DNA of 64,000 nt from Candidatus Heimdallarchaeota archaeon (GTDB lineage: Archaea > Asgardarchaeota > Heimdallarchaeia > Heimdallarchaeales > Heimdallarchaeaceae). Of the stretch, positions 1 to 64,000 are shown in pieces. The notes below the pieces were generated by a model that was given only the letters and a program-made list of their open reading frames with translations, did not search any database and was not told the DNA's origin. How positions within the stretch are numbered: the stretch's first letter is position 1; every line of letters starts with the position of its first letter. Where the stretch lies: NCBI GenBank assembly GCA_030668875.1, contig DAOVER010000005.1, positions 26,597 to 90,596 of the forward strand, read 5' to 3'. The position numbers and the translations under genes were made by a program.

Positions 1-2
1 CT

Positions 3-1268
3 GGACAAAAATTTGGAACTTATAACTCAAAGCGAGAGAGTTTGGAGCAAGCTGGAGTAACAGTAGTTAATCATCAACATGACCTAATTGAAGCTGTCAA
101 AACAAAACTAGAGAGGTCATATTTTGATGTTGGGGGGTATTATAATAAAATGCAGAAGAAATGGGATGAAAAACCACCTGAAAAAACATGGGGTACTTTG
201 ATAACAAATGCCATGCCTAACAACTTGATAATAAGAGGTTACCCACTACAAGATATTATTGCAAAAAAAGGACTGTTAGAAACATCTTATCTTTTACAAG
301 TTGGAGAATTTCCAGATGTATCAACATTAGTTGAGCTAGAAAAAATAGCCATGGATGCAGCAAAACAACCGTTTGTAAACCAGAATGCAGTTCCCTCAAG
401 TCCAGATATCTCAAAGATGTTAGGAACTTATCTCTTGATTGATACTAGCCTATCTAACTACATTAGTTCGACTAGTGATATAGCGAAAATTGCTTCGTTT
501 AGTTTAGGAAGAATGTTACGGTATCTGGCAATACTCTTAGGAACCACAGATATGCTTGAGAATGCAAGTAATGAAAATACTTCTTTCAGAAAAATGATAT
601 ATCTTGGACTTGTTGGAGAAGAACAACCAGATTTATTAAAAGTGAAGTTACTTGAATCCTTGGTAACAGCTTGTGTTGATCACGGCATAACACCCCCATC
701 TGCTCAAGCAACATTGATATTAGCATCTACTCGTGCAAATTTTGAGGTAGCAATGTCTGCTGGTCTTCAAGCGATTACTGATGTTCATGGAGGAGCAGGG
801 CAAAAAGCTGCTGGTTTCTTCTTGTCTATAGCAAAGAAAGCTAAAGAAGAGAATATTGATCTTGATGAAGCAACATTTGAATTAATTCGTAATACAATCA
901 AAGCAGGTAAAAGAATAGAGGGTTTAGGTCACCGTATACATACTCAAGACCCTAGAAGAGATGTTCTTTGGCAACTTGCTGAGGAAGCAGGTTACGCAAA
1001 AGAATGTGTTGCTATTTCAAAAATAGTAAGCGATGTTTTCTACAGAGTAAGAGGTATGAATCTTCCCATCAATGTAGACGGAGTGATAGCTGCAATTGTT
1101 GCGGATATGAAATTAGATCCAAAACTAGCTAAGGCAATTTTCGTGTTTGGAAGAACAGCAGGATTGGCAGCCCATTACTACGAAGAAATTAGTACACAAC
1201 CGCAAATGAGACGACTAGCATTTGATAAAGCTGTATACAAAGGATCTTCTATACGAGAGGTAAAATAA
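3..1268 (+). CDS. ATP-citrate lyase alpha (AclA)-type protein, truncated at its 5' end by the window edge. The tail of a CoA-ligase-alpha-like domain is fused to a citrate-synthase/citryl-CoA-lyase-like domain.
   Basis: The frame is open from nt 3. The first residues GQKFGTYNSKRESLEQAGVTVV look like the C-terminus of succinyl-CoA synthetase alpha-type domains. Downstream, GLGHRIHTQDPRRDVL is the citrate-synthase-family His/DPR motif. Confidence 0.6.
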   Translation, partial: GQKFGTYNSKRESLEQAGVTVVNHQHDLIEAVKTKLERSYFDVGGYYNKMQKKWDEKPPEKTWGTLITNAMPNNLIIRGYPLQDIIAKKGLLETSYLLQVGEFPDVSTLVELEKIAMDAAKQPFVNQNAVPSSPDISKMLGTYLLIDTSLSNYISSTSDIAKIASFSLGRMLRYLAILLGTTDMLENASNENTSFRKMIYLGLVGEEQPDLLKVKLLESLVTACVDHGITPPSAQATLILASTRANFEVAMSAGLQAITDVHGGAGQKAAGFFLSIAKKAKEENIDLDEATFELIRNTIKAGKRIEGLGHRIHTQDPRRDVLWQLAEEAGYAKECVAISKIVSDVFYRVRGMNLPINVDGVIAAIVADMKLDPKLAKAIFVFGRTAGLAAHYYEEISTQPQMRRLAFDKAVYKGSSIREVK

Positions 1269-1283
1269 CAACTCTAAACCTAA

Positions 1284-2129
1284 TTGAAGATGTCATCATC
1301 TTCAATTAAAAACAACTTGTTGGAGATAAGAATGAAAGCTTTAGCATTTGAAATAATCGGGAGTATTTTGATTATAAGAGATTCAGCTAATGATAGAGAT
1401 CTAAAAGAATTTGCGGAAAAAAAGATGAAGAGACATCCATATATCCAGACAGTTATGTTACAAACCTCAAAAATCCAAGGTCAGAAGAGAACTCGAGAGC
1501 TGAAATTTCTTCTTGGGAATAAAAACTTTGAAACAATTCACAGAGAACATGGTAATCAATACATACTCAACCCCCTAGACACCTTTTTTTCACCTAGATT
1601 AAGCTTCGAAAGACAGAGAATAGCTGGTCTAGTCAAAGAAAGCGAAGTAATTCTTAATTTCTTTGCGGGGGTTGGACCCTTCAGTATTGCAATTGCCAAA
1701 AAACAACCAAATTGCTTAATTCACAGTATCGAAATAAATAAAAAATCATGCAATTACATGCGAAAAAATATTGAACTAAATAATTGTGAAGACAATATTA
1801 TTGTCTATTGTGGAGATGTTTTTGATATTGCTCCTCACAGATTTCTAAATTCTTCAAATAGAGTGATACTTCCGCTTCCCCTTGAATCAAAACGTTCCTT
1901 ACCTTTGGCTTTTAAATGCTTAAAAGATGGTAAGGGTACTATTCACTGGCAAATAACAGATCATTTGAGTTCAAAGGTTGTCGACTTGAATGTAGTAGCC
2001 ACAAGTATAGAGGAGATATTTGCAAGAGAGAAAATTTCAACCGAACATAGTATTAGTGAGCATCGTGTTGTTAGATGGATTGCTCCTCATATTGCACACA
2101 TTGCAATAGATATTGAGTTAGGACAATGA
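1284..2129 (+). CDS. Trm5/Tyw2 (Met-10+) family tRNA methyltransferase
   Basis: NFFAGVGPFSIAIAKK is the SAM-binding motif. It is followed by IEINKKSCNYMRKNIELNN and NRVILPLP, the typical Trm5/Taw2 layout. An ATG at 1290 is an alternative start. Confidence 0.65.
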   Translation: MKMSSSSIKNNLLEIRMKALAFEIIGSILIIRDSANDRDLKEFAEKKMKRHPYIQTVMLQTSKIQGQKRTRELKFLLGNKNFETIHREHGNQYILNPLDTFFSPRLSFERQRIAGLVKESEVILNFFAGVGPFSIAIAKKQPNCLIHSIEINKKSCNYMRKNIELNNCEDNIIVYCGDVFDIAPHRFLNSSNRVILPLPLESKRSLPLAFKCLKDGKGTIHWQITDHLSSKVVDLNVVATSIEEIFAREKISTEHSISEHRVVRWIAPHIAHIAIDIELGQ

Positions 2130-2540
2130 AAATTCGCTTACGTAATCAGCAATCTGAACTAGTTCTTCAATAAGCTCTTCACTTGTAAAAATAATTTCAT
2201 TTTTTGATTTTATTTGTTCTATTATTTTGATAAAATCTTTTATTGAAACTTGACTAAAATTCAGAAAAAGATCAATGTTAGCTACTAATATTGTCCAATT
2301 GTTGGTTGAAAACAAGCTCTTCAAGGCAGCTAACCCAAGTTTCATAATTTCTGTTTTATTAATAATCCGGATCTGGAAATGGGTGTGTTCCTCTAGGCTC
2401 TTAATCCAACTGTAACTATCATTGAAAATAATAAGTATGGTTTCAAGAGAGTGCCCTTCTGACCTAATAATTGTACCTAAGCCTGTTTCAAAAGCCTTTA
2501 TCTTATCTCCAAAATAGAAATGAACTAAACCTGGCATCAA
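2118..2540 (-). CDS. hypothetical protein (140 aa)
   Basis: Intact ORF, last gene of a same-strand run with 2559..3911 and 3911..4924. No recognisable motif. Confidence 0.5.
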   Translation of the reverse strand: MMPGLVHFYFGDKIKAFETGLGTIIRSEGHSLETILIIFNDSYSWIKSLEEHTHFQIRIINKTEIMKLGLAALKSLFSTNNWTILVANIDLFLNFSQVSIKDFIKIIEQIKSKNEIIFTSEELIEELVQIADYVSEFSLS

Positions 2541-2558
2541 TCATTCCATCTTAAAAAT

Positions 2559-3911
2559 CTATTTTTTAATTTTCTTAATATATCTCCTATAACCATCTAA
2601 TGTGTCTTCAATTCTTAGAACATGTTTTTCTGCCTTAATTCTGAGTTCTTGCCATTCATCTTCATCAATCTTTTCAGAATTCAACGCTTGTTCGAGTTGT
2701 TGAATGCGTTCCAAGGCTTTTTGTCTCTTCGATTCTAAATGGGTGATAATATTCTGTATATCTTCAGATTGTACAGGAGATTTCTCCGTTTCACCTGATT
2801 CTGCTTCAATCATTTTTGTTAGAGCGGATTTTTCTTCTGGTTCAATATCTTTTTCCTCGGAAACATGAGCTATTGTTCTTTTGATAGATGAAACGAATTG
2901 TGCAGCATCTTCTTCTTCCGGTGCGGAAAGAACGCCACCTAAACGCGACACTGAAGCTCTAAAAGCATGTACTTCTTCCAGTTCTTCGTCTGTAAGTCCT
3001 TCATCAATTATCATTTCTTGTTCTGTCACAGAGGGGGAGTCATCGCCTAAGGTCAGTAATTTTTCAGTCAATGGTGATATTACGGAATCGTCCCCAGGAT
3101 CTAGGGCTGTTAAGAGACTAGCCAGTTTCTTTAGAGATTCTTGCTCAGATTCCAGAGTTTGTATAAATGGTTCTTGTTTGAATTCATACTGGGAAGCCAG
3201 TTCTATTCCTTCAATCAATTCTTTCGCGTCTGATGAAACATCTTCCTTTTCCTTAATTACAATTTCACCCTTCACTTCTGGCTCAGTTTCTATTTCAGTA
3301 GTATCAAGCTCCTCATCCGCATCTTCTTCTTTCATTTCTTCATCGAAAATCTCAATTTCAGATGGGATTACTTTTATTTCTTCTTCCTTTTCTTTATCAT
3401 CAATTTCAGGAATAACTTCAACTTTTTCAACTTCTTTCTCTGTTACTGTTTCCTCTTCGATGACTTCACCTTTTGGCAATTTTGATGTTTTTGACTTGAT
3501 TTTCTTTATTTCTTCATTTAAAGAATGGAAACTCAATTCCAAAGACTCAAGTTTCGCATTCAAATATTGGAGTGCATCATTATCAACAGCTGCAGATCGT
3601 TGATATTCAATCTGCAACATATTAGCATGAGTTATGACATTGTAAACTGTATCTGTCATTTCAGGTAATTCGCGGAACCAAGGCCCTGCACTATCAAATT
3701 TTAGTAATACATCCTTTGCTTTTTGAAAATGTTTCTCATATTCTTCTTGTTGTTCAAGGGGCAGAAATGATTTTGCAAAAGAGGTTAAAGTTGCAAGATT
3801 TGTTATCAAGTGTGCTTTGACGTTTTCTTCCTCATCAGGATTGTATTCCCCCTTCAGGACACCCCAAAACATCTTTTTTATTTCTTCAATGGCTTCTTCA
3901 AGATTCATCAT
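2559..3911 (-). CDS. hypothetical, highly acidic coiled-coil protein (450 aa)
   Basis: Long ORF with E/D/K-rich low-complexity central region and heptad-like termini. Its start overlaps the stop of the upstream gene at 3911. Confidence 0.6.
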   Translation of the reverse strand: MMNLEEAIEEIKKMFWGVLKGEYNPDEEENVKAHLITNLATLTSFAKSFLPLEQQEEYEKHFQKAKDVLLKFDSAGPWFRELPEMTDTVYNVITHANMLQIEYQRSAAVDNDALQYLNAKLESLELSFHSLNEEIKKIKSKTSKLPKGEVIEEETVTEKEVEKVEVIPEIDDKEKEEEIKVIPSEIEIFDEEMKEEDADEELDTTEIETEPEVKGEIVIKEKEDVSSDAKELIEGIELASQYEFKQEPFIQTLESEQESLKKLASLLTALDPGDDSVISPLTEKLLTLGDDSPSVTEQEMIIDEGLTDEELEEVHAFRASVSRLGGVLSAPEEEDAAQFVSSIKRTIAHVSEEKDIEPEEKSALTKMIEAESGETEKSPVQSEDIQNIITHLESKRQKALERIQQLEQALNSEKIDEDEWQELRIKAEKHVLRIEDTLDGYRRYIKKIKK

Positions 3912-4924
3912 TAAAACCCTAAATTAATAGTTCTTCGCTTTGTAAAATCTGGAGGAAGAGATGGTTCTATAAAAACTGCTTCAGCACTTAAGTCCTCTCT
4001 CATTTGATTAACAGATTCTAGTTTGTCAGCTGATGAAACATTCCAGAAATACAAAGAATATTTCATACCAGAACTTGAATAATCCTTGAGAACTTCAAGT
4101 GATGAAAGTATTTGTTGATACTCTGGTGTTCCTCGTGAAGGGAAGGATTCACTCCAAGGGTTAACATGAATAACGAAATTGTTTGTTACTTTAGCCAATT
4201 CAGTAATATTTTGCCCAAAATACTCATCAGCTCCAACAAGAAAACCTGTCTCTTTATCAGTCTTTACTGTAATTGCAATATCAATGTTTTTTAGATTCTT
4301 TATTGAGTCTGTTATTTCCCTTAAAGTTTGATTTATGTAAGTTGCCCGCGATTCCTTCCACTCTGCTAATAAGTCTCTAGATTCAAGGAAATCTGAACTA
4401 AAATCTCGTTCCACATTCCATTTAGCAGCAAAAATTCTGCGACATCGGTCACAAAAACAAGTTTCTTTGCTTGGAAACATTAATCCATCAAGCACAAGAG
4501 ATTCGATTGGATATTGCGCAACTTCTAGAGCAATTGATGCAATATATTTACTGAAATGCTCCTGACTTGGGCATGCATATGATGGCACAACTCCACCCTC
4601 GCTACTAATGATTCGAAAATCTGCATTTTGTGATAGAAAATTATCTTCATGATTGTAAATGAATGCGTTAACTTTGATCCCCATGTTATCTGCTATTGTG
4701 CAGAAGGAGTGGAAGAACACACCATTGAATTTATCTTTAGGAGCACTGTTGCTCTGGTAAAAAGTGAAACCAGACCTTCCTTTTGCAACTAAAGCAATTG
4801 TATCTAAAATATGACCATAATGATCAAGAAAATCATCAGGGTTTGTGTCAATGATAGTAGGATTAACAACCAGTATTGCTCCGCTTTCAAGTATTTCCTG
4901 AATAATGTCTGCCAAAGTAATCAC
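3911..4924 (-). CDS. hypothetical protein, possibly a glycoside-hydrolase-like TIM barrel (GHL/DUF187-like)
   Basis: The LVLDGLMFPSKETCFCDRCRRIF segment resembles the C-x-C-x2-C region I associate with hypothetical glycoside-hydrolase-like families. This is weak recognition only. Confidence 0.3.
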   Translation of the reverse strand: MITLADIIQEILESGAILVVNPTIIDTNPDDFLDHYGHILDTIALVAKGRSGFTFYQSNSAPKDKFNGVFFHSFCTIADNMGIKVNAFIYNHEDNFLSQNADFRIISSEGGVVPSYACPSQEHFSKYIASIALEVAQYPIESLVLDGLMFPSKETCFCDRCRRIFAAKWNVERDFSSDFLESRDLLAEWKESRATYINQTLREITDSIKNLKNIDIAITVKTDKETGFLVGADEYFGQNITELAKVTNNFVIHVNPWSESFPSRGTPEYQQILSSLEVLKDYSSSGMKYSLYFWNVSSADKLESVNQMREDLSAEAVFIEPSLPPDFTKRRTINLGF

Positions 4925-5003
4925 ATTGATATTTTATTTAATATGATAAACGATTTTTCCTTATTAAACGTTTGTTCAAAGGCCTCGATCTTACCTTCAG
5001 TTC

Positions 5004-5441
5004 TTACTGTAGGTTCAAGAGATTAAGATTGAATTCCTCATCTTTTTTTCTAGTTATTGTAGAATTAATTTCGAAGATTGTAAACTCACCTGTGACACTA
5101 ATGATTGTACCAGGAAGTACGTGACCTCCAAATGTATTTCCCTTGATATCGCCTATAATCATATGAATGTGGGGGATATAGTCATTTGTTTCTTCATTTT
5201 TTGAGATATTACCAGTACAGCATAAAACCTCAGCATTGAAATCGAATTTATTTTCTAAATATGTTTTTTTATCCAGATCATAATATCCAAGTGATGCCGT
5301 GCTTACCGCACCTAAGCCATAGATTGCCCCAGAAGTGAGATTTTTTTCTTTGCAATATTCAATAACGCTTTTTAACACATCTTCACCCCTCATTAAACGT
5401 AAGAAGTGAACACCCTTCAATTCATCAAATTTTGATTGCAT
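5004..5441 (-). CDS. PPC/DUF296 domain protein (putative DNA-binding)
   Basis: LRLMRGEDVLKSVIEYCKEKNLTSGAIYGLGAV ... PHIHMIIGD ... GGHVLPG matches the PPC (DUF296) pattern. Confidence 0.6.
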   Translation of the reverse strand: MQSKFDELKGVHFLRLMRGEDVLKSVIEYCKEKNLTSGAIYGLGAVSTASLGYYDLDKKTYLENKFDFNAEVLCCTGNISKNEETNDYIPHIHMIIGDIKGNTFGGHVLPGTIISVTGEFTIFEINSTITRKKDEEFNLNLLNLQ

Positions 5442-5629
5442 AATCTATCACCAGTTTGTCATTAAATGTTTTTAAATTATATATTATTCTTAAGCTACTT
5501 ATACAAAAATGTTCTAGTAAATCAAAAAGAGAAGAAAATATTTGGGAATCTTAACCATTTAACAACAAATATTATATTTGTATGTTTTAATATCCCTCAA
5601 ATAATAATAATTTTAGAGTTATTGATATT

Positions 5630-8368
5630 ATGAATTCCAATCTTACTAAATTTCTATCTGAAAATTCAAAAAAAGACAACCCGAATATTCAGAATCAGAC
5701 TAATAAAGTTAATAATAGTAATTTTCCAGATGATGAAGAGGATAATCATATGTTTATTGCAAATCATGGAAAACAAACTCTTGAGGATAAAGGGAAGGAT
5801 TACATTCAAATTGCCCCTGACAACCTACCACCTTCAATTCTAATAGACGTAAAATATGATGGTAAGAATGAGCAAGCATATGCTAAATTGTTCAATCTTG
5901 AGGATGGAAGAGTTTACCGTTGGTATGACAATACAAACCATCTACCGTATCTATTAACAACTTTAAGCAAAACTCAAGTTGAAGCTCAATTAAAAAATGA
6001 GAAGGAATTCATAGGTTGTGAGATAGTAAAGAGACATAATTTGTTAAATGATAAAACCATAAATTTAACTAAGGTTCTAGCAACTAATCCTTTAGCAATT
6101 GGTGGTAAAAACAACAGTTACAGAGACCAACTGTCTCCCTCTTTTGAGTCCAATATTCGCTACCATCTTAACTATATTTATGACCGCCATTTAGTTCCAG
6201 GTACCTATTATAAAATTCAAAACGGGGAGTTGATAAGTGAGGAACCTACAATTAGTTTAGAAGTACAAGAAGGTATTCTTGAAATTTTTAAGGGACAATC
6301 ACAAGAAATTGCGAGATTAGTTAAACAAAACATGCCTCTATTCTTTGCACCTATTCCTAATATCAAACGTTGTTCTGTTGATATTGAACTTCATAGTGAA
6401 CCAAACAAAATCCCCGACCCAAATGCAGCGATTGAAAAGGTAATCTCAATAGGAATTTCAGATACTGATGGGGATACTTGTGTTTATGTGCTTAATGAAG
6501 AAGGTAAGCAAATTGACAAAATTAAAGCAATTAGTAAGTTCATTGAATTCAAGGACGAAGCTGAATTGCTTAAAGCAGTTTTCAAAAAAATTGGAGAATA
6601 TCCGGTTGTTATTACATTCAATGGAGACAATTTCGACTTTCTATATTTGGATAATAGAGCAAAAAAATTAAAAATAGAAGAAACTCTGATTCCTTTCATC
6701 AGAACAAGGACTCAAGACATCTATCTTTCTCATGCAGTTCATATTGATTTGTATCGATTCTTCAGACAACCAGCCATGAGAATTTACGCATTTGGGGGGG
6801 CTTATGAAAGAGTCACCCTAAACGAGCTAGGAAAATCACTTCTTGACAAAGAAAAAGTGAAACTAGATAAAAACATTTGGGATTTAGATTTAGAAGATTT
6901 AATTACATATAATGCACAAGACGCAGAAATAACTCTTGAATTAACTACATTTAGTAATAATCAAGCAATAGAACTCATATTTATGCTGTCCAGAATCACA
7001 AAGATGCCAATAGATGATTTCACAAGATCAAGTGTAAGCATTTGGATTCAGAACTGGATGTACTTTGAACACAGACTCCTAAATTATCTAATCCCAAGAA
7101 AGCAAGATATTCTACAACTGAAAGGTGATACATCTACGGAAGCAATTATCAAAGGTAAAAAGTATCAAGGAGCGATTGTAATCGAACCGCAAGTGGGTGT
7201 ATGGTGGAATGTCTCTGTTTTAGATTTTGCATCACTTTATCCTTCAATTATTAAAACTCGTAATCTATCATATGAAACAATCAATTGTACCCATGCAGAA
7301 TGTAAAGGGAATAAAATTCCTGAGACAAGTCATTGGGTATGTAGCAAGAAGGCAGGTATAAGTTCCATGCTTGTTGGATTTATAAGAGATATTCGTGTTT
7401 ATTGGTTTAAAGATCGAGCAAAAGACCCAAGTTTAAGTGAAAGTGAGAGAAATCAAAGCAATGTGATTCAATCTTCATTAAAAGTTCTTCTCAACGCCTC
7501 ATATGGCGTATTTGGTTCGGATAATTTCGCCCTTTACTGTCCACCTGTAGCAGAATCAACTGCGGCTATAGCCAGAGAAGCTATTTCAAAAACCAAACAG
7601 TACTGTGAACAGAAATTAGGTTTAAAAGTTCTTTATGGCGATACTGACAGTATCTTTGTGCTTAAACCAACGGAAGATAACATAAAAGAACTAGAAAATT
7701 GGAGTATGAAAACTTTTCAAATTGAATTGGGAACAGATTATGTCTTTAGATACTGTGGTCTTTCAGATAGAAAAAAGAATTATTTTGGCATCACAACTAC
7801 AGGAAAACCCATAGTGAAAGGTTTAATGGGTAAAAAGAAAAATACGCCTATTCTTGCTAAACGCCCCTTTGAAAAGGCTCTAGAGATATTATCTGAGGTT
7901 CAGAATCCTGAGGAATTAGAGGTTGCTAAGAAACAAATCATAAAGATAACTAAGAAAGTTGTTCAAGAGATATCGAAGAGAGAATTTAATCTTGAGGATC
8001 TTGCTATCACTGTAACACTATCAAAAAAACTTGAACAATACGATAGTTGGACTCAACCTTTGCAAACAGCCATTCAGTTAATTGTCGCATTTCCAGAAGG
8101 TGAAAGACCATCAGTTGGGAGTTTTGTTAGTTTCATCAAAACCAAACCATTTAAAATTCAAGCAAATGACGTAAAACTGTCTGATAAAATTAACAAGAGT
8201 AGTGAGTGTTCAGTTAAGCCACTTCAATTAGCTAAGAAAATAGATGTAGATATACCTAAAATTAAAGAACTACTCAAAACAACATTAGTACAATTGTTTG
8301 ACACCATTGGAATTTCATGGGATGAGTCTGTCGAAGGACAAAAATCATTAGATAATTGGTTCAAATAG
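5630..8368 (+). CDS. polB: family B DNA polymerase
   Basis: Exonuclease motifs: VDIEL (ExoI), NGDNFDFLYL (ExoII) and YNAQDAEITLEL (ExoIII). Polymerase motifs: DFASLYPSII (A), KVLLNASYGVFG (B) and YGDTDS (C). Confidence 0.95.
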   Translation: MNSNLTKFLSENSKKDNPNIQNQTNKVNNSNFPDDEEDNHMFIANHGKQTLEDKGKDYIQIAPDNLPPSILIDVKYDGKNEQAYAKLFNLEDGRVYRWYDNTNHLPYLLTTLSKTQVEAQLKNEKEFIGCEIVKRHNLLNDKTINLTKVLATNPLAIGGKNNSYRDQLSPSFESNIRYHLNYIYDRHLVPGTYYKIQNGELISEEPTISLEVQEGILEIFKGQSQEIARLVKQNMPLFFAPIPNIKRCSVDIELHSEPNKIPDPNAAIEKVISIGISDTDGDTCVYVLNEEGKQIDKIKAISKFIEFKDEAELLKAVFKKIGEYPVVITFNGDNFDFLYLDNRAKKLKIEETLIPFIRTRTQDIYLSHAVHIDLYRFFRQPAMRIYAFGGAYERVTLNELGKSLLDKEKVKLDKNIWDLDLEDLITYNAQDAEITLELTTFSNNQAIELIFMLSRITKMPIDDFTRSSVSIWIQNWMYFEHRLLNYLIPRKQDILQLKGDTSTEAIIKGKKYQGAIVIEPQVGVWWNVSVLDFASLYPSIIKTRNLSYETINCTHAECKGNKIPETSHWVCSKKAGISSMLVGFIRDIRVYWFKDRAKDPSLSESERNQSNVIQSSLKVLLNASYGVFGSDNFALYCPPVAESTAAIAREAISKTKQYCEQKLGLKVLYGDTDSIFVLKPTEDNIKELENWSMKTFQIELGTDYVFRYCGLSDRKKNYFGITTTGKPIVKGLMGKKKNTPILAKRPFEKALEILSEVQNPEELEVAKKQIIKITKKVVQEISKREFNLEDLAITVTLSKKLEQYDSWTQPLQTAIQLIVAFPEGERPSVGSFVSFIKTKPFKIQANDVKLSDKINKSSECSVKPLQLAKKIDVDIPKIKELLKTTLVQLFDTIGISWDESVEGQKSLDNWFK

Positions 8369-8380
8369 AAGTTGATGTAG

Positions 8381-9094
8381 ATGTTAAGAACAACTATGAT
8401 AAGAATTTCGCAGAAATCGTTGAACATAGATACCTTAGATGAGTTTTACTCTTCTTTAGATGATGAATCTATAACAATTAAGCGTATTTTTGACCCACGA
8501 TATTCATTTTCAGGAGATGATCTCATCATAGAAGGGGATATCGATAAGGTTCTTACAAAACTTACACATGATTTACCCAAGGTTATTTCAGTTCGTTATA
8601 ATTTCGATGAATTTGAGGACCTCTTTGATCCTATAACAGCTCTCAATATTCAACATGGAGAAACTAAGATATACTTTGGAACAACTATGGTTGATTATGA
8701 AAACCTGTATGATAGATTACGCGTTAATGATAAGAAAAAGATATTTGCATTATTATTTAGAACACAACTTGGAAGCCAATTTATCTCACTTATGCCAGTA
8801 AAGATAAAGGGTGTTGTAGTAACGAATCTGTCAAATGGAAGTATTGAATTTATATTACCAACTCAAAGATTGGAAACTTTGAAAGTCTGGCTACAAAAAC
8901 TTATAGAAGTACGAACTGTGAATTTTGATACACTGGTTGATATTTACCGCGAAACTGACCCAGACATGAGAAGGAAAATGGAAGAAACAATGATTTGGGT
9001 CAACGGTCAATTACCGGATATTGTAGCGAAATCAACTGTTGTGGAAGATATTGACATAGTAAGAGCATACCAAAATACCTTAGCACTCATGTGA
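8381..9094 (+). CDS. hypothetical protein (237 aa), probably co-transcribed with polB
   Basis: Starts 13 nt after the polB stop on the same strand. No recognisable motif. Confidence 0.5.
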   Translation: MLRTTMIRISQKSLNIDTLDEFYSSLDDESITIKRIFDPRYSFSGDDLIIEGDIDKVLTKLTHDLPKVISVRYNFDEFEDLFDPITALNIQHGETKIYFGTTMVDYENLYDRLRVNDKKKIFALLFRTQLGSQFISLMPVKIKGVVVTNLSNGSIEFILPTQRLETLKVWLQKLIEVRTVNFDTLVDIYRETDPDMRRKMEETMIWVNGQLPDIVAKSTVVEDIDIVRAYQNTLALM

Positions 9095-9144
9095 CTTTTT
9101 TTCTTGGTTTCATTAAGACATAAAGAGTTAAAGTTAAAAATAAA

Positions 9145-9864
9145 GTGTTTTTATGCATTCAAGGAGAAAACAAAATGAAAAAGATGAAACTAATAATTCC
9201 ATTAATCTTAGTTGTAGTGTTACCTATTTTTGTCTTACCAACAGATGCTTTCATACCTGAAGATCAAGTTTTGATATTAGATCAACAATACTTCACAAGG
9301 GAAGCTGTTGAAGGAGAAAATATTACTATTGGAATTATTGTTAAGAATTTCTTTAATTACACAATTACAGACGTAAACATCTCATTAGACCTTACTGAAG
9401 AGGTCAACGCACTAAGATTTACTTCTTGTGATTTTGGTTCCCTCTCCAAGGAAAATGTTACTCTTAATTCAACAATGCAATCATCTGATGAAAACGAGTT
9501 CACTTCCACAAACATAACTTATGGTTATATGACAGAAAGTCATCTCACTTTCAATGTTTCACAGATATTGAATGGAACCCAAGCAATTTTTTATTATAAT
9601 GTGACTTCAGATGAAGATAGGTCAGCACAAGTTCCATATGTAAGAATGTCTTATTATGATAATTGGGAAGATCTTCAGGAAATTCAGAGTCAAAACCTAT
9701 TATTACTCAATTTCTTACCAGCTAATCCCCTAAAAGATCCAGTTTTACCCTGTTGGGAGTGTGGTGAATCCTTGCCAAATGTTTGGGGCTGGATTATTAT
9801 AGGGTTAGCACCAATATTATTTGGAGCTATAATTTCCTCTGTTTTATACATACGCAGAAGATAA
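9145..9864 (+). CDS. secreted, C-terminally membrane-anchored protein with many N-glycosylation sequons
   Basis: N-terminal signal-like segment KLIIPLILVVVLPIFVLP. C-terminal TM helix WGWIIIGLAPILFGAIISSVLYI followed by RRR. Multiple N-x-S/T sites. Confidence 0.55.
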   Translation: MFLCIQGENKMKKMKLIIPLILVVVLPIFVLPTDAFIPEDQVLILDQQYFTREAVEGENITIGIIVKNFFNYTITDVNISLDLTEEVNALRFTSCDFGSLSKENVTLNSTMQSSDENEFTSTNITYGYMTESHLTFNVSQILNGTQAIFYYNVTSDEDRSAQVPYVRMSYYDNWEDLQEIQSQNLLLLNFLPANPLKDPVLPCWECGESLPNVWGWIIIGLAPILFGAIISSVLYIRRR

Positions 9865-9893
9865 AGTGATCTTCTGAGTTCCTCTTCTATTTT

Positions 9894-10754
9894 TCATTTA
9901 TCATAGATATAGAAGCCTTCTCTTGTTTTCTTTCCCAGCTTTCCCTCATTCACTAATTTACTGAGAATTTTAGCTGGTTTGTAACTCACACCTAGTTGTT
10001 CTTCCAGATATTGACCAATATCTAAAATAACATCTAAGCCTATGTAGTCAGATAACTCAAATGGCCCCATAGGATGATTAAGCCCAAGTTTAATTGCAGA
10101 GTCGATAAATTCTTTATCAGAAATACCATTTTCAAACAATTTGTAAGCTTCATTCAAGAAGGGCCAAAGTAAACGATTTACTATGAAACCAGGTGCCTCA
10201 TTTGATGGTACTGCAATTTTACCTAACCTGGTACATAAAGCAATTATGTCTTCTACTACTGACTCACTTGTTCTTCTCCCTTTAATAATTTCAACAAGTT
10301 TCATGAGTTGTGGAGGATTAAAGAAATGCATCCCTAGAAACTTGGAAGGTCTGTTAGTTACATCAGCTAAACTGCTAATACTTAAGGCAGAAGTATTACT
10401 AGCAAATATTACTTCATCAGAGCAAATTGAATCCAATTCTATAAACAGGTTCTTTTTGGCACTCTCATTTTCAATAATTGCCTCGATTACTAGTTGAATA
10501 TCTTTGGTAGCTTCTTCTAAATTAGTGCTCAGAATAACACGTTTAAGAATCTCTTTAGATTCATTTGGAGTTATTTTTTCTTTTTCTATACTTCTTTTAA
10601 GAAACTTCTTTATGTGTTCAAGTCCTCTATCAAGATACTTCTGTTCAACATCTACTAAAACAACTTCAATTTTTGCTTGTGCAAAAACAAGAGCTATTCC
10701 ACTCCCCATAGTTCCGGAACCAATAACTGCTATTCGGTTAATATCTGTGATCAT
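9894..10754 (-). CDS. hbd: 3-hydroxyacyl/3-hydroxybutyryl-CoA dehydrogenase
   Basis: Rossmann motif IAVIGSGTMGSGIA, plus NTSALSIS, GMHFFNPP and a C-terminal GKLGKKT..GFY motif. Confidence 0.9.
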   Translation of the reverse strand: MITDINRIAVIGSGTMGSGIALVFAQAKIEVVLVDVEQKYLDRGLEHIKKFLKRSIEKEKITPNESKEILKRVILSTNLEEATKDIQLVIEAIIENESAKKNLFIELDSICSDEVIFASNTSALSISSLADVTNRPSKFLGMHFFNPPQLMKLVEIIKGRRTSESVVEDIIALCTRLGKIAVPSNEAPGFIVNRLLWPFLNEAYKLFENGISDKEFIDSAIKLGLNHPMGPFELSDYIGLDVILDIGQYLEEQLGVSYKPAKILSKLVNEGKLGKKTREGFYIYDK

Positions 10755-10943
10755 ATAACCAATTTATCTCCTTAATATATTTAAGAATTAAGCAACAAAA
10801 GTTTTCTAGTAGTTAACTAAATGTGAGTTTGATATAGTTCTGCTTGATGGAAGTTGTGAATGTAATGTATTTTCTCTCGTAACCTCTTAGTATTACATCG
10901 CCTTTTATTCGTTTTTATGAATTTTTAACTGGGTGCCTTATAG

Positions 10944-11495
10944 ATGAACCCACATGTTGAAGTGAAATTTAGAGATTATGATATCTATAAACTAGTTATT
11001 TGTGGTCCCGGTAAATCAGGTAAAACATCTATTTGTAAAAGATTAACTCAGAATACTTTTCAAAAGAAGTATCAACCAACTTGTGGGGCTGAATTTCACA
11101 GTTATTCATTCAAAACATCTAAAGGTAAAGCAGTGGCTCTTTTCTACGATATGGCAGGACAAAAGCGTTTTGGTGTTGTAAGGAATCTTCTCTATTCAGG
11201 TACTAATGCTGCAGCAATTGTTTTTGACATATCAAACAAAGAATCCTTTCGAGAATGTGCAAAATGGATCAGAGAACTAAGAACTCAAAACAAAGAATTA
11301 GACATCACTATTGTAGGGAATAAAACAGATTCTACGCGAGATGTTGAGAAAATTGATGCTGAGAGAATTAGTCGCAGACTTGGTTGTAGATACGTTGAAA
11401 CTTCAGCTTTAACCGGCGATGGTATAGGAGATTTAGTTAAAACTTTGGTAAGTTCTGCTATTATTAGTTCTAATAAGAAATTTGTAGGGAGATAA
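10944..11495 (+). CDS. Ras-superfamily (Rab/Ras-like) small GTPase
   Basis: G1 GPGKSGKT, switch-I Thr (QPTCGAEF), G3 DMAGQ, G4 GNKTD and G5 ETSAL. There is no C-terminal Cys for prenylation. Confidence 0.85.
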   Translation: MNPHVEVKFRDYDIYKLVICGPGKSGKTSICKRLTQNTFQKKYQPTCGAEFHSYSFKTSKGKAVALFYDMAGQKRFGVVRNLLYSGTNAAAIVFDISNKESFRECAKWIRELRTQNKELDITIVGNKTDSTRDVEKIDAERISRRLGCRYVETSALTGDGIGDLVKTLVSSAIISSNKKFVGR

Positions 11496-11575
11496 TATCT
11501 GACAATTTTCTTCAACACACCGATTATTTTTCACAAAGAAGCGAAATATTTTTCAAAGTTCAAAGTATTTGTAAG

Positions 11576-12007
11576 TTGATGAGTAGTAAAAGTAAACTAA
11601 CCTCCAATATTCGAATATATATCATTCAGTATGCTATATTTATCTTTGGTGGCATACTTGCAATCGCGGGAATATATATGATTAATCTTGAGGGATTAGC
11701 AGCTGCAGGATTTATTCTCCTGAGCTTAGGTTCCGTTTTTATTGTTTTATCTTATATATATGCGAGGTATGGTGCTAGGGTAATTGGTACAAATTGTCCT
11801 TTCTGCTATGGAGTAGGTTATACTGATAAAGGAAAAATGGGAGCAAAAGAACTCTGCCCTGTCTGTGAAGGATCAGGAAAAATGTATTCCAAATCTCAAC
11901 AACATCTCATGGAAGAACAAAGGAGAAAAGAAATAACGAAAAGTGAAACTTCACGCAGAGTAGAACTTACTGAAGAAGAACGTGATGAAAATTCCAAAAA
12001 CCAATAG
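11576..12007 (+). CDS. membrane protein with DnaJ-type CxxCxGxG zinc-finger pair
   Basis: Two N-terminal TM helices, then CPFCYGVGY and CPVCEGSGK, then a charged tail. Confidence 0.5.
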   Translation: MMSSKSKLTSNIRIYIIQYAIFIFGGILAIAGIYMINLEGLAAAGFILLSLGSVFIVLSYIYARYGARVIGTNCPFCYGVGYTDKGKMGAKELCPVCEGSGKMYSKSQQHLMEEQRRKEITKSETSRRVELTEEERDENSKNQ

Positions 12008-12105
12008 AAATTGATCGAAGATATAAAAACACTTGAAAAAATTGAGTGTGAACCTAACTCTGTGAAAACTCTTAAGAACATTGAAAATCATATAGAATCA
12101 ACTAT

Positions 12106-12612
12106 ATGACTTCTTTAACTGTAATATATGGTGATGGAAGAGGAAAAACTAGTTCTGCTATTGGTTACTTATATCGCAAAATTACTGAAGAAAAAAACAT
12201 AATTGTTGCTCAATTTTTGAAAACTGGAAAAAATTGTGGTGAATGCAATTTCTTTGAGTCTTTTCCTAACGTCATGTGGTTTTGTTTTGGAAAAAAAGAA
12301 TTTTATCATGAAAAGAATAAAAAAGAATTTCAGGAAATTATAGAAGTTGGTTTTCAACAATTAAAAGAAACAGTAAATCATGGAAAGGTTGATATCTTAA
12401 TTCTAGATGAAGTTGGTATTGCTTTATTCTTTGATTTAATAGATTGGAGAGAGATAGAATGCCTCTTTCAATTCGTGAAGGAGGAAGTTATAATCACAGG
12501 CAGAAAAATCCCCGATATTGCTCTTCGAGATGCTAGCACTTCCATATATATAAAAGAAATAAAACATCCTTACAAAGCTGGGATTCAAGCAAGAAAAGGT
12601 ATCGACTATTAA
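12106..12612 (+). CDS. cobO: cob(I)alamin/cob(I)yrinic acid a,c-diamide adenosyltransferase (CobA/CobO/BtuR family)
   Basis: P-loop-like GDGRGKTSSAIG, then AQFLK, ILILDEVGIAL, ITGRKIP and KHPYKAGIQARKGIDY at the C-terminus. Confidence 0.75.
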   Translation: MTSLTVIYGDGRGKTSSAIGYLYRKITEEKNIIVAQFLKTGKNCGECNFFESFPNVMWFCFGKKEFYHEKNKKEFQEIIEVGFQQLKETVNHGKVDILILDEVGIALFFDLIDWREIECLFQFVKEEVIITGRKIPDIALRDASTSIYIKEIKHPYKAGIQARKGIDY

Positions 12613-12794
12613 TTGTAATAACTAACAAGAATTATACAATTATCACTCATCACCTTAATAAAGAACAAGGCTAGATTTCAGTTGAATTACTTTTGAAGAA
12701 GGGTCTCCCTACGAAGAAGTTAAATTGACTTAGAGTATAGCTTAAACTGAGTATTGTCTTTATATACTCTAACCTCTTCGGTCAAGTAGCAAAG

Positions 12795-14111
12795 GTGTAT
12801 AGTATGAGCAAAAATAAGCAGGAGAAGACGGTTGAGCCTGAAATAAAGGAAGTTGAGGAACAATATGAAGAGCTCCTTATAGAAGAAGCTAGAAAAGAGA
12901 TGGTTGAATCAGATGAGATAGTCTCAATTTTAGAAATAAAGGATGTTCCTGGTTTAGGCAAAAAAAGTCAAGATGTCTTAGCTGATAATAATATATTAAC
13001 GATTGATCAATTGATGACAACAAGATTAATTGAATTGCAAGCAATGGGATTACAACGTGCTACGATCAAAAAAGCCCGTGCTGTAATCTCCAAATCAGTT
13101 GCAAAATACAAATATTTTAAGGAAGAATTGGGACTCGAGGATCTTCCAGGAGTTGGAAAATCAACTGCGGACATGTTACGCGAAAAGGGTTTGAATGTCT
13201 ACCTTCTTGAAACAACTCCTATTCGTGAACTAGAAGATAAGTATGGAATTACAGAAACTGCTTCAAAGAAGTATAAGGAAGGGTTAAGCGAGTTAAGAGG
13301 AGGGATTGACTTTGTTAGTGCTTTTGAAATAATGGAAAAACAAACGGACGCTCCCTCTTTCACCTATGGAATAAAGGCTTTAGATGCATTAACTACCATT
13401 GAGGAACTTGATGTATCGGGTGTGAGGCTAGGAGAAACATTAGAACTTTTTGGCCCGTTTAGATCTGGCAAATCACAGATCTGCCATCAACTTTGTGTAA
13501 CAGTACAATTGCCAACTGAATTAGGGGGGGTAGGAAAGAAAGCAGTTTTTATTGATACTGAAGGAACTTTCTCACCTAGTAGAATTAAGGCTGTTCATGC
13601 TAGATTACAGAGTGAACTCGGTTGGGAAAAGAGCTTTGAAGATGTCCTTAAGGACATAACTTATGCAAGAGCTTACAACTCAGACCATCAAATGAGTTTA
13701 GTAGAAAGACTACTTGAATTGTTCTACAATCATAAGGATGAGTATGGTTTTGTAGCTGTAGATTCAGCAACCGCACATTTCAGAGCTGAATATGCAGGCA
13801 GAGGAACGTTAGCTGAAAGACAACAAACAATCAATCATCATTTAGGCATATTAGGTAGACTAGCTGACACATACACTGTTGCTGTTGCAATAACGAATCA
13901 AGTTCAGTCAAATCCTGCAGCCTTCTTCGGTGATCCGACACAAGCTATTGGCGGGAATATTTTAGGTCATTGGGCAGTAACAAGATTTTATTTGAGAAAA
14001 TCAAAAGGTGAAAAACGAATAATAAGAATATATGATTCGCCGTATTTACCTGAATCAGAAGCAGTTTTCGCAATTACTCCAGAAGGCTGCATCGATGTAG
14101 AAGGCGGTTAA
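12795..14111 (+). CDS. radA: RadA/Rad51-family recombinase with an extended N-terminus carrying two HhH-type segments
   Basis: Walker A GPFRSGKSQ, Walker B FVAVDSATAHFRAEY, and ITNQV...GGNILGH. The N-terminus has DVPGLGKKSQDVL and DLPGVGKSTADML. An ATG at 12801 is an alternative start. Confidence 0.9.
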   Translation: MYSMSKNKQEKTVEPEIKEVEEQYEELLIEEARKEMVESDEIVSILEIKDVPGLGKKSQDVLADNNILTIDQLMTTRLIELQAMGLQRATIKKARAVISKSVAKYKYFKEELGLEDLPGVGKSTADMLREKGLNVYLLETTPIRELEDKYGITETASKKYKEGLSELRGGIDFVSAFEIMEKQTDAPSFTYGIKALDALTTIEELDVSGVRLGETLELFGPFRSGKSQICHQLCVTVQLPTELGGVGKKAVFIDTEGTFSPSRIKAVHARLQSELGWEKSFEDVLKDITYARAYNSDHQMSLVERLLELFYNHKDEYGFVAVDSATAHFRAEYAGRGTLAERQQTINHHLGILGRLADTYTVAVAITNQVQSNPAAFFGDPTQAIGGNILGHWAVTRFYLRKSKGEKRIIRIYDSPYLPESEAVFAITPEGCIDVEGG

Positions 14112-14117
14112 CTTTTT

Positions 14118-14768
14118 TTATTGAGTGTTGCCACAATTACCACAAAACTTCCAATTGATATTAATTGTTGAACCGCAATTCGGACACTTACCGAGATATT
14201 TACGAGGAATAGAGGTAAGATTCATTTTAGAGGGACCATATTTTGTTAAAGGAGACACACCTATCATTTCAGTTGGTTCGGAGACATAATCCTGTAATAC
14301 ATCTAAATCACTTCCTTCGGATGAAGAAACATCATTAAAGTGATACGATTTATGTGGGGGAGATTGTGATATGGAACTACCAAATAAGTTCGTTATATCG
14401 ATGTCGTCATTATCAATATCAACTCTCTCTACATATGCTTTGTTCGGTTCAGGTTGAAAATTAACTGAAAGTTGGTTTAAAGCATCAAACTGTGTCTCCA
14501 GAGTCGAGGGTGATGTGTTTGATTCAATCTCACAAGCAGGATTAGAATGGAGTTTATCGTAAATTTTACAATAGGCTGACATTGAACAAGTTTTTTCCCC
14601 AACTTTAATATTTGGAGACTGGTCAATAAATGATCTTCCAATCAATAGTGTACCATTAAGAGAATGAACTTTAAGACCTTGTTCAATAAGAGCTCGAAGG
14701 ATGTCCTTTGGATCGAATTTCAATCCATTGATCTCAACAATCCCCTTAACTTCATTAAGATTCATCAT
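14118..14768 (-). CDS. hypothetical protein with a C-terminal zinc ribbon; the N-terminus is weakly ThiS/MoaD (beta-grasp)-like
   Basis: C-terminal CPNCGSTININWKFCGNCGN. The N-terminal EINGLKFDPKDILRALIEQGLKVHSLNGTLLIGR...IKVGEK resembles the ThiS pattern (weak). Confidence 0.45.
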   Translation of the reverse strand: MMNLNEVKGIVEINGLKFDPKDILRALIEQGLKVHSLNGTLLIGRSFIDQSPNIKVGEKTCSMSAYCKIYDKLHSNPACEIESNTSPSTLETQFDALNQLSVNFQPEPNKAYVERVDIDNDDIDITNLFGSSISQSPPHKSYHFNDVSSSEGSDLDVLQDYVSEPTEMIGVSPLTKYGPSKMNLTSIPRKYLGKCPNCGSTININWKFCGNCGNTQ

Positions 14769-14854
14769 TTATCAAGATGACATTAACTTTGATAGGTTAA
14801 AAAATAAGTATCATATCAATATGGATGAGGGTATTACTTTTATATTTTTCAAAC

Positions 14855-15538
14855 TTATTGATATTTTAAGTGAATAGCTTTGGTAACCCTCTCTAACCAA
14901 TCATCTAATTTAGAAATAAGCTCGCTGTGAATATCTGGTAGAAGAATGTCCCCTTCTGGCATTTTTCCAACTCTCTTAACCCAAGAATTGAGTTCATAAA
15001 GCATTGGAGACATGCCCACTTGAGTTTCTACTTCAGCTCTTAAATCTTCAAGCATCTTTCCAATGTTACCACAACTAGATTGTGGGGTTATCATTTGACT
15101 TATATGTTTGAATTTACTTGAGACAGCATTAAAAGCTGCATCGGCTCCATTTGATGCATCAAATGAAGGATCCTTCTCTTCAAGAGCTGGTGAAACATAT
15201 TCTTCCTTAGGTTTTTCAGGCTCTTTAACCTCCGCAGGAGCAGCATATTCTTTTTTCTTTCCTGACTTCTTTGCTGGAGCAGCAACTACTGAGTTTGATA
15301 ATCCATCTATTTTTGAAGCTAAATCGGCGATCATACCTTTCATATTTGGAATATCACCTACTTTTAGACCAACTTCAGAAACCTGTGATTCGACATTTGA
15401 AAAACCGATCATCTTTGTATCTAATTGAGTGATCTGGGTCGACAATTTAGTAATGGCTTCATTCACATTTTGAACTAAGTTAGACAATTTATTTATTGAG
15501 TTGATTAGTTGAACTAACATTTCCTCTGGATTACTCAT
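14855..15538 (-). CDS. hypothetical coiled-coil protein (227 aa)
   Basis: Intact ORF with an N-terminal heptad-like region and a K/E/P-rich linker. No motif recognised. Confidence 0.5.
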   Translation of the reverse strand: MSNPEEMLVQLINSINKLSNLVQNVNEAITKLSTQITQLDTKMIGFSNVESQVSEVGLKVGDIPNMKGMIADLASKIDGLSNSVVAAPAKKSGKKKEYAAPAEVKEPEKPKEEYVSPALEEKDPSFDASNGADAAFNAVSSKFKHISQMITPQSSCGNIGKMLEDLRAEVETQVGMSPMLYELNSWVKRVGKMPEGDILLPDIHSELISKLDDWLERVTKAIHLKYQ

Positions 15539-15690
15539 ATAATCTCACAGTTGTAAAGAATACATCGAATTTAAAAAGAGTTTTGGAAGAGGTTATCAAT
15601 TTTCATAATAGAAACTATATAAAACATTCTAAGTCACTAGAGCATTAGTAATGTTAATAAATCTAACTCGCTTTTCTTAAATGACAGCTA

Positions 15691-15855
15691 ATGAGTGAAA
15701 GAGACATTGTCGAATTACTAGTAAGGTGGCGTTCGCTAGCAATGATGCTTGAAAGAGAGGAATTCAAAAGAATAGCAGGGGATCAAAAGGGTCTAATTGC
15801 AGCCGTTCTTATGATATTACTAGAGATGCAACAAAACTCGTCTGGAGGATACTAA
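15691..15855 (+). CDS. small ORF (54 aa) upstream of the E2 gene, absent from the ORF track
   Basis: My translation is MSERDIVELLVRWRSLAMMLEREEFKRIAGDQKGLIAAVLMILLEMQQNSSGGY. It ends 43 nt before the E2 start. There is no homology support. Confidence 0.25.
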   Translation: MSERDIVELLVRWRSLAMMLEREEFKRIAGDQKGLIAAVLMILLEMQQNSSGGY

Positions 15856-15898
15856 ACTTAATCTCAATTAGTCAAATCTAAAGGAAGGATTTGAACAA

Positions 15899-16366
15899 AT
15901 GTTAGCAGAAGAAGAGTTCTGGCCAAGGATAGCAATTGAAGCTAATGAATTGAAAAAAGAGCTTCCAACATTTAAACCAGTGGACAATAATACTTTGTTT
16001 TGGAGAGGATTCATTTTTGGAGCTGGGTTATATGAAGAAGGAGTATTTGTTCTTGAAATTGAAATTCCCAGAGAATATCCCTTCAAACCACCAAAAGTCA
16101 AAATGTTAACAAAAGTATTCCACGCAAATGTTTTCGATACAAGAATATGCGTAGGAGTATTAGGAGTAGATTGGACACCTGCTAATAACCTAGTAGATGT
16201 AATTGAATCAATAAGGTTCATACTTAGCAATCCAAATCCAGATGATCCTTTGAACTCTACGGCTGCTAATTTGATGAAACGTGATCCAAAGGAATATTCC
16301 CGCAAAGTAAGAGAATATGTTGAGAAGTATGCTACTTTTGAGCAGATAGGCAAATATTCGTTGTAG
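15899..16366 (+). CDS. ubiquitin-conjugating enzyme E2 (UBC fold)
   Basis: YPFKPPKVKMLTKVFHANV...RICVGVLGVDWTPANNL matches the UBC core: an HPN-like HAN triad, a catalytic Cys, and W-x-P-A. Confidence 0.85.
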   Translation: MLAEEEFWPRIAIEANELKKELPTFKPVDNNTLFWRGFIFGAGLYEEGVFVLEIEIPREYPFKPPKVKMLTKVFHANVFDTRICVGVLGVDWTPANNLVDVIESIRFILSNPNPDDPLNSTAANLMKRDPKEYSRKVREYVEKYATFEQIGKYSL

Positions 16367-16432
16367 AAAAGTGTTTATGCTAAAATATCAACAGAGGGAA
16401 TTTTTATTTATCTACAGGCTTAAGATAAATTA

Positions 16433-17242
16433 ATGCCACCAGGTTATATTCAAGAAATATTCTCCAGTTTTCAAGGTGAAGGAGCTTCTATTGAAGGAAG
16501 TTGCTATGGTTTAAGACAAATTTTCGTTCGGTTTTCAGGATGTCCTCTTGCTCTAGGAGTACATGGAACCAAAGGATGCATTTGGTGTGATTCTCCCAAA
16601 GCTAAAATAGCAAAACAAGAAACATGTTACATTGAAACAGATGCGGGAAATCAAGAATTTAGAGAAGAGAAAAATCCAATAAGCCCAGAAAACATCATAA
16701 AAATTATTCAGAACTTGACAACCAAAGACTTACACACCATTAGTTTGACAGGAGGAGAACCACTTTATCAACCTCAATTTCTTGAAGAGCTTCTCAATCA
16801 ACTCAAAACTGAAAGTTATAAAATATTCCTGGAAACAGCTTTCACTGATGATTTCAAGTTTCTTGAAAAAATTGCAAGTAAGATAGATTATGCTTGCGTA
16901 GATTTAAAGGATAGAACTGCAGGTGCATCAACCAATTGGGAACAGCTCATTGAGGAGGAAAGCAAAATGGTGAAAATTTTGAAAAATGCTGGGACTAAGG
17001 TTTTTGCAAAAACTGTAATAACTAAATCCTCAAAAAAAGAAGATTTTGAAGTAATCACAAAGAAATGCTCAGAAAATGATGTTCCAATTGTAATCCAGAT
17101 TGTAACGCCCATTAGGGGAACAAAAATATTACAACCAACGTGGAATCAAATCAAAGAATTCTCTGAATTAGCCGGAAAATATTTACCTCCCGAAAAGATT
17201 GGTATTTCTGTCCAGATGCACAAAAGTATAAACATACTATAG
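16433..17242 (+). CDS. queE: 7-carboxy-7-deazaguanine synthase (radical SAM)
   Basis: N-terminal IFSSFQGEGASIEG, then RFSGCPLA...CIWCDS (cluster Cys residues) and LTGGEPL. Confidence 0.8.
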   Translation: MPPGYIQEIFSSFQGEGASIEGSCYGLRQIFVRFSGCPLALGVHGTKGCIWCDSPKAKIAKQETCYIETDAGNQEFREEKNPISPENIIKIIQNLTTKDLHTISLTGGEPLYQPQFLEELLNQLKTESYKIFLETAFTDDFKFLEKIASKIDYACVDLKDRTAGASTNWEQLIEEESKMVKILKNAGTKVFAKTVITKSSKKEDFEVITKKCSENDVPIVIQIVTPIRGTKILQPTWNQIKEFSELAGKYLPPEKIGISVQMHKSINIL

Positions 17243-17254
17243 AGGCCCATAAAA

Positions 17255-18226
17255 ATGAAAGTTAAAAATGACAAACTATCTGATGTTCAATCCGATCCAT
17301 CAAGGATACAAATAGGAATTCGAAGAGTAGGAATCAGCGATATTCCTAAAATTATAAGACGAAAAAGATTCGGAGTATATAATGAATTATCAGCTAAAAT
17401 AGATGTTTATGTGGATCTTTTGCCCTCAAAAAGAGGTATTCACATGTCAAGGAATATTGAAGCAATAAATGAAGTTATTGCAACACTTACTGGAGAAGTA
17501 ATAACAGATTGTGAAGAGCTCTGTGCAAAAATTGCTGAGAAGGTAATTACAATTCAACCTGGAGCACGTTATGCAGAAGTTAGTTTAATAGCGGATTATG
17601 AGATGGAAACATTTTCAAATGCTATTTCTAGGAAAAAATCCAGCGTTCACAAGCTACGTGCTGGTGCATATGCCAAAAAAAAGGAGAATAAAATTACAAT
17701 AACAAAAGTTATTGGTGCAGAAGTTGAAGGTACAACTGTATGTCCATGCTCACAAGAACTTTCAAGAGATATATCTAAAGAGAGATTATTAAAAGAAGGA
17801 TTTTCCGAAGAACAAATCAAGAAAGTTATTGAAAATGTTCCAATGGCAGCTCATAATCAACGATCAAAATCTATACTTTTGTTCGAGCAACCTAGAGATG
17901 CAAAAAGAATAGAACTTGAAGATATCATTGAAATACTTGAAACATCAATGAGCGCTCCAATCCATGAAGTATTGAAAAGGAGAGATGAACTCGCAGTAGT
18001 ACTGTACGCCCATCAACATCCAGTTTTTGTTGAAGATGTTGTTCGAATCATATTGCGTAAAGTAAGTAAAAAATTTGTAAAGCAACCCCAAAATACTATT
18101 GTATCAGTAAAGCAGATAAATTATGAAAGCATACATCAACATAATGCAGTTGCTGAGGTTAAAACAACACTTGAAAGCCTAGATAAGCAATTAAACGGAT
18201 ATGAAAAGAATGAAAATACAGAATAA
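17255..18226 (+). CDS. folE2: GTP cyclohydrolase IB (FolE2/MptA family)
   Basis: LPSKRGIHMSRN and TVCPCSQELS motifs. Sits within the queE/queD/queC context. Confidence 0.75.
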   Translation: MKVKNDKLSDVQSDPSRIQIGIRRVGISDIPKIIRRKRFGVYNELSAKIDVYVDLLPSKRGIHMSRNIEAINEVIATLTGEVITDCEELCAKIAEKVITIQPGARYAEVSLIADYEMETFSNAISRKKSSVHKLRAGAYAKKKENKITITKVIGAEVEGTTVCPCSQELSRDISKERLLKEGFSEEQIKKVIENVPMAAHNQRSKSILLFEQPRDAKRIELEDIIEILETSMSAPIHEVLKRRDELAVVLYAHQHPVFVEDVVRIILRKVSKKFVKQPQNTIVSVKQINYESIHQHNAVAEVKTTLESLDKQLNGYEKNENTE

Positions 18227-18830
18227 AGGCAATTATTCTATTATAATTGAAGACTTGAAAAAATCAACAACTTATGATGGATCTCAGCTTTCAAGTCAGT
18301 TTACATCACAAAATTACAATGTAATAGGAAACTCAATCCTGGTTTTCAGAGGAGGGATGAAATTATCTCCAAAAGAGATGGTAGATATAAAAGATATTCA
18401 AAGAGAATCACACTTGAGTGATATTTTAATTAGTTCAGATGACAGTATACACTTTATCATAGAAGAATTTGACATTCAACCTCCAAACATGGAAATTGAA
18501 TATTATAGATTAAGAGTACTTACACAGCTAGTTATAGAATTTCTAAGGTCTAGAGGGATATCAACAACAAGAAAAGGTACAGACATATACATTCATGATA
18601 GGAAACTAAATGTAGGAATTGCAAGTATTAGTGTATCTAGTAGCAAAATACACTTTGGAATAAATCTGAGTTGTACAGGTTTTCCACAACATGTTAAAGC
18701 AACTTGTTTATTTGATTTGGACGTAAAAGAAGAGGAAATAGAAGGAATTGTTGTTCAAATAATAGAGAGATATGTGGAGGAAATACAACGAATAAAGGAA
18801 GATGTTGCAAAAACACGTTACATACATTAG
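18201..18830 (+). CDS. hypothetical protein embedded in the preQ0 operon (209 aa)
   Basis: Overlaps the folE2 3' end by 26 nt and ends 8 nt before queD. KGTDIYIHDRKLNVGIASISVSSSKIHFGINL is faintly reminiscent of the lipoate/biotin-ligase fold. Confidence 0.5.
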   Translation: MKRMKIQNKGNYSIIIEDLKKSTTYDGSQLSSQFTSQNYNVIGNSILVFRGGMKLSPKEMVDIKDIQRESHLSDILISSDDSIHFIIEEFDIQPPNMEIEYYRLRVLTQLVIEFLRSRGISTTRKGTDIYIHDRKLNVGIASISVSSSKIHFGINLSCTGFPQHVKATCLFDLDVKEEEIEGIVVQIIERYVEEIQRIKEDVAKTRYIH

Positions 18831-18838
18831 GTGATTAA

Positions 18839-19294
18839 ATGAAATTGAGGATTTCTGGAGACAAACTTACAATCGCGTGTGCCCATATGCTTTCGAAACA
18901 CGATAAATGCGCTCGTGTGCATGGTCACAATTATCAAATTGAAGTTGAAATAGAAGGAGAGATTAATGAGAGTAATATGATTATTGATTTTGGCCTCTTC
19001 AAAAAAGGTGTGAGCGAGATCCTTAAAGAATTGGATCATAAAACTTTACTACCGGAAAATAGCAAAGATTTTAACATTAAAACTAACAAAAAAGAAGTAA
19101 TAATTTCAACATGTGATGATAAAAGATATAGATTCCCTAGAGAAGATGTCAAGTTACTACCAATAGAAGCAACTACTGCTGAACTTATGTCCGTGTATTT
19201 TCATGATTTAATCAAAAAACAATTTCCAGAATTTAAAATCACAGTAATTATGTCGGAAACTCCTACGAGTAAGGTCATCTATACAGGTGATTGA
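18839..19294 (+). CDS. queD: 6-carboxy-5,6,7,8-tetrahydropterin synthase
   Basis: CAHMLSKHDKCARVHGHNYQIEVEIEG carries the Cys and His-x-His zinc/catalytic motif. Size is typical. Confidence 0.85.
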   Translation: MKLRISGDKLTIACAHMLSKHDKCARVHGHNYQIEVEIEGEINESNMIIDFGLFKKGVSEILKELDHKTLLPENSKDFNIKTNKKEVIISTCDDKRYRFPREDVKLLPIEATTAELMSVYFHDLIKKQFPEFKITVIMSETPTSKVIYTGD

Positions 19295-19355
19295 TTTTCG
19301 ATAATACGAAAATAATATGTTGAACCTACATGTCATTAAGCGAAGAGGATTAAAA

Positions 19356-20075
19356 ATGGTTATAGCAATAATATTATTCTCTGGAGGATTAGATTCTTCT
19401 GCCTGTCTTTATTGGGCTATTGAACGATATGATAGGATAATACTATTAAGTTTCAAATATGGTAGCAAAGAAGATGAAGTTATCAAAAGATTAAATCTGA
19501 AATTTGCAAATTTTTACAATTTGGAAAGCAAAATTATCTCTCTAGATTTCCTTGAAGAACTCTCCTTAAAAAGAGGTTCAAAACTCGCATCGGTTGAATC
19601 GGAACCTCCTGAATTTTCTAGTTTTAAGCAACTTGATGAGAGTAAATTGACAAAAGAGACAGCAAATCAAGTATGGGTTCCAGCAAGAAACATACTATTC
19701 ATATCCGCAGCTTCAGCTGTTGCGGATAGTTACAAGGAACCGGTTCATATCTTATTTGGTGCAAACAAAGAAGAAGCAACAACATTTCCAGATAATACTC
19801 CTGAGTTTGTAGAACGGATGAATGGTGCTATTAGTTTAGGTTGCTTAAACGAGGTTTCTGTTCTCGCACCTTTCAATACACAAATTAAAAGTGAGATCAT
19901 TGAATTTTTGATTGAAAAGAAGGCAAAATTTGAGTATATGTCTTCTTGTTATCAGGTCAAAGAATGGACAAAGGAAGGATATCCGATCCATTGTGGAATT
20001 TGTGAGTCATGCCAAAGAAAAAAGAGAGCTTTTCAAGAATCGGGGGTTTCGGATCCAACATTTTATAAGAAATAA
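19356..20075 (+). CDS. queC: 7-cyano-7-deazaguanine (preQ0) synthase
   Basis: PP-loop ILFSGGLDSS and a C-terminal zinc cluster CYQ...CGICESCQRKKRAF. The start is moved to the ATG at 19356, which follows a GAGGA-like Shine-Dalgarno (SD) sequence. Confidence 0.85.
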   Translation: MVIAIILFSGGLDSSACLYWAIERYDRIILLSFKYGSKEDEVIKRLNLKFANFYNLESKIISLDFLEELSLKRGSKLASVESEPPEFSSFKQLDESKLTKETANQVWVPARNILFISAASAVADSYKEPVHILFGANKEEATTFPDNTPEFVERMNGAISLGCLNEVSVLAPFNTQIKSEIIEFLIEKKAKFEYMSSCYQVKEWTKEGYPIHCGICESCQRKKRAFQESGVSDPTFYKK

Positions 20076-20129
20076 GGTAATTTGAAAGCAAATAGTTTTT
20101 ATTTGTAGTTCACCTTCGTATACAATGGG

Positions 20130-20783
20130 GTGAAATGTATGGGTCTACGTATCTTTTCAGTTAATAAAGATGGTAGTTTTTTCGAGGTTCCATCAGAGAA
20201 AGAGAGTTTTCTTCGCGGTGATGGAGCTTATTTGATTGTAGATAGAAAAGAAAAGAAGATATTCATCTATCGAAAAATGGGCATATCAAGTGCTTTAGCA
20301 TATTCAGCCGCTAGAGCAGCAACCAACCTTAATACACATAAGGGTTCTAGATACAAAATCATTAACATAGAGGAGGAAGAGAAGGATCGTATACTTCCAT
20401 CACTTTATCAGAGGCTAGATGTTTCGATTCCAAGTGAGATTAAAGAAAGTAAAGAAACTGCGATTGCCTCGAGAAATATTGTTTATGGTGAAACAACCAT
20501 TCCAGTTTTTGAAACAAAAAACTATTCTTCAAGCGTCCAAACTAAGAAAGAAGAGAGAGAAATACAACCTGTAAGAAAAATTCTTCAAATAGAGAAAGAG
20601 AAGGAGAGTTACAAAACTCAAAATATTGATGAGTTAGTTAAAACTTTGGCAAATCAGATTCTTTTTGAAACTAAATTAGACAAAGCCAAAAAAATGAATA
20701 AGCCAGCAAGACATATTCTGAAAGCTGAAATGGTTAAAAAGATAGATTCGTTATTAGATAATATCTATGAAGAGGACAACTAA
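20130..20783 (+). CDS. gelsolin/cofilin-like domain protein with a K/E-rich tail
   Basis: LRIFSVNKDGSFFEVPSEKESFLRGDGAYLIVDRKEKKIFIYRKMGISSALAYSAARAATNL...IEEEEK aligns by eye with the gelsolin repeat pattern (L.IWRV...VP...F..GD.Y.I......Y.W.G..S......A...A..L....E). Confidence 0.45.
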   Translation: MKCMGLRIFSVNKDGSFFEVPSEKESFLRGDGAYLIVDRKEKKIFIYRKMGISSALAYSAARAATNLNTHKGSRYKIINIEEEEKDRILPSLYQRLDVSIPSEIKESKETAIASRNIVYGETTIPVFETKNYSSSVQTKKEEREIQPVRKILQIEKEKESYKTQNIDELVKTLANQILFETKLDKAKKMNKPARHILKAEMVKKIDSLLDNIYEEDN

Positions 20784-22150
20784 TTACCCTCTTTCTGTAT
20801 TTTCGCAATGAAAAAACCTTCAGTTTCATGAAGGTGAGGATATAATTCTTGAGCTTTATTTTCCAATAGATTAGATTCTATGCCAATCATTGGTGAGGCT
20901 AGCATTAATGAAAAGTTTGAGTTGTTCTTGAGAAACTGTGAAATAATCTCATGATTTTCGTCTTCAAAGAGTGAACAAGTTGAATAAACAATACACCCAC
21001 CCACTTCAAGAAGCTTGGAGGCTTCATCAAGCAAAGCATTCTGTAGTTTAATATACCAATTAAGATCTCTCTGTTTCATTCTCCATTTAATATCAGGTCT
21101 TGAAGAATAAGTTCCTGATCCAGAGCATGGGGGATCAAGTAGAATTTTGTCAAAAGTTGATTTAACAGTTTTTTTTAGAGTTCTCGCGTCTGCTGATAAA
21201 ATTTTAACTTCTTCAGCACCTAACAATTTTAATCGATCAGTTAATATTTTCACTCTTTCCTTGTTTAAATCAACAGCCAAGATATTTTTTGCTGTACCAG
21301 CTTGAGCTACAATATGTGAAGTTTTTCCCCCTGGTGATGCGCACATATCGAGTATTTCCTCGCCTAGTTGTGGATTCAGAACTAGTGAAACCAAGGCAGA
21401 AGCTTTTTGCTGTATAACAAGCTTGCCTTCCTTAAATTCATCTAAACGTGGAATTGGTACAGGTGTTTCATCAATGCGTATAAGATTTGGTATAATTTCA
21501 ACAGGGGTGTACTTTATCTCATAGGTTGCAAGATTGTCAACAATCTCATCAAAAGATGCTTTTAGGGTATTAATTCTTACATACATCGGGATACTTTCAA
21601 GTAAGGATTGCAAAACTTTCTCTGTGAAATCTACTCCCCATTGTTTGATGAATTTCCTAATTATCCAAGTATAAGTAAAATACTTCAGAGAATATTTTGA
21701 GGGTAAATCTTCGCGATTCTCAAAGAGATTTTCTTCAGTTACTGATTGGATTAATTCTAACAAAGTGTCAAAAGACATTTGAGCAACGGAGCGATAGTAG
21801 GGTTCAAGCATAGTAACTACTTCGTCAACTGGTTTATTATTTACTTTCAACATGTGTGTAGCTATGCGTAATAGTGCTCTCATATCACTCTTTATTTTTT
21901 TCAGAGAGAAATTTGATGAGCTTGTTTTTATAAAAAGATCAATCCAGTTAAGTTTTCTATAAATCTCATTAGTATAATAATATAGAGTAGATTCTTCTTC
22001 TCTATCTAAATTATATTGATTAACGTGAAAACGTAAAACATTACGTAAAGATTTCCCATTATCTATATCTTCTAATGCAGACATAACTATAGGAATAATA
22101 GAATCCATCACATCCCAACTCTCTCTTCTGGAGTCATTGTCTCTTTTCAC
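20780..22150 (-). CDS. NOL1/NOP2/Sun (RsmB-like) RNA cytosine-C5 methyltransferase
   Basis: DMCASPGGKT, LLDPPCSGSGT and YSTCS motifs. Confidence 0.9.
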   Translation of the reverse strand: MKRDNDSRRESWDVMDSIIPIVMSALEDIDNGKSLRNVLRFHVNQYNLDREEESTLYYYTNEIYRKLNWIDLFIKTSSSNFSLKKIKSDMRALLRIATHMLKVNNKPVDEVVTMLEPYYRSVAQMSFDTLLELIQSVTEENLFENREDLPSKYSLKYFTYTWIIRKFIKQWGVDFTEKVLQSLLESIPMYVRINTLKASFDEIVDNLATYEIKYTPVEIIPNLIRIDETPVPIPRLDEFKEGKLVIQQKASALVSLVLNPQLGEEILDMCASPGGKTSHIVAQAGTAKNILAVDLNKERVKILTDRLKLLGAEEVKILSADARTLKKTVKSTFDKILLDPPCSGSGTYSSRPDIKWRMKQRDLNWYIKLQNALLDEASKLLEVGGCIVYSTCSLFEDENHEIISQFLKNNSNFSLMLASPMIGIESNLLENKAQELYPHLHETEGFFIAKIQKEGN

Positions 22151-22161
22151 TATATATTGGT

Positions 22162-22968
22162 TTAGTTGGTTAAATCATTAACAGAAATCCAGTTTACTAT
22201 CTCTTGCGGATAGAAAATTACTTTCTGCTCTACTTTCATTTGTAATAACTGTGAAAACTTTCTAAGAGCGACATTACAGAAATCTTGAATAGGGATAAAT
22301 AGGAAATTCATTTTGTTTTGTTTGTATTCCTTTAATCGTTTTGAATCTAAATTGAAACTAACCACTGTAGTTACTCCTTCCTTCTTGAGTTTCTTTAGTT
22401 CTTCTGACGATAATTCTTGCTTTTCCAGTACAAAACATTCAGGTTTATCATCGGATGTGTTGTTAAAAGCTATCCATTTCTTTGTGAGATGTGAAAGATT
22501 TGCTAGGAAATCTTTGAAAGAAATTTCGCTAGCATTCCAGCGAGAAATGTTGTTACCTGGAGATACGGAAACTTTGTCTTGTTTAAATCGATTGACACCA
22601 AGTGTTTGTAGAAAGTATGCAAAAGCACCATTTTTTGAGTATAACCAGTTATTTGATAGGCTCATTGTTTTGATATTATTGGTAGTTAAAGAGCGTAATA
22701 ATTCAAAATCTCGCTCAGATAATGGAAAACCATTTTCGATAATAGATAATGGCAGAATAGTGATAACCAGATTAGATTTGTTATCATTCATCGAGTGTGT
22801 AAGTCTAAGATTAGCAAATGTGGAAACGAAGATCGTTTTTACTATAGTAGATTTTGTAACCTTTTCTGCATAAGTTCCAAATTCAAGCCCAAAATCCTTA
22901 TTTCGTATGACATCTTTATCACACATTGAGCTAAGTAATTTCAATATCTCGTCTAAAGTTTTTGTCAT
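22162..22968 (-). CDS. hypothetical protein (268 aa)
   Basis: Intact ORF 11 nt downstream of the NSUN gene on the same strand. No motif recognised. Confidence 0.5.
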   Translation of the reverse strand: MTKTLDEILKLLSSMCDKDVIRNKDFGLEFGTYAEKVTKSTIVKTIFVSTFANLRLTHSMNDNKSNLVITILPLSIIENGFPLSERDFELLRSLTTNNIKTMSLSNNWLYSKNGAFAYFLQTLGVNRFKQDKVSVSPGNNISRWNASEISFKDFLANLSHLTKKWIAFNNTSDDKPECFVLEKQELSSEELKKLKKEGVTTVVSFNLDSKRLKEYKQNKMNFLFIPIQDFCNVALRKFSQLLQMKVEQKVIFYPQEIVNWISVNDLTN

Positions 22969-23183
22969 TCTAACGACGTTTGTGATTACAACTTAAAAAA
23001 GGATTTGGGGGCTTTGCTGAAAGTAAAATACCTCAAAAATGAAGAAAAGAAAAAATAGTTCTTACTTCTTTAGGAACAATGGTATTAGTGTATATCATCG
23101 GTTGGAATAAAGCTAAAAGAAAAGTTTAAAACAAAAGTAAGGAAGGAAAGACGTAAGCTTGATTTGTAAGATTTACAGAGAAT

Positions 23184-23268
23184 GCCAGGATATCCAAGCG
23201 GCTACGGAGATGCATTGGAAATGCATTGCCCTTGTGGCGCCGGGGTTCGAATCCCCGTCCTGGCTCCA
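23184..23268 (+). tRNA. tRNA-Ser(GGA), class II with a long variable arm and encoded CCA
   Basis: Acceptor GCCAGGA/TCCTGGC. Anticodon stem ATGCA/TGCAT with loop TTGGAAA. T arm CGGGG-TTCGAAT-CCCCG. Variable arm TGCCCTTGTGGCGC. Confidence 0.9.
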
Positions 23269-23389
23269 TATTTTCTTAAACATGTTTATTTGACTAATGA
23301 ATATGTTTTTCTCTATTAAGCAAATACTTAAAAAAATCTTATCTGCATCCTTCTTGAAGTCATTGGTATCTTCTACATATAGATGCTAG

Positions 23390-23465
23390 GCGAAGCTCGC
23401 TGGAGATAGATGTCTCCCTTTCTACAAACTTGTAGAACGATGAGCTCCACAACTCCGGGTTGTGG
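23390..23465 (+). promoter_or_regulatory. candidate structured 5' leader of the uS13-uS4-uS11 operon (four consecutive hairpins)
   Basis: The hairpins are GCGA-agc-TCGC, GGAGA-tagatg-TCTCC, CTACAA-ac-TTGTAG and CCACAAC-tccgg-GTTGTGG. They are locally GC-richer than the flanks and end 27 nt before the uS13 ATG. Confidence 0.35.
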
Positions 23466-23491
23466 AAGAAAAAACGAACAAAAGTGATAAT

Positions 23492-23938
23492 ATGTCATTT
23501 CGCCATTTAGTTAGGATAAAGTCTACCGATTTAGAGGGTCATTTACCTGTTTCTTTAGGACTTTCTAAAATCGGAGGTGTTAACAGAAGGTTAGCACAGA
23601 CAATTGTAAAAACATTGAATATTCCTTATACTGAACGTATCGGTACTCTTACCGATGTTAAAGTTAAGGAAATAGAAAGCGTTATTTCTGATCCCGTTGC
23701 TGCAGGTATCCCTGTGTGGATGATTAATCGAAGAAAAGATCGTCAAACTGGTGATAATTTACACATAACAGAGGCCAAACTCATTCTTCAGACAAAACAA
23801 GATATTGAAAGATATATCAAGATTCGATGCCGTCGAGGAATTCGCCATCAGTTCAAATTAAAAGTCAGAGGTCAAAAGACCCGAACTCATGGTGGTACTG
23901 GTACGACTGTAGGCGTATCTAAGAGAAGACAAAGGTAA
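23492..23938 (+). CDS. rps13: 30S ribosomal protein uS13
   Basis: FRHLVRIKSTDLEGHLPV..L..IGGV and a basic C-terminus. The start is set to the ATG at 23492, which gives 148 aa. Confidence 0.9.
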   Translation: MSFRHLVRIKSTDLEGHLPVSLGLSKIGGVNRRLAQTIVKTLNIPYTERIGTLTDVKVKEIESVISDPVAAGIPVWMINRRKDRQTGDNLHITEAKLILQTKQDIERYIKIRCRRGIRHQFKLKVRGQKTRTHGGTGTTVGVSKRRQR

Positions 23939-23943
23939 TTATT

Positions 23944-25221
23944 ATGGGTGGAATTAAGAGAAAAAGAAAGAAAATCGAAACGCCAGGTCATCCTTATGAT
24001 AAAGCTCGCTTAGAGAGAGAACTCCCTCTTGTTGGTGCTTATGGTTTAAGAAACAAGCGCGAATTATGGAAAGCAAGAACTATTCTTTCTACAGCTAGAC
24101 AACAAGCTAGAGGCTTACTAGCTCTTGACCCTGAAATTAGAAAAGTTAGAGAACAAGAACTTCTTTCAAGACTCTCTCGTTTTGGTATGTTATCTCAGAA
24201 TAGCAATCTTGACTCTGTTTTAGCACTTGAAATTAAAGTCATTCTTGAAAGAAGACTTCAAACAATTGTATTCAGAAAAGGTTTAGCATCCTCTCCGTAC
24301 CAAGCTCGTCAATTTATTGCTCACAGACACATAGCTATTGGAACTGGTGTTGCAACATCTCCTAGCAGATTAATCACAATAGCTGAAGAGGAGATAGTCA
24401 ACTACGCTCCCCGTTCTCCACTGAATGATCAAACTCATCCTTCGCGACCTCAAGCACCTCCTGCTTTTGATGCGGGGCAACCTGAGAAAAGGGAAGAACA
24501 TAAGCGTGAAAGAACTGGAAGAGATGGCAAACCTAGAAGGAAAGAAGCTCCAAAGAAGGAAACTAAACCAGGAGTTAAACCAAAACCAGAGGTAAAGAAG
24601 GAAACTCCAAAGAAAGAAGCTCCAAAGAAGGAAACTAAACCAGGAGTTAAACCAAAACCAGAGGTAAAGAAGGAAACTCCAAAGAAAGAAGTTCCAAAGA
24701 AGGAAACTCCAAAACCAGAGGTAAAGAAGGAAACTCCAAAGAAAGAAGTTCCAAAGAAGGAAACTCCAAAACCAGAGGTAAAGAAGGAAACTCCAAAACC
24801 AGAGGTAAAAAAGGAAACTCCAAAACCAGAGGTTAAAACAAAGCCAGAAGTGAAGAAAGAGGTTCCAAAGAAGGAAACTAAACCAGAAGTTAAAACAAAG
24901 CCAGAGGTAAAGAAGGAAACTCCAAAACCAGAGGTAAAGAAGGAAACTCCAAAACCAGAGGTTAAAACAAAGCCAGAAGTAAAGAAAGAAGCTCCAAAGA
25001 AGGAAACTAAAATCTCTGACCTTGACATCTCTTTGATAAAAGGTATTGGTGCAAAAACTGCCATGCTTCTCAAAGAAAATGGCTTTGATACTGTTGGTAA
25101 GATTGCTAAGGCAACTACTGAAGAACTTTCCAAAGTTCCAGGTGTTGGTCCCGCTACTGCATCAGCTATGAATAGTGAAGCTAAAGTTTTGCTTTCAAAG
25201 AAAGCTGAGGATAAGAAGTAG
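23944..25221 (+). CDS. rps4: 30S ribosomal protein uS4 with a C-terminal extension of about 260 aa (K/P/E tandem repeats plus an HhH module)
   Basis: The N-terminal ~165 aa is a normal archaeal S4 (PGHPYDKARLERE...S4 RNA-binding domain). Then come KPEVKKETPKKE repeats and ISDLDISLIKGIGAKTAMLLKENGFDTVGKIAKATTEELSKVPGVGPATA. Confidence 0.9.
   Translation: MGGIKRKRKKIETPGHPYDKARLERELPLVGAYGLRNKRELWKARTILSTARQQARGLLALDPEIRKVREQELLSRLSRFGMLSQNSNLDSVLALEIKVILERRLQTIVFRKGLASSPYQARQFIAHRHIAIGTGVATSPSRLITIAEEEIVNYAPRSPLNDQTHPSRPQAPPAFDAGQPEKREEHKRERTGRDGKPRRKEAPKKETKPGVKPKPEVKKETPKKEAPKKETKPGVKPKPEVKKETPKKEVPKKETPKPEVKKETPKKEVPKKETPKPEVKKETPKPEVKKETPKPEVKTKPEVKKEVPKKETKPEVKTKPEVKKETPKPEVKKETPKPEVKTKPEVKKEAPKKETKISDLDISLIKGIGAKTAMLLKENGFDTVGKIAKATTEELSKVPGVGPATASAMNSEAKVLLSKKAEDKK
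24544..25008 (+). repeat. in-frame coding tandem repeats inside uS4 (72-nt unit x2, 57-nt unit x2, then shorter KPEVKKETP variants)
   Basis: gaagctccaaagaaggaaactaaaccaggagttaaaccaaaaccagaggtaaagaaggaaactccaaagaaa recurs with a 72-nt period at 24544 and 24616. Related units continue to about 25008. Confidence 0.9.
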
Positions 25222-25228
25222 GTGAAGT

Positions 25229-25714
25229 ATGATGAGTAAAAAAGAAGAAACTAAAGTTAAATCTGAAGAAAAGTCTGAAGAAAAAACTGAAACAACAGAA
25301 TCTTCGCGACCTGAGCGACCAAGAAGAAGAGAATCTAAACACGGGATAGCACATATCTTTTCAAGCTATAATGACACAATCATCCACATAACAGACATCT
25401 CTGGAGCTGAAACATTCAGCCGTAAAAGTGGAGGAATGTTTGTGAAAGCAGACAGAAATGAATCAAGTCCTTATGCAGCAATGAAAGCAGCAAACGCAGC
25501 AGCACAAGAATCGCAAGCAAAAGGAATATATCAACTGTATGTAAGATATAGGGCACCAGGAGGACATAAAAATAGAACTCCAGGACCAGGAACACAAGCA
25601 GCATTACGTGCACTGAAAAGATCAGGAATGAGAATAATAAGACTAGAAGATGTAACTCCATTGCCACACAATGGTTGTAGGAGAAAGGGTGGCCGTAGAG
25701 GCCGTAGAATGTAG
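25229..25714 (+). CDS. rps11: 30S ribosomal protein uS11 with a K/E-rich N-terminal extension
   Basis: [18 protein letters not shown] ... [23 protein letters not shown]. Confidence 0.9.
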
Positions 25715-25765
25715 TTTTCATCTTTTTCCATTTCCTTATTTTTACTTTCATTTTTGTAATGTTTG
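25715..25765 (+). terminator. possible oligo-T archaeal terminator after uS11
   Basis: Several T tracts (ctttttcc, tatttttac, catttttg) immediately follow the stop codon. Confidence 0.3.
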
Positions 25766-25805
25766 GGTTTATATCCCATTTTCTTTATTATAATTTGAAG
25801 AGTTT

Positions 25806-26252
25806 ATGACAATTACTAAAGCTAAAATATTTGCATGTGAAATCTGTGGGAAAGAGTTTGGAAGAAAGGACAATCTAGGAAGGCACAAAATAACAGTTCA
25901 TTCCAAATCACAGAAGCATAAATGTCCAAAGTGCAATTTTTCTTCAACAAGAAAAGATAGTCTTGATAAACATATCAAAGAAGTTCACAGTGAAGTAAAG
26001 CAATATTCTTGTAAAATGTGTGGAGAAAGGTTCACACAAAAAGGGAGTATGGAAAGGCATATAGATTCCTCTCATAAAGACGTTTTTTCTTTTGCATGTC
26101 CCAAATGCAATTCAATTTTCTCAAGAAAAGATAGCTTGTTACGACATATCAGAAGTGTGCACGAAGGTATAAGACCTCACAAATGTTCAGAATGTGGTAA
26201 AAGCTTTCAACATAAACATCATCTGAAGGATCACCTAATTTTAGGTCATTGA
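25806..26252 (+). CDS. C2H2 zinc-finger protein, 5 tandem fingers
   Basis: There are five C-x2-C-x12-H-x4-H units, for example CEICGKEFGRKDNLGRHKITVH and CSECGKSFQHKHHLKDHLILGH. The period is about 28-29 aa with linkers such as EGIRPHKC. Confidence 0.9.
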   Translation: MTITKAKIFACEICGKEFGRKDNLGRHKITVHSKSQKHKCPKCNFSSTRKDSLDKHIKEVHSEVKQYSCKMCGERFTQKGSMERHIDSSHKDVFSFACPKCNSIFSRKDSLLRHIRSVHEGIRPHKCSECGKSFQHKHHLKDHLILGH

Positions 26253-26261
26253 GGGAAGGAA

Positions 26262-27425
26262 ATGAGTAACTCGGAAAAAATAATAATGCGACCAACTTGT
26301 GAAATCTGCGGTCTTAGTTTTTCAAGAAAAGACAGTTTGTATAGACACAAACGATCAGTTCATTCAGAGTCAAAGAAATATAGCTGTACAGAATGCAATC
26401 TCACATTTTCTCGTAAAGATACACTGGATCGTCACATCAATGATGTCCACAAACAAATAAGGAAATATATTTGTACCATATGTGACGAGAAGTTCAAACA
26501 AGCGGGTGCTCTAAAAAGACATATCCAAACAATGCATGAGAAGAATATTAGTTATGAATGTCCAAACTGTGATGCAGCATTCCCGCGTAAAGACAACCTA
26601 GACAGACACATAAATGCCGTTCATTTAAACCTCCGACCCCACATTTGCCAGGAATGTGGTGCAGCTTTCAAACTACCTGATCACCTTAAGCAGCACATTA
26701 TTTCCATACATACTGACCGGCGTCAATATGTTTGTGATGAATGTGGTTTTGCTTTCAAACTTCGTCAACATCTAAATGATCATGTCAAAGTTGTTCACCT
26801 AGGTCTTCGTTCTTATGCTTGTGAGGAATGTGATTCTTCTTTTGCTCATGCTCGTGCTCTTAAGCAACACATTATTTCTGTTCATACCGATGAACTTCCT
26901 TATGTTTGCGAGAAATGTAAGAGAGGATTTGCAGATCCTAGTCATCTATATAGGCATGAAAAAGCTGAAGCTTGTTGGTTTACAACTACTACTGCCTACA
27001 AATGGGAAGAGCTTTGTAAAGAGATAGCTGAGATTCTTTTAGAGGAAAAGAATTGGGAGTGGAAACCTACTATAGAAACACCTGAGTTGGTTGAACAGAC
27101 TAGAGTGCAGCCTGAGATTGTTATCTATAATGATGATGGTACGATGGATTTTATCGATGCTAAGAGGTCTACTTATGCTATTTTCAAGGAGAAGGATCTG
27201 GTAGTTTATCCTAAGGTGGCTAGGAGGGTGGAGTTCTGGTGCCTCTACGGTAAAACCAAGGGGATATTTGAAGAGGAGGAAGGGGTGGAAGCGAAATCAA
27301 GTGAAGAAATCATTGGCAAACTAGAAAAGGAAGATTCGCATGATGGACAGAGAGTAAGGAATCTAATAATGAAGATTAGTTTATTGAAAAAGGGAATAAG
27401 ATTTGAAGGACAACAGACACTGTAG
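26262..27425 (+). CDS. C2H2 zinc-finger protein with 8 tandem fingers and a C-terminal domain of about 150 aa carrying a PD-(D/E)XK-like motif
   Basis: Seven C-x2-C-x12-H-x4-H fingers plus a terminal C2HC-like finger (CEKCKRGFADPSHLYRHEKAEAC). The C-terminal region has KWEELCKEIAEILLEE ... VQPEIVIYNDDGTMDFIDAKRS. Confidence 0.85.
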   Translation: MSNSEKIIMRPTCEICGLSFSRKDSLYRHKRSVHSESKKYSCTECNLTFSRKDTLDRHINDVHKQIRKYICTICDEKFKQAGALKRHIQTMHEKNISYECPNCDAAFPRKDNLDRHINAVHLNLRPHICQECGAAFKLPDHLKQHIISIHTDRRQYVCDECGFAFKLRQHLNDHVKVVHLGLRSYACEECDSSFAHARALKQHIISVHTDELPYVCEKCKRGFADPSHLYRHEKAEACWFTTTTAYKWEELCKEIAEILLEEKNWEWKPTIETPELVEQTRVQPEIVIYNDDGTMDFIDAKRSTYAIFKEKDLVVYPKVARRVEFWCLYGKTKGIFEEEEGVEAKSSEEIIGKLEKEDSHDGQRVRNLIMKISLLKKGIRFEGQQTL

Positions 27426-27464
27426 TCATAGAAAAACAGATTGTACAATAAAGTCTTAAAGAAC

Positions 27465-28283
27465 TCAATACCCATACCTTGAGGGTAAGCTTGATCTGTA
27501 ATCATAACTTCTAAACAAGTTTTCAATTAACCGAGGGATAGATTCGCCCCTAAAATCTCTAACTGTGTCTATTATATCGTCATCTTTACCCTCTAACAGC
27601 TTCAACCAAAGCTGAGGTTTGTATCTTACAATGTTGGAAAGCATCCAAGAACCTACAAATGCATCAAATGGGTTATAACTTCCTATCACATCAACAAATG
27701 AAGGAACAGATCTCTTTTCCAAATAATCAGAAATATTTGGAAAGCCCTTGAGATTGTCTTCAGCTAAAAGAAGTAGTAAGCTGTAAAAAACACCTTTATC
27801 ATAGACTTTAGCATGCATATACGGTCTGTTTTCTACATATTTGCCTTTTTTCGAAAGACCATGATGAGTGAAGAAAAACACCTCGTCTTTCATTTCATAT
27901 TCAAGACAGAACACTCCTTTGACACATTGTAATAATGCATAGTATTCAACAAGTGGGCTAGAGTTTTCATCCATTTTTAAGGCAGTTTTAAACATCTCAT
28001 AGATCTGTTGAAAATAGATACTAGAATAAATAGCTATTTCAGTATAATCGATTTCAAAATCCCTAGTTTTCACTAGATTTGCTTTCTTATGGATATTTTC
28101 TAGAAGATTAATTTTTGCATCTTTACGCTCTCTTTCAGTCTTATGGATTCTTCTAGATTTCATTTGCTCTTCTTTTGAATCACAGGTTGGATTGAACCTG
28201 GTAATCAATTTTTTCTTAAGATAATATGGAATAGAGTATTTCTCAAGATTATAGAGAACGATTTGGTGATACTTGTCAATCAT
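27465..28283 (-). CDS. hypothetical protein, YaaC-like (weak), partner of the PLD nuclease gene
   Basis: Starts 3 nt after the upstream PLD gene stop. The C-terminal SWMLSNIVRYKPQLWLKLLEG resembles the YaaC-family ...RY.P..W... region. Confidence 0.35.
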   Translation of the reverse strand: MIDKYHQIVLYNLEKYSIPYYLKKKLITRFNPTCDSKEEQMKSRRIHKTERERKDAKINLLENIHKKANLVKTRDFEIDYTEIAIYSSIYFQQIYEMFKTALKMDENSSPLVEYYALLQCVKGVFCLEYEMKDEVFFFTHHGLSKKGKYVENRPYMHAKVYDKGVFYSLLLLLAEDNLKGFPNISDYLEKRSVPSFVDVIGSYNPFDAFVGSWMLSNIVRYKPQLWLKLLEGKDDDIIDTVRDFRGESIPRLIENLFRSYDYRSSLPSRYGY

Positions 28284-28285
28284 TA

Positions 28286-29068
28286 TTAAACCTCAGTTTT
28301 ATTAATTTTCAATCGGATTGGTTTCAGTTGTCTATAGCAAGAACGGCAGGCAGGTTTATTTGTTGAAATACTTACCTCAGCTCCACATATGTGACAATAA
28401 TTTCCCTTAACAAAACCTCTTCTCTTATCTTTCCAACAATCCTTACACCTTATAACGTGGGTCTCTATTGCATCAAGAGCTATTTTTTTCTTGCAAACTA
28501 TGCAAAAACCCAGTTCTTCTTGATTTTCAGCATAAACAGTAAAGTGTTCTCCTTCTTGTTTGAATTGTAGCTCAATCGCCTGTTTACCATTATCAATAGC
28601 TCTAATTTCTTCTCCATTTCTAACAAGAACTGAGATATATTTATCAATCAATTCTAAGTTAGGCAAATCGTCTTCACCTTCGAAATCGACTCCAATCTCA
28701 AAGTTATCCTTTAGTGAATGGTAATAAAGATTCATTGAAGTAGTTAATGCTCTATCTCCATTATAATAACACTTTGCATGAAGATTAGGTACAAGCCAAA
28801 TTTCATCAGAATAATCGTATAGCTTATCTCTTATAGCTTGTGTTTTCGTCAACCTTTTCTCAGCTGATTTATCATCTGGTTTTCTTGTAATAAAGACAAT
28901 TTGCAGATCTTTGTTTTGTTCTATTAAACTATCCATTAACCTAGACCACTGACCATCTTTTTTTTCAAGTTGAATATAGGGGCTAACTATATGTATGTGT
29001 TTAGTAGCCCTTTCAACTATTTCCTCTATAGCCCCAAATATAGAGCCAGTGCTTGTTAGAATTTTCAC
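28286..29068 (-). CDS. PLD-superfamily (single HKD, Nuc-like) nuclease with a C-terminal four-CxxC zinc ribbon
   Basis: NLHAKCYYNGDRALTTSMNL is an HxK...D...SxN motif. The C-terminus has CIVC...CKDC...CHIC...CRSC. Confidence 0.6.
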   Translation of the reverse strand: MKILTSTGSIFGAIEEIVERATKHIHIVSPYIQLEKKDGQWSRLMDSLIEQNKDLQIVFITRKPDDKSAEKRLTKTQAIRDKLYDYSDEIWLVPNLHAKCYYNGDRALTTSMNLYYHSLKDNFEIGVDFEGEDDLPNLELIDKYISVLVRNGEEIRAIDNGKQAIELQFKQEGEHFTVYAENQEELGFCIVCKKKIALDAIETHVIRCKDCWKDKRRGFVKGNYCHICGAEVSISTNKPACRSCYRQLKPIRLKINKTEV

Positions 29069-29122
29069 TTCTTTTCACTTCCCATCCAAGCAAATAATTA
29101 AATAAACTATAAAAGTTTTTAG

Positions 29123-29139
29123 GGGATTTATTGTTTGAT
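29123..29139. repeat. left copy of the 17-bp direct repeat flanking the IS (gggatttattgtttgat)
   Basis: An identical 17-mer occurs at 30142..30158. Confidence 0.9.
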
Positions 29140-30141
29140 GTTAACTCAACTAAGATCGGTTACACTTTTGGGCAGGATATCTTTGGGAGGTTGGTTCATA
29201 AATCTTTCACCTGGAGTTTGGAGGTTGATTCCTTGATGAGGGCGGAAGAAGTTGTAATAGTCCCTATAGCGCCGGAGGTCAGCGTTACAATAAGCTAATC
29301 CCAGCCGCTTCAGCTCTCTGACGGTTGTACCATGCTGGCGCTCTACTTTCCCACAAGTCTCAGGGTGGAAGAAACGGCTGCGGATATGCTTTATTCCTTC
29401 CTGAGCGAGCACGCGGGTGAAGGTACTTGTCCCTCCTCGCATAGAGTGGAACTGTGCTCCATTGTCTGTTAGTACTTGCTGGGGACGCCTATAAAGCTGG
29501 AAGCAGTGGTGTAACCTTGTCAAGATCTCTTGCTGGCTAATAGGATGGGTGTAGAGTCTACTCTCCAGGAGGAAGCGGGAGTGGTCATCAATGATGGTTA
29601 AAAGATAAAGGTGTTGTCCTTGCTCTTCCACCCAGAAGGGACCTTTGATATCCAGTTGCCAGAGGTCATTGGGTTTGGGTCGTTCGAATCTCTTTCTCGC
29701 CTTCTTCTTGTACGGTTTCTTTCTCCAAGGAGGTTCTCCTTCTCGTTGGAGAGTCTTCCAGATGGTGGTGTGGGAGAGCACCAAGCCTTTCCTCTTGAAC
29801 CATTGCTCAGTCTGCATGATGTTCAAGCCATAGGCTCGTCTCAAGGTGAGGATCTTCTTCTTTATCTGTGGTGTTACCTTTCTCCTTATGCATCTTGGTC
29901 GTCGAGAGCGTTCTTCCCACCATTTTCCCTTGGGGTTCTCACGATAACGTCTTAACCAGGTGTAGACGAATTTTCTTGAGACCATGTACTGTCGAGCAAG
30001 GTGGGTGATAGGTGTTCTTTTCAAAGCCTTTTTAACTACGCGTTTCCTTATAAGTGTCGGGTTACTGTTCGGGTTCATTTAACTCATTTACCCACGGTAA
30101 CCCCTCTTATTTAACTGTCACCAATGTGGGTGGAGTTAACA
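29140..30141 (-). mobile_element. IS481-like insertion sequence (about 1.0 kb, single transposase ORF)
   Basis: Imperfect terminal inverted repeats: (T)GTTAACTCAACTAAGATCGG versus the reverse complement TGTTAACTCCACCCACATTGG. It is flanked by a 16-17 bp direct repeat. GC content is clearly higher (about 50% in lines I counted) than the flanks (about 30-35%). Confidence 0.85.
29146..30078 (-). CDS. DDE transposase (HTH plus integrase-core rve domain), IS481-family-like
   Basis: LWQLDIKGPF (first D), IIDDHSRF, LTDNGAQF (second D), HPETCGKVERQH (E) and YNFFRPHQGI. Confidence 0.9.
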   Translation of the reverse strand: MNPNSNPTLIRKRVVKKALKRTPITHLARQYMVSRKFVYTWLRRYRENPKGKWWEERSRRPRCIRRKVTPQIKKKILTLRRAYGLNIMQTEQWFKRKGLVLSHTTIWKTLQREGEPPWRKKPYKKKARKRFERPKPNDLWQLDIKGPFWVEEQGQHLYLLTIIDDHSRFLLESRLYTHPISQQEILTRLHHCFQLYRRPQQVLTDNGAQFHSMRGGTSTFTRVLAQEGIKHIRSRFFHPETCGKVERQHGTTVRELKRLGLAYCNADLRRYRDYYNFFRPHQGINLQTPGERFMNQPPKDILPKSVTDLS

Positions 30142-30158
30142 GGGATTTATTGTTTGAT
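30142..30158. repeat. right copy of the 17-bp direct repeat flanking the IS
   Basis: Identical to 29123..29139. Confidence 0.9.
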
Positions 30159-30175
30159 TAATGAAAAGTTCTGTA

Positions 30176-31246
30176 TCATCGTTGTCTTATAACATAATTT
30201 ACAATTGTTTCAACCTCTTTTGAAGAAAATGTTTCTTCGAAATAAGAGATATAATTCACTATTTCTTTAAGTGAAAGAACTTTCACAAACTGAAATTGCT
30301 CTTTAGGTTTAGCATTAGTCATTAGAAGCACACTACGAATAGCGATTTTCTTTTTTCCCCAATGATGAGAACTAAGACGAAGAGAACCACTAGAAACAGA
30401 GCTATTTAGAAGAGTGAAAAGAGCAAAATTTGCACGTCTAATTTGTTTAACTGGTGAAAACAGGTTCAGATTTTGTAGAGATTTCTCGCTCCAGTTTTTA
30501 GTTTCAAGTAAAAACACTCCTGAAGGACCAACAACAAGATGGTCAACTTGTATAGATAATATTTTATCATTTTCTTTTCTATTGCAAATTGGACGATTAA
30601 AAGACATCTGAAGATCATTGATAACAGTGAATGTATCTGGAAGTTTCTTTAGTTCTTCAGTAACTTGTTGTTCTCCTATGGTTCCAGAAATTAGGGTGTA
30701 GTTATCATCTAAAATTCTATTTATGAGATTGATTCGGTTAGTATAATTTTGAGATCGTTTTGATATTAAGGTTTCAAAGTTGGTTTCACGATAGGTTACA
30801 TCGCGTTCTAGATTCTTAATTTTCTTGGAAAGATGACGAAAGGGTTTTTCAACTTCATCTATAAAATAGTGTGTCAACTTGTCAAGTCTTTTAGAAAGTT
30901 GATTGAGTTTAATTTTGTAAAATAGGAGCTTGAAAGGATTCTTAGTCGATGAGGAATATTGAATGATCTTAGAAGGGATTAGTTCTTTTTCTTCATTAAG
31001 TAATTTTGTTTGATTAGATATCATCTCTTGATATTGATTTGTGAGTAGAGTATAATCGGATTTAAGTTGACTAATTTCAGCAAGAAGTTTCTCTTTTTGC
31101 TGTTCTTGATGCTGTGAAATAGAATTTTTCCAAGTTTTCTTAAAAGTCTGTATTGATTCAAGAGTTGAAAACTCTCTGATGTTATTTTGTTTTAAGACAT
31201 ATAGAAGATGATTAAGAGAACTAGAATTACCATATATGCGAGCCAA
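30176..31246 (-). CDS. NERD (nuclease-related domain) protein with a long N-terminal coiled coil
   Basis: GTIGEQQVTEELKKLPDTFTVINDL...ILSIQVDHLVVGPSGVFLLETKNW is the NERD signature. The N-terminal ~190 aa is heptad-rich. Confidence 0.8.
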   Translation of the reverse strand: MARIYGNSSSLNHLLYVLKQNNIREFSTLESIQTFKKTWKNSISQHQEQQKEKLLAEISQLKSDYTLLTNQYQEMISNQTKLLNEEKELIPSKIIQYSSSTKNPFKLLFYKIKLNQLSKRLDKLTHYFIDEVEKPFRHLSKKIKNLERDVTYRETNFETLISKRSQNYTNRINLINRILDDNYTLISGTIGEQQVTEELKKLPDTFTVINDLQMSFNRPICNRKENDKILSIQVDHLVVGPSGVFLLETKNWSEKSLQNLNLFSPVKQIRRANFALFTLLNSSVSSGSLRLSSHHWGKKKIAIRSVLLMTNAKPKEQFQFVKVLSLKEIVNYISYFEETFSSKEVETIVNYVIRQR

Positions 31247-31400
31247 AGAAATACCTCCATTCCAACGGAATATTCAATCAAACAATCTTAATAAAACTTG
31301 TTATGAACAGGTATTCGTCCATTTTATAATTTAGACCGTAGAATGTAGTTTTACTCATTCACATTTTTCTTTTATTTTTGTAATATTCTTATATACTGAA

Positions 31401-31859
31401 ATGTTAGACTGTTTCTCAATGGGTCTCAACATCGATTTATCCAAACTTGATTACGCCTTTCATCGTAAACCTTTGCTTATAGGTGGGAAAGTTATGGAAT
31501 ATTATAATCTACGTAAAGCAGGTGATGATGTAGACTTTGTTGTAGCTTTAGAAGACTATGAAGGCTTAAAAGAAGCCTATCCAGAACCAGAATACCAGAG
31601 GGGCTTATTTGGTGATCTTGGAGTAACAGTTGATGAATCAGAGGTTTGGAAATGTATATGTCTTTTCGAATATAAATTCTTATCAGAAAAAGCATTAGAA
31701 ATGGAAGAATATCTAATCATATCATTAGAGAAATTGCTCTTTTTGAAAGTTTTAGCAATGCACAAAAGAAAATATCGAAAAGATGTAAAACTGATAAGGC
31801 AAAAGATTCTGGACAATAAATATGATGACGAAGAGTGGAAGGAGAAATATATGAAATAA
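31401..31859 (+). CDS. hypothetical protein, possible minimal nucleotidyltransferase fold
   Basis: LLIGGKVMEYYNLRKAGDDVDFVV resembles the GG...R...D.D motif of small nucleotidyltransferases (weak). Confidence 0.3.
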   Translation: MLDCFSMGLNIDLSKLDYAFHRKPLLIGGKVMEYYNLRKAGDDVDFVVALEDYEGLKEAYPEPEYQRGLFGDLGVTVDESEVWKCICLFEYKFLSEKALEMEEYLIISLEKLLFLKVLAMHKRKYRKDVKLIRQKILDNKYDDEEWKEKYMK

Positions 31860-31885
31860 CATTGTAGAAAGGAGCTTACTTCTTC

Positions 31886-32335
31886 TCAATTCTCCTTTAT
31901 CGTACCGGTCAATTCGAGTAATTGTTCATATTGCCAAACGCGTTCCTTAGTATCAACTTTAGCAGCATAATTTGCTGCATGAACAGCGTGCCCTGCAACA
32001 TGGACAGTAGCAGTTGCATGACCAGCTGCACGTGCAACTGTACAAGCTACAGCGTTATCAACTTCTCTAGCCGCGGCATGAGCAGCAAATGCTGCAGAGC
32101 GTACCTTACCTACAGAGATCTCCCCATATGTCCATGAATGTGCTGCTTCTATCGCTTTCCTCGGTCGGTCATCATTGGGAAATTTATCTTCAAAATAGGA
32201 TAACACATGTTCCACACAATAAATCGCCCAGATCACCAATGATCTTTTTTCCATTTTGCTTGTAATCTCTGCAATCTTCTTCTTAAGGTCGCTCTCGGAA
32301 TTAAGGGCAGAACTATCCTCACTCATACTTACCAT
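31886..32335 (-). CDS. Ala/His-rich helical protein of the family usually annotated as putative immunity protein (Imm-5-like)
   Basis: WAIYCVEHVLSYFE...DDRPRKAIEAAHSWTYGEISVGKVRSAAFAAHAAAREV...ARAAGHATATVHVAGHAVHAANYAAKV matches the W..CAEHVL/D.RPR.AIEAA/AAHAAAR/AAGHA pattern I recall for that family. Confidence 0.45.
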   Translation of the reverse strand: MVSMSEDSSALNSESDLKKKIAEITSKMEKRSLVIWAIYCVEHVLSYFEDKFPNDDRPRKAIEAAHSWTYGEISVGKVRSAAFAAHAAAREVDNAVACTVARAAGHATATVHVAGHAVHAANYAAKVDTKERVWQYEQLLELTGTIKEN

Positions 32336-32502
32336 CTGAATGGTTGTTTAAAGCAGATAAATAAACGATGTATTTAGTTCATTTAAATCTAAGCAAAATG
32401 CAAGAAAATGATAAGCTTGTCTGATAAAGATAAATCCATCTTACCAAATTTAGCCATAAGTTTTTTCTAATAGCAACATTTTTGTCAACTTAGGTACAAT
32501 CG

Positions 32503-33333
32503 ATGTCTATTGAGAAAGTTAAGGATAATGTTTATGCAATTACTGATGGTAGCACACGCGGGAATGTAGCTGCTTATGTTTTACCTACACAGATTGTCTT
32601 TGTTGATTCAGGTATGCACATTCCTTTAATAAAGAAATTTAGGGAGTATATTGAAAAAGAAACTGGAAAAAAGGCTTCTACTCTTTTTATAACACATGAG
32701 CATGGAGATCATGTTTTCGGCAATCAAATTTTTGAAGACTGTGAGATAATTACATCAGAATTAGCAAATGAAGCCATGATAAAATCAAAACAAAATGATT
32801 GGACACCAATAAATATAGAAGAATGGAAGAAAAATGCAGAAGATCCAACTGCATTAGAAGGGTTACAAATTGTTTTCCCCAATAAAACCTTTGCAGATGA
32901 GTATGAGATGGTAGATGGGGATGTAAAAATCATAGTTAAAAGAACAGGCGGTCATACTGAAGGTTCAAGTTATGTTTATTGTCCAAACTACAAAGTAATG
33001 TTCGGTGGTGACAATTTATTCAACCACAGTTTTCCTTGGGGTGGAACACCTACTGCCGACCCTTTAAAATGGATTAAAGCCTTAGAAGAATACCTCTCAC
33101 TTGACGTGGAGCATTATATTCCCGGACATGGTTCAACATCTGACAAGAAACCTTTAGAGGAATTTCGTGCATATCTGAACAAGGTTGTTACTCTTATGCA
33201 AGATATGTTTGTTGAAGGAAAGAGTGAAGAAGAAATTCTTGAAGCAGCAGATAAAATAGGATATTACCCACCTAGAAGGGAGCAATGGAAGGCTCTAACG
33301 TTAAAGAGATGGTATGATGTTGTGTTAAATTAA
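32503..33333 (+). CDS. metallo-beta-lactamase fold hydrolase
   Basis: THEHGDHVFG (HxHxDH), plus a later GGHTEGS and PGHG. Confidence 0.85.
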   Translation: MSIEKVKDNVYAITDGSTRGNVAAYVLPTQIVFVDSGMHIPLIKKFREYIEKETGKKASTLFITHEHGDHVFGNQIFEDCEIITSELANEAMIKSKQNDWTPINIEEWKKNAEDPTALEGLQIVFPNKTFADEYEMVDGDVKIIVKRTGGHTEGSSYVYCPNYKVMFGGDNLFNHSFPWGGTPTADPLKWIKALEEYLSLDVEHYIPGHGSTSDKKPLEEFRAYLNKVVTLMQDMFVEGKSEEEILEAADKIGYYPPRREQWKALTLKRWYDVVLN

Positions 33334-33610
33334 TCTGATTTGTCTCCTTTTATTCTTTATAATTATTTTTTCGCGGAGATAATTCTTAGAAAAAAACTCT
33401 TTTTGTCAGAATATTCTTTGTTGTCTTTTAGTATTAGTTTTCATAGAAACTATGCTTAGTTAAAAGTGATGCAAAAGAATGACCCTAAAGAAGAGGACCA
33501 ATGAAGCATCCTTTCCCTTCAGCAACCCATAATGGGGGTCCTCTTCCTTCTTCCACTTTAACAAAATCTTAAATAATTGTAAGATAGGTCGATTTTATTC
33601 GTGGTAATCT

Positions 33611-34360
33611 ATGTATAATATAACATTTGTACCTAAAATTAACGAAATCGGTCTCGATGAGAAAATCAAATTCTCTTCGCTTATTGATTATATGCAACAT
33701 GCAGCATATATGCATGCAGATCAATTGGGGGTGGGGCACCATCAGATTTTTCATAAAAATTTAACTTGGTTGCTTCTAAGATATGCAGTAGAAGTTCTTC
33801 GTCATCCCACATTAGATGAAAAACTTAGGGTAGTCACATGGGTAGCTGAATCTGAAAGCCCGAAATTCACCTTAAGAGATTTTGAAATCTATGATGAGAG
33901 GGATAATATCATTTGCAAAGCAACAACAAGCTGGTTGCTATATAATTACAGAAAAAGACAAATTGTGAATTTCGTAGATTATTGGTCAAATTACGATGCA
34001 AGAGAAAAAAGAGCTTTAGATTATGATTTTCCAAAACTAGGATTACCTGAAAAAGTTTCTACAAAGAGAACCATAAAGGTCAGACTACATGATTTAGATA
34101 TTAATCAGCATGTAAATCATCGAATGTATATAGAGTGGATAATAGAGGGATTACCACAGAAAATATTCAAAAAATATGAATTGGAAAAACTGGAAATTAG
34201 TTTTAAGGATCAAGCGCTCTATGAAGATGAAGTTCTGGTGGAAACCGAAGCAGAAAAAATAAAGGGCACAGGACAAATTAAAGCGATTCATCAAATCACA
34301 AAAGGAAAGAAAAAGAGCCTTGTTTCCAAAGCTGTTACCTATTGGGGAGCGCAGAAATGA
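33611..34360 (+). CDS. acyl-ACP thioesterase family (double hotdog) protein
   Basis: IDYMQHAAYMHADQLGVG, NLTWLLLRYAVEV, VVTWV..., RDFEIYDE and DLDINQHVNHRMYIEWI match the FatA/FatB-type thioesterase layout. Confidence 0.7.
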   Translation: MYNITFVPKINEIGLDEKIKFSSLIDYMQHAAYMHADQLGVGHHQIFHKNLTWLLLRYAVEVLRHPTLDEKLRVVTWVAESESPKFTLRDFEIYDERDNIICKATTSWLLYNYRKRQIVNFVDYWSNYDAREKRALDYDFPKLGLPEKVSTKRTIKVRLHDLDINQHVNHRMYIEWIIEGLPQKIFKKYELEKLEISFKDQALYEDEVLVETEAEKIKGTGQIKAIHQITKGKKKSLVSKAVTYWGAQK

Positions 34361-34421
34361 AGAGAAAAGACTCCTAACTAGTTTGAAGTAGATTTATATT
34401 ATAGATTGTCATAAACAAGTT

Positions 34422-36215
34422 ATGGGGTACGAAGCAGTCACTTTTCTATTATTTGCCGCTTATTTGCCGCTTGTTTGGATTCCAATCCGTTTAGCAATCA
34501 AGAAACAAACAGGATACAAAATCGCTCCTGTAGTTCTTGCTCTCTTTCTGATGAGTGTATGGATAGTCGGTTTTATCGGTCGAACAATATTAGTTACAGC
34601 TGTTGAGCATTTAATTTTCGCAGGATCGCTCTCTATTATAGCAGTAATTGTCTTCGAGATAGTTCGAGGTAAAACTAGGTTTCTTAGGAAATTCAAGACA
34701 AGAAGACGTTTGACAGGACTTATCATAATTGTTCTTATCATTGTTGTTGGTGGGAATTCATTATTGGGTATAAACAAAACCATGCAAAGTGCAAGATATT
34801 TTGAGAATATGGTAACCTATGATTCTACCAATTTGCCATTTATTGTTCTTGATGAAGTAAATGAGATAGATAAGAATATGCGACTTGTTACTAAAGAATT
34901 TGCAATAAGCAAAGCAGAACAAAACAAGGCAGTTTTTGGTTCTAACGCTGAATTAATGGAAGCTAATGTCATACTGGTTAACGATTCTATTTACTGGTGT
35001 ATGATTTACGCACCTAAAAGTTCAGCACAATTCTGGACTCCAGGACAATTTAACCATGCTTGGGGATTGATATTGGTTGAAGTTAACAACCCAAACGCTG
35101 AACCTGTAACAATTAATTTTCCAGAAGGAGAGTTTAATTATGCTGATGGTTTATGGCGCAACCACGATATTGTTCTTAAGAATTACCGCCGGGACCAAGG
35201 AGCAAAATACTGGCGTTCATATCCAGCTTGGACAGGTACTGAATGGGTTTACGTTGTTACTCGAACTACAAGAGATGTTTATGGAGCATGGTATTCCGAT
35301 GGGATAGACATTCTTGATATTAAAACAGGCGGTTTAATCACGCATTATACAGCTGAGGAATTAGACACAACCCCCAACTATATCATGCAGATTTATTCTG
35401 AAAGATTGGTTGAAGAAAAATGGATCTGGAACTGGGGTGATAAGAGAGATACGACAGCAGAAGGCAACATACGTTTCTTTAGTGGTTTTCCATATTATAG
35501 TTCAGATAGGATTGGTTTTTATGGAGACGGAGTTGAAGATATCCGTTATGTGAAATATCAAAATTCTACAATAGCTTTCTTTGCCACACATCCTTTTGAT
35601 TCTTCAGAGACTCTCGCAGGTATTGGTGTAATGACAAAAAATGATGTTACGTTTTATGACCTTAGAAAACGAGGATTCATTTCAGCTAATACAGCAGCTA
35701 CGCTAGCTGAGGGGCAGCTTACTGCACCAAATGAAGGTGGTTACATTGTTCAAATGCCAGTACCATATACACTTAACACTTCTATCGGATTGAGATTATC
35801 TTGGTTCATACCCATCTATTGGCAAAGTGGCGCCATACAAAGATTATCTCACGTCTGTGTTATTGATGCCTTAGACTCAAGTTATGTAGCTATAGCTGAA
35901 GCAGAGGGACTATCGGGTTCTCAAGTAGTAAAAGAAGCACGCTTACAATTCAAGTCCTTTTTCACAAGTGAAATTGTCGAAGACCAATATGAAATTGCAC
36001 AAATAGAAGATGTTGGAAGCTACGTAGAAAATGGCGATAGTATTTTTGTTTATCAATTGAATGATAGTCGAACAATACGTTGTTCACAAGATTATCTGAA
36101 TGCAACTCATTGGAATCAAGTTGTTCTAGCGGATATAGGAGACGATATACGATATACATTCACTGAAGATGACGAAGGAATATTTTGGGCAACAGAGTTC
36201 TTTATTTTAACTTAA
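34422..36215 (+). CDS. membrane-anchored protein with a large extracytoplasmic domain (597 aa), function unknown
   Basis: About four N-terminal hydrophobic helices, then a W/Y/G-rich soluble region. No motif recognised. Confidence 0.55.
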   Translation: MGYEAVTFLLFAAYLPLVWIPIRLAIKKQTGYKIAPVVLALFLMSVWIVGFIGRTILVTAVEHLIFAGSLSIIAVIVFEIVRGKTRFLRKFKTRRRLTGLIIIVLIIVVGGNSLLGINKTMQSARYFENMVTYDSTNLPFIVLDEVNEIDKNMRLVTKEFAISKAEQNKAVFGSNAELMEANVILVNDSIYWCMIYAPKSSAQFWTPGQFNHAWGLILVEVNNPNAEPVTINFPEGEFNYADGLWRNHDIVLKNYRRDQGAKYWRSYPAWTGTEWVYVVTRTTRDVYGAWYSDGIDILDIKTGGLITHYTAEELDTTPNYIMQIYSERLVEEKWIWNWGDKRDTTAEGNIRFFSGFPYYSSDRIGFYGDGVEDIRYVKYQNSTIAFFATHPFDSSETLAGIGVMTKNDVTFYDLRKRGFISANTAATLAEGQLTAPNEGGYIVQMPVPYTLNTSIGLRLSWFIPIYWQSGAIQRLSHVCVIDALDSSYVAIAEAEGLSGSQVVKEARLQFKSFFTSEIVEDQYEIAQIEDVGSYVENGDSIFVYQLNDSRTIRCSQDYLNATHWNQVVLADIGDDIRYTFTEDDEGIFWATEFFILT

Positions 36216-36327
36216 TCGTTTGAGAGTAACGATTATTTTTTCTTTTTTCTTATCACTTAACTCTTTTATATTTCTAATTTAAATTAAACCATAGAAAGCA
36301 TTAACAAAGTAGGGTGTTTGAAAATCG

Positions 36328-37350
36328 ATGAACAAGGAAAAAAAGACGTTTGATTTAGTAAGTCTTGGTTCTTGCACTATGGATATGATTGTTTCCGTTG
36401 AAGACGTATTGAGAATGGAACTTGTAGATAAGAACCTAATTGATAAAAAATATTTAGCAATCGAGCATTCTTCAAAATTGAATGTTAGCAACATCAAATT
36501 TCATCCTGGTGGTTCAGCAGCAAATATCTCCTGTGATCTATCCAGCATTGGTTTTAATACGGCATATATAGGGGGAGTTGGAGAAGACTTCAATGGTAAA
36601 GCATGTTTAGAAGATATGCAAAACCATGGAGTAGATACTTCAGGTGTTAAAATATTTGGTGAGGATGTAACAGCTATTTCTGTGATTATACTAACGCCTT
36701 GGGGTAGAGATAGTTCAATATTAGCATACAAAGGAGCAAACAACCTCTTCTCTGAAGAACACATACTAGATGAGATGTTATTATCTACAAGGTGTTTTGT
36801 TTGGACATCATTAACTTCTAACAACGGCATTAAAGCAATAGAAAAATGCATAAAACTAGCTAAATCAATTAATGGTTTAATTGTTGGGGCACCATCGATT
36901 TCAATCATAAAAAATCGTTCAGAGGAAGTAATTAACTTGCTTCGACAAAGCGATATTACAAGTTTAAATGAAGAAGAACTTATTGCTCTCACTAATGAAA
37001 CTGATATAAAAAAAGGAATGGAGAAATTATTTGATTTAGGCATTAATATTGTTAATGTCACATTTGGAAAAGAAGGTCAGTGGTTGAGCGATGGAAAGAC
37101 AATTATAAAGACCAAGCCTCCAAAGGTCTTTGCAGCTGATACAACAGGTGCTGGTGACGCAACTATCAGCGGCATCATTTATGGTATATTAGAGGAAAAG
37201 AGTATTGTAGAAACAGCTAGAATAGCTGCTTCATTAAGCGCAATGGAAATTGAATCTCCAGGTGTGAGAGTAGGAACACCAGTAAAATATACAGAATTAG
37301 AGGAATTCATGAAAAAGCATCCAATCACTCAGACAATAGTTGATTTCTGA
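36328..37350 (+). CDS. PfkB-family carbohydrate/nucleoside kinase
   Basis: GGSAANISCDLSSIG near the N-terminus and DTTGAGDA near the C-terminus. Confidence 0.85.
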   Translation: MNKEKKTFDLVSLGSCTMDMIVSVEDVLRMELVDKNLIDKKYLAIEHSSKLNVSNIKFHPGGSAANISCDLSSIGFNTAYIGGVGEDFNGKACLEDMQNHGVDTSGVKIFGEDVTAISVIILTPWGRDSSILAYKGANNLFSEEHILDEMLLSTRCFVWTSLTSNNGIKAIEKCIKLAKSINGLIVGAPSISIIKNRSEEVINLLRQSDITSLNEEELIALTNETDIKKGMEKLFDLGINIVNVTFGKEGQWLSDGKTIIKTKPPKVFAADTTGAGDATISGIIYGILEEKSIVETARIAASLSAMEIESPGVRVGTPVKYTELEEFMKKHPITQTIVDF

Positions 37351-37392
37351 ATGAAGAATATTTGTGTGAATCCTATTGCATTTTCAATGCAT

Positions 37393-38121
37393 TCAGCTTC
37401 CAGGGAACAGATTCATTAAATCTACAAGTGATGAAATTATAAAATCAGGACTTTCTAGCTCAAGTCTAGATCGAGTGAAATCTCCTAGATCCCCTAAGAT
37501 CCCCACAGTTTTTGTTCCTCCAGCTTTACCAGCTCTGATATCTTGAGGAAAATCCCCAATCATAGCACACATTGAGGGATCCTTACCTAGTTCCATACAC
37601 GCTAGCAATAAAGATTCTGGATAAGGTTTGATTTTCTTAACTTTATTTCGTGTAATTATGACATCAAAGTTATTTAAGAATTCAATATGTTTCTTAACTT
37701 TGTTAACAGTCTTGTCACCAGCATTTGTAACAATGGCTAAATCGTAACCTCGGGAATGAAGAACTTCCAAAATATCATTTACACCATCAAGTGGAACTAT
37801 GTTTCTAAAAGCCATTGGATCAGATTTAACATTTCTTAACACCTTAACAACATCAATAAGAGATAGTTTCAATGCTCGGGCTGACTTCCACACCATTTGT
37901 AGTTTTAATAGTTTTGAACTACCTTGTGAGGTTTCCATTACTTGAGTTATCATGTCTTCTAGAACCTCTTGCCGTTTTTGTTTATCATAATCTGGTTTAA
38001 CCTTGTCAAAAGCTCTTATGAATGGATACCACCATCTTTCACCAAGATCAATAAGTGTACCATCCATATCAAAAAGCAGAGCATCCACTTCATCTATTGG
38101 AATCATATCTAACTGCACCAA
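37393..38121 (-). CDS. HAD-superfamily phosphatase
   Basis: Motif I LLFDMDGTLID, motif II VTNAGDK, and motifs III/IV K...MIGDFPQDIRAGKAGG. Confidence 0.85.
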   Translation of the reverse strand: MVQLDMIPIDEVDALLFDMDGTLIDLGERWWYPFIRAFDKVKPDYDKQKRQEVLEDMITQVMETSQGSSKLLKLQMVWKSARALKLSLIDVVKVLRNVKSDPMAFRNIVPLDGVNDILEVLHSRGYDLAIVTNAGDKTVNKVKKHIEFLNNFDVIITRNKVKKIKPYPESLLLACMELGKDPSMCAMIGDFPQDIRAGKAGGTKTVGILGDLGDFTRSRLELESPDFIISSLVDLMNLFPGS

Positions 38122-38212
38122 AAGTATGATTATAATAATGTTATTAATCTATCAAAATCATCTGATTTGTTAACCAGAAGTCTTTTTAGATAACGCTATT
38201 TGTGTTGTAACA

Positions 38213-38833
38213 ATGAAAGTCTTTATTCTAATAGGGTTGCAAATAAGTGGCAAATCATCTCATGGCTATAGATTAAGAGAAGAAGAAGGAATACCAATGG
38301 TAGAGACCGGGCACGCGGTTTATCATGAGCTGAAACGATTGAATTTAGAAGTTAATCATGAGAATAGTAGCAAAGTTATAATTGGTTTGTTAGCCCAAGA
38401 CCCTACAGCTTTTACTCGTACAATACTAGATTATGAAAAAAAAACCTATGAGGGAGCTAAGTGTCTTATTTTAAATGGCGTAAAATCACCAGCAGAAGTT
38501 GAGTATACACAGAGTCGATTCGGTAAAGAGAACGTAACAGTCTTTGGATTTCATTGCAGTCAACAGACACGTTTTAGCAGAGTAACTAACCCTGATAGGT
38601 TCGAGGTATCGGGTCAATTTCACGAAAAAACACAAGAAGATCAAGATTTGGCAAAATGGGAGAACTTCAAGAGTAGAGATTTAAGAGAGATTGGCTTAGG
38701 GATAGGAAATGCTCTCGCTTTTGCGAATGAAATAATCTGTACAGAGGATAATTTTTGGCCATATAATTCATTTGAGAGTTCATATAAACAGTTTCATAAG
38801 CATATTTTTGATAGACTAACAAAGTCTACTTAG
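38213..38833 (+). CDS. P-loop kinase-like protein (UPF0200/dephospho-CoA-kinase-like)
   Basis: N-terminal ILIGLQISGKSS P-loop variant. Size and layout resemble archaeal UPF0200 proteins (weak). Confidence 0.35.
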   Translation: MKVFILIGLQISGKSSHGYRLREEEGIPMVETGHAVYHELKRLNLEVNHENSSKVIIGLLAQDPTAFTRTILDYEKKTYEGAKCLILNGVKSPAEVEYTQSRFGKENVTVFGFHCSQQTRFSRVTNPDRFEVSGQFHEKTQEDQDLAKWENFKSRDLREIGLGIGNALAFANEIICTEDNFWPYNSFESSYKQFHKHIFDRLTKST

Positions 38834-38854
38834 CGCTTTCATTATCTGCAATTG

Positions 38855-41389
38855 CTATTTTTTTGGAGAGCTTGGATAAGTTCCGATTGGCATTAGCACT
38901 CGCTTTACACTAGAGACTATACCGTGTTCCTTTTCAGGAAGAGTTATTGCATCAATCTGTGCTTCACCTAATGCAACCAATTCATTCTTCAAGGTATAAA
39001 TCGCTACCATGTCGCCTGCTTTGAATTCTTCTGAATACCTTGAAACACCTGGTAAAGCTAATGGGGCACCATGACAGATAGTATTAACCGCACTGTCTTT
39101 GATAATAACTTGTGGTATATGTCTCACCCCATATTCCATAGGTAGAATAATGTTTCGTAAGGGATTTTCATCTTTTTCTTCTCTATACCATGCAAAAGCA
39201 TCATATAAATCATGGAGAGTGGATAAGAAATCATTTTCCGAAAATGGTCCAGAGCGCGTTCGTCTAAGTTCCTTCATATGAGCGCCACACGATAAACTTT
39301 GTCCAATATCATGGCAATTAGAAGACACAAAACCTGTTTCAATGAGAAAATTATGAGTTTTTGGTACAGTCATATCATAAACATAACCAGTACTTTGGAC
39401 ATTCTCAATTGATTCTATTTTTTCAATAATGAAATCATCCAGTTCTGGTAACATTATGTGTGTAGAAGCAGTTTTGTAGAACCCTCGCGTCATAGGGATA
39501 TTTTCTTTTAAAATTCTATCCAAATTTCCACCCATTATTTTTTTCAATTCTGTTTTATGGGAAATTAAATAATTCGCAAAATGAAAACCAATATGATATT
39601 TATCTCCATATTCATGATCAGAATTCAGTTCTTCGAACTCAGTGAATTTTCTGATTTTCTCTGGATGGTTAGAACCAATTTCATTGATGAATTTCAACTC
39701 TGCACCTATCGTACCAACAGACACTATATACATTGTAGTGATATAATTCTTAAAATTAACTTCTCTTGAAAAAATAGTATTTTCAATTTCTAATTTAAGT
39801 AGTAATTTATGAAGTATTATTGCTTCACTTCTGTTAACCGTGTATAAAGAAATACGAGATTTAACACTATGAGAATATGTTTTTATTTGTACAGACCCAT
39901 CCCCATCAAAATAACCTCGTAAGTAGGAACAAATCAATTTAGGTTCAAGTTGGAGCAAAGGAGAAAAATCAGCATTCTTTTTTGGGCTTCTTATTCCTAA
40001 AGATGCTGCTATAGTAGCAAGAAGAGAGTTTGTAAGAGATACACCCCAAACACCATTTTTATCTTGATTAACCGAATAATGTGAATTTGGGAATAATTCT
40101 TTGTAAATTTCAACATACTTATCAATTAGTTCCTTATTTGTATTATTAAAAATTAATCTTGTATAACGTACTGTATTTTTCTCTTTTGAATTATTTCCAT
40201 CTGAAGCAATTAATCCTAAAAGATAAAATAAAGATTCATTTAGCTCTCTTAGCTTAATGATTTGACCTTTTACTTGCTTAAATCTATAAATTTGTTCTTT
40301 AACATCTTCATATATTCCAGCTAGTTTAAGATGTTTTATTTTTATCGAGTAAGAAGAGTTTGAAACAAATGGCTGCCTACTAACATCTAGTTTTCTGCTC
40401 ATTTCTCTAATACTACCATATTTTTTAATGAAGGCGTTTTTACATTTTTCCTTTATTTCATCTTGTTCTATAAGGTACTCATCATCCAAAAGATCTGACA
40501 CAATTAGTTTTTTACTAGTTAAGTTTGGTTTAAAACTTTTAACTAAAAAATCACCAACTCTTAATTTTCTAGCTTCAGTCATATTATAACCAACATCTGT
40601 AGATTTCAACATTTCATGGTCTGGTGTAATAATTATTGAAATACCAGTTTTCATTTTTAGTTTAATTAAAACTGGAGGGGAAGGGATGGTTTGAACTGCA
40701 GATGGATCTTTTTGATCTATTTTTCCATCAACAAAAGAAAAGATTGTTTTTGGACTTTCAACGAAATCTTTAGCTGAAACTGATCCTTCAGCTGTAAGAA
40801 TCTGAGTATTAGGATGTAAACAATATTTTCTAACATAAAATCCTGCTTGAGAGCTTATCCTAAAAAGAACTTCTCTTTCCCTTATATCAAGAATCTCTGA
40901 ATTATAGATGGTTCGAATTCTTAATACTCTTTTTACACTTGCCCTTAATGGGGGTCTTTGATACAAATCACCAACATAATCACCAACAATAGATCTTATT
41001 CTTTCTTCATCAATATCGGCGTGTAATCGCATATTTCCAACGTATTCCTTTCCAGCGAGGAGAAGTGTATCCAATATTCGAGTTGCTTTTCCTAAAGCCG
41101 TAGGAAGAACACCGGTTACCTGTGGGTCCAAGGTTCCAGAATGACCCGCTTTTGGAATGCCAAGAATCTTTTTTACATAACTAACTACTTCATGGCTAGT
41201 TGGATTAGGAGGTTTGTCCAAGTTGATGATACCATAATTCAATAATTCTGCAATTGTTCGATTTGAAGGCTTTTTTCCCCATTTAAAATCAGTTGTATCT
41301 CTGGAAAGTATCTTTAAGGGGTACTTATTGTCATCAAATGATAACTTTGGGGTGGAAAAAACTAATGTCATGATATCATCACGGAGCAC
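38855..41389 (-). CDS. cbf5: H/ACA RNP pseudouridine synthase Cbf5 (TruB family) interrupted by an intein
   Basis: The exteins carry GHSGTLDPQVTGVLP (catalytic Asp motif), YQRPPLRASVKR, AGFYVRKY|CHDIG..GAHMKELRRTRSG and a PUA-like C-terminus. The exteins sum to 342 aa. Confidence 0.9.
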   Translation of the reverse strand: MLRDDIMTLVFSTPKLSFDDNKYPLKILSRDTTDFKWGKKPSNRTIAELLNYGIINLDKPPNPTSHEVVSYVKKILGIPKAGHSGTLDPQVTGVLPTALGKATRILDTLLLAGKEYVGNMRLHADIDEERIRSIVGDYVGDLYQRPPLRASVKRVLRIRTIYNSEILDIREREVLFRISSQAGFYVRKYCLHPNTQILTAEGSVSAKDFVESPKTIFSFVDGKIDQKDPSAVQTIPSPPVLIKLKMKTGISIIITPDHEMLKSTDVGYNMTEARKLRVGDFLVKSFKPNLTSKKLIVSDLLDDEYLIEQDEIKEKCKNAFIKKYGSIREMSRKLDVSRQPFVSNSSYSIKIKHLKLAGIYEDVKEQIYRFKQVKGQIIKLRELNESLFYLLGLIASDGNNSKEKNTVRYTRLIFNNTNKELIDKYVEIYKELFPNSHYSVNQDKNGVWGVSLTNSLLATIAASLGIRSPKKNADFSPLLQLEPKLICSYLRGYFDGDGSVQIKTYSHSVKSRISLYTVNRSEAIILHKLLLKLEIENTIFSREVNFKNYITTMYIVSVGTIGAELKFINEIGSNHPEKIRKFTEFEELNSDHEYGDKYHIGFHFANYLISHKTELKKIMGGNLDRILKENIPMTRGFYKTASTHIMLPELDDFIIEKIESIENVQSTGYVYDMTVPKTHNFLIETGFVSSNCHDIGQSLSCGAHMKELRRTRSGPFSENDFLSTLHDLYDAFAWYREEKDENPLRNIILPMEYGVRHIPQVIIKDSAVNTICHGAPLALPGVSRYSEEFKAGDMVAIYTLKNELVALGEAQIDAITLPEKEHGIVSSVKRVLMPIGTYPSSPKK
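39317..40822 (-). mobile_element. 502-aa intein with a LAGLIDADG homing endonuclease domain inside cbf5
   Basis: Starts at Cys (CLHPNTQILTAEG). Block B is IITPDHEML. The LAGLIDADG motifs are LLGLIASDGN and YLRGYFDGDGSV. Ends ...NFLIETGFVSSN, followed by the +1 Cys of CHDIG. Confidence 0.85.
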
Positions 41390-41421
41390 TAAGAAAAATA
41401 GAGATATAAGGTTTGAGGAAA

Positions 41422-41703
41422 TTAAATCTGTGGAACTACGACTTCTTCCATGAATTCCTTAAAACCCGCTTCATTGATAGCAGCAGAAACATCGTCATCA
41501 TTAGCATCTCGTTTTACTGAAACTAGTTTATCGGTTGGTTCTAAATGCATAACATTGCATTTTCTTCTTCTAACTGATGTTAGTTCTTTTGGACCTGTAA
41601 CTAAAACATAATTTTGATTAATTAAATCCACGATCACAGCTTTCTTTCCTGCTTCTCTTCCGTTTGTTTTTACTATAATTCTTCCAATTTGAATTGCAGT
41701 CAC
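41422..41703 (-). CDS. rpl14e: 50S ribosomal protein eL14
   Basis: GRIIVKTNGREAGKKAVIVDLINQNYVLVTGP (KOW-like). Position is the conserved one between cmk and cbf5. Confidence 0.8.
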   Translation of the reverse strand: MTAIQIGRIIVKTNGREAGKKAVIVDLINQNYVLVTGPKELTSVRRRKCNVMHLEPTDKLVSVKRDANDDDVSAAINEAGFKEFMEEVVVPQI

Positions 41704-41705
41704 TT

Positions 41706-42245
41706 TTATTCACCTTTTGTTATTTTCTTAACTGATGCCATTATTATATCAACACACTCAGCTGCATCATATTTTTTTGTGTTGATTATTACATCATAGA
41801 TGGACAAATCAGAGATGTCAATATTATAGAGTTTTTGATATCTGTCTCTTTCTGATTCTTCTCTCATCAACGTCTCTTTTTTGATTTCTTCTATAGATCT
41901 GTTTTCTCTTTCAGCAATGCGTTGAATTCTTGTCTTTACAGGTGCTGTAATGTAGATTATCAAATCAGCAACCTTTCTTAGAACCCATCCACCTAATTGA
42001 GCGTCAACTATAATGCCATTTTCTACTTTTGCAAGTTCTACAGTTTTATTGTCTATGTATGTATCAATTTCATTGTTGGTTTCTGCAAGCTTGCTAAATT
42101 CTTCAATGGTCATGCCTTTTTCTTTAGCCATTTCTCTAAACAGTTGTCCAGCTGATACGTATGTATAATTCAACAACTCTGCTACAGTTTTTGCAGCTGT
42201 GCTTTTCCCTGAACCATGTGGACCAGAAATAGCTATTATAGGCAA
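41706..42245 (-). CDS. cmk: cytidylate kinase (archaeal type)
   Basis: P-loop IAISGPHGSGKST. Size and the conserved eL34-cmk-eL14 context fit. Confidence 0.8.
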   Translation of the reverse strand: MPIIAISGPHGSGKSTAAKTVAELLNYTYVSAGQLFREMAKEKGMTIEEFSKLAETNNEIDTYIDNKTVELAKVENGIIVDAQLGGWVLRKVADLIIYITAPVKTRIQRIAERENRSIEEIKKETLMREESERDRYQKLYNIDISDLSIYDVIINTKKYDAAECVDIIMASVKKITKGE

Positions 42246-42259
42246 AATCGTTACTTCCC

Positions 42260-42517
42260 TTAGCTTCGAACATCCGCTTTAATTGCACTTTTTAAACATC
42301 GAGAGCATAAATGACCCGCATGTTGTCTACTAGGGAGATGTTCAGAACGGGACATTTTTCTTACTTTATTCTGAGATCCAAATGCAACACCATGGAGGAT
42401 AGCCCCACATTGTGAGCAATGAGGTTTTTTAGTTCGCTTGGAAATTTTCTTTAATCTAGTTTCAGATGGGGTTCGTACTAGTCTTGTTTTTGAAACACGT
42501 AATGATGGTCTAACCAT
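42260..42517 (-). CDS. rpl34e: 50S ribosomal protein eL34
   Basis: RTPSETRLKKISKRTKKPHCSQCGAILHGV. The start is moved to the ATG at 42517, which is preceded by GAGGAG. This removes the overlap with the upstream gene. Confidence 0.85.
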   Translation of the reverse strand: MVRPSLRVSKTRLVRTPSETRLKKISKRTKKPHCSQCGAILHGVAFGSQNKVRKMSRSEHLPSRQHAGHLCSRCLKSAIKADVRS

Positions 42518-42527
42518 AAATATCTCC

Positions 42528-43247
42528 TCATTTGTTTGTCTTAGATTGAGGTTTGTTCTTTGCAAGTTGTTCTTTTTTAGAAACAGTTGCTGTCTTTAAA
42601 GGTTCAATTTTTTTGCTCTTTTTCTTTGTATGAGTTGCTCCAGAGGGAGTTGCTCCAAATATTCTACTAAGCAATGAACCAAAAGCAAAAGATACCATAA
42701 AATACCAGAGAGTAAAAGGCGCTTTTGAGTATCCATGATATTTTAGGGGTAAAGTTGTATCCACTACACCAGATGGGTATGATATACCAGATACTTGGAA
42801 CCATGGATTTCCTATCCAGGGAAAATCACCCAGATTAAAGGGTAACCATGCATAGTTATGATCAGTTGTAAAAGCGGTTCTAAGTATAGCAAATAAAATC
42901 AAGAAGGGAATGGTTGTGATAAGCATTGGTTTCATTCTTTTGAACATCATGGAGGATTGTAATTTCTTTACTCTTTCTTCATCTCTTTTGACACTCAACC
43001 ATAATTTCTTATCAGCGGTTTGCATTGCTGTTTTTCTCTTTTGATTCCAATCGTTAACTTTCTGCATACTTTCTTTTAATGCATCAGTATCAAGTATCAA
43101 TCGAGTAGCCAGTGTAGATATGCTTGCAAGCATGATTGAAGTTAGGGCTATAAATAGTGCAGAGTTAGGAAGTTGATTCCATCCCATACTAGTTATCCAT
43201 TCTGCAATTCCTGTAAACCATGGGTCCCAAAATGCCATATAAATCAC
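42528..43247 (-). CDS. DUF106/EMC3/TMCO1-like (Oxa1-superfamily) membrane protein
   Basis: TM helix, then coiled coil (KVNDWNQKRK...ERVKKLQSSMMFKRMKPM), then TM helices. Sits at the conserved position next to eL34 and cmk. Confidence 0.6.
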   Translation of the reverse strand: MIYMAFWDPWFTGIAEWITSMGWNQLPNSALFIALTSIMLASISTLATRLILDTDALKESMQKVNDWNQKRKTAMQTADKKLWLSVKRDEERVKKLQSSMMFKRMKPMLITTIPFLILFAILRTAFTTDHNYAWLPFNLGDFPWIGNPWFQVSGISYPSGVVDTTLPLKYHGYSKAPFTLWYFMVSFAFGSLLSRIFGATPSGATHTKKKSKKIEPLKTATVSKKEQLAKNKPQSKTNK

Positions 43248-43323
43248 TTCTTTTGCTTACTTACTCCACAAATAACTCACTTTTAAAAGCTTTTGTAACT
43301 AGAGTTTTTAATAATCTAATTCT

Positions 43324-44124
43324 TTAGATGTTGGGGAGAGAATCTTTTTTCAGTAAAACAAAGAAGTTATCTTTTCCACCTTTCCCACCGCATATTGAGA
43401 GATCAATTATGTTCAGATTAGTTTTCTCTAATATAGAAACAAGTTCTCTTTTGGTGAAAAGATGGTAAAATCTCTTTGCAATGATATTTCTATTTTCATC
43501 GCGCCAGGGGAGATAAATATCACCATGTCGCCAATCCTTATTTTTCAATTTCATAATAGGGTAGATTAAGAAATCGCCAATCAATTTTTTTCTAGTATCT
43601 GGCTTCCATCTTCTCCAGCAAGATAAAATAAGATATCCATCTTCTTTTAGCAAGGTTGACAGATGTTTAAGACATGAAACTGTTTCTTCCTTCACTCGTA
43701 GATGATGTATAGTCGCAATAGATAAAACTAAGTTGGCAAAATTGCTACGCAAACTTAAAGATTTCATATCGTTATTTATTGTGAAATGATTCCCTGCTTG
43801 AATATCAACTGAAGCTTGTAATAATTCTAAGGATATATCAGTGGCAATGAATTGTAAACTAGAACTATCAAAATGAAGAAGGTTTCTGCTGTTACCTGCA
43901 CCAATATCAACAAGGATACCTGAGGAAGGCAAAGAATGTATTTTGGAAATCTTATTCATGTACGTTTGAAAATCTTTCCAAGGCTTTCTTTTTACTCGTG
44001 CATACTTTGGAGAGATTTTCTTATAAGCTTCTATTAGCTCCTTATCACTATTCTTGTTACTAGTAAACAATGCATAGAATTTAGATATACAAAGTATATC
44101 AATTTTCTTCTTATTTCTGAACAT
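43324..44124 (-). CDS. Trm9/ALKBH8-like class I SAM-dependent methyltransferase
   Basis: YKKISPKYARVKRKPW, VDIGAGNSRN, SIATIHHL, GYLILSCW, DIYLPW and RFYHLFTKREL parallel the Trm9 motif order. Confidence 0.55.
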   Translation of the reverse strand: MFRNKKKIDILCISKFYALFTSNKNSDKELIEAYKKISPKYARVKRKPWKDFQTYMNKISKIHSLPSSGILVDIGAGNSRNLLHFDSSSLQFIATDISLELLQASVDIQAGNHFTINNDMKSLSLRSNFANLVLSIATIHHLRVKEETVSCLKHLSTLLKEDGYLILSCWRRWKPDTRKKLIGDFLIYPIMKLKNKDWRHGDIYLPWRDENRNIIAKRFYHLFTKRELVSILEKTNLNIIDLSICGGKGGKDNFFVLLKKDSLPNI

Positions 44125-44240
44125 TAAACAATGATTTTTATACTCTATAAAAAATCAAAATTTGTGTTTATGTTTGTGTTTATGTTGAAGGCAAAAATGC
44201 TTATAAATAGAAGCACACCTATCACATTAAAGCCACACCG

Positions 44241-45695
44241 GTGAATTACATGGTTTCAAAGTTCTTGATGCTATTCAAACCGTTTCAACGTTTTACCTTT
44301 GAGGTAAAGAAGCCAGCAAGAAAACCTTCTTTTAAAAGAAAGTTAGCTTGGACCTTCGGAATCCTAGCCCTCTATTTAGCTATGCTAAATATTCCTATTT
44401 TCGGTATACCTGAATCAGGTGGAACCGATCCCTTCTTCGCCATGAGGGCAATATTAGCTTCACAAAGAGGAAGCTTAGCAGAATTAGGTATAGGACCTAT
44501 TGTAACTGCTGGTTTGATTATGCAGTTACTTGTGGGATCACAAATTATCAAAGTTGATTTTACTAATCCTGAAGAACGTGCTCTATACACCGGAACACAA
44601 AAAATACTTGCTATATTGATGACCCTATTCGAAGCTTTAGCATATATTCTTGGTGGAGCTTATGGAGAGTTAGGTTTCCAAGCACAAATGATTGTATTAT
44701 TGCAATTAATTGTTGCAGGTTTTACCATTCTTCTTATGGATGAAGTTATCCAGAAAGGTTATGGACTTGGAAGCGGTATTAGTTTATTCATTGCTGCAAG
44801 TGTTTCATATACTATCTTTGATGGCATGTTCAGTTTAACGCAAGAAAGAATTGGAGGTTTTGATTGGTACAGAGGTTGCGTTCTCGCATTCTTTCAAGGT
44901 ATCTTCAAAGAAAATCCAGACATACTAACACCACTCAGTAGACCTGGTAGAACCCCCGATGTAATTGGTTTACTGGCAACAATAGTTGTTTTTGCAATGG
45001 TTATCTATGTAGACTCTATGAAAATTGAGATACCTGTCCAACACAGCCAATATAAGATGCCAGCCAGATATCCAATAAAATTCTTATATACGTCAAATAT
45101 CCCTGTAATCCTTGTAAGCGCCTTATTTGCAAACATCTACTTCGTTTCAAACCTAATGCACAACTCTTGGAGTGATATAACAACGGGTTATCAAGGATTC
45201 TTGGTCGACTTTTTCGGTAGATGGGATACGATAGAAGGCACGGAACAACTAACTCCAGTTTCGGGGCTAGCAGCTTTTACAACGGCACCGTATGGACCTG
45301 AACAAATTGCGGAGCAACCGTGGCATGCCCTAGTGTATTTACTATTAATGGTTGCACTTTGTGGTATCTTCTCGCGTATTTGGATAGATACGGCTGGGAT
45401 GAGTTCAAAAAATGTTGCGAAACAACTGTTAGATGCAAATATGCAAATACCTGGTTTTAGGCGTAATCCAAGGATTGTAGAAAGATATCTAGAAAGATAC
45501 ATTCCTACAGCAGCCTGGCTCGGAGGTTTCTTTATAGGTGTTCTAGCAGCAGTAGCGGACTTTCTGGGAGCTCTTGGTACGGGTACTGGTATTCTGTTAA
45601 CAACGGGTATTCTCCGTCAGTACTATGAAATCTTCGCTAGTGAACAAATTAGTGAAACTGTTCCAGCTTTAGCTGGAATGTTAGGAATAAAATAA
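44241..45695 (+). CDS. secY: protein translocase subunit SecY/Sec61-alpha (canonical copy)
   Basis: RGSLAELGIGPIVTAGLIMQLL, YPIKFLYTSNIPVIL, the L8/9 loop IPGFRRNPRIVERYLERYIP, and GTGILLTTGI. Confidence 0.9.
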   Translation: MNYMVSKFLMLFKPFQRFTFEVKKPARKPSFKRKLAWTFGILALYLAMLNIPIFGIPESGGTDPFFAMRAILASQRGSLAELGIGPIVTAGLIMQLLVGSQIIKVDFTNPEERALYTGTQKILAILMTLFEALAYILGGAYGELGFQAQMIVLLQLIVAGFTILLMDEVIQKGYGLGSGISLFIAASVSYTIFDGMFSLTQERIGGFDWYRGCVLAFFQGIFKENPDILTPLSRPGRTPDVIGLLATIVVFAMVIYVDSMKIEIPVQHSQYKMPARYPIKFLYTSNIPVILVSALFANIYFVSNLMHNSWSDITTGYQGFLVDFFGRWDTIEGTEQLTPVSGLAAFTTAPYGPEQIAEQPWHALVYLLLMVALCGIFSRIWIDTAGMSSKNVAKQLLDANMQIPGFRRNPRIVERYLERYIPTAAWLGGFFIGVLAAVADFLGALGTGTGILLTTGILRQYYEIFASEQISETVPALAGMLGIK

Positions 45696-45735
45696 AATTC
45701 CTCCCCCTTTTTTTACTTTTATTTTAGTATCCCTA

Positions 45736-46686
45736 CTAAAGATGTAGGTCTATCACTTTGTTTGTCTCGATACTTTCGATAGATGCGAGAGCAATCTTTA
45801 AAGCTTTAAGCCCATCGACCGAAGTTACAACAGGTTGTTTATTTTCTAAACATGCTTCCGCGAAAGAATTCATTTCTCTGCTTAATGGTTCTTGCCAAGT
45901 TGATTTTGTATTTCGTAACCACTCATCGTCTTCAATGATATATTCTTGTGTGATGTAATCAGCTTCTACTATCCCTTGCTCACAAGTAAGCATCAATTTT
46001 CTATATCTGTGAGGTGTTAAATAATTAGATTCAATGAAACCAGTCAACCCATTATCAAAATCAAGTAATATTTCAGCATAATCAATATAGCTATGACGTA
46101 ATTTTCCTCCACGAGCATACACGGAAATAGGATCTTTTGAAGTTAAATATCTGAAAGCATCAATATCATGGATACTCACATCACGAATAACATCAACATC
46201 TTTTAACCTATCAGGCCAAAATGGGCCTAGCCTTCTTGCACTCAACAATACAAGTTCACCTAGTTCCCCACTCCCTATGAGAGTTAGTGATTTGCCAATT
46301 ATTGGATTGAAACGTTCGATAAAACCTACAGACACAATAACGTTTGAGCTTTTAGCTGCATCAATAATTTTCTCTGCTTCTTCTAAGGTACTTGTCATAG
46401 GCTTCTCTATCATAACATGTTTTCCATGCTCTATAGCTTTGAGCGCTATTTCCCCGTGAGTAGAAGTAGGAGAAGCTATACTAACCGCATCTATTTCATT
46501 TAGACTCAATAGCTCATCTAAATCTGAAAAAGCTCTAGCACGATGTATCACTGCCAACTCTTTAGCCTTTTCAAGCTGAATATCATAAATACCAATAAGG
46601 TTTGTTTTTTCCATTTCTTTAAAAGCTCTTGCGTGGTTTTTACCCCAGCTTCCTACTCCGATAACTGCCATATTGAGTTTTTTCAT
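45736..46686 (-). CDS. Gfo/Idh/MocA-family NAD(P)-dependent oxidoreductase
   Basis: MAVIGVGSWGKNHARAF, the IASPTSTH...EKP motif, and a C-terminal alpha/beta domain. Confidence 0.85.
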   Translation of the reverse strand: MKKLNMAVIGVGSWGKNHARAFKEMEKTNLIGIYDIQLEKAKELAVIHRARAFSDLDELLSLNEIDAVSIASPTSTHGEIALKAIEHGKHVMIEKPMTSTLEEAEKIIDAAKSSNVIVSVGFIERFNPIIGKSLTLIGSGELGELVLLSARRLGPFWPDRLKDVDVIRDVSIHDIDAFRYLTSKDPISVYARGGKLRHSYIDYAEILLDFDNGLTGFIESNYLTPHRYRKLMLTCEQGIVEADYITQEYIIEDDEWLRNTKSTWQEPLSREMNSFAEACLENKQPVVTSVDGLKALKIALASIESIETNKVIDLHL

Positions 46687-46808
46687 CGAATCACTACCAA
46701 CTACATAAATTAATTTTACTCGCTTTGAGTAAACATAAGTGAATATTTAAAATTTTTTGTATGATTATTCTAAAAAATGAATTAGAGTAAATAAAAAGAA
46801 AAGAAAAA

Positions 46809-47267
46809 TTAGTTAGAGCTGCTTAGTTGAACTTTGCCACCAGCAGACTCTATTTTCTTAATTGCTCTTTTACTAGCTTCAGCAACTACAATATTCATCG
46901 CAGTGTTGACTTCGCCTTGAGCAAGAAGTTTAGTATAACCAAGCTCTGTCAAATTGACTTCGTATTTAGCACCCTTCTTTGTGACTTTTCCTTCACGTTC
47001 GAGGGTTGTGACCATTGAGTCTAAATGAGAGACATTGATTACAGTGTTGTCTTTTATGGATTCTCGAGGGCGGATGAAACCATGTTTTCCAATTGGAGGA
47101 CGCAAACCTTTAATCGTTTGAATCCAGTGATGTGACTTAGGAGCAGCTTTACCTACTCCCCCGCGCATACCACTTTTTCTGTGGGTTCGTACAACTCCCC
47201 AACCATGGGTTCTGTATCCGCGACGTTTTCCGGTTTTCTTCTTAGTTCTAACTGTCATTTTGATCAC
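46809..47267 (-). CDS. rpl15: 50S ribosomal protein uL15
   Basis: GKRRGYRTHGWG...HRKSGMRGGVGKA. Confidence 0.85.
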   Translation of the reverse strand: MIKMTVRTKKKTGKRRGYRTHGWGVVRTHRKSGMRGGVGKAAPKSHHWIQTIKGLRPPIGKHGFIRPRESIKDNTVINVSHLDSMVTTLEREGKVTKKGAKYEVNLTELGYTKLLAQGEVNTAMNIVVAEASKRAIKKIESAGGKVQLSSSN

Positions 47268-47752
47268 GCCATCCTTACAATAAGCTCGTTTATAGCTGAG
47301 CCTCTATAACCTAAATCTCCGCCATCTGCAAAGCTTCTTTTAACAGATTTGTAACCTTTTCTTGCAGGATGTAATCTGAAAAATTTCTTTAGCTTAGGAA
47401 CCTTTTGAATTATAGTTTCTCCTGTCATTAGAGCTTTTGAAAGTGACTTTATGGTTGGATATTCAGTATTTTCCTTAACAAACTTATCAGTCAATCTAAT
47501 TTTTCCTTCAGACTCTCCTCTTTTCCTTAGGACATGTTCTAAAGCTTCTTGGTTTATTTCACCCCAAGTTACATGATCTTTTGCACGCTTTAGCATACCA
47601 AGGGTTGAAGGAGTATTAAGAAATAATGACATATAGTTTGTCTTACGAATGTTTAACATATCCAAATTTTGTTGAACCTTATAGAAGACGTTAATTCTTC
47701 CTCTAATTCTAATAACTGCCAACAATTTTAGAGTATCTTGTTTTTCACTCAT
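47264..47752 (-). CDS. rpl30: 50S ribosomal protein uL30
   Basis: LLAVIRIRGRINV...LDMLNIRKTN. The start is set to the ATG at 47752; the ORF track extends it to 47782. Confidence 0.85.
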   Translation of the reverse strand: MSEKQDTLKLLAVIRIRGRINVFYKVQQNLDMLNIRKTNYMSLFLNTPSTLGMLKRAKDHVTWGEINQEALEHVLRKRGESEGKIRLTDKFVKENTEYPTIKSLSKALMTGETIIQKVPKLKKFFRLHPARKGYKSVKRSFADGGDLGYRGSAINELIVRMA

Positions 47753-47766
47753 GTTAATCACTTTCT

Positions 47767-48408
47767 TTATCTTCGTGTCCAATCGTATGGAGCCATGATT
47801 GAATAGGTGTTTTTCAAAGCTTCAAAAGTTGCTTTTGCAAAATTTGAAGTAGTTCGTGTTTCACCAAATGTTTTGCTCCAAACATCAGATATTCCTGCTA
47901 ATTCTAGAACAGTTTTAGCAGTGTTTCCAACGACTAATCCTAAACCTCTGGGTGCTGGATAAAGAATAACCTTTGTAGACCCTACCTTACCTGTTGATTT
48001 GAAAGGAACAGTGTGTGGCCCTCCACAGTTGCATTCCCACGAACCGCATCCTCTACGAACAGGTCTGATGTTCAATTTGGCATTAACCATCGCTTTCTTA
48101 ATAGCTGGACCTATTTCTTTGAGTTTTGCTTCACCTACACCAACATAACCGTTTTTGTTTCCAACAACAACAGTTGCACGGAATTTACGTTTTCGACCCG
48201 CGTCTGTTTGTCTTTGAACAAGGCTTATATCAATCACATCGTCCTCTAGGGTGTCACCAAGCAGAATATCAATTATTTCAGGTTCTGCTAAAGGAAGACC
48301 TTGTTGGAATAGTTCATCGATAGTTGTAATTCTACCATCTTTTACTAATCTTCCAACACGAGTTCGAGGTTCCCATTCTTCTAAATCTAAAAACATTTTA
48401 TTGCTCAT
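47767..48408 (-). CDS. rps5: 30S ribosomal protein uS5
   Basis: [24 protein letters not shown] ... [10 protein letters not shown]. Confidence 0.9.
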
Positions 48409-48418
48409 CTTTTATACC

Positions 48419-49066
48419 TCATTCCATTGAATCAATTTTTGATTTTGTCTCTTCAAAATACTCGGTTATCTTTTCAGGTTTCTTACTTGCTGCTAAGTAT
48501 TTGGCAAAGTATCTGTTATACTTGTTTTGATCTTCTTTAGCTAAGAGTTTTGCATATGATTGAATATGATCCCCTCTAATTCTATCTTCAGAAGGCAACA
48601 TAGTTTCATTGCAAGGAACATCAACACCTGCGTCAACAACGCCTTTGAGGGTTGCAAAGATTTTTGTTCCAGAGTATGCGGTGTGTGTTCCGATATCCAG
48701 AATAGCATCCTTGATTTTAGCTTTCAAAGCTCTTTTTCCAGCAAGATAGCCTGTAAGGTACGATGCAGGCAAATTGGATGTTGCGATATCCCAACCATAT
48801 TTTTTGAGATCACCTGATGTTATCTGAATGTAAGTTTGATCTCCACCAATTTTTGACATAACAAATTGTATCAATACTTGTTTATTGGATGCTCTTGTTA
48901 CAACCCTTATTTTACCTGATTTCAATAATCTTTTACGCTGACCATAATCAGTTTTAAGCTCTCTTCGTCTTCTAAAAGGCACTCTATACAGAGGTCCTTG
49001 CCTTTTCATCTTTTGTTGTAATTTTCTTCTCTTCTTTGGTCCTCTTTTACTTCTTCGACTTGACAT
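48419..49066 (-). CDS. rpl18: 50S ribosomal protein uL18
   Basis: PFRRRRELKTDYGQRKRLLKSGKIRVVTRASNKQVLIQ. Confidence 0.85.
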   Translation of the reverse strand: MSSRRSKRGPKKRRKLQQKMKRQGPLYRVPFRRRRELKTDYGQRKRLLKSGKIRVVTRASNKQVLIQFVMSKIGGDQTYIQITSGDLKKYGWDIATSNLPASYLTGYLAGKRALKAKIKDAILDIGTHTAYSGTKIFATLKGVVDAGVDVPCNETMLPSEDRIRGDHIQSYAKLLAKEDQNKYNRYFAKYLAASKKPEKITEYFEETKSKIDSME

Positions 49067-49079
49067 AACTTAACACCTC

Positions 49080-49544
49080 TTATAATTCAGGAAGTCTCTT
49101 CTTAGAGAGACCGTGTTCGGCTATATAATTTCGGAGATATCTCACAGAACGGAATAAACCACCTTTTGACTGTAAATACAGTTTTCGGTAGGTTGTAGTA
49201 TCAATGTATCCTTCGTCCCTTAATTTCTTCAAGAACTTTCTCTGGGCACGGATTTTCCCAATCCATCTATCTTTCTTTGAAAGTCTGGAATATTTTGGAC
49301 CTTTACGGCTACCAGTACCAATTCTTTGACCTCTCCTTTTCTTTGCTGCTACAGCTCGAGCTCGTCCTCTACTAACACCTTGAATTTTCCTTTTCCTAAT
49401 ATCGCCATCATCAATATGACGTTTTACATCTTCTCTAGTAATAGCTAGAGAAAGATCGTATAGGCTATCAGGATCAATTTTAACTCTATTGGATCCAACT
49501 TTGAGGATTTTTGCTGCTAATCTTCTTTGTGTTTTAACGTCCAT
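49080..49544 (-). CDS. rpl19e: 50S ribosomal protein eL19
   Basis: MDVKTQRRLAAKILKVGSNRVKIDP. Confidence 0.9.
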   Translation of the reverse strand: MDVKTQRRLAAKILKVGSNRVKIDPDSLYDLSLAITREDVKRHIDDGDIRKRKIQGVSRGRARAVAAKKRRGQRIGTGSRKGPKYSRLSKKDRWIGKIRAQRKFLKKLRDEGYIDTTTYRKLYLQSKGGLFRSVRYLRNYIAEHGLSKKRLPEL

Positions 49545-49559
49545 AATTCTAACCTCACA

Positions 49560-50105
49560 TTAATTTTCTGCTTTGTCAGAATCTGCTAATTCATCGAGAT
49601 CAAGATCCTCATCTAATTCGAAATCGTCTTCGAAATCGTCACCAATATCATCTTCAAGTAATTCGTATTCTTCCTCAAGCGATGTTGCGTCAAGCATATC
49701 ACCAATTTCATCTATAGTTGCAGGTGGGTTCAAAACCTTAAGTCCCAAATCAGCTGCATTGTCTAGAATCATTTGCCTCTTACGAGCACCAACGGTGTGC
49801 TTAATCATAACTGCTTCAGTTTCTTTATCTATTTCTTCAAGTTCATAGATATTAGCAACATGAACTACTTGATAACCCGAAGGATGCAGACCTCTGACAG
49901 CTTTTGGTCCCCGGTATCCTATGCTGACCATAGCAGGATAACCTTTGCGTTTTTCTTTCATTTTATTATCAATACCCTTAGGTTTACGCCAGCTTTTTTT
50001 TACTCTCTTGTAACGCCAGCTTTCTTGCCTAACAAAGTTAGGTCTACGAGCACTGATTTCTTTACGCTTTTTTAGTAAACGTTTCTTATCGACTGTCATA
50101 GGCAC
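49560..50105 (-). CDS. rpl32e: 50S ribosomal protein eL32 with an acidic C-terminal tail
   Basis: RPNFVRQESWRYKRVKKSWRKPKGIDNKMK...GLHPSGY. The tail is EEEYELLEDDIGDDFEDDFELDEDLDLDELADSD. Confidence 0.9.
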   Translation of the reverse strand: MPMTVDKKRLLKKRKEISARRPNFVRQESWRYKRVKKSWRKPKGIDNKMKEKRKGYPAMVSIGYRGPKAVRGLHPSGYQVVHVANIYELEEIDKETEAVMIKHTVGARKRQMILDNAADLGLKVLNPPATIDEIGDMLDATSLEEEYELLEDDIGDDFEDDFELDEDLDLDELADSDKAEN

Positions 50106-50271
50106 TCACAGTAGAATGTTACCTTATTTTGGTTAACCTATCATCTGGCTGTAGTTTTTAATACTTTTTATTGGTAAGAAAAAATGAAGTGAAAAGTTAT
50201 ACTAAACACAAATTTGGGGAAAAAATTAAAAAATTTGCAAAGGTTTAAAATGTTTTAAGAGGAAATCAATA

Positions 50272-51651
50272 ATGGAATCGAAGAAATTGGACTTATTTGA
50301 TTCAATGTCTTCAAGAGTAAGTATCCCATTTAATCTTAAGGTAATTTATACTTCTTTGTTTGCTATTCTTTATCTCATATTTCTAAATATACCCATTTTC
50401 GGCGTGCCTAGTTCAGGAGGAACTGATCCTTTTTTTGCTTTCAGAGTCATTATGGCATCTCAGAGAGGAAGTTTGGCAGAGTTTGGTATTTTTCCGCTTG
50501 TATACGCATCTTTCATTATGCATGTATTGGTGGGGTTAGGAATTTACAAAATGGATTTCACACAAGCAGAGAAGAGAAAGAAGTTTTCGATTATAGTTAC
50601 TATTCTGGGGTTGTTTTTCTCTCTCACATCATCTTTATGTTATGTAATTTTTGGTGCTTATGGAGAGATAAGTGTTGATCAAGGTTTTATAATCATTCCT
50701 CAATTATTGCTTGCTAGTACTCTTATAATAATAATTGACTATTTCATGAGAAAAGGGTACGGATTGAGCTCTGGTGTAAGCTTGTTTATAGTAGTCAGTG
50801 TTTCACGAACTATCTTTGATGGTATGTTCAGTTTAAGTCAATTAAGAGTTGGAGGTTTTGATTGGTACAGAGGTTGTATTCTCGCATTCATTCAAGGTAT
50901 CTTTAAAGAAGACCCAGATATACTGACACCACTCATCAGACCGGGTTTAACACCTGATTTTCTGGGATTCATTTTAGCAATTATAGTGTTTGGAATGACG
51001 ATATTCTTTGTATCCTTTACCATAAAGAGACCATTCTATCAGAGAGATCAAATTACAAAATCATCGATGACAGCTCAATCATTATACAACTATTCTAATT
51101 CCGTAGTAATAACCAGTTCATTTTTTGCAAATATTTCCTTCGTTTCAAATATGATGTTTAATACATGGAGCTCATTTTCAACGGGATTTAGAAGTTTGTT
51201 GGTTAGTTTCTTCGGTAGATGGGAGACGATAGAAGGCACGAATCAGCTAGCTCCAGTTTCGGGGCTAGCGGCTTTTACAACCCCTCCATATGGGGTTGAA
51301 CAAATTACACAACATCCGTGGAATACTTCGGTGTATTTTCTATTTATGATTGTATATAGTATCCTTATGTCTAGATTATTAGTAAAAACATCAGGAAAGG
51401 AAAATGTAAGTATTCTAAAAGGAACAGACATATTTAATCAAGAAAAATATGAAGTCACTAATTTCCCTTTAGCATTATTAGCTGGTTTTTTCATGGGGTT
51501 TTTAGCAGGGTTTTTTAACATCATTTCTCCATTGGGAACAGGAGTAGGTATTCTAATAACAACGTGCATACTGAAACAACTCTTGGACATCATTTCCCAT
51601 GAAAAATCCAAATGGAATGAATCAAGAAAAAATACGGAAATTAATAAATAA
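50272..51651 (+). CDS. divergent SecY/Sec61-alpha paralog
   Basis: Shares RGSLAEFGIFPLV, GGFDWYRGCILAFIQGIFKEDPDILTPL and FFGRWETIEGTNQLAPVSGLAAFTTPPYG with the copy at 44241. It has degraded TM7 (AQSLYNYSNSVVIT) and L8/9 regions. Confidence 0.8.
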   Translation: MESKKLDLFDSMSSRVSIPFNLKVIYTSLFAILYLIFLNIPIFGVPSSGGTDPFFAFRVIMASQRGSLAEFGIFPLVYASFIMHVLVGLGIYKMDFTQAEKRKKFSIIVTILGLFFSLTSSLCYVIFGAYGEISVDQGFIIIPQLLLASTLIIIIDYFMRKGYGLSSGVSLFIVVSVSRTIFDGMFSLSQLRVGGFDWYRGCILAFIQGIFKEDPDILTPLIRPGLTPDFLGFILAIIVFGMTIFFVSFTIKRPFYQRDQITKSSMTAQSLYNYSNSVVITSSFFANISFVSNMMFNTWSSFSTGFRSLLVSFFGRWETIEGTNQLAPVSGLAAFTTPPYGVEQITQHPWNTSVYFLFMIVYSILMSRLLVKTSGKENVSILKGTDIFNQEKYEVTNFPLALLAGFFMGFLAGFFNIISPLGTGVGILITTCILKQLLDIISHEKSKWNESRKNTEINK

Positions 51652-51697
51652 AAAATCAAGAAACATTAAGAAAAATAAAAAAAGAAGAATTGGAAAC

Positions 51698-52258
51698 TTA
51701 TTCGCTTGCCCACTTCCAGATTCCATCCATAAATGTTTCAGGATCTTTCTTTCTCTTACCCCTTAATCTACAGATTTCTTTCATGTTGGTAGTGGTTTGT
51801 CCTACAGCTTCTTTATCGATACCTTCTATGATAACATCATCTTTGTCAACCTTAACAGTTGTATCATCTCCTACAATAGGAACAATCAAAGGTTTTCTTC
51901 CTCCATAGAGGTTCTTGATTGTTATTAGACGTTTCTTGTTATCAGGTTCAACTGTAATTGGAAAATGGCTGAAGATTATTTTTGATCTATAGACATAACC
52001 TTCTGTTACACCTATCATCATGTTTTTGAGATGACCTACAACGGCAAGCATTTTTGCCTTTTTCTTTTTGTCAACGAAATAGGATTTGACATTGATTTTA
52101 TCTTTTGACTTCTTTAGTTCTACCTTGAAACCCTCGAAGTTTTTGATAAGTTTACCTCTTTTACCTTCCATGGTAACTATAGTTCCGTCAATAGTTATCT
52201 TCAAATCCTCAAGTAATTCAACATCTCGTTCAATATATACTTGTTTCATTATCATCAC
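51698..52258 (-). CDS. rpl6: 50S ribosomal protein uL6
   Basis: Two-domain L6 pattern, with position between uS8 and eL32. Confidence 0.9.
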   Translation of the reverse strand: MMIMKQVYIERDVELLEDLKITIDGTIVTMEGKRGKLIKNFEGFKVELKKSKDKINVKSYFVDKKKKAKMLAVVGHLKNMMIGVTEGYVYRSKIIFSHFPITVEPDNKKRLITIKNLYGGRKPLIVPIVGDDTTVKVDKDDVIIEGIDKEAVGQTTTNMKEICRLRGKRKKDPETFMDGIWKWASE

Positions 52259-52648
52259 CTAATATATGTAAGCTAATAGCCTTCCACCTATTCCACGTTC
52301 TTTTGCATCCTCGTGGGTTATTACACCTTCAGATGTTGTCATTACAAGGATACCAAAACCTCTTGCAGGTAGGTACTTTCTTTCTTCATCTTCTAGTTTA
52401 TCATGTTTAACTGGAAATCGAGGTTTGATAACACCACATTTGTTAATCCTGCCCATCAATTGTATTTCGAACATTCCTCCACGATGATCTTCTATATATT
52501 CAAGTTCACCGAGATATCCTGCTCTTTGAACAGTTCTGAAAACGTTCGCAATTATTTTACTAGCGGGTTTAACAGTGACGGTTTTCTTACCTTTTTTTTC
52601 AGCGTTAAGTATTGCAACTAAAGCGTCTGCTAATGGATCCATTTGCAT
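52259..52648 (-). CDS. rps8: 30S ribosomal protein uS8
   Basis: DPLADALVAILNAEKKGKKTV ... GGRLLAYIY. Confidence 0.9.
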   Translation of the reverse strand: MQMDPLADALVAILNAEKKGKKTVTVKPASKIIANVFRTVQRAGYLGELEYIEDHRGGMFEIQLMGRINKCGVIKPRFPVKHDKLEDEERKYLPARGFGILVMTTSEGVITHEDAKERGIGGRLLAYIY

Positions 52649-52662
52649 TTTTCTTTACCTCC

Positions 52663-52830
52663 TTAGCCTCCTCGACTTCCTGTTTTCTTGAAGCCGATTT
52701 TGGAATATATTTCTCTAATACAGCGTCTGCAAACATACAAACCACCACGTCTAATGATTGCCTGATGTGTTCCACAGCGTCTGCATTTTCTTGAGCCTTT
52801 TCCATATTTAATTTCTCTTCGTTCTTGCAT
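52663..52830 (-). CDS. rps14: 30S ribosomal protein uS14 (zinc-ribbon type, 55 aa), missing from the ORF track
   Basis: My translation of the minus strand is MQERREIKYGKGSRKCRRCGTHQAIIRRGGLYVCRRCIREIYSKIGFKKTGSRGG. It has CxxC...CxxC and sits at the expected position between uL5 and uS8. Confidence 0.85.
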   Translation of the reverse strand: MQERREIKYGKGSRKCRRCGTHQAIIRRGGLYVCRRCIREIYSKIGFKKTGSRGG

Positions 52831-52839
52831 ATCCGTCAC

Positions 52840-53406
52840 CTAAATTATTTGTACCTCAAACTCTGTTCTAACAAATTCCATAGTTTCAGATGGGGTTAGT
52901 AAGTGCTTCTTTGGTATTTTCTTTCGTTTGTGTTGCCTGTACTTTAACCTATAACCTGGTCTTTCTAACTTAACAACGACATTGAAACCGATTGTTCCTA
53001 GCATTGGATCAAAAGGAGCATTTTCAATATCAACGTGCTCAGTTATACCAAAAGCAAAATTGCCTTGTTGGTCAAAGGAAGATTCCTTCACTTGATAATC
53101 ATGAGCATAAAGAAGACGCTTCAACATTATCTTGGCTTCTTCTCCACGTAATGTTACTAAAGCTGCGATAGACTCTCCTTCTCTTATACCAAAACCTCTT
53201 TCAGATCTTTTAGCTACACGTTCAACTGGTTCGCATTTGGTAATTTGACGAAGAATCTCTTTTGTTCTTTCAAATCTAGGACCTGATTCACCAACACAAC
53301 TATTGATGATTAAAGCCTTCAATCGAGGTTTTCGCATTGGATTCTTTTTCCATTCATCAGCAAATTGCAAAGGAATTGGTTCTTGCTCGATTACTTCGTC
53401 ACTCAT
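52840..53406 (-). CDS. rpl5: 50S ribosomal protein uL5
   Basis: NPMRKPRLKALIINSCVGESG ... GFGIREGE. Confidence 0.9.
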   Translation of the reverse strand: MSDEVIEQEPIPLQFADEWKKNPMRKPRLKALIINSCVGESGPRFERTKEILRQITKCEPVERVAKRSERGFGIREGESIAALVTLRGEEAKIMLKRLLYAHDYQVKESSFDQQGNFAFGITEHVDIENAPFDPMLGTIGFNVVVKLERPGYRLKYRQHKRKKIPKKHLLTPSETMEFVRTEFEVQII

Positions 53407-54161
53407 TTCTTATCACCTTCGTTACCAGCAATTGTTACACTTGGAGTATCATTGCCCACAATGAAAATATATCTGAACAGTGTAACGAAAATCTCACCAT
53501 CAGGTGTCTTTATGGTCGCTGTTTTAGTTTTTTGTGTTCCATGAGAACTGATTTCTTCAATAGTTCCATGCTTACCCATCCACCTTCCACTAGTTACAAT
53601 ACCATAATTACCTATTTTCAATTCGTATTTTTCTAAAATCTTTTGATCTGGTAAAGATATCTTAACTGTGTCATGTGTATGGTAAGGAACACTATCGCTT
53701 TCAGATTTCTGTAAGATGATGTTTCTACCATCATGGAGATTTAGTTGTGTTAGACCTCCTTTGAGTGTAGTCTTATTCTTAATTTGGCAGAGTTTAACTT
53801 TTGTTTCATCTTCCTTAATTGGAATTGTCCTTAGACCTTTCTTCGGAGTATATACTAATCTATAATGTTCTTTTATTTTTGGGAAGGAAATAACATCCAT
53901 GAAACCTAGTGGGTATTTTCTGTTTGTTTTTATTTTTCCATCTATGAGAACATTTCTTTCAACCAATATACGTTTAACTTCACTCATGTTTCGAGCTACT
54001 CGGAACATATCACGGAGCATAATGGCCATTGGAATACATTCATGTGCAGCATGAGGACCAGGAGAGGGTTTAACCGTATAAGTATTAGCTTTCTTTTCAA
54101 TAGGTATATGTTTTGAAACAACGAATCTCTTCAGATGTCGTTTTCCACCGCCTTTTGTCAT
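53403..54161 (-). CDS. rps4e: 30S ribosomal protein eS4
   Basis: GGKRHLKRFVVSKHIPIEKK...YTVKPSPGPH, followed by a KOW region. Confidence 0.9.
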   Translation of the reverse strand: MTKGGGKRHLKRFVVSKHIPIEKKANTYTVKPSPGPHAAHECIPMAIMLRDMFRVARNMSEVKRILVERNVLIDGKIKTNRKYPLGFMDVISFPKIKEHYRLVYTPKKGLRTIPIKEDETKVKLCQIKNKTTLKGGLTQLNLHDGRNIILQKSESDSVPYHTHDTVKISLPDQKILEKYELKIGNYGIVTSGRWMGKHGTIEEISSHGTQKTKTATIKTPDGEIFVTLFRYIFIVGNDTPSVTIAGNEGDKK

Positions 54162-54934
54162 ACTAATTCCTCCTTTTTATCTGTTTTCTCAGAAAGCAAA
54201 TCTTCTGCGTTAGCACTCATAGTTTTTGCTGTACCAGGACCAATACCAGGTACTTTTGAAAGCTCTTCTGAGGTTGCTTTGGCAATCTTATCAACAGTAT
54301 CAAAACCATTTTCTTTGAGAAGCATTGCGGTTTTAGCACCTATGCCCTTAATCATAGATATGTCAAGGTCAGAAACTTTGGTCTCCTCCTTGGGAGCTGC
54401 TTCTACAACATCTTTAGGAGCATCAGTTTCGTCAAGATCTTCGAATTCTTCAAAAATATCCTCTTCAAGATCTTCATCTTCTTCTTCGACATCAGATTCT
54501 TCTAAAGGCTCATCGAATTCATCAAATAGATCTTCAGTTAATTCTTCTTCAGTAAGTTCTTTTCTAGAACGTCTCTTAATGATCTCCCTTCTCTTTTTAT
54601 CACGTAAATTCAGAGAAGTAATTATGATGTTGCTTGGATGAACAGGAAAACTAGAGACTGTACCATCAGCTTTTTCCTTACTATATCCTTCGATATGAAC
54701 TGAATATTTCTGAGGTAAAACACGGATTACTTTACCTTTAATCTCTTGGTCTTCAGATTTAGCTCTGAAAACCAGTACTTTGTCATCTTTATGTACAGGA
54801 AGACGTCGAATACCATATTTATTTCTCAATTCACGTGAGAGAAGAGCAGTCATTTGACGATTGCGAAGATGTAAAGGAGCAGTATAATACCTCTTACGTT
54901 GTTTACGAGGTTGTTTTGTTTTTGTATATCTCAT
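54158..54934 (-). CDS. rpl24: 50S ribosomal protein uL24 with a C-terminal extension of about 135 aa (acidic linker plus an HhH module)
   Basis: The N-terminal ~120 aa is L24 (KOW: HKDDKVLVFRAKSEDQEIKGKVIRV). Then come the EEELTEDLFDEFDE... linker and VSDLDISMIKGIGAKTAMLLKENGFDTVDKIAKATSEELSKVPGIGPGTA. Confidence 0.9.
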   Translation of the reverse strand: MRYTKTKQPRKQRKRYYTAPLHLRNRQMTALLSRELRNKYGIRRLPVHKDDKVLVFRAKSEDQEIKGKVIRVLPQKYSVHIEGYSKEKADGTVSSFPVHPSNIIITSLNLRDKKRREIIKRRSRKELTEEELTEDLFDEFDEPLEESDVEEEDEDLEEDIFEEFEDLDETDAPKDVVEAAPKEETKVSDLDISMIKGIGAKTAMLLKENGFDTVDKIAKATSEELSKVPGIGPGTAKTMSANAEDLLSEKTDKKEELV

Positions 54935-54945
54935 TTATATTTCAC

Positions 54946-55362
54946 CTATACTATTATTGAAGCTTGATGTGCAATCTTTGGCCACTTTTCGGCTGCCTCT
55001 TTAGCAATTGGTCCTCGAATTTCGCTTCCGAGAGGATCTCCTACTTCGTTGGTAAGAACAACAGCATTCTCTTCAAATTGTATCCAATCACCAGATCGTC
55101 TACGGTATGGAGAACGTTGTCGAACAACTACTGCTGGAAAAATTTGTTTTCTCCTTTGTGGAGTGCCTTGTTTAACAGAAACGACAACCATGTCAGAAAC
55201 AGAGGCTTTTGGTACTCTGTTTAGTCTTCCTCTATAATTCTTTACGGCAATTATTTGAACTATTCTAGCACCAGAATTATCTGCGCTACGAAGTCTTGTC
55301 CCTACAATTAAGCCCTTTGTAATATGAACTTGTGTTCGTCCTACGGATTTTCTTTTTGCCAT
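54946..55362 (-). CDS. rpl14: 50S ribosomal protein uL14
   Basis: LRSADNSGARIVQIIAVKNYRG ... conserved L14 core. Confidence 0.9.
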   Translation of the reverse strand: MAKRKSVGRTQVHITKGLIVGTRLRSADNSGARIVQIIAVKNYRGRLNRVPKASVSDMVVVSVKQGTPQRRKQIFPAVVVRQRSPYRRRSGDWIQFEENAVVLTNEVGDPLGSEIRGPIAKEAAEKWPKIAHQASIIV

Positions 55363-55371
55363 GATACCACC

Positions 55372-55740
55372 CTAATTTAGTTTTTGAACCACAACAAAAC
55401 TTACTGTTTTTGCAAGTGGTCTGCATTCTGCTGCTAAAACCATATCGCCTTCTTTGACATTAAGGCAAGGGGGGTTGTGTGCAGAAATCTTTCCGTGAGC
55501 ACGTTCATATCTACGAAACTTTTTCACATACTTCAAGAAATCTCTTCTAATTACCACGGTACGTCTCATTTTATCGGAAATAACTTTTCCAGTAAAAATA
55601 CGACCCCTTGTTGGAAGTTGACCATGAAACGGACATCTTGGGTCATCGCACTCAGTAGCGGGAGGTTCGACTCCTTGAATACCTACATTACGTACTTTAC
55701 TCATTTGTTCTTTCACCTCGGTAATGCGTCTTGCACCCAT
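55372..55740 (-). CDS. rps17: 30S ribosomal protein uS17
   Basis: CDDPRCPFHGQLPTRGRIFTGKVISDKMRRTVVIRRD. Confidence 0.9.
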   Translation of the reverse strand: MGARRITEVKEQMSKVRNVGIQGVEPPATECDDPRCPFHGQLPTRGRIFTGKVISDKMRRTVVIRRDFLKYVKKFRRYERAHGKISAHNPPCLNVKEGDMVLAAECRPLAKTVSFVVVQKLN

Positions 55741-55958
55741 GTTTCCCCATCGTTTAGAAAGGATAGAGGAACAATCTTGGCTCCTTAATCAAGGAGTAAG
55801 ACGTCAATCACCTATAACTGATTCACAGTTATTTTTGTGATATTAGCAATCCTTTCCCCGTTATAATCTTTTTAATACTTTTCATTGTTAAGAGAAAAAT
55901 ATCGCAAGCGAGAAAAAGGGAAATTGTGGAAATGAAGTATCCTAAAGTATTGGTTAGG

Positions 55959-56714
55959 TTAACCAAAAAAGGTAACCATACCCGCTTGAATAAGGAGAAA
56001 TGTAACTAGATAAAGCAGTGCAAGGAAACAAATGTAACCGATAATAACAAGAGGATATCGAACCCAATATCTTATTTTTTTATAATCTTCAACTTTCCTA
56101 TGGGTACTAAACAACTTTGGAAAAAACATTCCGGTATTTAGACGATATTCAACATAATCATCACCAAGTTTCTTTATTAGTTTCCATTCTTCATAGTCTG
56201 ACCAAAAAAATAAGATAATACTAAAAACAGACCAAGAGAGTATGTCGCCAAACCTGATGCCAAGATCAGTTGACCAAGGAACAAAGAGCGAAAGAGACAA
56301 GGAAATGAGAATTAGACCGAGATGTTGGGGGTGACGGATTAATCGATAAGGTCCTTTTTTAACAAGACTCTCTTTTTTAAGGATAGAATTTGCTAAAGAA
56401 ACAATACCATAAACAATGAGAACAAGACCAATTAGAAAAAGTAAGAATTCAAAAACGATTAACACGATGACCCCAGGAGTGTATTCAGTACCCTGTAAAA
56501 CAATCCATGACCAACCCCAGTTTTCGGTATTAAAGAAGAAAACGACTTTCCAAGAAAGTAGAGCAAATGGATAAAGAAAGAACATAGGAGCAAGTATAAT
56601 GATGATGGTACGAAAATAGGACCAAACTATTGTTAACATATACAAAAATCTAGTTATGATATCACTGACTTGCTTCTTAATTGGTTCTGCCATGATGTGA
56701 TTCAATGATATCAC
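55959..56714 (-). CDS. ICMT/PEMT-like membrane methyltransferase family protein
   Basis: Multi-TM protein with LVKKGPYRLIRHPQHLGLIL, matching the G.Y...RHP.Y motif of the isoprenylcysteine carboxyl methyltransferase family. Confidence 0.55.
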   Translation of the reverse strand: MISLNHIMAEPIKKQVSDIITRFLYMLTIVWSYFRTIIIILAPMFFLYPFALLSWKVVFFFNTENWGWSWIVLQGTEYTPGVIVLIVFEFLLFLIGLVLIVYGIVSLANSILKKESLVKKGPYRLIRHPQHLGLILISLSLSLFVPWSTDLGIRFGDILSWSVFSIILFFWSDYEEWKLIKKLGDDYVEYRLNTGMFFPKLFSTHRKVEDYKKIRYWVRYPLVIIGYICFLALLYLVTFLLIQAGMVTFFG

Positions 56715-56833
56715 ATATTTATATTATTTTATAATAACTATAGTATCTATAAAGTGGCGTAAATAACACCTTGTATGATAGCTGCAATATACAGATGAGG
56801 AGAGTGCCTGAAAAGAGAAGCGTAAGAAAAAAC

Positions 56834-56843
56834 TTTTAAAATA
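56834..56843 (+). promoter_or_regulatory. probable TATA box (with upstream A-rich BRE) for tRNA-Ile
   Basis: ttttaaaata is centred about 32 nt upstream of the mature tRNA 5' end and is preceded by agaaaaaac. Confidence 0.4.
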
Positions 56844-56870
56844 AAGATGCAACGGAACAAATGCTAATAA

Positions 56871-56979
56871 GGGCCATTAGCTCAGTTTGGTTAGAGCGTT
56901 CGGCTGATAGTTTAACCGCTAGAGAGCGTGTAATTTCGAAACCGAAAGGTCCGTGGTTCGAATCCGCGATGGCCCACCA
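56871..56979 (+). tRNA. tRNA-Ile(GAU) with a ~31-nt intron at the canonical 37/38 position and encoded CCA
   Basis: Acceptor GGGCCAT/ATGGCCC. D arm GCTC-AGTTTGGTTA-GAGC. Anticodon stem TTCGG...CCGAA with loop CTGATA|intron (56910..56940)|A. T arm CGTGG-TTCGAAT-CCGCG. Confidence 0.85.
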
Positions 56980-57097
56980 TTCTTCTACTTTTAAGATTTA
57001 TCACCACGAGATAGGATATTCAAACTGCTAGCGCGCAGAAGATTTTTATTCCCAAGAGGCATATTATCTATGAATAGATTATTAGTGAGGGAAATTA

Positions 57098-57661
57098 ATG
57101 AAAAAACCACTTTCCTTTGAAGAATTTGAAAAAACCAAAAGTAAAGATATGGCCAACGAATACAATAGATATAGTTGGGTTATCAATAAAGAAGAGGAAT
57201 ATTCTATCAGAGAGATATCAACTCACACAATAACTATGAATCTTTATCATCAAGCTTCTTTGTGCTATATCGAAGGCCTATATCTATCATGTATTTTATC
57301 TATAGGGGCAACCATTGACCAATTTATTAGGCAATTAGTTGACCCGACATACAAACAAAGAAACTGGATAGAAAAAAGTAATCTAGATAATGCTGTAGAA
57401 CAGAAATTTATTGCTCAAGAGCATGAAAAGGAAATTCATGAATTTAAATACTCTATAAGAGATCCTGTTGCACATCCTAAAGTTCCTGTATTTGGAATGC
57501 TAGGTTTACCTTATGACAAGAAAAAAGGTTACTGGGGAGGTGAACATGTTAAACCAGTTTTAACAGGACCTAAACCAAGTGCCGAAAGAGGACTTGAGCT
57601 ATTTTGGAAAGTAGTAAATTATTATTTTTACATATACAAAAAAGGAGCACCATCACAATAG
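57098..57661 (+). CDS. hypothetical helical protein with an Rx4H (HEPN-like) motif
   Basis: YSIRDPVAHPK contains R-D-x3-H, the Rx4-6H pattern with a polar residue after the Arg. The protein is all-helical by eye, 187 aa. Confidence 0.35.
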   Translation: MKKPLSFEEFEKTKSKDMANEYNRYSWVINKEEEYSIREISTHTITMNLYHQASLCYIEGLYLSCILSIGATIDQFIRQLVDPTYKQRNWIEKSNLDNAVEQKFIAQEHEKEIHEFKYSIRDPVAHPKVPVFGMLGLPYDKKKGYWGGEHVKPVLTGPKPSAERGLELFWKVVNYYFYIYKKGAPSQ

Positions 57662-57711
57662 TATATGTAAAATATCTAGAACTAGGAAAATAATTTGATT
57701 GAGAGAATATA

Positions 57712-58389
57712 ATGGAAATAAGCAAAGTAATAGAAGAAATTAATACCCTTTTGACAGTGTTATGCAAATATAACAAAGAAACAGATAAAGAACTTGCAAA
57801 AATTCAGTTCCCAAAAGGAGTTATCACATCTGTATACCAATATAAAATAGGAATGCCTTTCATAACAGATGAAGTTCTTCAAAGAAATTTAGCGTATCAT
57901 TGTATGTTAGATGATGTTTTTACTTGGTTACTAAGACATTTTGCATTTTATGCTGTAGTTAAGGAAATGGTAATTAAAATAGCAATTGCAAATATAGGAA
58001 ATATGATGGAAGCAATTACTCAACATATAGTAAAACAATTTCAAAGTGATAAACCAGTGGTTTTGTTTTCAAATATAATAGCGATACTATCAAAACGAAT
58101 CAACTGTTTAAGGAAAAGGAAAAAGGATAGGATAGGCACTCGTAAAGGACTCAGCAAACTAGTTAGTAATAAAATAATTACTAACAATTTAAAGAAGGAA
58201 GTTATGGGGGTATGGGGGGTAAGATGTAAACAGCATCTTGAATCTCTTAAGAAGAGAGAATTCAATATATACAATACAGATGATTATCGTGAAGCTATTA
58301 AAATATGGATAAATTTTAACAAACAGCTTTTTGAATCATGTGAAAAGGATTTGATAAAAGGCTCAGAAAATATTCTTCGAGGTTTTTAA
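57712..58389 (+). CDS. hypothetical protein (225 aa), downstream partner of the HEPN-like gene
   Basis: Same strand, 50-nt gap. No motif recognised. Confidence 0.45.
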   Translation: MEISKVIEEINTLLTVLCKYNKETDKELAKIQFPKGVITSVYQYKIGMPFITDEVLQRNLAYHCMLDDVFTWLLRHFAFYAVVKEMVIKIAIANIGNMMEAITQHIVKQFQSDKPVVLFSNIIAILSKRINCLRKRKKDRIGTRKGLSKLVSNKIITNNLKKEVMGVWGVRCKQHLESLKKREFNIYNTDDYREAIKIWINFNKQLFESCEKDLIKGSENILRGF

Positions 58390-58474
58390 GTCCTTTATAA
58401 AATAGTTTTTCCATCTCTATTTATGTTACTTACATCTTAGTGTAAGATAGAGCAAATAAGATACAAATAATCTA

Positions 58475-58696
58475 TTACTTGCTAGAGCTATTCTTTGATT
58501 TGTATGTGTATCTTTTTTTATTATCAATCATTTTGATTAATCGATGAGTACCATCTATTTCTTTTACACTAGCTCTAGGTTTTTCCGTCATTAAATCCTC
58601 AAGATTCAATATTGCCATTCCCTTATCTTGTTTTGAAGCTTGTTTTGTTGCTATCTTTGGTATTGAATCTATTGCTCTTTCTATTTCATCTACCAT
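58475..58696 (-). CDS. small hypothetical protein (73 aa)
   Basis: ORF only. Confidence 0.3.
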   Translation of the reverse strand: MVDEIERAIDSIPKIATKQASKQDKGMAILNLEDLMTEKPRASVKEIDGTHRLIKMIDNKKRYTYKSKNSSSK

Positions 58697-58823
58697 ATTC
58701 TCACAAACCCAATCTATACTAGTAGAACTTGTTTCTCTTTTGATTCATTGTATTACTTGGATATTCAATTTGAGATGCAGCAAGGGACAAAAATTTATTA
58801 TAATTGTCTTTCCCTTTTTACTC

Positions 58824-59261
58824 ATGCCTCCTTCCAATGATTCTGAAGAACAAGTTAAAATTGGTGCAGATTTGTTATTGAAGGGTTGGGTGATGCTCAA
58901 TCGCGCATGTCCTACCTGTTATTTACCACTTTACAAAAAACAAGATAGAGTAGTTTGTGTGAAATGTAAGCAAGATTATGTTTTAGTTGATTCACCCTCG
59001 GAAATACCACAACAACAGAGAAATAATGCTCAACAGAAAGTGATCTCAGCTCCATATAGTAATTCTTCACCCCAATCCAATCTATCTTCACTTGACTTTT
59101 CGTCACTCCCTCCAGCATTGGTTGATACAGCTAAAATCTTACTTGAGAAAATAGAAATGCTCAATGTCCAATTAAAGGAAACAACTGATCCTAAAGAAAT
59201 CACGGATATTTCTAACTCTATTCGTTCTCTTGTTGATTCTATTCGTTCTCTGACTTCTTAG
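58824..59261 (+). CDS. zinc-ribbon protein of the SSSCA1/autoantigen-p27 (archaeal UPF0148) family
   Basis: GADLLLKGWVMLNRACPTCYLPLYKKQDRVVCVKCKQDY. The start is set to the ATG at 58824; the ORF track starts at 58740. Confidence 0.55.
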   Translation: MPPSNDSEEQVKIGADLLLKGWVMLNRACPTCYLPLYKKQDRVVCVKCKQDYVLVDSPSEIPQQQRNNAQQKVISAPYSNSSPQSNLSSLDFSSLPPALVDTAKILLEKIEMLNVQLKETTDPKEITDISNSIRSLVDSIRSLTS

Positions 59262-61719
59262 AATCTTGTTGAGGTTCAGGCCTTAGACTATCCAACTCCT
59301 CTTTTATTCCACTTAATTCTTTCTCTGCAGTTAGTTCATTATAATCAGCATAGATAAAATCGATAATGTCAGAAGCAATTTTTTCTCCTACTCCTCTTAT
59401 CTCAAAGAAATCTTCTCTGTTTGCAGTTACAATTCCTCTGAACGACCCAAAGTGTTTCAGTAATCGTCGAGAGATTTTATGCTCAATGTGAGGTAGTGCA
59501 GAAACTGCTTCTTCTAGTTGGATTTGTAATCCCAAGCCCTTTCTTTTACCGATAGATAATCTTCTTTTTCTTTCAACTTGTTCTCTTTTTGCAAAAGCAT
59601 ATAGCATTTCAGCTGTTTCTCTTTGATTCTTCGTATGGATTATAGGAATTCGAAAATCAGTAATCAAAGAGGTTAGTGCTCCAGATAAAGCATGAGGATG
59701 CAAGGTTGAACCATGAAGATTAAACTCTCCTTCAATTAATATAACTGGTTTAGCACAATTTTCTACAAGGATTTTTGTTTGAGAGAATAAACGTTTATCC
59801 ATAATAGATTTAACAAAATCATCTTGTGTCTTTCGCTCTACTATAACTTGGTCTGAACAGATATAATCGCCAATTTCTAATCTTTCGAAACCAAGGACAA
59901 CATCTTTTCTCATTAATTCTTTAATAACTGTAGAGTTCCTTTCCCTACTATCACAAATTATTTTTATTTCCCCTTCATCTGCTAATTCTTTGCTCTCATC
60001 AACGTTCTCGTCTTCAATAACTGACAGTGCTTCTACCGCTTCCTCTTTTTCTTCAATTTCTGTTTTTTTGGATGATTCTGTTTCCGCTTCTTTCAGAAAA
60101 TCAAGAATGCCTTTTTGTTGCTCCTTTTTCTTCATGGCTTTTACTGAGGGTGATTTTTCTAATTGTTTCACAATTTTCTTCATTTTCTGAGCCTGTCTCT
60201 TCGACGCCCACATATAAGCTACATCCCTAGTTCCTTCAGCTATCAACATTATTACCTTGCCCTCCTTTCTTCTACCTGTACGACCTTTTCTCTGAATCAA
60301 TCGTATAGCACTAGGAACGGCATCATAAAAAATAACAAGCTCACATTCACCAATATCTAATCCTTCTTCGGCAACACTTGTTGAAACAAGAACATTGTAT
60401 GTTCCATCACGGAATTCTTGCATAATTTCGATCTGTTTTTTCTGAGATAGCCCTTTTTCACCTTTCATTGATGATTGACCCACAAACCAGTGCGCATTTA
60501 TTCCTTCAATTTTATTTATTTCTTTACTGATTATTTTGGCAGCGACTCTGAAATGGGAGAAGATGAGTATTCTATTGTTAGCATTGTTTTCTACTTCTTC
60601 TTGGACTATTTCTTTCAATCGCTCTACTTTGGGATGAATTACCTTTTCCTCTTGTAATATGTGAACAGCTTCAACAACTTTTCTCATTTCATCAGAAAAC
60701 ATCATGTTCTTTAGAGCTCGACTCCCTCTTCCAAACTTAATTTCATTAATATGACCTTCTAGATATTTATTAAGGGAAGGAACACCTTGAGTCTCTATTA
60801 ATTCAATGGCGTGAGATATCCTAATCGAGTTCCCAACAAGAGCCATTGCTTTAAAAAAATCTGTTCTATCTTCATCAGGAGAACTAGAAAATTTCTCATT
60901 TACTCTTCCCCGTAATTTCAATAATTCTCGTCTAGGATTATTTCTAGGAACTGCTGAGTTAATAATGCCGAGCTCCTTTAATCCTTCTAAGATAATTTTA
61001 AAGAAGTCATTTAGTGTCGAGATTATCACACTAAATGCTTCAGAAAGAGGGATGATTTCCCAATTTTCTTGAATCTCGTGGATATATTGTTTAACATCAT
61101 CAGAGCTTTCATCTCTCATTTCCACATTGAAAGCCTTCAAATTTTCTTGTACCTCTTCAATCCTTTCAATATTAGCTCCTGGACTTGCAGTGATGCCAAG
61201 CAGAAGAGGATTTTTTGCCTTCAAGTTATATTGTTCAGCAATGAAAACGTAACTATGGTCACCAACAGCCTTATGAGCTTCATCTAGGCACATAAAAACG
61301 AAATCTTCAAGTTTTACTCTACGTTGGATGATATCGTTTTGAATAGTTTGAGGTGTACAGATGAATACTTGTCCCTCTTCCCAGATTTGTTTTCTTGTAC
61401 TGGGATCAGTTTGACCAGAGATTTGTATGATTTTATCTGAATCAATATTTAAAGAAGATCTAGTAGTTTGTTCATGTTGTTCAAGTAGTGGTTTAGTTGG
61501 AGCGCAAAATACAATTTTTCCCTCGGGAAATTTCTGAATGCGATGTGCAGCAATCATGATAAAAAGGATTGTTTTACCCAAACCCGTTGGTAAAATAACC
61601 AAAGAATTTTCCTTAACGCATGAAGCAAATAATGTCTGCTGGTACAATCTCGCTTCAATTTTATCAGGTTTAATCAGAGGATGGTTAATATATTCTGCTT
61701 GATCCATTGGAAACCACAA
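59239..61719 (-). CDS. hef: Hef (FANCM/XPF-family) helicase-nuclease
   Basis: Helicase motifs PTGLGKT, CLDEAHKAVG, ITASPG and RKGRTGR. ERCC4 nuclease motifs DSRE...GDY...VERKTQDDF. C-terminal (HhH)2 with RGVGEKIA. Confidence 0.9.
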   Translation of the reverse strand: MWFPMDQAEYINHPLIKPDKIEARLYQQTLFASCVKENSLVILPTGLGKTILFIMIAAHRIQKFPEGKIVFCAPTKPLLEQHEQTTRSSLNIDSDKIIQISGQTDPSTRKQIWEEGQVFICTPQTIQNDIIQRRVKLEDFVFMCLDEAHKAVGDHSYVFIAEQYNLKAKNPLLLGITASPGANIERIEEVQENLKAFNVEMRDESSDDVKQYIHEIQENWEIIPLSEAFSVIISTLNDFFKIILEGLKELGIINSAVPRNNPRRELLKLRGRVNEKFSSSPDEDRTDFFKAMALVGNSIRISHAIELIETQGVPSLNKYLEGHINEIKFGRGSRALKNMMFSDEMRKVVEAVHILQEEKVIHPKVERLKEIVQEEVENNANNRILIFSHFRVAAKIISKEINKIEGINAHWFVGQSSMKGEKGLSQKKQIEIMQEFRDGTYNVLVSTSVAEEGLDIGECELVIFYDAVPSAIRLIQRKGRTGRRKEGKVIMLIAEGTRDVAYMWASKRQAQKMKKIVKQLEKSPSVKAMKKKEQQKGILDFLKEAETESSKKTEIEEKEEAVEALSVIEDENVDESKELADEGEIKIICDSRERNSTVIKELMRKDVVLGFERLEIGDYICSDQVIVERKTQDDFVKSIMDKRLFSQTKILVENCAKPVILIEGEFNLHGSTLHPHALSGALTSLITDFRIPIIHTKNQRETAEMLYAFAKREQVERKRRLSIGKRKGLGLQIQLEEAVSALPHIEHKISRRLLKHFGSFRGIVTANREDFFEIRGVGEKIASDIIDFIYADYNELTAEKELSGIKEELDSLRPEPQQDSKKSENE

Positions 61720-61853
61720 TCATGTCATCGTACAATGATGGTTTTTTTACTATTTAAATTTTAATTGTTCTTTGTAATATATTCTCTTTTCTTAATTATT
61801 TTGCACAATTCTTATTAGGGGGGTACATTGAGAAGGATTGTGATTGCTTAGAA

Positions 61854-63350
61854 ATGGACAATGTTACTAACTCTTTGGCTTCATCAGATGCGTCTCTGAA
61901 GGTTCCAATTGTTCAACTTGTTAGTTCAATAGGAATAGGCACTTTCATGGCAACATTAGATGCTTCGATTGTTTTTATTATCACTAATCGGATAAAAGAG
62001 TTCTATGTCGTAACTCCAAACATCGTTCAATGGATAGTGTTAGCTTATCTGTTAGTGATGATGGCCTTTACTGTTATTGCAGGGGACTTAGGAGACAAGT
62101 ATAGTAATAAATTAGTCTTTCAGATTGGCATGGTAATTTTTGCTTTGGGGTCGCTGTTCTGTTACCTTGCTTTGAAATTTCTTGTTAATTCTATTCTTTG
62201 GTTGATTTTTGCTAGAATCATCCAAGCTTTTGGGGCAACAGGTATGGTTAGCAACAGCATGGCTTTAATTACTATGTTCACCACTAAAAAGAATCGAGGA
62301 ACAGCCGTAGGATTCAATAATCTACTCATATCAATTTCCGTAATATTAGGTCCCGTGCTTGGAGCAGTTATTGGTCAATACTGGGAAGTAGGGGGGGTTT
62401 TTCTTATCAATGTTCCAATTGGAATTGTGGGTTTCATAATGGTACATAGGAATATACCTAAAACAAAACCTTTAGAGAAAGGCAGAAAAGCAGATTACAT
62501 AGGATCTATACTGCTCGCAGCAGCTCTATCATCCTTAATATTGAGCGCCAGTTTATTTGTAGATATGGAATTATCAAGCTCAAATATCTGGGCAGCAGTT
62601 TGCCTAGGGATAGGTATTCTGCTTGTTCCTGTATTTCTTGTTTGGGAGAAAAGAGCTCCAAACCCATTAATTGATTTTAAATTGATTAAGAACAGGAAAA
62701 TTTCAATCGGATTATTTACAGCTATAACAAATCATCAAGGGTATATTGTTATTATATATCAGGTTAATCTTTTTCTATTATCATTAACTATTGTTCAAAA
62801 TGAAATCCAAGCTGGTTTGATAATTGCAGGATTACCAGTAGGGATGGCTATATTTGCAGCAATTTCAGGTAAACTGTCTAACACGATTGATGCTAGATAT
62901 CTTTGTACTGTAGCCATGTTTTGTGTTGCTGTGTGTTTAGGGATATTAGCTATATTCATTTCAGCAAGCGCCCCCACTTGGTTGTATGGGGTGATTTCCA
63001 CAATAATTGGAGTTTGTATTGGGTTGTTCCAGTCTCCTAATGCTAACTCTATTATGTCAGCAACGCCAAAAGAAAAACTAGGGATATCAAGTGGTCTTTT
63101 AGGGTTGACAACAAGCATAGCTATAAACTTAGGAATTGCTCTTTCAACCGCAATTTTAACATTTGTAACAACCTATCTTTCCAATTCAAATGGTTTGGAT
63201 CCTTTTGCTTCAAGCAATTATGCAATAGGGTTGAAATGGGTTTTTGCAATATTTGCGGTAGTCACAGCTGCAGGAGCAATCTTATCCTATTTCAGAGGTC
63301 CAGAAGACAGAAAAGAAGAAACACTAACTTTGCGGATGGATACAATATAG
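61854..63350 (+). CDS. MFS transporter (DHA2/EmrB-like, about 14 TM)
   Basis: GDLGDKYSNK (motif A-like), many TM helices, 498 aa. Confidence 0.8.
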   Translation: MDNVTNSLASSDASLKVPIVQLVSSIGIGTFMATLDASIVFIITNRIKEFYVVTPNIVQWIVLAYLLVMMAFTVIAGDLGDKYSNKLVFQIGMVIFALGSLFCYLALKFLVNSILWLIFARIIQAFGATGMVSNSMALITMFTTKKNRGTAVGFNNLLISISVILGPVLGAVIGQYWEVGGVFLINVPIGIVGFIMVHRNIPKTKPLEKGRKADYIGSILLAAALSSLILSASLFVDMELSSSNIWAAVCLGIGILLVPVFLVWEKRAPNPLIDFKLIKNRKISIGLFTAITNHQGYIVIIYQVNLFLLSLTIVQNEIQAGLIIAGLPVGMAIFAAISGKLSNTIDARYLCTVAMFCVAVCLGILAIFISASAPTWLYGVISTIIGVCIGLFQSPNANSIMSATPKEKLGISSGLLGLTTSIAINLGIALSTAILTFVTTYLSNSNGLDPFASSNYAIGLKWVFAIFAVVTAAGAILSYFRGPEDRKEETLTLRMDTI

Positions 63351-63502
63351 GCTTTATATTATTGTTCTAACTAAAGAAACTTAGCGAACTTCTTAATATT
63401 CGTGTAAATAAACCGTTATAAGAAGACGACAAATAATTTTGAGTTAGTAACCACTCAATTTTTAAATTAAGAACAATCGTCCATTACGTCAAGGTGACTT
63501 AA

Positions 63503-64000
63503 TTGAGTAAACGTGACCCTAAATTACCAGAGCGAACATATGACCCGCAGAAACAAGATATTAATCTATTTAATTCTTGGCAAAAAGAGAAGTTATTTCA
63601 TTTCAATAAAGAATCGGGTAAGCCAATTTATAGCATTGATACTCCACCCCCTTATGCAAATGCCCCGTGGCATATGGGAGGAGCGATTCATTATAGTGGC
63701 ATCGATATGATTGCTCGTTATATGAGAATGAAAGGTCATGAAATTTTGTTTCCCATGTGCTTAGATCGCAATGGTTTGCCTATTGAAGTTCAAGCTGAAA
63801 AAGAATTCAGAGTTTCTATGCACGATATTTCACGTGAAGAGTTTCTAAGTATGTGCAAACAAATTCTAGACAGAGTAGGTGACATGATTTTGAACATCTG
63901 TAGGATTCTTGGATTTAGCAATAACTCATTTGAATGGGATGATGTGTATAAAACTGATCAGGAACAATATAGGGCACTCACACAGTCCACTTTCATTAAA
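63503..64000 (+). CDS. valS: class Ia aminoacyl-tRNA synthetase, most like archaeal-type valyl-tRNA synthetase; truncated at its 3' end by the window edge
   Basis: From the TTG at 63503 (stop codon immediately upstream) the frame is open to nt 64000. Sequence: SIDTPPPYANAPWHMGGAIHYSGIDMIARYMRMKGHEILFPMCLDRNGLPIEVQAE. The frame is not listed in the ORF track because it runs off the window. Confidence 0.6.
   Translation, partial: MSKRDPKLPERTYDPQKQDINLFNSWQKEKLFHFNKESGKPIYSIDTPPPYANAPWHMGGAIHYSGIDMIARYMRMKGHEILFPMCLDRNGLPIEVQAEKEFRVSMHDISREEFLSMCKQILDRVGDMILNICRILGFSNNSFEWDDVYKTDQEQYRALTQSTFIK

Follow-up and report, generated by a model that had tools for sequence, protein, structure and literature searches.

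The nuclease-rich block just 3' of the ribosomal protein gene uS11 of a Heimdall-group (Asgard) archaeon is accessory, with limits and logic unlike those first read into it, and our analysis suggests that it is a previously undescribed site-specific mobile island. A sequence-only reading of the 64,000-nt stretch analysed (the window) had flagged here 6.5 kb with eight ORFs, all of which we confirmed at their coordinates; seven of the eight domain calls held on HMM search (two C2H2 zinc-finger arrays, YaaC, PLD, IS481, NERD and Imm5-like). The block is very probably a genuine repeat-bounded insertion at the uS11 3' end, extending over ~25715-31349 (5.6 kb) with direct repeats on both sides. Between the repeats lie the two zinc-finger genes (ZnF1 and ZnF2), the YaaC, PLD and NERD genes and an insertion sequence (IS), and outside them the NTase and Imm5-like genes.

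25696-25774, + strand: left direct repeat (attL-like), local alignment with 31332-31394
31332-31394, + strand: right direct repeat (attR-like), alignment with the left copy and with relatives

The left repeat combines the terminal 19 nt of uS11, stop codon included (core CCGTAGAATGTAGTTTT), with the T-rich terminator/promoter stretch after it, a native sequence found in all relatives. The right repeat, in which the uS11 3' end recurs (GACCGTAGAATGTAGTTTT...) together with a downstream promoter-like stretch, shares with it an exact core of 17 nt in local alignment and ends 6 nt before the NTase start codon; over 52 nt, it shows 96% identity to the native sequence downstream of uS11 in the relative L030. 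With a length of 60-80 bp, the repeats duplicate the uS11 end and the following 45-60 nt, so that uS11 remains whole and the gene pushed downstream is still preceded by its promoter region. As they are the true island limits, the NTase and Imm5-like genes fall outside, and the 6.5-kb extent first drawn is too wide on that side. The same duplication surrounds a ZnF2-led block in no fewer than 8 and probably 14 related Heimdall genomes, always in the same orientation and always enclosing ZnF2. Second same-strand copies with at most 1 mismatch per 15 nt occur in L006, L008, L009, L010, L015 (two in the slot), L020 and L049, and weaker ones, backed by flanking similarity, in L002, L003, L005, L011 (two copies), L012 and L018; we estimate a chance expectation of ~0.05 such matches in the ~1.2 Mb searched. 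The second copy has a sharp onset ~26-27 nt before the stop codon in L009, L010, L011 and L020, and several copies split the slot into cassettes in L011 and L015. At five ZnF2-bearing loci (L007, L014, L021, L023 and L030) a second repeat was undetected.

That the block would vary between uS11 and the MBL gene was borne out. In 19 related Heimdall loci, the space between ZnF2 and the TE/MBL genes holds anything from nothing to ~7 kb of differing genes, and the close relatives L004 and L017 lack the whole island. On both sides, L004 shares 93-96% of its nucleotides with L009, L010 and L012 but is without their 2.27-kb segment of ZnF2 plus cargo; a single 60-66-nt stretch of L004 aligns to both repeat copies. 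The ZnF genes are missing in L017, whereas L016 (90% identical) has one directly 3' of uS11; the L017 order uS11, APH, NTase corresponds to that beyond the second repeat of L006. Instead of never having been occupied, these two sites may have lost the island secondarily, through recombination between the repeats. The units of L006 and L015 comprise only the ZnF genes, with the right repeat directly adjoining the ZnF2 stop codon. Inside the repeats, the cargo sets of relatives are none, YaaC', c38, HIT, PLD, PLD+c40 and PLD+c38+NERD+c40, and that of the window is YaaC+PLD+NERD. The gene pairs whose co-occurrence had been thought worth checking do not travel together: PLD occurs without YaaC in L002, L005 and L008, YaaC without PLD in 13 other loci, and the NTase and Imm5-like genes are independent of each other. 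The slot of relatives additionally carries APH, HIT, M29 peptidase, TPR, RibD_C and class I lysyl-tRNA synthetase genes, contents at odds with a dedicated defence hotspot.

25806-26252, + strand: ZnF1, 148 aa, five tandem C2H2 fingers (Pfam zf-C2H2, 3.4e-27)
26262-27425, + strand: ZnF2, 387 aa (Pfam zf-C2H2, 2e-43; orthologue alignment)

Since the blocks always begin with ZnF2 and the shortest are ZnF genes alone, ZnF2 is the one constant gene of a repeat-bounded unit present in more than 20 genomes, and not the ordinary cargo for which the zinc-finger genes had been taken. Its ORF is intact in ~20 genomes, under strong purifying selection. ZnF1 is a paralogue of ZnF2 fingers 1-5, and 11 related loci also have a short ZnF gene ahead of ZnF2. 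In ZnF2 itself, aa 13-238 form seven C2H2 fingers and one of C2HC type (finger 8), and aa 235-387 (nt 26964-27422) a C-terminal domain of ~150 aa with conserved E249/E250, P284-E285 and D299-A-K301. Fingers 5-8 and this domain are nearly invariant in the orthologue alignment. Identity of the C-terminal domain among orthologues (70-96%) follows genome relatedness, with 93-96% in the closest genomes and ~70-77% in distant ones, a pattern with which long vertical inheritance and mobility agree equally well. Fingers 1-4 are mosaic: those of the window are closest to the distant L009/L010 (75%), against 44-53% for the close L002, L005, L006 and L008. DNA-contact positions in the variable fingers are no more variable than scaffold positions and thus give no arms-race signal.

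The family of the C-terminal domain is unannotated and rare, with 62 clusters in 1.84 billion representatives, and its named members come only from Heimdallarchaeota and Hodarchaeota. The domain usually follows DNA-binding arrays of differing type, namely C2H2 fingers, five DUF4379 treble clefs, HTH arrays, HNH_repeat (homing-endonuclease-associated) or 67-aa repeats. A P-[DE]...[DE]-x-K motif is kept across the family, with D/E exchange at both acidic positions. Its Pfam matches are weak; RmuC is the sole family matched by more than one member, and VRR_NUC is matched too, both being PD-(D/E)XK families. The AF2 model shows an a-b-b-b-a-b order with a pLDDT of only 49.5. The PD-(D/E)XK domain already proposed for ZnF2 is plausible from its motif, predicted secondary-structure order and context, and was confirmed by none of the profile or fold searches. 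We consider it fairly probable that the C-terminal domain is a nuclease.

The constant part of the island would be the ZnF1/ZnF2 pair, with exchangeable cargo between ZnF2 and the right repeat. In ZnF2, an eight-finger DNA-binding array would be combined with a C-terminal domain, most likely a nuclease of PD-(D/E)XK type, and the protein might recognise the uS11 3' end or the repeat and thereby target or mobilise the island. We put forward this targeting or mobilising role with reserve, as a possibility somewhat on the doubtful side. In the repeat-bounded block, Pfam and NCBIfam searches found no recombinase, integrase or transposase besides that of the IS481 element, and Pfam scans of slot and window genes found no integrase gene within 10 kb at ~20 loci. 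Because no integrase is present, break-stimulated, Campbell-type recombination is proposed as a possible route. The IS481 element would have entered the PLD-NERD spacer later. Taken whole, a ZnF2-led island at the uS11 end, with a later IS481 and a separate right flank, is our best explanation, to which we give slightly less than an even chance.

27465-28283, - strand: YaaC-like gene, 272 aa (Pfam YaaC, 7.6e-11; family alignment)
28286-29068, - strand: PLD nuclease, 260 aa, single HKD (Pfam PLDc_2, 9.6e-07; DZR_2)
30176-31246, - strand: NERD protein, 356 aa (Pfam NERD, 1.1e-13)

The YaaC gene, separated by 2 nt from the PLD gene upstream of it and convergent with ZnF2, is cargo; elsewhere its homologues adjoin HEPN_AbiV, Schlafen/AlbA_2, NYN, type IIG R-M enzyme and HNH/DUF4145/AAA_15 genes. 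The PLD protein, which also contains a double zinc ribbon with four CxxC motifs, scores 29.1 bits for PLDc_2 (cut-off 27) and has an intact HKD motif at aa 97-113 (H97-x-K99...D105...S111-x-N113). The only PADLOC matches are those of this protein to the models of DISARM DrmC (4.9e-11), DpdK and MkoC; however, the partner genes of DISARM, Dpd and Mokosh are all missing here, the zinc ribbon fusion sets it apart, and its NCBIfam DrmC score of 27.6 bits is far under the 133-bit cut-off. The NERD protein has a coiled-coil-like N-terminal half followed by a NERD domain with intact D235...E248-x-K250, and the sole orthologue found is in L002 (63% identity). Identities to relatives of 50% (PLD), 63% (NERD) and 63% (Imm5), against 83-95% for flanking genes, indicate that the cargo evolves faster than its flanks. 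Viral contigs yielded no relatives of the PLD, NERD or YaaC genes. Neither in the window nor among relatives' cargo did PADLOC detect a named defence system, in line with the sequence-only reading, which had recognised none. YaaC, PLD and NERD are probably stand-alone conflict or defence genes; judged from domain type and neighbourhoods elsewhere rather than from a system match, a defence role proper is evenly balanced.

29139-30141, - strand: IS481-family insertion sequence, 1003 bp (NCBIfam IS481, 7.7e-60)
29146-30078, - strand: IS481-like transposase ORF (Pfam rve, 2.7e-15)
29123-29138, no strand: left copy of the 16-bp IS target-site duplication, GGGATTTATTGTTTGA
30142-30157, no strand: right copy of the duplication, 16 bp, direct repeat

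The IS481 element entered the space between the PLD and NERD genes secondarily and recently. Its inverted repeats (TGTTAAC.../...GTTAACA) lie at 29139-29167 and 30113-30141, its GC content is 0.48 against 0.35 for the window, and Logan contigs stop 29-30 nt inside both of its ends, as a multicopy repeat would predict. Contrary to the first reading, the window holds a further mobile element, an intein with a LAGLIDADG domain in the Cbf5/TruB gene (38855-41389).

Defence islands likewise group nuclease-type genes in a variable region with a mobile element, and the block could, as the sequence-only reading had it, be an ordinary defence or conflict island, in which independently acquired nuclease genes gathered at a recombination-prone spot, the ZnF genes being cargo and the repeats incidental. 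The differing gene content of relatives, the PLD, NERD and possibly PD-(D/E)XK domains, the IS inside, the defence-like neighbourhoods of YaaC elsewhere and the faster change of cargo than of flanking genes would all agree with this. However, such an origin leaves unexplained why the repeats recur in 8-14 genomes in one orientation around ZnF2, why the minimal units of L006 and L015 hold only ZnF genes, and why no cargo gene comes near ZnF2 in constancy. The metabolic and housekeeping genes in the slot of relatives and the failure of PADLOC to detect a known system also argue against it, and we deem it unlikely.

We judge equally improbable a host role for ZnF2, as a DNA-binding regulator or repair factor specific to the lineage and fixed beside the ribosomal operon in the clade ancestor. 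The duplicated uS11 end would then be the relic of a single ancient insertion, retained because it supplies the terminator as well as the next gene's promoter, and later gains and losses in the slot would be ordinary genome flux. Against this, the second copies keep up to 27 nt of uS11 coding sequence that is neither coding nor promoter there, several copies form cassettes in L011 and L015, and presence or absence differs between genomes 90-95% identical in their flanks. The mosaic fingers 1-4, nearest in the window to those of the distant L009/L010, and the fusion of the C-terminal domain family to homing-endonuclease-type repeats point the same way. What speaks for a host factor is the C-terminal domain identity tracking relatedness, the purifying selection on ORFs intact in ~20 genomes, the conserved finger contact residues, the lack of a recombinase in the block, and the GC content of the IS-free island, equal to that of the genome (0.345 vs 0.349). 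Least likely of all, an integrase encoded elsewhere or a helper element might move the island with ZnF2 as passenger (e.g., a sequence-specific defence nuclease or an addiction-type gene holding the island in place), as the 60-80-bp att-like repeats at the 3' end of a conserved gene, the accretion-like tandem copies in L011 and L015 and the recombinase-free block would allow, but integrase genes are missing within 10 kb in the Pfam scans of ~20 loci, ZnF2 is the sole gene always inside the repeats, minimal units included, and the ~24 bp that eight fingers may recognise would be similar in length to the conserved repeat core.

A ZnF2-led island would share with 3'-end genomic islands (classically at tRNA genes) the duplicated target end with an intact gene, the empty sites, the variable cargo and the tandem copies. 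Att-like direct repeats at 3' ends are typical of integrase-mediated tRNA-targeting islands; here, in contrast, the target is uS11, no tyrosine or serine integrase lies inside the block or nearby, and the sole constant gene encodes a zinc-finger/nuclease-like protein. FokI-type enzymes, engineered zinc-finger nucleases and modular homing endonucleases likewise join a tandem array to a small separate domain with a PD-(D/E)XK-like motif, and among ZnF2 relatives the C-terminal domain is retained while the kind of array changes (C2H2, HTH, treble clef, HNH_repeat). Unlike in those nucleases, the fold and activity of ZnF2 are predictions from sequence. Homing normally leaves no target duplication, whereas 60-80 bp are duplicated here. 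R2 non-LTR proteins carry an N-terminal zinc finger/Myb region, a reverse transcriptase, a CCHC motif and a PD-(D/E)XK restriction-like endonuclease, and target 28S rRNA genes (PMC4838377). ZnF2 resembles them in its C2H2 fingers, in the Cys/His knuckle (finger 8, C2HC) directly before the PD-(D/E)XK-like domain and in a target that is a conserved translation-apparatus gene; the reverse transcriptase is absent here, and the likeness is architectural only. A profile run against PDB sequences (E up to 10) retrieved seven chains, none named R2, in a PDB copy that may lack R2. In Tn7, TnsD/TniQ targets attTn7, downstream of glmS. Similarly, recognition of the conserved 3' end of an essential gene by a DNA-binding protein could direct the element here to a safe site just downstream, and the C2H2 fingers of TniQ in archaeal Tn7-like elements (bioRxiv 10.1101/2025.07.27.667033) provide a precedent for tandem C2H2 arrays in Asgard mobile elements. 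However, TnsA, TnsB, TnsC and TniQ domains are lacking here, and 60-80 bp are duplicated instead of 5 bp.

31401-31859, + strand: predicted minimal pol-beta-type nucleotidyltransferase (NTase), 152 aa (motif, AlphaFold model, Foldseek)
31886-32335, - strand: Imm5-like putative immunity protein, 149 aa (Pfam Imm5_like, 2.9e-39)

Beyond the right repeat, the NTase and orphan Imm5-like genes are a variable resident flank and not part of the island. The 152-aa ORF had no match in Pfam, NCBIfam or PADLOC, so that the NTase-like call holds by fold and motif only: the ORF has an invariant GG-x13-DxD...GDxG motif, and its AlphaFold model (pLDDT 88) matches only nucleotidyltransferases in Foldseek (TM1012, MenT1, ANT(2'')-Ia and LnuA; prob 1.0, E ~2e-3). 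With 336 homologues, and 55-60% identity to bacterial (Chloroflexi) proteins, it belongs to a widespread family without a Pfam model. No toxin gene adjoins the Imm5-like gene, which is present in 7 of the ~20 related loci, independently of the NTase gene.

The interval between uS11 and the thioesterase (TE)/MBL genes, hereafter the slot, holds a genomic island of the site-specific kind, whose hallmark gene, the C2H2 array gene ZnF2, is unusual. A repeat-bounded insertion sits at the 3' end of uS11, in which ZnF2 is the constant gene and the cargo (the exchangeable genes between ZnF2 and the right repeat) changes, and into which an IS481 element was inserted later. The sequence-only reading had described 25806-32335 as a nuclease-rich accessory island with a composition typical of defence or conflict islands; all eight of its ORFs were found at the positions proposed, and Pfam bore out two C2H2 arrays, YaaC, PLDc_2 with a double zinc ribbon, an rve/HTH transposase, NERD and Imm5_like. 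The region is organized as follows:

Upstream genes: tRNA-Ser, uS13, an unusually long uS4, uS11
25696-25774: left repeat, at the uS11 3' end
~25715-31349: island encoding ZnF1, ZnF2, YaaC, PLD, IS481 and NERD
31332-31394: right repeat, same strand as the left one
31401-31859: NTase gene, outside the right repeat
31886-32335: Imm5-like gene, outside the right repeat
Downstream genes: MBL-fold hydrolase, acyl-ACP thioesterase, a 597-aa protein without assigned function, PfkB, HAD hydrolase

Searches with uS11 and its neighbours matched solely Heimdallarchaeota MAGs, and the Logan assemblies of SRR26080959-63 contain contigs identical to the window. Rfam returned nothing beyond tRNA-Ser over 23000-33500.

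In nucleotide comparisons with close relatives, the uS11 ends of other genomes matched ~55 nt immediately before the NTase gene. Read directly, 31332-31394 is a second copy of 25696-25774, where the final uS11 codons and the stop (CCGTAGAATGTAG) are followed by TTTT and by a T-rich run that closes with the TATA-like TTATAT; the 28-bp uS11 3' end is GGTGGCCGTAGAGGCCGTAGAATGTAG. We looked for such copies with a 15-nt core in a pattern search of all fetched loci (L002-L049, mostly Heimdall-group relatives around uS11, with some distant loci of YaaC or of the family defined by the ZnF2 C-terminal domain, ZnF2-C). A same-strand second copy with at most one mismatch in the core occurs in the slots of L006, L008, L009, L010, L015 (two extra), L020 and L049, and weaker second copies, backed by flanking similarity, in L002, L003, L005, L011 (two), L012 and L018. 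By our own estimate, 0.05 matches of the stronger type are expected by chance in the searched sequence. In L009, L010, L011 and L020, the extra copy begins sharply ~26-27 nt ahead of the stop codon, which differs from what a decaying pseudogene would leave.

ZnF2 is always enclosed by repeat copies. The right copy abuts its stop codon in L006 and L015, so that the smallest unit consists of the ZnF genes alone (1.66 kb in L006). No convincing second copy of the uS11 end was found by pattern search in any locus without ZnF2; a 3-mismatch extra match in one of them (L027), 7 kb from uS11, was taken as chance. Convincing flanking repeats were likewise not found around the distant ZnF2-C family genes of L038, L040 and L042. 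Some genomes carry three copies of the uS11 3'-end repeat (extras at L011:14791 and 17861, and at L015:2626 and 3457), which divide the slot into cassettes, as in L015 with ZnF1 and ZnF2, a repeat, an unknown 248-aa gene and a further repeat. These triple-repeat loci look like tandem accretion or cassette capture.

For the comparison of slots we fetched 30 Heimdall-group (Asgard) uS11 loci, searched them with the window proteins and clustered all their ORFs. About 20 genomes have a ZnF2 orthologue (59-77% identity) after uS11, preceded in 11 of them by a short ZnF1-like gene. Almost no two loci agree in what they carry from ZnF2 to the thioesterase/MBL genes: this stretch is empty in L007, includes PLD in L005, L008 and L002, YaaC of two types in several relatives, and NERD in L002 only, while the NTase gene occurs in 10 loci and the Imm5-like gene in 7. 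Other slot genes encode APH, HIT, an AAA fragment, an M29 peptidase, TPR, RibD_C, class I LysRS and several unknowns. In surroundings that are otherwise 93% identical, the cargo of L010 is YaaC' and that of L012 an unknown 300-aa protein. The slot is therefore highly variable between uS11 and the TE/MBL genes, yet not purely a defence hotspot. The presence of the island differs between close relatives and it is associated with mobile elements (IS, repeats), as in the operational definition of a defence island; metabolic and housekeeping genes are also present in relatives, and defence-like neighbourhoods accompany YaaC elsewhere. The sequence-only observation is borne out, and its interpretation is supported in part and substantially refined. 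As a separate observation, an APH-like gene adjoining that of the NTase shows 94% nucleotide identity between L017 (10608-11716) and L006 (2649-3757), two loci whose uS11 and MBL genes are 84% and 72% identical; this suggests a recent exchange between diverged Heimdall lineages.

Two relatives show what the site looks like without the island. L004 is 93-96% identical in nucleotide sequence to L009, L010 and L012 on either side of a 2.27-kb segment with ZnF2 and cargo that it lacks, and a single 60-66-nt stretch of L004 aligns with both repeat copies of these three loci. Similarly, L017 has no ZnF genes, and one is present in L016, which is 90% identical to it as far as ~88 nt beyond the uS11 stop; the order uS11, APH, NTase in L017 corresponds to what L006 has on the right of its second repeat. 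The empty sites probably do not stem from faulty assembly, because the exact shared core should be too short for k-mer assemblers to collapse, and they may be either naive sites or precise deletions. An alternative to repeated, site-specific insertion is one ancient insertion with ordinary gene flux thereafter.

The att-like flanking direct repeats and the empty sites in relatives are those of an integrative element, and islands of the tRNA type share both features; they have an integrase, which is absent from the uS11 island. An integrase acting in trans is the other alternative for its movement, but neither the genes of the block nor those in the slots of relatives showed a tyrosine or serine recombinase domain. 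Free-standing homing endonuclease genes insert beside their own cleavage site without target duplication, unlike the uS11 island with its 60-80-bp duplication. Defence islands have similar gene types, but the uS11 island matches no known system. Tn7 TnsD/TniQ likewise recognises where an essential gene ends, the logic proposed for ZnF2, although the uS11 island contains no Tns genes; TniQ proteins with C2H2 fingers have been described in Asgard elements (bioRxiv 10.1101/2025.07.27.667033). The Aloposons, mobile elements of Heimdallarchaeum with giant genes and tRNA targets, are unrelated. We found no published description of the ZnF2-C domain, the uS11 target site or the island in the literature.

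The layout of ZnF2 is like that of FokI-like or engineered zinc-finger nucleases and of modular homing endonucleases. In the orthologue alignment, fingers 1-4 are variable (mean 55% identity to the window) and fingers 5-8 conserved (74%); finger 8 is a C2HC variant continuous with ZnF2-C, a 150-aa domain with 79% mean identity to the window and up to 93-96% in the closest genomes. A word-based search retrieved only six relatives of this domain, and a full HMMER scan, with 1.84 billion representatives as its target, 62 clusters, whose named members come from Heimdallarchaeota and Hodarchaeota only. ZnF2-C usually lies C-terminal to arrays of varied DNA-binding modules (C2H2 fingers, five DUF4379 treble clefs, multiple HTH, the homing-endonuclease-associated HNH_repeat, DUF6011 and 67-aa repeats). 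The 67-aa repeats were seen in a distant family member (L040:6889-7737, 751 aa, no Pfam domain), with five in tandem (201 nt each) before the C-terminal domain; they may form a new repeat-type DNA-binding array.

ZnF2-C has conserved residues that fit the PD-(D/E)XK catalytic signature, which in that superfamily consists of E in helix 1, (P)D/E in strand 2 and (D/E)xK in strand 3. Residues E249/E250, P284-E285 and D299-A-K301 are invariant in 19 ZnF2 orthologues, the pattern P-[DE]-I...I-[DE]-x-K is kept across the family with D/E exchange, the signature residues are conserved, again with D/E exchange, in 34 diverse members, and the K301 lysine is invariant in family alignment A4. Formal sequence and profile similarity did not confirm the assignment: the best Pfam matches of the family were below significance (RmuC, E 0.017 in 3/25 members; VRR_NUC, 0.074), phmmer and profile searches of ZnF2-C against the PDB gave nothing relevant, hhalign against Hjc 1HH1 returned a probability of 0.1, and the AF2 model, built on a 7-sequence alignment, was poor. 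The putative PD-(D/E)XK domain called from the sequence is supported by its conserved motif, the predicted order of secondary structure and context, and we consider ZnF2-C a probable nuclease of this type.

The order of zinc finger, Cys-His knuckle and probable restriction-like endonuclease in ZnF2 and its possible translation-apparatus target would echo eukaryotic R2-type elements, and the ZF...CCHC-RLE ends of R2 proteins resemble it (PMC4838377). However, R2-type retroelements need an RT between these modules, whereas no RT domain occurs in ZnF2 or its neighbours, and we found no sequence link between ZnF2 and R2 proteins.

As to how the island might insert, ZnF2 would recognise the invariant uS11 end; a conserved target would be in keeping with the conservation of fingers 5-8, and the ~24 bp spanned by eight fingers come near the 27 nt of coding sequence in the repeat. 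A break at the uS11 end could then promote recombination with a DNA molecule bearing a copy of the same 60-80 bp, yielding a Campbell-type insertion that duplicates this segment. The full proposal, namely that ZnF2 and its relatives are natural modular nucleases (PD-(D/E)XK plus C2H2, HTH or treble-clef arrays) that read the uS11 3' end and drive integrase-free, site-specific insertion and cassette capture, is tentative, and we hold it to be rather improbable as a whole. Several observations concern the fingers themselves. Fingers 1-4 are mosaic, those of the window being closest to their counterparts in the distant L009/L010. There is no arms-race signal in ZnF2, since the contact positions of fingers 1-4 are not hypervariable and vary less than the scaffold positions. 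These fingers do not appear to track the sequence past the uS11 stop: by eye, L030 and L005/L006 share this sequence and differ in finger type. The zinc-finger recognition code, applied by hand to the uS11 end, was dropped as unreliable. In L003, the ZnF2 orthologue (1267-2430) is split into ORFs of 236 and 139 aa, a pseudogene or a sequencing frameshift.

Asgard archaea are the closest known relatives of eukaryotes. If the proposal were true, they would have a new class of DNA-cutting protein, natural in origin, with the build of engineered zinc-finger nucleases and linked to a site-specific island beside the gene of a ribosomal protein; with its recombinase-free mode of insertion, the island would represent a mobile platform of a new kind, and the small family of nucleases with swappable DNA-binding arrays would have obvious tool potential. 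ZnF2 would also provide a concrete test case for the eukaryote-like tandem C2H2 fingers of archaea, whose role has been described as poorly characterised (bioRxiv 10.1101/2025.07.27.667033). If ZnF2 were merely a regulator, there would still be a well-delimited accessory island with clear boundaries and population variation. The weight of the finding lies in the repeat-bounded structure, this clear variation, and an uncharacterised nuclease-like domain family on eukaryote-like zinc-finger arrays in Asgard archaea.

Two cargo proteins have recognizable nuclease motifs. The PLD protein has an intact HKD motif (H97-A-K99-x5-D105-x5-S111-M-N113) typical of PLD/HKD nucleases and a PLDc_2 domain (29.1 bits, Pfam cut-off 27); the NERD protein scores 52.1 bits (cut-off 22.1), with the NERD signature D235...E248-T-K250 intact. 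As the sequence-only reading had anticipated, no named defence system emerged from PADLOC run on the eight window proteins: with PADLOC-DB 2.0, the PLD protein alone matched models (DrmC/DpdK/MkoC), the other seven giving nothing or noise, and ten cargo proteins of relatives gave no system either. DISARM can be discarded, with no DrmA helicase, DrmB (DUF1998) or methyltransferase in any ORF of 25806-34360; the NCBIfam DrmC score of the PLD protein was 27.6 bits for a cut-off of 133. Separated by 2 nt on one strand, the genes for PLD and YaaC are probably co-transcribed, and this adjacent pair is found in this genome only among the loci compared. They do not form a two-gene system, as L002, L005 and L008 have a PLD homologue but no YaaC, and PLD is absent from 13 further loci with YaaC; PLD-YaaC and NTase-Imm5, gene pairs for which a test of co-occurrence had been suggested, do not co-occur among related loci.

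YaaC adjoins a ZnF2-family gene in the window, L003, L009, L010, L030, L049 and the unrelated contig L038; in L011, a TPR gene separates ZnF2 from YaaC'. It immediately follows a ZnF2-C-family gene of the same orientation in L038 (885-3485), L009, L010, L030 and L049, and the array upstream of it in L038 consists of five DUF4379 treble clefs, not C2H2 fingers. The YaaC and ZnF2-C families may be functionally linked. Elsewhere, YaaC neighbours include HEPN_AbiV, Schlafen/AlbA_2, NYN, a type IIG R-M enzyme and HNH/DUF4145/AAA_15 genes, which support a conflict-related role by association only. YaaC itself is not recognizable as a HEPN protein: no Rx4-6H is among its invariant residues, hhalign against an AbiV-HEPN protein gave a probability of 0.1, and there was no PDB match. 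A metagenome scan for YaaC loci returned only three. A viral origin of the cargo was considered and rejected, the IMG/VR viral contigs having yielded nothing related to YaaC, PLD or NERD. Were the proposal on ZnF2 to hold, YaaC, PLD/zinc-ribbon and NERD would be candidate archaeal conflict genes missed by current defence catalogues. Beside a truncated YaaC, a 118-aa ORF (L039:2149-2505, minus strand; IPDIEATK...LYEIET, no Pfam match) looks, by eye, like a small restriction-endonuclease-like protein.

Outside the right repeat, the 152-aa NTase ORF belongs to a large family without a Pfam model (336 matches, 55-60% identity to Chloroflexi proteins). The sequence-only NTase call had no profile match to rely on, but the family has an invariant GG...DxD...GDxG motif (G28-G29...D43-x-D45...D72 invariant in 33 sequences), and a model with pLDDT 88 retrieved only NTases as top Foldseek matches (probability 1.0, TM 0.5-0.58), motif and predicted fold being those of pol-beta-type minimal nucleotidyltransferases. 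A conserved antitoxin gene, as expected beside a MenT/AbiEii-type toxin-antitoxin NTase, is lacking: the neighbours differ among 10 loci (APH, HIT, Imm5, unknown, MBL). The Imm5_like domain, that of immunity proteins of polymorphic toxin systems, is well supported (134.3 bits, cut-off 25), with no toxin-domain ORF nearby, its neighbours being the NTase and MBL genes; each gene of the NTase/Imm5 pair occurs independently of the other in relatives.

The IS481 element is a clean 1003-bp insertion with a 16-bp target duplication, foreign GC content and 29-nt inverted repeats (76% complementary, starting with TGT and ending with ACA). Its transposase has the rve and HTH_28/32 Pfam domains of the IS481 family and an NCBIfam match of 7.7e-60, whose 202.8 bits fall slightly short of the 224 required for an equivalog. 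At both ends of the element, short-read contigs stop 29-30 nt inside it, the pattern that a multicopy repeat should produce. The element had been taken for the only mobile element of the window, which is incorrect because the Cbf5/TruB pseudouridine synthase gene (38855-41389, minus strand; DKCLD, TruB_N, TruB_C_2, PUA) is split by an intein with a LAGLIDADG homing-endonuclease domain.

Two further features were seen near the ribosomal operon. The 425-aa uS4 (23944-25221, plus strand) has a Lys/Pro/Glu-rich tandem repeat after its S4 domain, then a C-terminal helix-hairpin-helix (HHH_5); the repeats (24540-25011) have periods of 27, 57, 72 and 129 nt, and the region differs in length between relatives. 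An RsmB/NOL1-type methyltransferase gene and an adjoining 268-aa gene (20780-22968, minus strand) lie upstream of uS13 in the window and L002, on the other strand and downstream of the slot in most relatives (compared: L003, L009, L010, L012, L014), and directly after uS11 in more distant Heimdall genomes; judging from these gene orders, the region around the ribosomal operon has undergone rearrangement.

Follow-up and report, generated by a model that had tools for sequence, protein, structure and literature searches.

A candidate natural zinc-finger nuclease encoded beside ribosomal protein genes in Heimdallarchaeota

An open reading frame from a Heimdallarchaeota archaeon encodes a 387-residue protein in which an array of eight C2H2 zinc fingers runs into a C-terminal domain that very likely adopts the PD-(D/E)XK nuclease fold. 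We interpret this protein as a modular, finger-directed DNA endonuclease, most likely with a homing-like role, and place the probability of this reading at about 0.6, with cleavage itself being inferred. Zinc-finger nucleases are generally seen as a human invention, combining eukaryotic fingers with the bacterial FokI domain, and a natural fusion would matter in this respect. The initial annotation of the locus, made from sequence alone, had suggested a natural counterpart of these engineered enzymes; this suggestion is supported by our analysis, although a cut directed by the fingers remains an inference.

In the mechanism we propose, the eight fingers would read up to ~24 bp and, joined via a C2HC finger 8 and without a flexible linker to a ~110-residue PD-(D/E)XK core, would allow this core to cut DNA close to the site bound by the fingers and at a constant spacing from it. 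Within the core, E249, E285, and D299 would bind Mg2+, and K301 would act as the general catalytic lysine. The gene would be a free-standing homing-endonuclease-like element, selfish or domesticated, parked after the S13-S4-S11 ribosomal protein genes of Heimdallarchaeaceae, and its target could be the conserved 3' end of S11.

Domain architecture, predicted fold, and catalytic signature

The gene was analysed within a 64,000-nucleotide stretch of contig DAOVER010000005.1 (hereafter "the window"), in which the following features were delineated, with the supporting evidence in brackets:

25806..26252, + strand: companion gene, a 5-finger C2H2 protein without nuclease (Pfam, 5 fingers; synteny; sequence)
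26262..27425, + strand: putative zinc-finger nuclease gene, 387 aa, eight fingers plus PD-(D/E)XK domain (ORF list, Pfam)
26298..26975, + strand: eight-C2H2-finger array, residues 13-238 (Pfam zf-C2H2, 87-nt DNA periodicity, junction alignment)
26976..27296, + strand: predicted PD-(D/E)XK nuclease core, residues 239-345 (helix 1, three strands, helices, strand 4, strand 5)
27006..27008, + strand: E249 codon, the helix 1 acidic residue in an invariant W-E (alignment)
27111..27116, + strand: P284-E285 codons, the "PD" motif at the start of strand 2 (alignment; strand 52-55 of the tail model)
27156..27164, + strand: D299-A300-K301 codons, the "(D/E)xK" motif on strand 3 (alignment; strand 61-69 of the tail model)
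27297..27425, + strand: C-terminal helical tail, residues 346-387, and stop codon (model helices 113-122 and 128-142; alignment)

The finger array was recognised by Pfam as eight stretches of zf-C2H2 (E 2e-43) and by zf-H2C2_2 (E 1e-35), with a period of 29 residues (87 nt) and 7-residue linkers of canonical length. It thus fulfils the definition of eukaryote-type tandem C2H2 proteins, namely repeated C-x2-4-C-x12-H-x3-5-H units separated by short linkers of conserved length. Finger 8 is of the C2HC type (ligands C216, C219, H232, and C238), as is the last finger of all finger-fused members of the family, and its fourth ligand lies inside a conserved A-C-W-[FY] junction, ten residues before the W-E of nuclease helix 1. 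A structural model of fingers 7-8 together with the nuclease domain (pLDDT 91, pTM 0.79) displayed no low-confidence linker, which suggests a fixed geometry between last finger and active site; both are thus predicted to be rigidly placed, an inference that rests on this model. Engineered zinc-finger nucleases include a flexible linker, whereas the Heimdallarchaeota protein apparently has none. The companion gene, located 9 nt upstream, encodes fingers that resemble fingers 1-5 of the putative nuclease; it is found in some orthologous loci and missing from four of them (L004, L008, L009, and L015).

Within the tail (residues 239-387, nt 26976-27425), the initial annotation had highlighted the peptides KWEELCKEIAEILLEE, WEWKPTI, VQPEIVIYNDDG, TMDFIDAKRS, and AIFKEKDLVVYPKVARRVEFWCLYG along with P284-E285 and D299-A300-K301, and had guessed from these an order of helices and strands and a PD-(D/E)XK-like domain fused to the eight fingers. 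All peptides and positions are present as described, the guessed order matches the AlphaFold2 model, and the fusion is supported by fold, motif, conservation, and architecture, with activity being inferred. This model, built from a 31-sequence alignment (A2), reached a pLDDT of 92.3 and a pTM of 0.87, and comprises, numbering from residue 235, a helix (3-25), strands (31-33, 52-55, and 61-69), helices (70-85), and a strand (88-95). The complete order of helix, small strands, strand, strand, helices, strand, strand, and two helices includes the alpha-beta-beta-beta-alpha-beta core that characterises the PD-(D/E)XK superfamily. The top Foldseek match in the PDB was EcoO109I (E 7e-4), and searches against both the PDB and viral models returned the same fold and nothing else notable; one match in BFVD (E 1e-3) carries a phage homing endonuclease annotation. 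Other structural matches included Can1, R.BspD6I, NgoMIV, McrC, NucS, and EcoRII, as well as FokI (7.0), Bax1, and the R2 endonuclease (6.6), and the best structural matches were DNA nucleases. A non-nuclease fold would have refuted the annotated domain, and this did not occur. Hence, we consider a PD-(D/E)XK fold for the tail very likely, with the caveat that it is predicted by a model and that individual residues were not superposed in 3D.

At the sequence level, profile searches gave no significant match to a PD-(D/E)XK family. The tail has no family in Pfam, NCBIfam, or PADLOC and no match to any PDB sequence, and a PDB profile search returned nothing below an E of 0.2. When 31 members were searched against curated PD-(D/E)XK families, the best matches were RmuC (E 0.017, 3 members) and VRR_NUC (E 0.07, 1 member), both below threshold, and no curated profile (Mrr_cat, NucS, RmuC, VRR_NUC, NERD, Cas4, I-Ssp6803I, and others) was matched at threshold. 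Pairwise hhalign comparisons of the tail were not significant either, whether to the FokI cleavage domain (E 0.43) or to the NERD protein encoded in the window itself. Membership in the superfamily thus rests on predicted structure and motif without a sequence-level match, and on this basis we place the tail in a separate family within the PD-(D/E)XK superfamily, outside all curated sequence families and unrecognised by the domain databases searched.

Relatives of the tail support the motif. When 1.84 billion representatives were scanned exhaustively with HMMER, 49 clusters (50% identity) were recovered at E <= 1e-3, including 29 at E <= 1e-10, one of the 49 (P0048) being a spurious repeat protein. 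Across 62 aligned sequences, with denominators that differ by position, W248 was kept in 47/47 and E249 in 45/47 (Q in the remaining two), P284 in 54/54, and K301 in 57/58, while an acidic residue occupied position 285 in 53/54 (37 E and 16 D) and position 299 in 57/58; an additional pair, K311-D312, was conserved in 56/57. In the model, W-E sits on helix 1, P-E starts strand 52-55, and D-A-K falls within strand 61-69. The catalytic signature of the superfamily (a helix 1 acid, (P)D/E, and (D/E)xK) is thus present and conserved across relatives, which establishes that the motif is more than a chance resemblance. The expectation that homologues would conserve E285, D299, and K301 held in nearly all sequences, and extends to E249. 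In the sole exception, P0049, the three motif positions are lost together, and its contig looks viral, with a prohead protease and many small unknown ORFs. We consider the tail likely to be catalytically competent, although catalysis is inferred and no biochemical evidence is available.

The same C-terminal domain is re-used behind several other arrays. These include C2H2 arrays ranging from 1 to 9 fingers, among them several in which the linkers are of the canonical TGE[KR]P type, sets of five DUF4379 treble-clef fingers (zinc ribbons), six to eight HTH repeats, the Pfam "homing endonuclease associated repeat", and DUF6011 combined with fingers. Site-specific nucleases, such as type IIS enzymes and modular homing endonucleases, are built in this way, from one catalytic domain and swappable tandem DNA-binding arrays; transcription factors are not. 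This bears on an alternative in which the protein would be a DNA-binding regulator, i.e., a transcription factor or chromatin protein whose non-cutting domain serves in dimerisation, DNA clamping, or ligand binding. We regard this as unlikely: retention of E, P-D/E, and D/E-x-K at frequencies of 45/47 to 57/58 would be unexpected if the domain were non-catalytic, and arrays of six to eight HTH or five DUF4379 modules ahead of this domain do not look like those of regulators. For a nuclease, finger-directed cleavage of DNA is the reading toward which we lean, with both catalysis and targeting by the fingers inferred. Some relatives were found in virus-like or mobile-element contexts, and the close-family pattern recovered no relative from 2.9 million viral contigs. 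The contigs encoding the HTH-array and DUF4379-array relatives were too short for informative context.

Genomic context and selection

Upstream of the two finger genes lie a tRNA-Ser and then the directly adjoining genes for ribosomal proteins S13, S4, and S11, with a 7-deazaguanine (queuosine/archaeosine-type) biosynthesis cluster farther upstream, and the surrounding genes are archaeal. The putative nuclease gene is found directly after S13-S4-S11 in at least 11 Heimdallarchaeota loci (the window, L002-L009, L012, and L015), and orthologues in this same position outside the window are 61-77% identical. Carriers correspond to eight species-level Heimdallarchaeota genomes and further metagenomic contigs, all with the gene directly after S13-S4-S11, whether or not the small finger gene is present; the metagenome scan contributed one locus only. 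In two Heimdallarchaeaceae loci, L013 and L014, no such gene follows S11. One of these non-carriers, L013, is as near to the window genome as carriers are, based on S13 and S4 identity (85% and 79%, compared to 83% and 77% for the carrier L015 and 78% and 72% for the carrier L006). Sporadic presence and absence at a single locus, as expected of free-standing homing endonucleases, is thus observed here. As a separate observation, the gene appears to have its own promoter-like element, from which we infer that it is not an integral operon member.

Downstream and on the opposite strand, the window encodes a YaaC-like protein, a PLD-like (DrmC-like) protein with zinc ribbons, an IS-type integrase, and a NERD protein, and the initial annotation had placed the finger gene at the head of this nuclease-rich island. 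The island exists, but the proposed link failed: the constant neighbour is S13-S4-S11, while the region immediately downstream varies by genome (PLD-like, YaaC-like, NERD, or others) before conserved genes resume, and the IS element is restricted to the window among the loci compared. We therefore rejected the view of the gene as part of the island, since island content differs in every genome while the gene stays, and interpret the island as a variable hotspot beside the gene rather than as a system that includes it. A Tn7/TnsA reading was also rejected at this locus, where the expected TnsB (rve), TnsC (AAA+), and TniQ genes and a TnsA-like fold were not found.

These observations weigh against a nuclease of the adjacent island that would defend against viruses or plasmids, with fast-evolving fingers that track invaders. 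In favour of this alternative, the gene adjoins a hotspot that includes PLD-like (DrmC-like), YaaC-like, and NERD proteins and an IS element, and close genomes differ strongly in the region encoding fingers 1-4. However, island content turns over while the nuclease gene remains, PADLOC returned a weak zinc-finger match and nothing further, the DNA-contact positions -1 and 6 of the fingers are conserved rather than diversified, and more distant relatives have different genes downstream (HIT and LysRS). We therefore consider a defence function very unlikely.

The linkage to ribosomal protein genes could instead be explained by an RNA-directed enzyme of ribosome biogenesis, in which a TFIIIA-like array would bind rRNA or structured RNA for processing by the nuclease domain. 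Against this, the gene is dispensable in related genomes, fusion partners across the family are DNA-binding modules, the closest structural matches are DNA nucleases, and an apparent promoter of its own argues against integral operon membership, itself an inference. This alternative is thus also very unlikely, although the preference for a DNA rather than an RNA substrate is inferred.

Selection acts unevenly along the protein. Among orthologues, dN/dS was ~0.10 for the nuclease core, ~0.09 for fingers 5-8, 0.22 for fingers 1-4, and ~0.30 for the C-terminal helices, with synonymous divergence being saturated; the nuclease core and fingers 5-8 are thus under strong purifying selection. Within finger helices, entropy was 0.09 at position -1 and 0.52 at position 6, compared to ~1.0-1.4 in their surroundings, and position 3 varied like the background. 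Between close genomes, the finger-coding part forms an island of divergence, 2-4 times more diverged than the flanks at synonymous sites: fingers 1-4 showed amino-acid identities of 45-53% and a pS of 0.76-0.86, against 0.12-0.21 in the flanks. For the window and L009, these values were 45% and 0.86 in fingers 1-4, with a pS of 0.28 in the nuclease core and 0.16-0.21 in the flanks. This pattern suggests recombination or replacement within the array. Disrupted copies were also observed: in one orthologue the finger-nuclease junction is interrupted by an in-frame stop, and a second orthologue (P0006) is seemingly truncated within the nuclease domain.

The most serious alternative is a host site-specific nuclease or nickase, acting for instance in recombination, repair, or processing at a defined site on the chromosome, and inherited vertically with losses in some Heimdallarchaeaceae lineages. 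In its favour, 11 loci keep the gene behind S13-S4-S11, purifying selection is strong on fingers 5-8 and on the nuclease core, conserved contact residues -1 and 6 imply a conserved target, and divergence of the core tracks that of the flanks (0.28 vs 0.16-0.21 in the comparison above). Stable synteny and strong purifying selection are indeed no harder to reconcile with a host function than with a selfish element. On the other hand, the gene is missing from L013 despite its close relationship to carriers, disrupted copies exist, the wider family includes mobile-element-like architectures and contexts, and the finger-coding part exceeds the flanks in synonymous divergence. A host nuclease therefore remains possible, and a domesticated one is nearly as plausible as a homing-like role. 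We nonetheless favour a homing-like, free-standing gene beside its target as the likeliest single story, based on its patchy presence, the disrupted copies, the mobile-element-like relatives, and a code-predicted site in S11.

Ribosomal protein S11 as a possible target

The canonical finger code assigns the 5' base of each triplet to helix position 6, the middle base to position 3, and the 3' base to position -1, with R/K specifying G, Q/N specifying A, D/E specifying C, and H at position 3 specifying G. Scoring with this code pointed to the following sites, which are hypothetical:

25656..25679, - strand: candidate target (hypothesis only), antisense of S11 codons T-P-L-P-H-N-G-C (canonical-code scoring)
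TACAACCATTGTGTGGCAATGGAG: the window's own S11 candidate site
TGCATCCATTGTGTGGGAGAGGTG and TACAACCATCATGTGGTAGTGGTG: candidate S11 3'-end sites in gene-lacking L013/L014-type genomes

The candidate target precedes the S11 stop codon by ~35 nt and the finger genes by ~130 nt. The most reliable rules of the code predict 5'-GGC NNN CGN NGN GNG GNA GNG GNG, and when the 14-base high-confidence pattern was searched with up to 3 mismatches (<=3) across ~212 kb, i.e., the window and all loci, it matched solely at the antisense T-P-L-P-H-N/D-G-C site of S11. With the full code table applied to all positions of both strands, this site was the unique best of ~20,800 positions in both gene-lacking loci (17/24 in L013 and 16/24 in L014), and was again the best in both with the fingers of other orthologues. 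It ranked first or second in most carrier loci, and 8th with ties in the window. Sites in carrier genomes scored 13.8 with their own fingers, compared to 15.6 in gene-lacking genomes, as a homing model predicts, although these values are not independent. In the S11 register, the middle base of each finger falls on a codon wobble position.

Several limitations make this lead fragile. The recognition table was crude and set down after the site had been seen, and with S11 at the centre of the loci, the agreement in location looks stronger than it is. When finger order was permuted, a score of at least 17/24 in L013 was reached in 2.9% of permutations, and the L014 score in 22%. A first, strict code-derived 24-mer had no match in the window at <=3 mismatches. 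A half-site for fingers 1-4, GNGGNAGNGGNG, matched the window once, within the gene's own EEEEG-coding region, and was rejected as chance (0.4 matches expected, 31% of shuffles reaching one, and a misfit in the flank). Covariation between position 3 of finger 3 and the wobble base looked perfect for 8 genomes and broke down once L012 and L015 were added, and this partial pattern was set aside as support. The S11 3' end as a target is a hypothesis only, possible but not more than this.

A bolder reading, which we also regard as no more than possible, is that Asgard archaea may encode plug-and-play programmable nucleases, in which one PD-(D/E)XK domain is combined with interchangeable arrays, the window member being an S11 zinc-finger homing endonuclease. 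This protein would recognise the coding sequence of S11 T-P-x-P-H-N-G-C, called universally conserved, beside its insertion point; residues -1 and 6 of the fingers might read codon positions 1 and 2, with the variable position 3 placed on the wobble base. If the S11 lead holds, this would be a homing endonuclease of a new class, one in which a coding sequence is read codon by codon, and if the bolder reading is true, DNA targeting by poly-zinc-finger arrays coupled to cleavage would have existed in the archaeal relatives of eukaryotes.

Relationship to known nucleases and zinc-finger proteins

Type IIS enzymes such as FokI, and the zinc-finger nucleases engineered from FokI, combine a separate recognition module with a non-specific PD-(D/E)XK cleavage domain; the Heimdallarchaeota protein fits this scheme at the level of architecture alone. 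Unlike in FokI-based zinc-finger nucleases, its fingers are natural and the last of these is fused into the first helix of the nuclease without a linker, and the tail has no detectable sequence relationship to FokI. FokI-type systems also include a partner methyltransferase, while no cognate DNA methyltransferase was found among the neighbours of the Heimdallarchaeota gene, the only nearby methyltransferase being an RsmB-type rRNA enzyme 4 kb upstream.

Homing endonucleases with a PD-(D/E)XK fold are precedented by I-Ssp6803I and I-Bth0305I, with a long target (PMC3424549, groups 58 and 68). The tail shares its predicted fold with I-Ssp6803I and the Vsr-like I-Bth0305I, and its family swaps tandem modules that include the homing endonuclease associated repeat. 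Like free-standing homing endonucleases, the Heimdallarchaeota gene displays patchy presence at a single locus next to a highly conserved gene. It differs in lying outside any intron or intein, in having no match to PF11645 or the Vsr families, and in its stably syntenic orthologues under purifying selection; mobility and target are unproven. Relationships to other nuclease domains are similarly distant: those of AF1548 (PDB 1y88), Mrr-like proteins, Can2/Card1, and LlaBIII share 10-12% sequence identity with the tail and no profile-level match, and are associated with different partners (HhH, CARF, and helicase-methyltransferase).

For the fingers, the closest parallels are poly-C2H2 proteins of Asgard archaea and eukaryotes, with which this protein has in common tandem C-x2-C-x12-H-x3-H fingers and 7-residue linkers. 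C2H2 arrays have been described in Asgard archaea on the TniQ proteins of archaeal Tn7 (bioRxiv 10.1101/2025.07.27.667033), i.e., in the same host phylum, where fingers choose DNA sites for a DNA-processing machine, as proposed here. Proteins of R2-type retrotransposons include a reverse transcriptase and differ in domain order and finger number, whereas the Heimdallarchaeota gene has no reverse transcriptase and an archaeal host. A search of the open-access literature found no report of a C2H2 and PD-(D/E)XK fusion in archaea. We consider this protein to represent a nuclease family and a natural architecture that are both new; at the sequence level, it belongs to none of these known families.

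If confirmed, finger-directed cleavage would give the poly-C2H2 arrays of Asgard archaea, which are poorly understood, a function open to testing, and bear on the origin of the largest family of eukaryotic DNA-binding proteins. The compact cleavage domain (~110-150 aa), already suited to a place right behind a finger array, would likewise be a candidate for small genome-editing reagents. Beyond the core, the C-terminal helical tail may contribute to dimerisation, which is a guess only; its SS..LI and LI..I..L..G helices are conserved in the alignment.

Transcription and divergence of the finger genes

The small finger gene, which encodes five C2H2 fingers without a nuclease domain, and the downstream gene for the putative finger-nuclease may be cotranscribed as a two-gene unit from an archaeal promoter of their own. 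This arrangement is suggested by a TTTATAT element ahead of the first gene, located within the 91-nt gap that separates it from S11, and by the purine-rich GGGAAGGA immediately preceding the ATG of the second.

25768-25774: TTTATAT element, 32-38 nt before the small finger gene's ATG

When the window was compared to four related loci (L009, L002, L003, and L004), the finger-coding DNA (25806-26975) stood out as an island of divergence, with synonymous divergence of 0.6-0.86. Both flanks were close, with values of 0.12-0.21 for S11 on the immediate upstream side and 0.27-0.32 for the nuclease core on the immediate downstream side. Because the diverged segment is bounded in this way by similar sequences, recombination or replacement may have occurred inside the finger arrays. 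Mosaic divergence between genomes was also observed in the MBL-fold gene (32503) and the PfkB gene (36328).

Genes flanking the finger-nuclease locus

Upstream, the window encodes a long ribosomal protein S4 as well as a compact cluster for the synthesis of 7-deazaguanine (archaeosine/queuosine-type) bases; a variable hotspot lies directly downstream of the nuclease gene.

16433-20075 (+) and 20780-22150 (-): 7-deazaguanine base synthesis cluster
23944-25221 (+): ribosomal protein S4 gene, 425-aa product
27465-31246 (-): variable hotspot
29146-30078: IS-type rve integrase, a hotspot gene

In this S4 protein, the normal S4 domain is followed by a stretch of about 200 residues made up of repeats rich in lysine, proline, and glutamate (KKETPKPEV...), and a helix-hairpin-helix domain (HHH_5, E 4e-13) lies at the C-terminus. 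Long S4 proteins of 360-365 aa with HHH matches were also identified in L015, which carries the nuclease gene, and in L013, which does not, and the S4 of L014, another locus without the nuclease gene, is of the plain form (205 aa). The 7-deazaguanine cluster includes genes for a radical-SAM QueE-like protein, the GTP cyclohydrolase FolE2, DUF366, a PTPS/QueD-like protein, and QueC, and is adjoined by an RsmB-type RNA methyltransferase gene. The same 7-deazaguanine gene set was found in L014 on the other side of S11.

Across the related loci L002-L009, the subset of hotspot genes was different in every genome, and the IS was present in the window only. The window hotspot also encodes a YaaC-like protein, a PLD-like (DrmC/DpdK-like) protein with a double zinc ribbon, and a NERD protein whose N-terminus is a long coiled coil.

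Apparently disrupted copies and other relatives

In the L008 orthologue (1267-2430), an in-frame stop codon takes the exact place of the tryptophan at the junction between fingers and nuclease (AC*Y), downstream of which an intact-looking nuclease ORF remains, and the relative P0006 is apparently truncated within its nuclease domain. These disruptions could represent either true decay or MAG sequencing errors. In the one-finger relative P0049, all three catalytic motif positions are replaced (PP ... F-T-R).

L010 8001-8591: P0049, one-finger relative

Its 56-kb contig, on which a prohead protease (Peptidase_S78) is encoded together with dozens of small ORFs that lack annotation, is likely an archaeal virus harboring an inactivated copy.

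The distant family member P0010 (eight fingers plus nuclease) is encoded in L018 near genes for an NYN nuclease, an AAA_22 ATPase, and a 737-aa rve-family protein, surroundings that constitute a mobile-element or Tn7-like neighborhood. The nuclease family may be linked to transposons. Some members (P0017, P0024, and P0025) include an N-terminal DUF6011 domain, along with a 140-250-residue extension after the nuclease domain composed of repeated C-x2-C ... DHV.AC.G units, which form a second zinc-binding array, at the C-terminus. Finally, weak structural matches in BFVD, including a "C2H2-type domain-containing protein" and a 542-aa protein of Heterosigma akashiwo virus 01 as well as EsV-1-115, hint that giant viruses of algae, too, might have proteins combining fingers with a restriction fold.

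Follow-up and report, generated by a model that had tools for sequence, protein, structure and literature searches.

Two adjacent genes of a Candidatus Heimdallarchaeota archaeon, one for a PLD-superfamily protein with zinc-binding motifs and one for a YaaC-like protein, raise the question of whether they constitute a conserved two-gene system or have merely come to lie side by side. A first-pass annotation had proposed a two-gene cassette acting in phage defence or as a toxin/immunity pair. Both genes lie on the minus strand of the window, the 64,000-nucleotide stretch of contig DAOVER010000005.1 that was analysed as a whole. Profile searches, structure prediction and comparison with related loci lead us to favour, as the probable reading, two independent, autonomous nuclease-type accessory genes that were joined into one operon in a recombining island of about 5 kb.

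The upstream gene of the pair (28286-29068) begins with GTG and encodes a protein of 260 aa, here termed PLD-Zn, which joins a single-HKD domain to a C-terminal double Cys4 zinc module. Its sequence holds one HKD motif only, HAKCYYNGDRALTTSMNL (residues 97-114; codons at 28727-28780, minus strand), with catalytic H97, K99 and N113. The motif is one residue shorter before S/T-x-N than the canonical HKD, and Asn103 occupies the canonical Asp position. Among 31 homologues, H97, K99, S111 and N113 are invariant, and Asn103 is nearly so. The match to Pfam PLDc_2 is a marginal pass (29.1 bits against a cut-off of 27), and the same profile is matched by all 31 family members examined (best, 2.6e-13). 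No sequence-level match was found in the PDB. The AF2 model (pLDDT 81.9 overall, about 90 in residues 1-155 and 57-85 across residues 161-260) was matched by Foldseek with probability 1.00 to NucT, SauUSI, BfiI, Nuc and Zucchini, with TM-target values of 0.74 to Nuc and 0.70 to NucT. By motif, profile and predicted fold, PLD-Zn is a member of the single-HKD nuclease branch of the PLD superfamily, as the first-pass annotation had held.

The four CxxC motifs noted earlier at the C-terminus are located at residues 189 (CIVC), 208 (CKDC), 225 (CHIC) and 241 (CRSC). They form two CxxC...CxxC modules (C189/C192/C208/C211 and C225/C228/C241/C244; codons at 28337-28504, minus strand). C189, C192, C225, H226, C228, C241 and C244 are invariant across the 31 homologues, and the second CxxC (208/211) is variable. 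The Pfam double zinc ribbon DZR_2 scores 19.6 bits, under its cut-off, and reaches E<=0.01 in 5 of the 31 family members. In the predicted structure, the second CxxC of each module sits at a helix N-terminus, and the modules look treble-clef-like.

PLD-Zn resembles Nuc (pKM101/Salmonella, PDB 1byr), NucT (6ehi) and BfiI (2c1l) in carrying one HKD per chain on the same fold. Nuc and NucT are exported proteins, secreted or located in the periplasm, and are not known to carry zinc modules. In PLD-Zn no secretion or delivery domain was found and no signal peptide was seen on inspection by eye, and the protein would be a cytoplasmic single-HKD enzyme. BfiI is similar in having an N-terminal catalytic PLD domain followed by a separate domain, putatively for binding in PLD-Zn. 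The C-terminal domain of BfiI, however, has a B3-like DNA-binding fold, whereas that of PLD-Zn consists of Cys4 zinc modules. On the model of Nuc and BfiI, a pair of PLD-Zn monomers may build one active site, each contributing H97, K99 and N113, and phosphodiester bonds would be cut without metal via a covalent phospho-histidine. The nucleic acid would be held by the two zinc modules at the end of a flexible linker.

Among defence proteins, the best PADLOC matches of PLD-Zn are DrmC (4.9e-11), MkoC (1.6e-6) and DpdK (1.2e-3). Membership of DISARM (DrmC), Mokosh (MkoB/MkoC) or Dpd (DpdK) was nevertheless rejected: scores fall far under the cut-offs (27.6 bits against 133 for the NCBIfam model DISARM_DrmC_I, NF038319, and 19.2 against 100 for DpdK), and none of the partner sets (DrmA/DrmB/methylase, the Mokosh helicase or the Dpd genes) occurs within the window. 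Judging by the model matches, the double zinc module is also absent from DrmC, MkoB/MkoC and DpdK. For the PLD plus double-zinc architecture, neither a dedicated model nor a description was found, and a literature search on PLD-zinc-ribbon defence genes returned nothing specific.

The downstream gene (27465-28283, minus strand; ATG start) encodes 272 aa. The earlier comparison with YaaC is confirmed by Pfam PF14175 (42.4 bits, cut-off 27), and its relatives carry the annotation PF14175 or are named "YaaC family protein". In the archaeal subfamily, with 48 representatives at E<=1e-30, the proteins are 260-300 aa long and lack an insertion of about 100-150 aa present in distant relatives of 320-390 aa. 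With Bacillus subtilis YaaC and PF14175 in general, subfamily and distant members alike share Y115, H141-G142 and R220-Y221 as invariant positions. H141 (codon 27861-27863), part of an invariant His-Gly, is present in 35 of 36 subfamily sequences, R220 (codon 27624-27626) in all 36, and both are invariant across the broad YaaC family; W226 is likewise conserved without exception in the 36 subfamily sequences. Pfam describes PF14175 merely as a "YaaC-like Protein", and no function was reported in the literature searched.

The predicted structure of the YaaC-family protein (pLDDT 90.3) suggests a HEPN core of four helices, preceded by a helical extension at the N-terminus. The canonical HEPN motif Rx4-6H is not conserved in the subfamily: at no position does it occur in more than 5 of the 36 sequences, and no conserved His lies 4-6 residues after R220, which is followed by W226 instead. 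HEPN proteins of the AF0298/AbiV type keep the Arg and use an alternative conserved His from an insert between helices 2 and 3 (Anantharaman et al., 2013; PMC3710099). The arrangement in YaaC fits this description, with R220, at the R position of Rx4-6H, ending helix 205-221 and with H141 between helices 109-128 and 205-221. [quoted passage not shown] YaaC differs from AF0298 (PDB 2hsb) and AbiV in being twice the size, with an N-terminal helical extension of about 80 aa and an insert of about 75 aa. At the level of sequence and fold, a PDB profile search, hhalign against AbiV (probability 0.05 with the AbiV homologue of locus L004) and Foldseek were all negative for a link to HEPN, and Pfam HEPN_AbiV (PF18728) gave no match at E<=1. 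YaaC (PF14175), with its invariant His...Arg pair, is a probable HEPN protein of the AF0298/AbiV type, and its most likely activity would be that of an RNase or of an RNA-binding protein.

The junction of the two genes (28284-28294, minus strand) is compact, in keeping with the tight coupling described in the first-pass annotation. An SD-like GAGG (28294-28291) lies 7 nt upstream of the YaaC ATG (28283-28281), and the PLD stop codon TAA (28288-28286) is separated from this ATG by a spacer of 2 nt (TA, 28285-28284). The junction is identical in a 96%-identical sister strain (locus L010). Between the two strains, dN/dS of the PLD gene is 0.13, indicative of purifying selection, and that of YaaC is about 1, a value drawn from only 15 differences. 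Both ORFs are real genes rather than chance ORFs. The short spacer and the GAGG, kept in the sister strain, argue for co-transcription and possibly for translational coupling, and a lineage-specific functional link between the two genes is possible. A TTTATA box 45 nt 5' of the PLD GTG (29108-29113, minus strand) is a candidate archaeal promoter element, by consensus match only.

Conservation of the pairing was examined in 164 fetched loci by means of HMMs for the subfamily and for the broad family (E<=0.01), and 132 flanking proteins were scanned against Pfam. Both genes occur together only in the sister strain. At E<=0.01, a YaaC-family ORF was found in none of the 144 PLD-seeded loci and PLD in none of the 16 YaaC-seeded loci. 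Across this and related Heimdallarchaeota genomes, the same syntenic locus holds NERD-PLD-YaaC in the window and L010, NERD, a 298-aa gene and PLD in L007 and L008, APH-PLD in L013, and YaaC without PLD in L001-3. In the metagenome-assembled genome JAUWPI01, PLD and YaaC lie on different contigs, 74 and 17 respectively, and YaaC adjoins a gene for an MmeI-type enzyme. Since each gene is found without the other in the genomes examined outside one lineage, their adjacency is best described as a local juxtaposition in a variable hotspot and not as a conserved two-gene system. The joining would have taken place in one Heimdallarchaeota-like lineage. Genes of 298 aa (L007, L008) and 185 aa (L001) that have been swapped in at the locus were considered as cryptic YaaC or PLD relatives and rejected for want of similarity; a 246-aa gene downstream in L100 was likewise considered as AbiV-like and showed no BLAST similarity.

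The island itself (27465-32335) lies between a backbone of rpS13-S4-S11 and C2H2 zinc-finger genes and an MBL-fold gene; outside it, the window contains housekeeping genes. Upstream of PLD is an IS481-like insertion (29123-30158, minus strand), comprising an element of about 1.0 kb (29140-30141) with inverted repeats, a transposase ORF (29146-30078; rve, 56.9 bits, and HTH domains) and a perfect 17-bp target duplication, GGGATTTATTGTTTGAT. Its GC content is 0.46 against about 0.33, it is missing from L010, and the insertion is fresh. Beyond it follows a NERD-domain gene (30176-31246, minus strand; NERD 52.1 bits), the upstream neighbour of PLD, whose product has a coiled-coil-like N-terminal half. 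Next is a gene for a 152-aa protein, p152 (31401-31859, plus strand), with no Pfam, PADLOC, NCBIfam or PDB match; it is conserved in L001-3 and L013, and its GG...DDVDF motif may be nucleotidyltransferase-like. A HEPN-MNT pairing of YaaC with p152, the sole nucleotidyltransferase-like candidate, was rejected: the two genes lie 3 kb apart on opposite strands, and p152 is absent from seven other YaaC contexts. At the outer end of the island is an Imm5-like gene (31886-32335, minus strand; PF21805, 134.3 bits), with homologues in L007 and L013. The identity profile of the window against L010 is mosaic, ranging from 70 to 99%. Its near-identical block extends from the middle of PLD into the 3' part of the zinc-finger gene and thus does not coincide with the boundaries of the pair. 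For this reason, and because no repeats flank the pair and the sole target duplication is that of the IS, a discrete mobile two-gene cassette was rejected. A viral or plasmid origin was also rejected: no YaaC was found on viral contigs or plasmids, and viral and plasmid matches to PLD-Zn cover the catalytic domain only. Phage homologues with the PLD domain only are annotated "DNA repair protein".

One alternative reading is a genuine but lineage-restricted two-component module for virus defence or abortive infection, in which PLD and YaaC, once joined, would work together as dual DNase and RNase effectors or as a DNase with a HEPN sensor or regulator. HEPN-HKD/PLD nuclease fusions and HEPN genes inside R-M operons are known (Anantharaman et al., 2013; PMC3710099), and such independently documented fusions make a DNase plus HEPN unit a plausible design. 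They likewise place a HEPN-type domain and an HKD-fold DNase in one transcription unit; here, however, the genes are separate and the combination is not recurrent. The SAV_2148-type fusion carries an inactive HEPN (PMC3710099), unlike YaaC, which keeps conserved candidate catalytic residues. The 2-nt spacer and GAGG of both strains, and the company of NERD, Imm5-like and IS sequences in the island, are also in favour of this module. Nevertheless, the pair exists in one lineage only, close relatives have just one of the two genes at this locus, the recombination block ignores the pair boundaries, and there is no evidence that PLD and YaaC interact, so that we regard the module as unlikely. A stronger version, in which the recently joined operon would give an Asgard archaeon a new dual DNase/RNase module against viruses and the PLD-Zn and YaaC families would each be unrecognised single-gene defence nucleases, is likewise unlikely. 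A three-gene NERD-PLD(-YaaC) system, with NERD as the true partner of PLD, would account for the fact that NERD precedes PLD in three Heimdall lineages (window/L010, L007 and L008) and is 63-79% identical across them. However, an opposite-strand gene, that of 298 aa, lies between NERD and PLD in L007 and L008, L013 has PLD without NERD, and of the other 79 PLD loci from reference genomes none has a NERD homologue. In the window, the IS now parts NERD from PLD, which keeps its own TTTATA box, and the divergence history of NERD differs. Such a system is very improbable.

The behaviour of each family on its own bears on the remaining readings. PLD-Zn is found in at least 580 species genomes of bacteria and archaea, and 447 neighbours of its genes fall into 414 clusters, with no conserved neighbour. 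It was solitary in all 84 non-sister loci examined (L007-L009 and L013-L092), which come from cellular genomes and from contigs of metagenomes and include the same locus in three close relatives. This is difficult to reconcile with the toxin/immunity or toxin-antitoxin pair of the first-pass annotation, in which YaaC would neutralise a toxic PLD nuclease: given that at least 80 sampled genomes retain the PLD gene by itself, such a relation is particularly improbable. Tight coupling with a putative immunity gene downstream, and the nearby Imm5-like gene of an immunity family, are in its favour. YaaC, however, shows enzyme-like conservation (invariant H141 and R220) and occurs without a partner in about 10 lineages, and its probable HEPN fold makes a second effector-type protein likelier than an immunity factor; PLD-Zn, for its part, has no domain for secretion or delivery. 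This pair is accordingly the most remote of the readings, close to negligible in probability. A role outside conflict, with PLD-Zn as a sporadic nuclease of DNA/RNA processing or repair, YaaC as a housekeeping RNA-binding protein and their adjacency as incidental, draws on the genes that flank PLD-Zn elsewhere, which are mostly housekeeping (EF-Tu, fibrillarin, FtsZ, KARI), on the housekeeping content of the window outside the island and on the repair annotation of the PLD-only phage homologues. Yet both families are patchy, their presence varies at a syntenic hotspot, and YaaC relatives adjoin AbiV, HEPN, Schlafen/AlbA_2, AAA_16 and MmeI genes; neighbourhoods of the YaaC subfamily were sampled from only about 11 independent lineages. 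R-M or defence-type genes make up some of the PLD-Zn flanks as well, though only about 10%, so that a defence role of the PLD-Zn family is not established. The non-conflict reading is improbable; a role of PLD-Zn and YaaC in defence or conflict is putative.

The reading of two autonomous accessory genes joined in one lineage means that the locus does not represent a new two-gene system, which saves follow-up effort on the pair as such. The first-pass annotation had itself named absence of the pairing from other genomes as grounds for refutation, and its proposal of a cassette or defence pair does not survive the comparison. What remains is a clear gene-flux hotspot in an Asgard archaeon, beside a ribosomal-protein cluster and marked by alternative gene contents in relatives, a fresh IS and mosaic recombination. 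The PLD-Zn family may reasonably be considered a candidate nuclease of restriction-like or repair type that acts by itself, and the invariant His...Arg pair of YaaC provides a testable RNase hypothesis with two residues to mutate.

The best-supported reading of the PLD-YaaC pair is that two autonomous nuclease-type accessory genes were made neighbours sharing an operon in one lineage, inside a gene-flux hotspot. The PLD-Zn gene (28286..29068, minus strand; a 260-aa ORF with a GTG start) and the YaaC-like gene (27465..28283, minus strand; a 272-aa ORF) adjoin one another, and their ORFs, motifs and Pfam matches bear out the PLD, four-CxxC and YaaC features reported in the first-pass annotation. 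The tight coupling proposed there also stands: the junction reads GAGGTT-TAA-TA-ATG, with a spacer of 2 nt and, 7 nt before the YaaC start, a GAGG that resembles a Shine-Dalgarno motif; it is the same in the sister strain (locus L010). A TTTATA box, a consensus match only, lies at 29113-29108, between an insertion sequence (IS) and the PLD start.

The PLD protein matches PLDc_2 in Pfam (29.1 bits; cut-off 27) and, below threshold, the double zinc ribbon DZR_2 (19.6 bits). Its HKD-type motif, HAKCYYNGDRALTTSMNL, spans residues 97-114, and its CxxC motifs begin at 189, 208, 225 and 241. In an alignment of 31 homologues, the motif's His and Lys (H97 and K99) are invariant, together with S111 and N113; C189, C192, C225, H226, C228, C241 and C244 are likewise invariant, and the second CxxC is variable. 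The AF2 model (pLDDT 81.9 overall, about 90 over residues 1-155) matches nucleases with a single HKD and their relatives (NucT, BfiI, the SauUSI nuclease domain, Nuc, Zucchini and PLD3/4) with a Foldseek probability of 1.00, Nuc at a TM-target of 0.74, and presents the C-terminal region as a pair of zinc knuckle-plus-helix modules carried on a linker of low confidence. Nuc and BfiI are homodimers with a single composite active site and covalent phospho-histidine catalysis. By analogy, PLD-Zn would form a homodimer with one composite active site and act through a covalent phospho-histidine, and its zinc modules may recognise nucleic acid. Membership in DISARM, Mokosh or Dpd was rejected: the top defence-database matches (the DrmC, MkoC and DpdK models) score far under curated cut-offs, and none of these gene sets is present in the window.

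Viral and plasmid homologues of PLD have the catalytic domain alone, so the complete PLD-zinc architecture is cellular. Homologues limited to the PLD domain (roughly residues 1-135) and lacking the zinc module are frequent in small Vibrio phages (~10 kb, H13-H18) under the annotation "DNA repair protein"; such homologues are also present on 64 IMG/VR contigs (L101-L164). PHROG phrog_9329, of unknown function, matches at 3e-12. In two family members, P0017 (425 aa, L009 355-1632) and P0018 (337 aa), the whole CxxC...CxxC double module is present twice, the second copy being C-terminal, which suggests that the zinc module serves as a binding unit that can be repeated.

The YaaC-like protein, which matches PF14175 (42.4 bits; cut-off 27), is probably a HEPN protein. 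Its model, a confident one (pLDDT 90.3, pTM 0.90), has an N-terminal helical extension followed by core helices at 80-103, 109-128, 205-221 and 237-260, with a ~75-aa insert between the second and third. The canonical Rx4-6H is absent from the 36-member subfamily, no position showing it in more than 5 of the 36 sequences. Invariant in that subfamily are R220, where the third core helix ends, and then W226; across the wider family, including distant relatives of 320-390 aa, the sole invariant residues are Y115, H141-G142 and R220-Y221. A HEPN variant with a proposed alternative RNase active site has been described in AF0298 and AbiV (Anantharaman et al., PMC3710099), and the conserved residues of the YaaC-like protein fit that description one for one; it may accordingly be counted a candidate RNase. 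The structures named for comparison with the model are 4nqf, TT1696, ST0689 and YutE, along with the AbiA HEPN domain and the HEPN toxins of HEPN/MNT systems; Foldseek gave no significant match (best E 1.5), and profile searches against PDB sequences and against an AbiV homologue were negative. The subfamily is small, with 48 representatives at E<=1e-30 among 1.84 billion proteins.

Recurrence, the test that the first-pass annotation set for the pairing, turned out against it: among 164 loci, both genes occur together only in L010, and the specific PLD-YaaC pairing is non-recurrent. The syntenic relatives all adjoin the same 387-aa zinc-finger gene. L010 (96% protein identity) has NERD-PLD-YaaC without the IS; L007 and L008 (PLD about 50%, NERD 63%) have NERD, a 298-aa gene on the opposite strand and PLD, without YaaC; L013 (PLD 50%) has Imm5-p152-APH-PLD, without YaaC and NERD; and L001-3 (YaaC 49%) have p152, a 185-aa gene and YaaC, without PLD and NERD. 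The swap-in genes (298 and 185 aa) have no family match and are unrelated to PLD or YaaC. In MAG JAUWPI01 the two are on separate contigs, PLD on contig 74 (L013) and a YaaC-subfamily gene, beside an MmeI-type R-M enzyme, on contig 17 (L005). The window itself seems to derive from a Heimdallarchaeota-like (Asgard) archaeon; the closest named relatives of both proteins belong to Heimdallarchaeota, Heimdallarchaeaceae or Hodarchaeales MAGs.

Species-representative genomes encode relatives of PLD-Zn at 580 loci or more, including Dehalococcoidia, Bacteroidota, Methanosarcinales and Woesearchaeota, and no YaaC gene lies within ±6 kb in the best 80 of them. The 447 proteins within ±3 genes of PLD-Zn fall into 414 clusters, and a Pfam scan of 132 immediate neighbours found no family in more than three and YaaC in none. 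Roughly one neighbour in ten is of R-M or defence type (type I and type IV REases, UvrD/GajB-like, HNH, McrBC). The YaaC subfamily occurs as stand-alone genes in about ten further independent contexts, none with PLD nearby; neighbours there include HEPN_AbiV (L004), MmeI and a helicase (L005/6), DUF87 (L098) and AAA_16/HEPN/Schlafen-AlbA_2 proteins (L099). Two of these neighbourhoods are HEPN-rich or defence-like: in L004 (4678-6258) a HEPN_AbiV gene (74.6 bits) directly follows the YaaC gene, and in L099 (875-7469) YaaC lies between 310-aa HEPN and 1105-aa AAA_16 proteins and a Schlafen/AlbA_2 protein.

A functional coupling of PLD and YaaC specific to this lineage is unlikely overall, yet the shared operon and the precedent of published HEPN-HKD fusions (PMC3710099) make it conceivable. 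A non-conflict housekeeping role for the two genes appears improbable beside the R-M and defence-type neighbours. That NERD and PLD form a system is quite improbable; the two recur in L007 and L008, and L013 has PLD without NERD. The toxin/immunity relationship raised for the tightly spaced pair is extremely improbable, each gene being found elsewhere without the other. Two autonomous accessory genes remain the preferred reading. The superfamilies of both proteins are already known, as is the theme of HEPN associated with R-M-type DNases.

The pair lies in a variable island of ~5 kb (27465-32335), bordered by rpS13-S4-S11 and two C2H2 zinc-finger genes on one side and an MBL-fold gene on the other; elsewhere in the window lie genes for archaeal ribosomal proteins, SecY, Rad51/RadA, PolB and a Ras-family GTPase. 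The island's order is YaaC, PLD, an IS481-like element, a NERD-domain protein, p152 and an Imm5-like protein. Located between NERD and PLD, the IS (29123-30158, minus strand; rve transposase 29146-30078; GC 0.46 vs about 0.33) is bounded by a perfect 17-bp duplication of its target, GGGATTTATTGTTTGAT, at 29123-29139 and 30142-30158, and carries imperfect terminal inverted repeats of 29 nt. It is not in L010, so its insertion is recent. The p152 gene (31401-31859, plus strand; 152 aa) carries a GG...DDVDF motif that recalls minimal nucleotidyltransferases and has no match in Pfam, PADLOC, NCBIfam or PDB; it is conserved close to the island in L001-3 and in L013 and is inconsistent as a YaaC neighbour. 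The Imm5-like gene (31886-32335, minus strand; PF21805, 134 bits), of a polymorphic-toxin immunity family, occurs here in an archaeon without an adjacent toxin gene, and has homologues in L007 and L013.

Comparison with L010 shows that the NERD gene (30176-31246, minus strand) is a mosaic, with 73-79% nucleotide identity over its 5' two-thirds and 95-98% at its 3' end. Identity is 87-91% over the intergenic region and the PLD 5' part, 94-99% from mid-PLD through YaaC into the zinc-finger gene's 3' part (94-96% for that part alone) and 70-81% over its finger-encoding 5' part. The borders of the near-identical block differ from those of the pair, which rules against a discrete mobile two-gene cassette and indicates homologous exchange at a hotspot rather than movement of a unit with fixed ends. 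Purifying selection acts on PLD (dN/dS 0.13, dS 0.195). YaaC (27465-28283 vs L010 3764-4582), within the recently shared block, has a ten-fold lower synonymous divergence (dS 0.019); its dN/dS of ~0.97, from only 15 differences (3 synonymous, 12 non-synonymous), could be due to relaxed selection, diversifying selection or the noise of small numbers.

The flanking backbone has features of its own. The zinc-finger genes (25806-26252 and 26262-27425, plus strand), eukaryote-like and directly after rpS11, are kept at this position in L001-3, L007, L010 and L013; the 387-aa product has 8 fingers (zf-C2H2, 144.7 bits), and in L098 a more distant C2H2 gene lies ~4 kb from YaaC. The rpS4 gene (23944-25221, plus strand; 425 aa) has an unusual architecture: an S4 domain, a ~190-aa Lys/Pro/Glu-rich repeat tract (KPEVKKETPKKE...) and a C-terminal helix-hairpin-helix domain (HHH_5, 50 bits); the gene adjoining S11 in L002 likewise has HhH matches. 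An RsmB-like methyltransferase and a 268-aa gene (20780-22968) lie upstream of rpS13 in the window but beyond the variable island in L001-3 (L001 375-2556), which implies that the ribosomal-protein/island segment was rearranged between lineages, by inversion or transposition.

Together, these results document a variable island in an Asgard genome and recognise a widespread, solitary family of PLD-plus-double-zinc nucleases, and the uncharacterised YaaC family gains a testable HEPN/RNase hypothesis.
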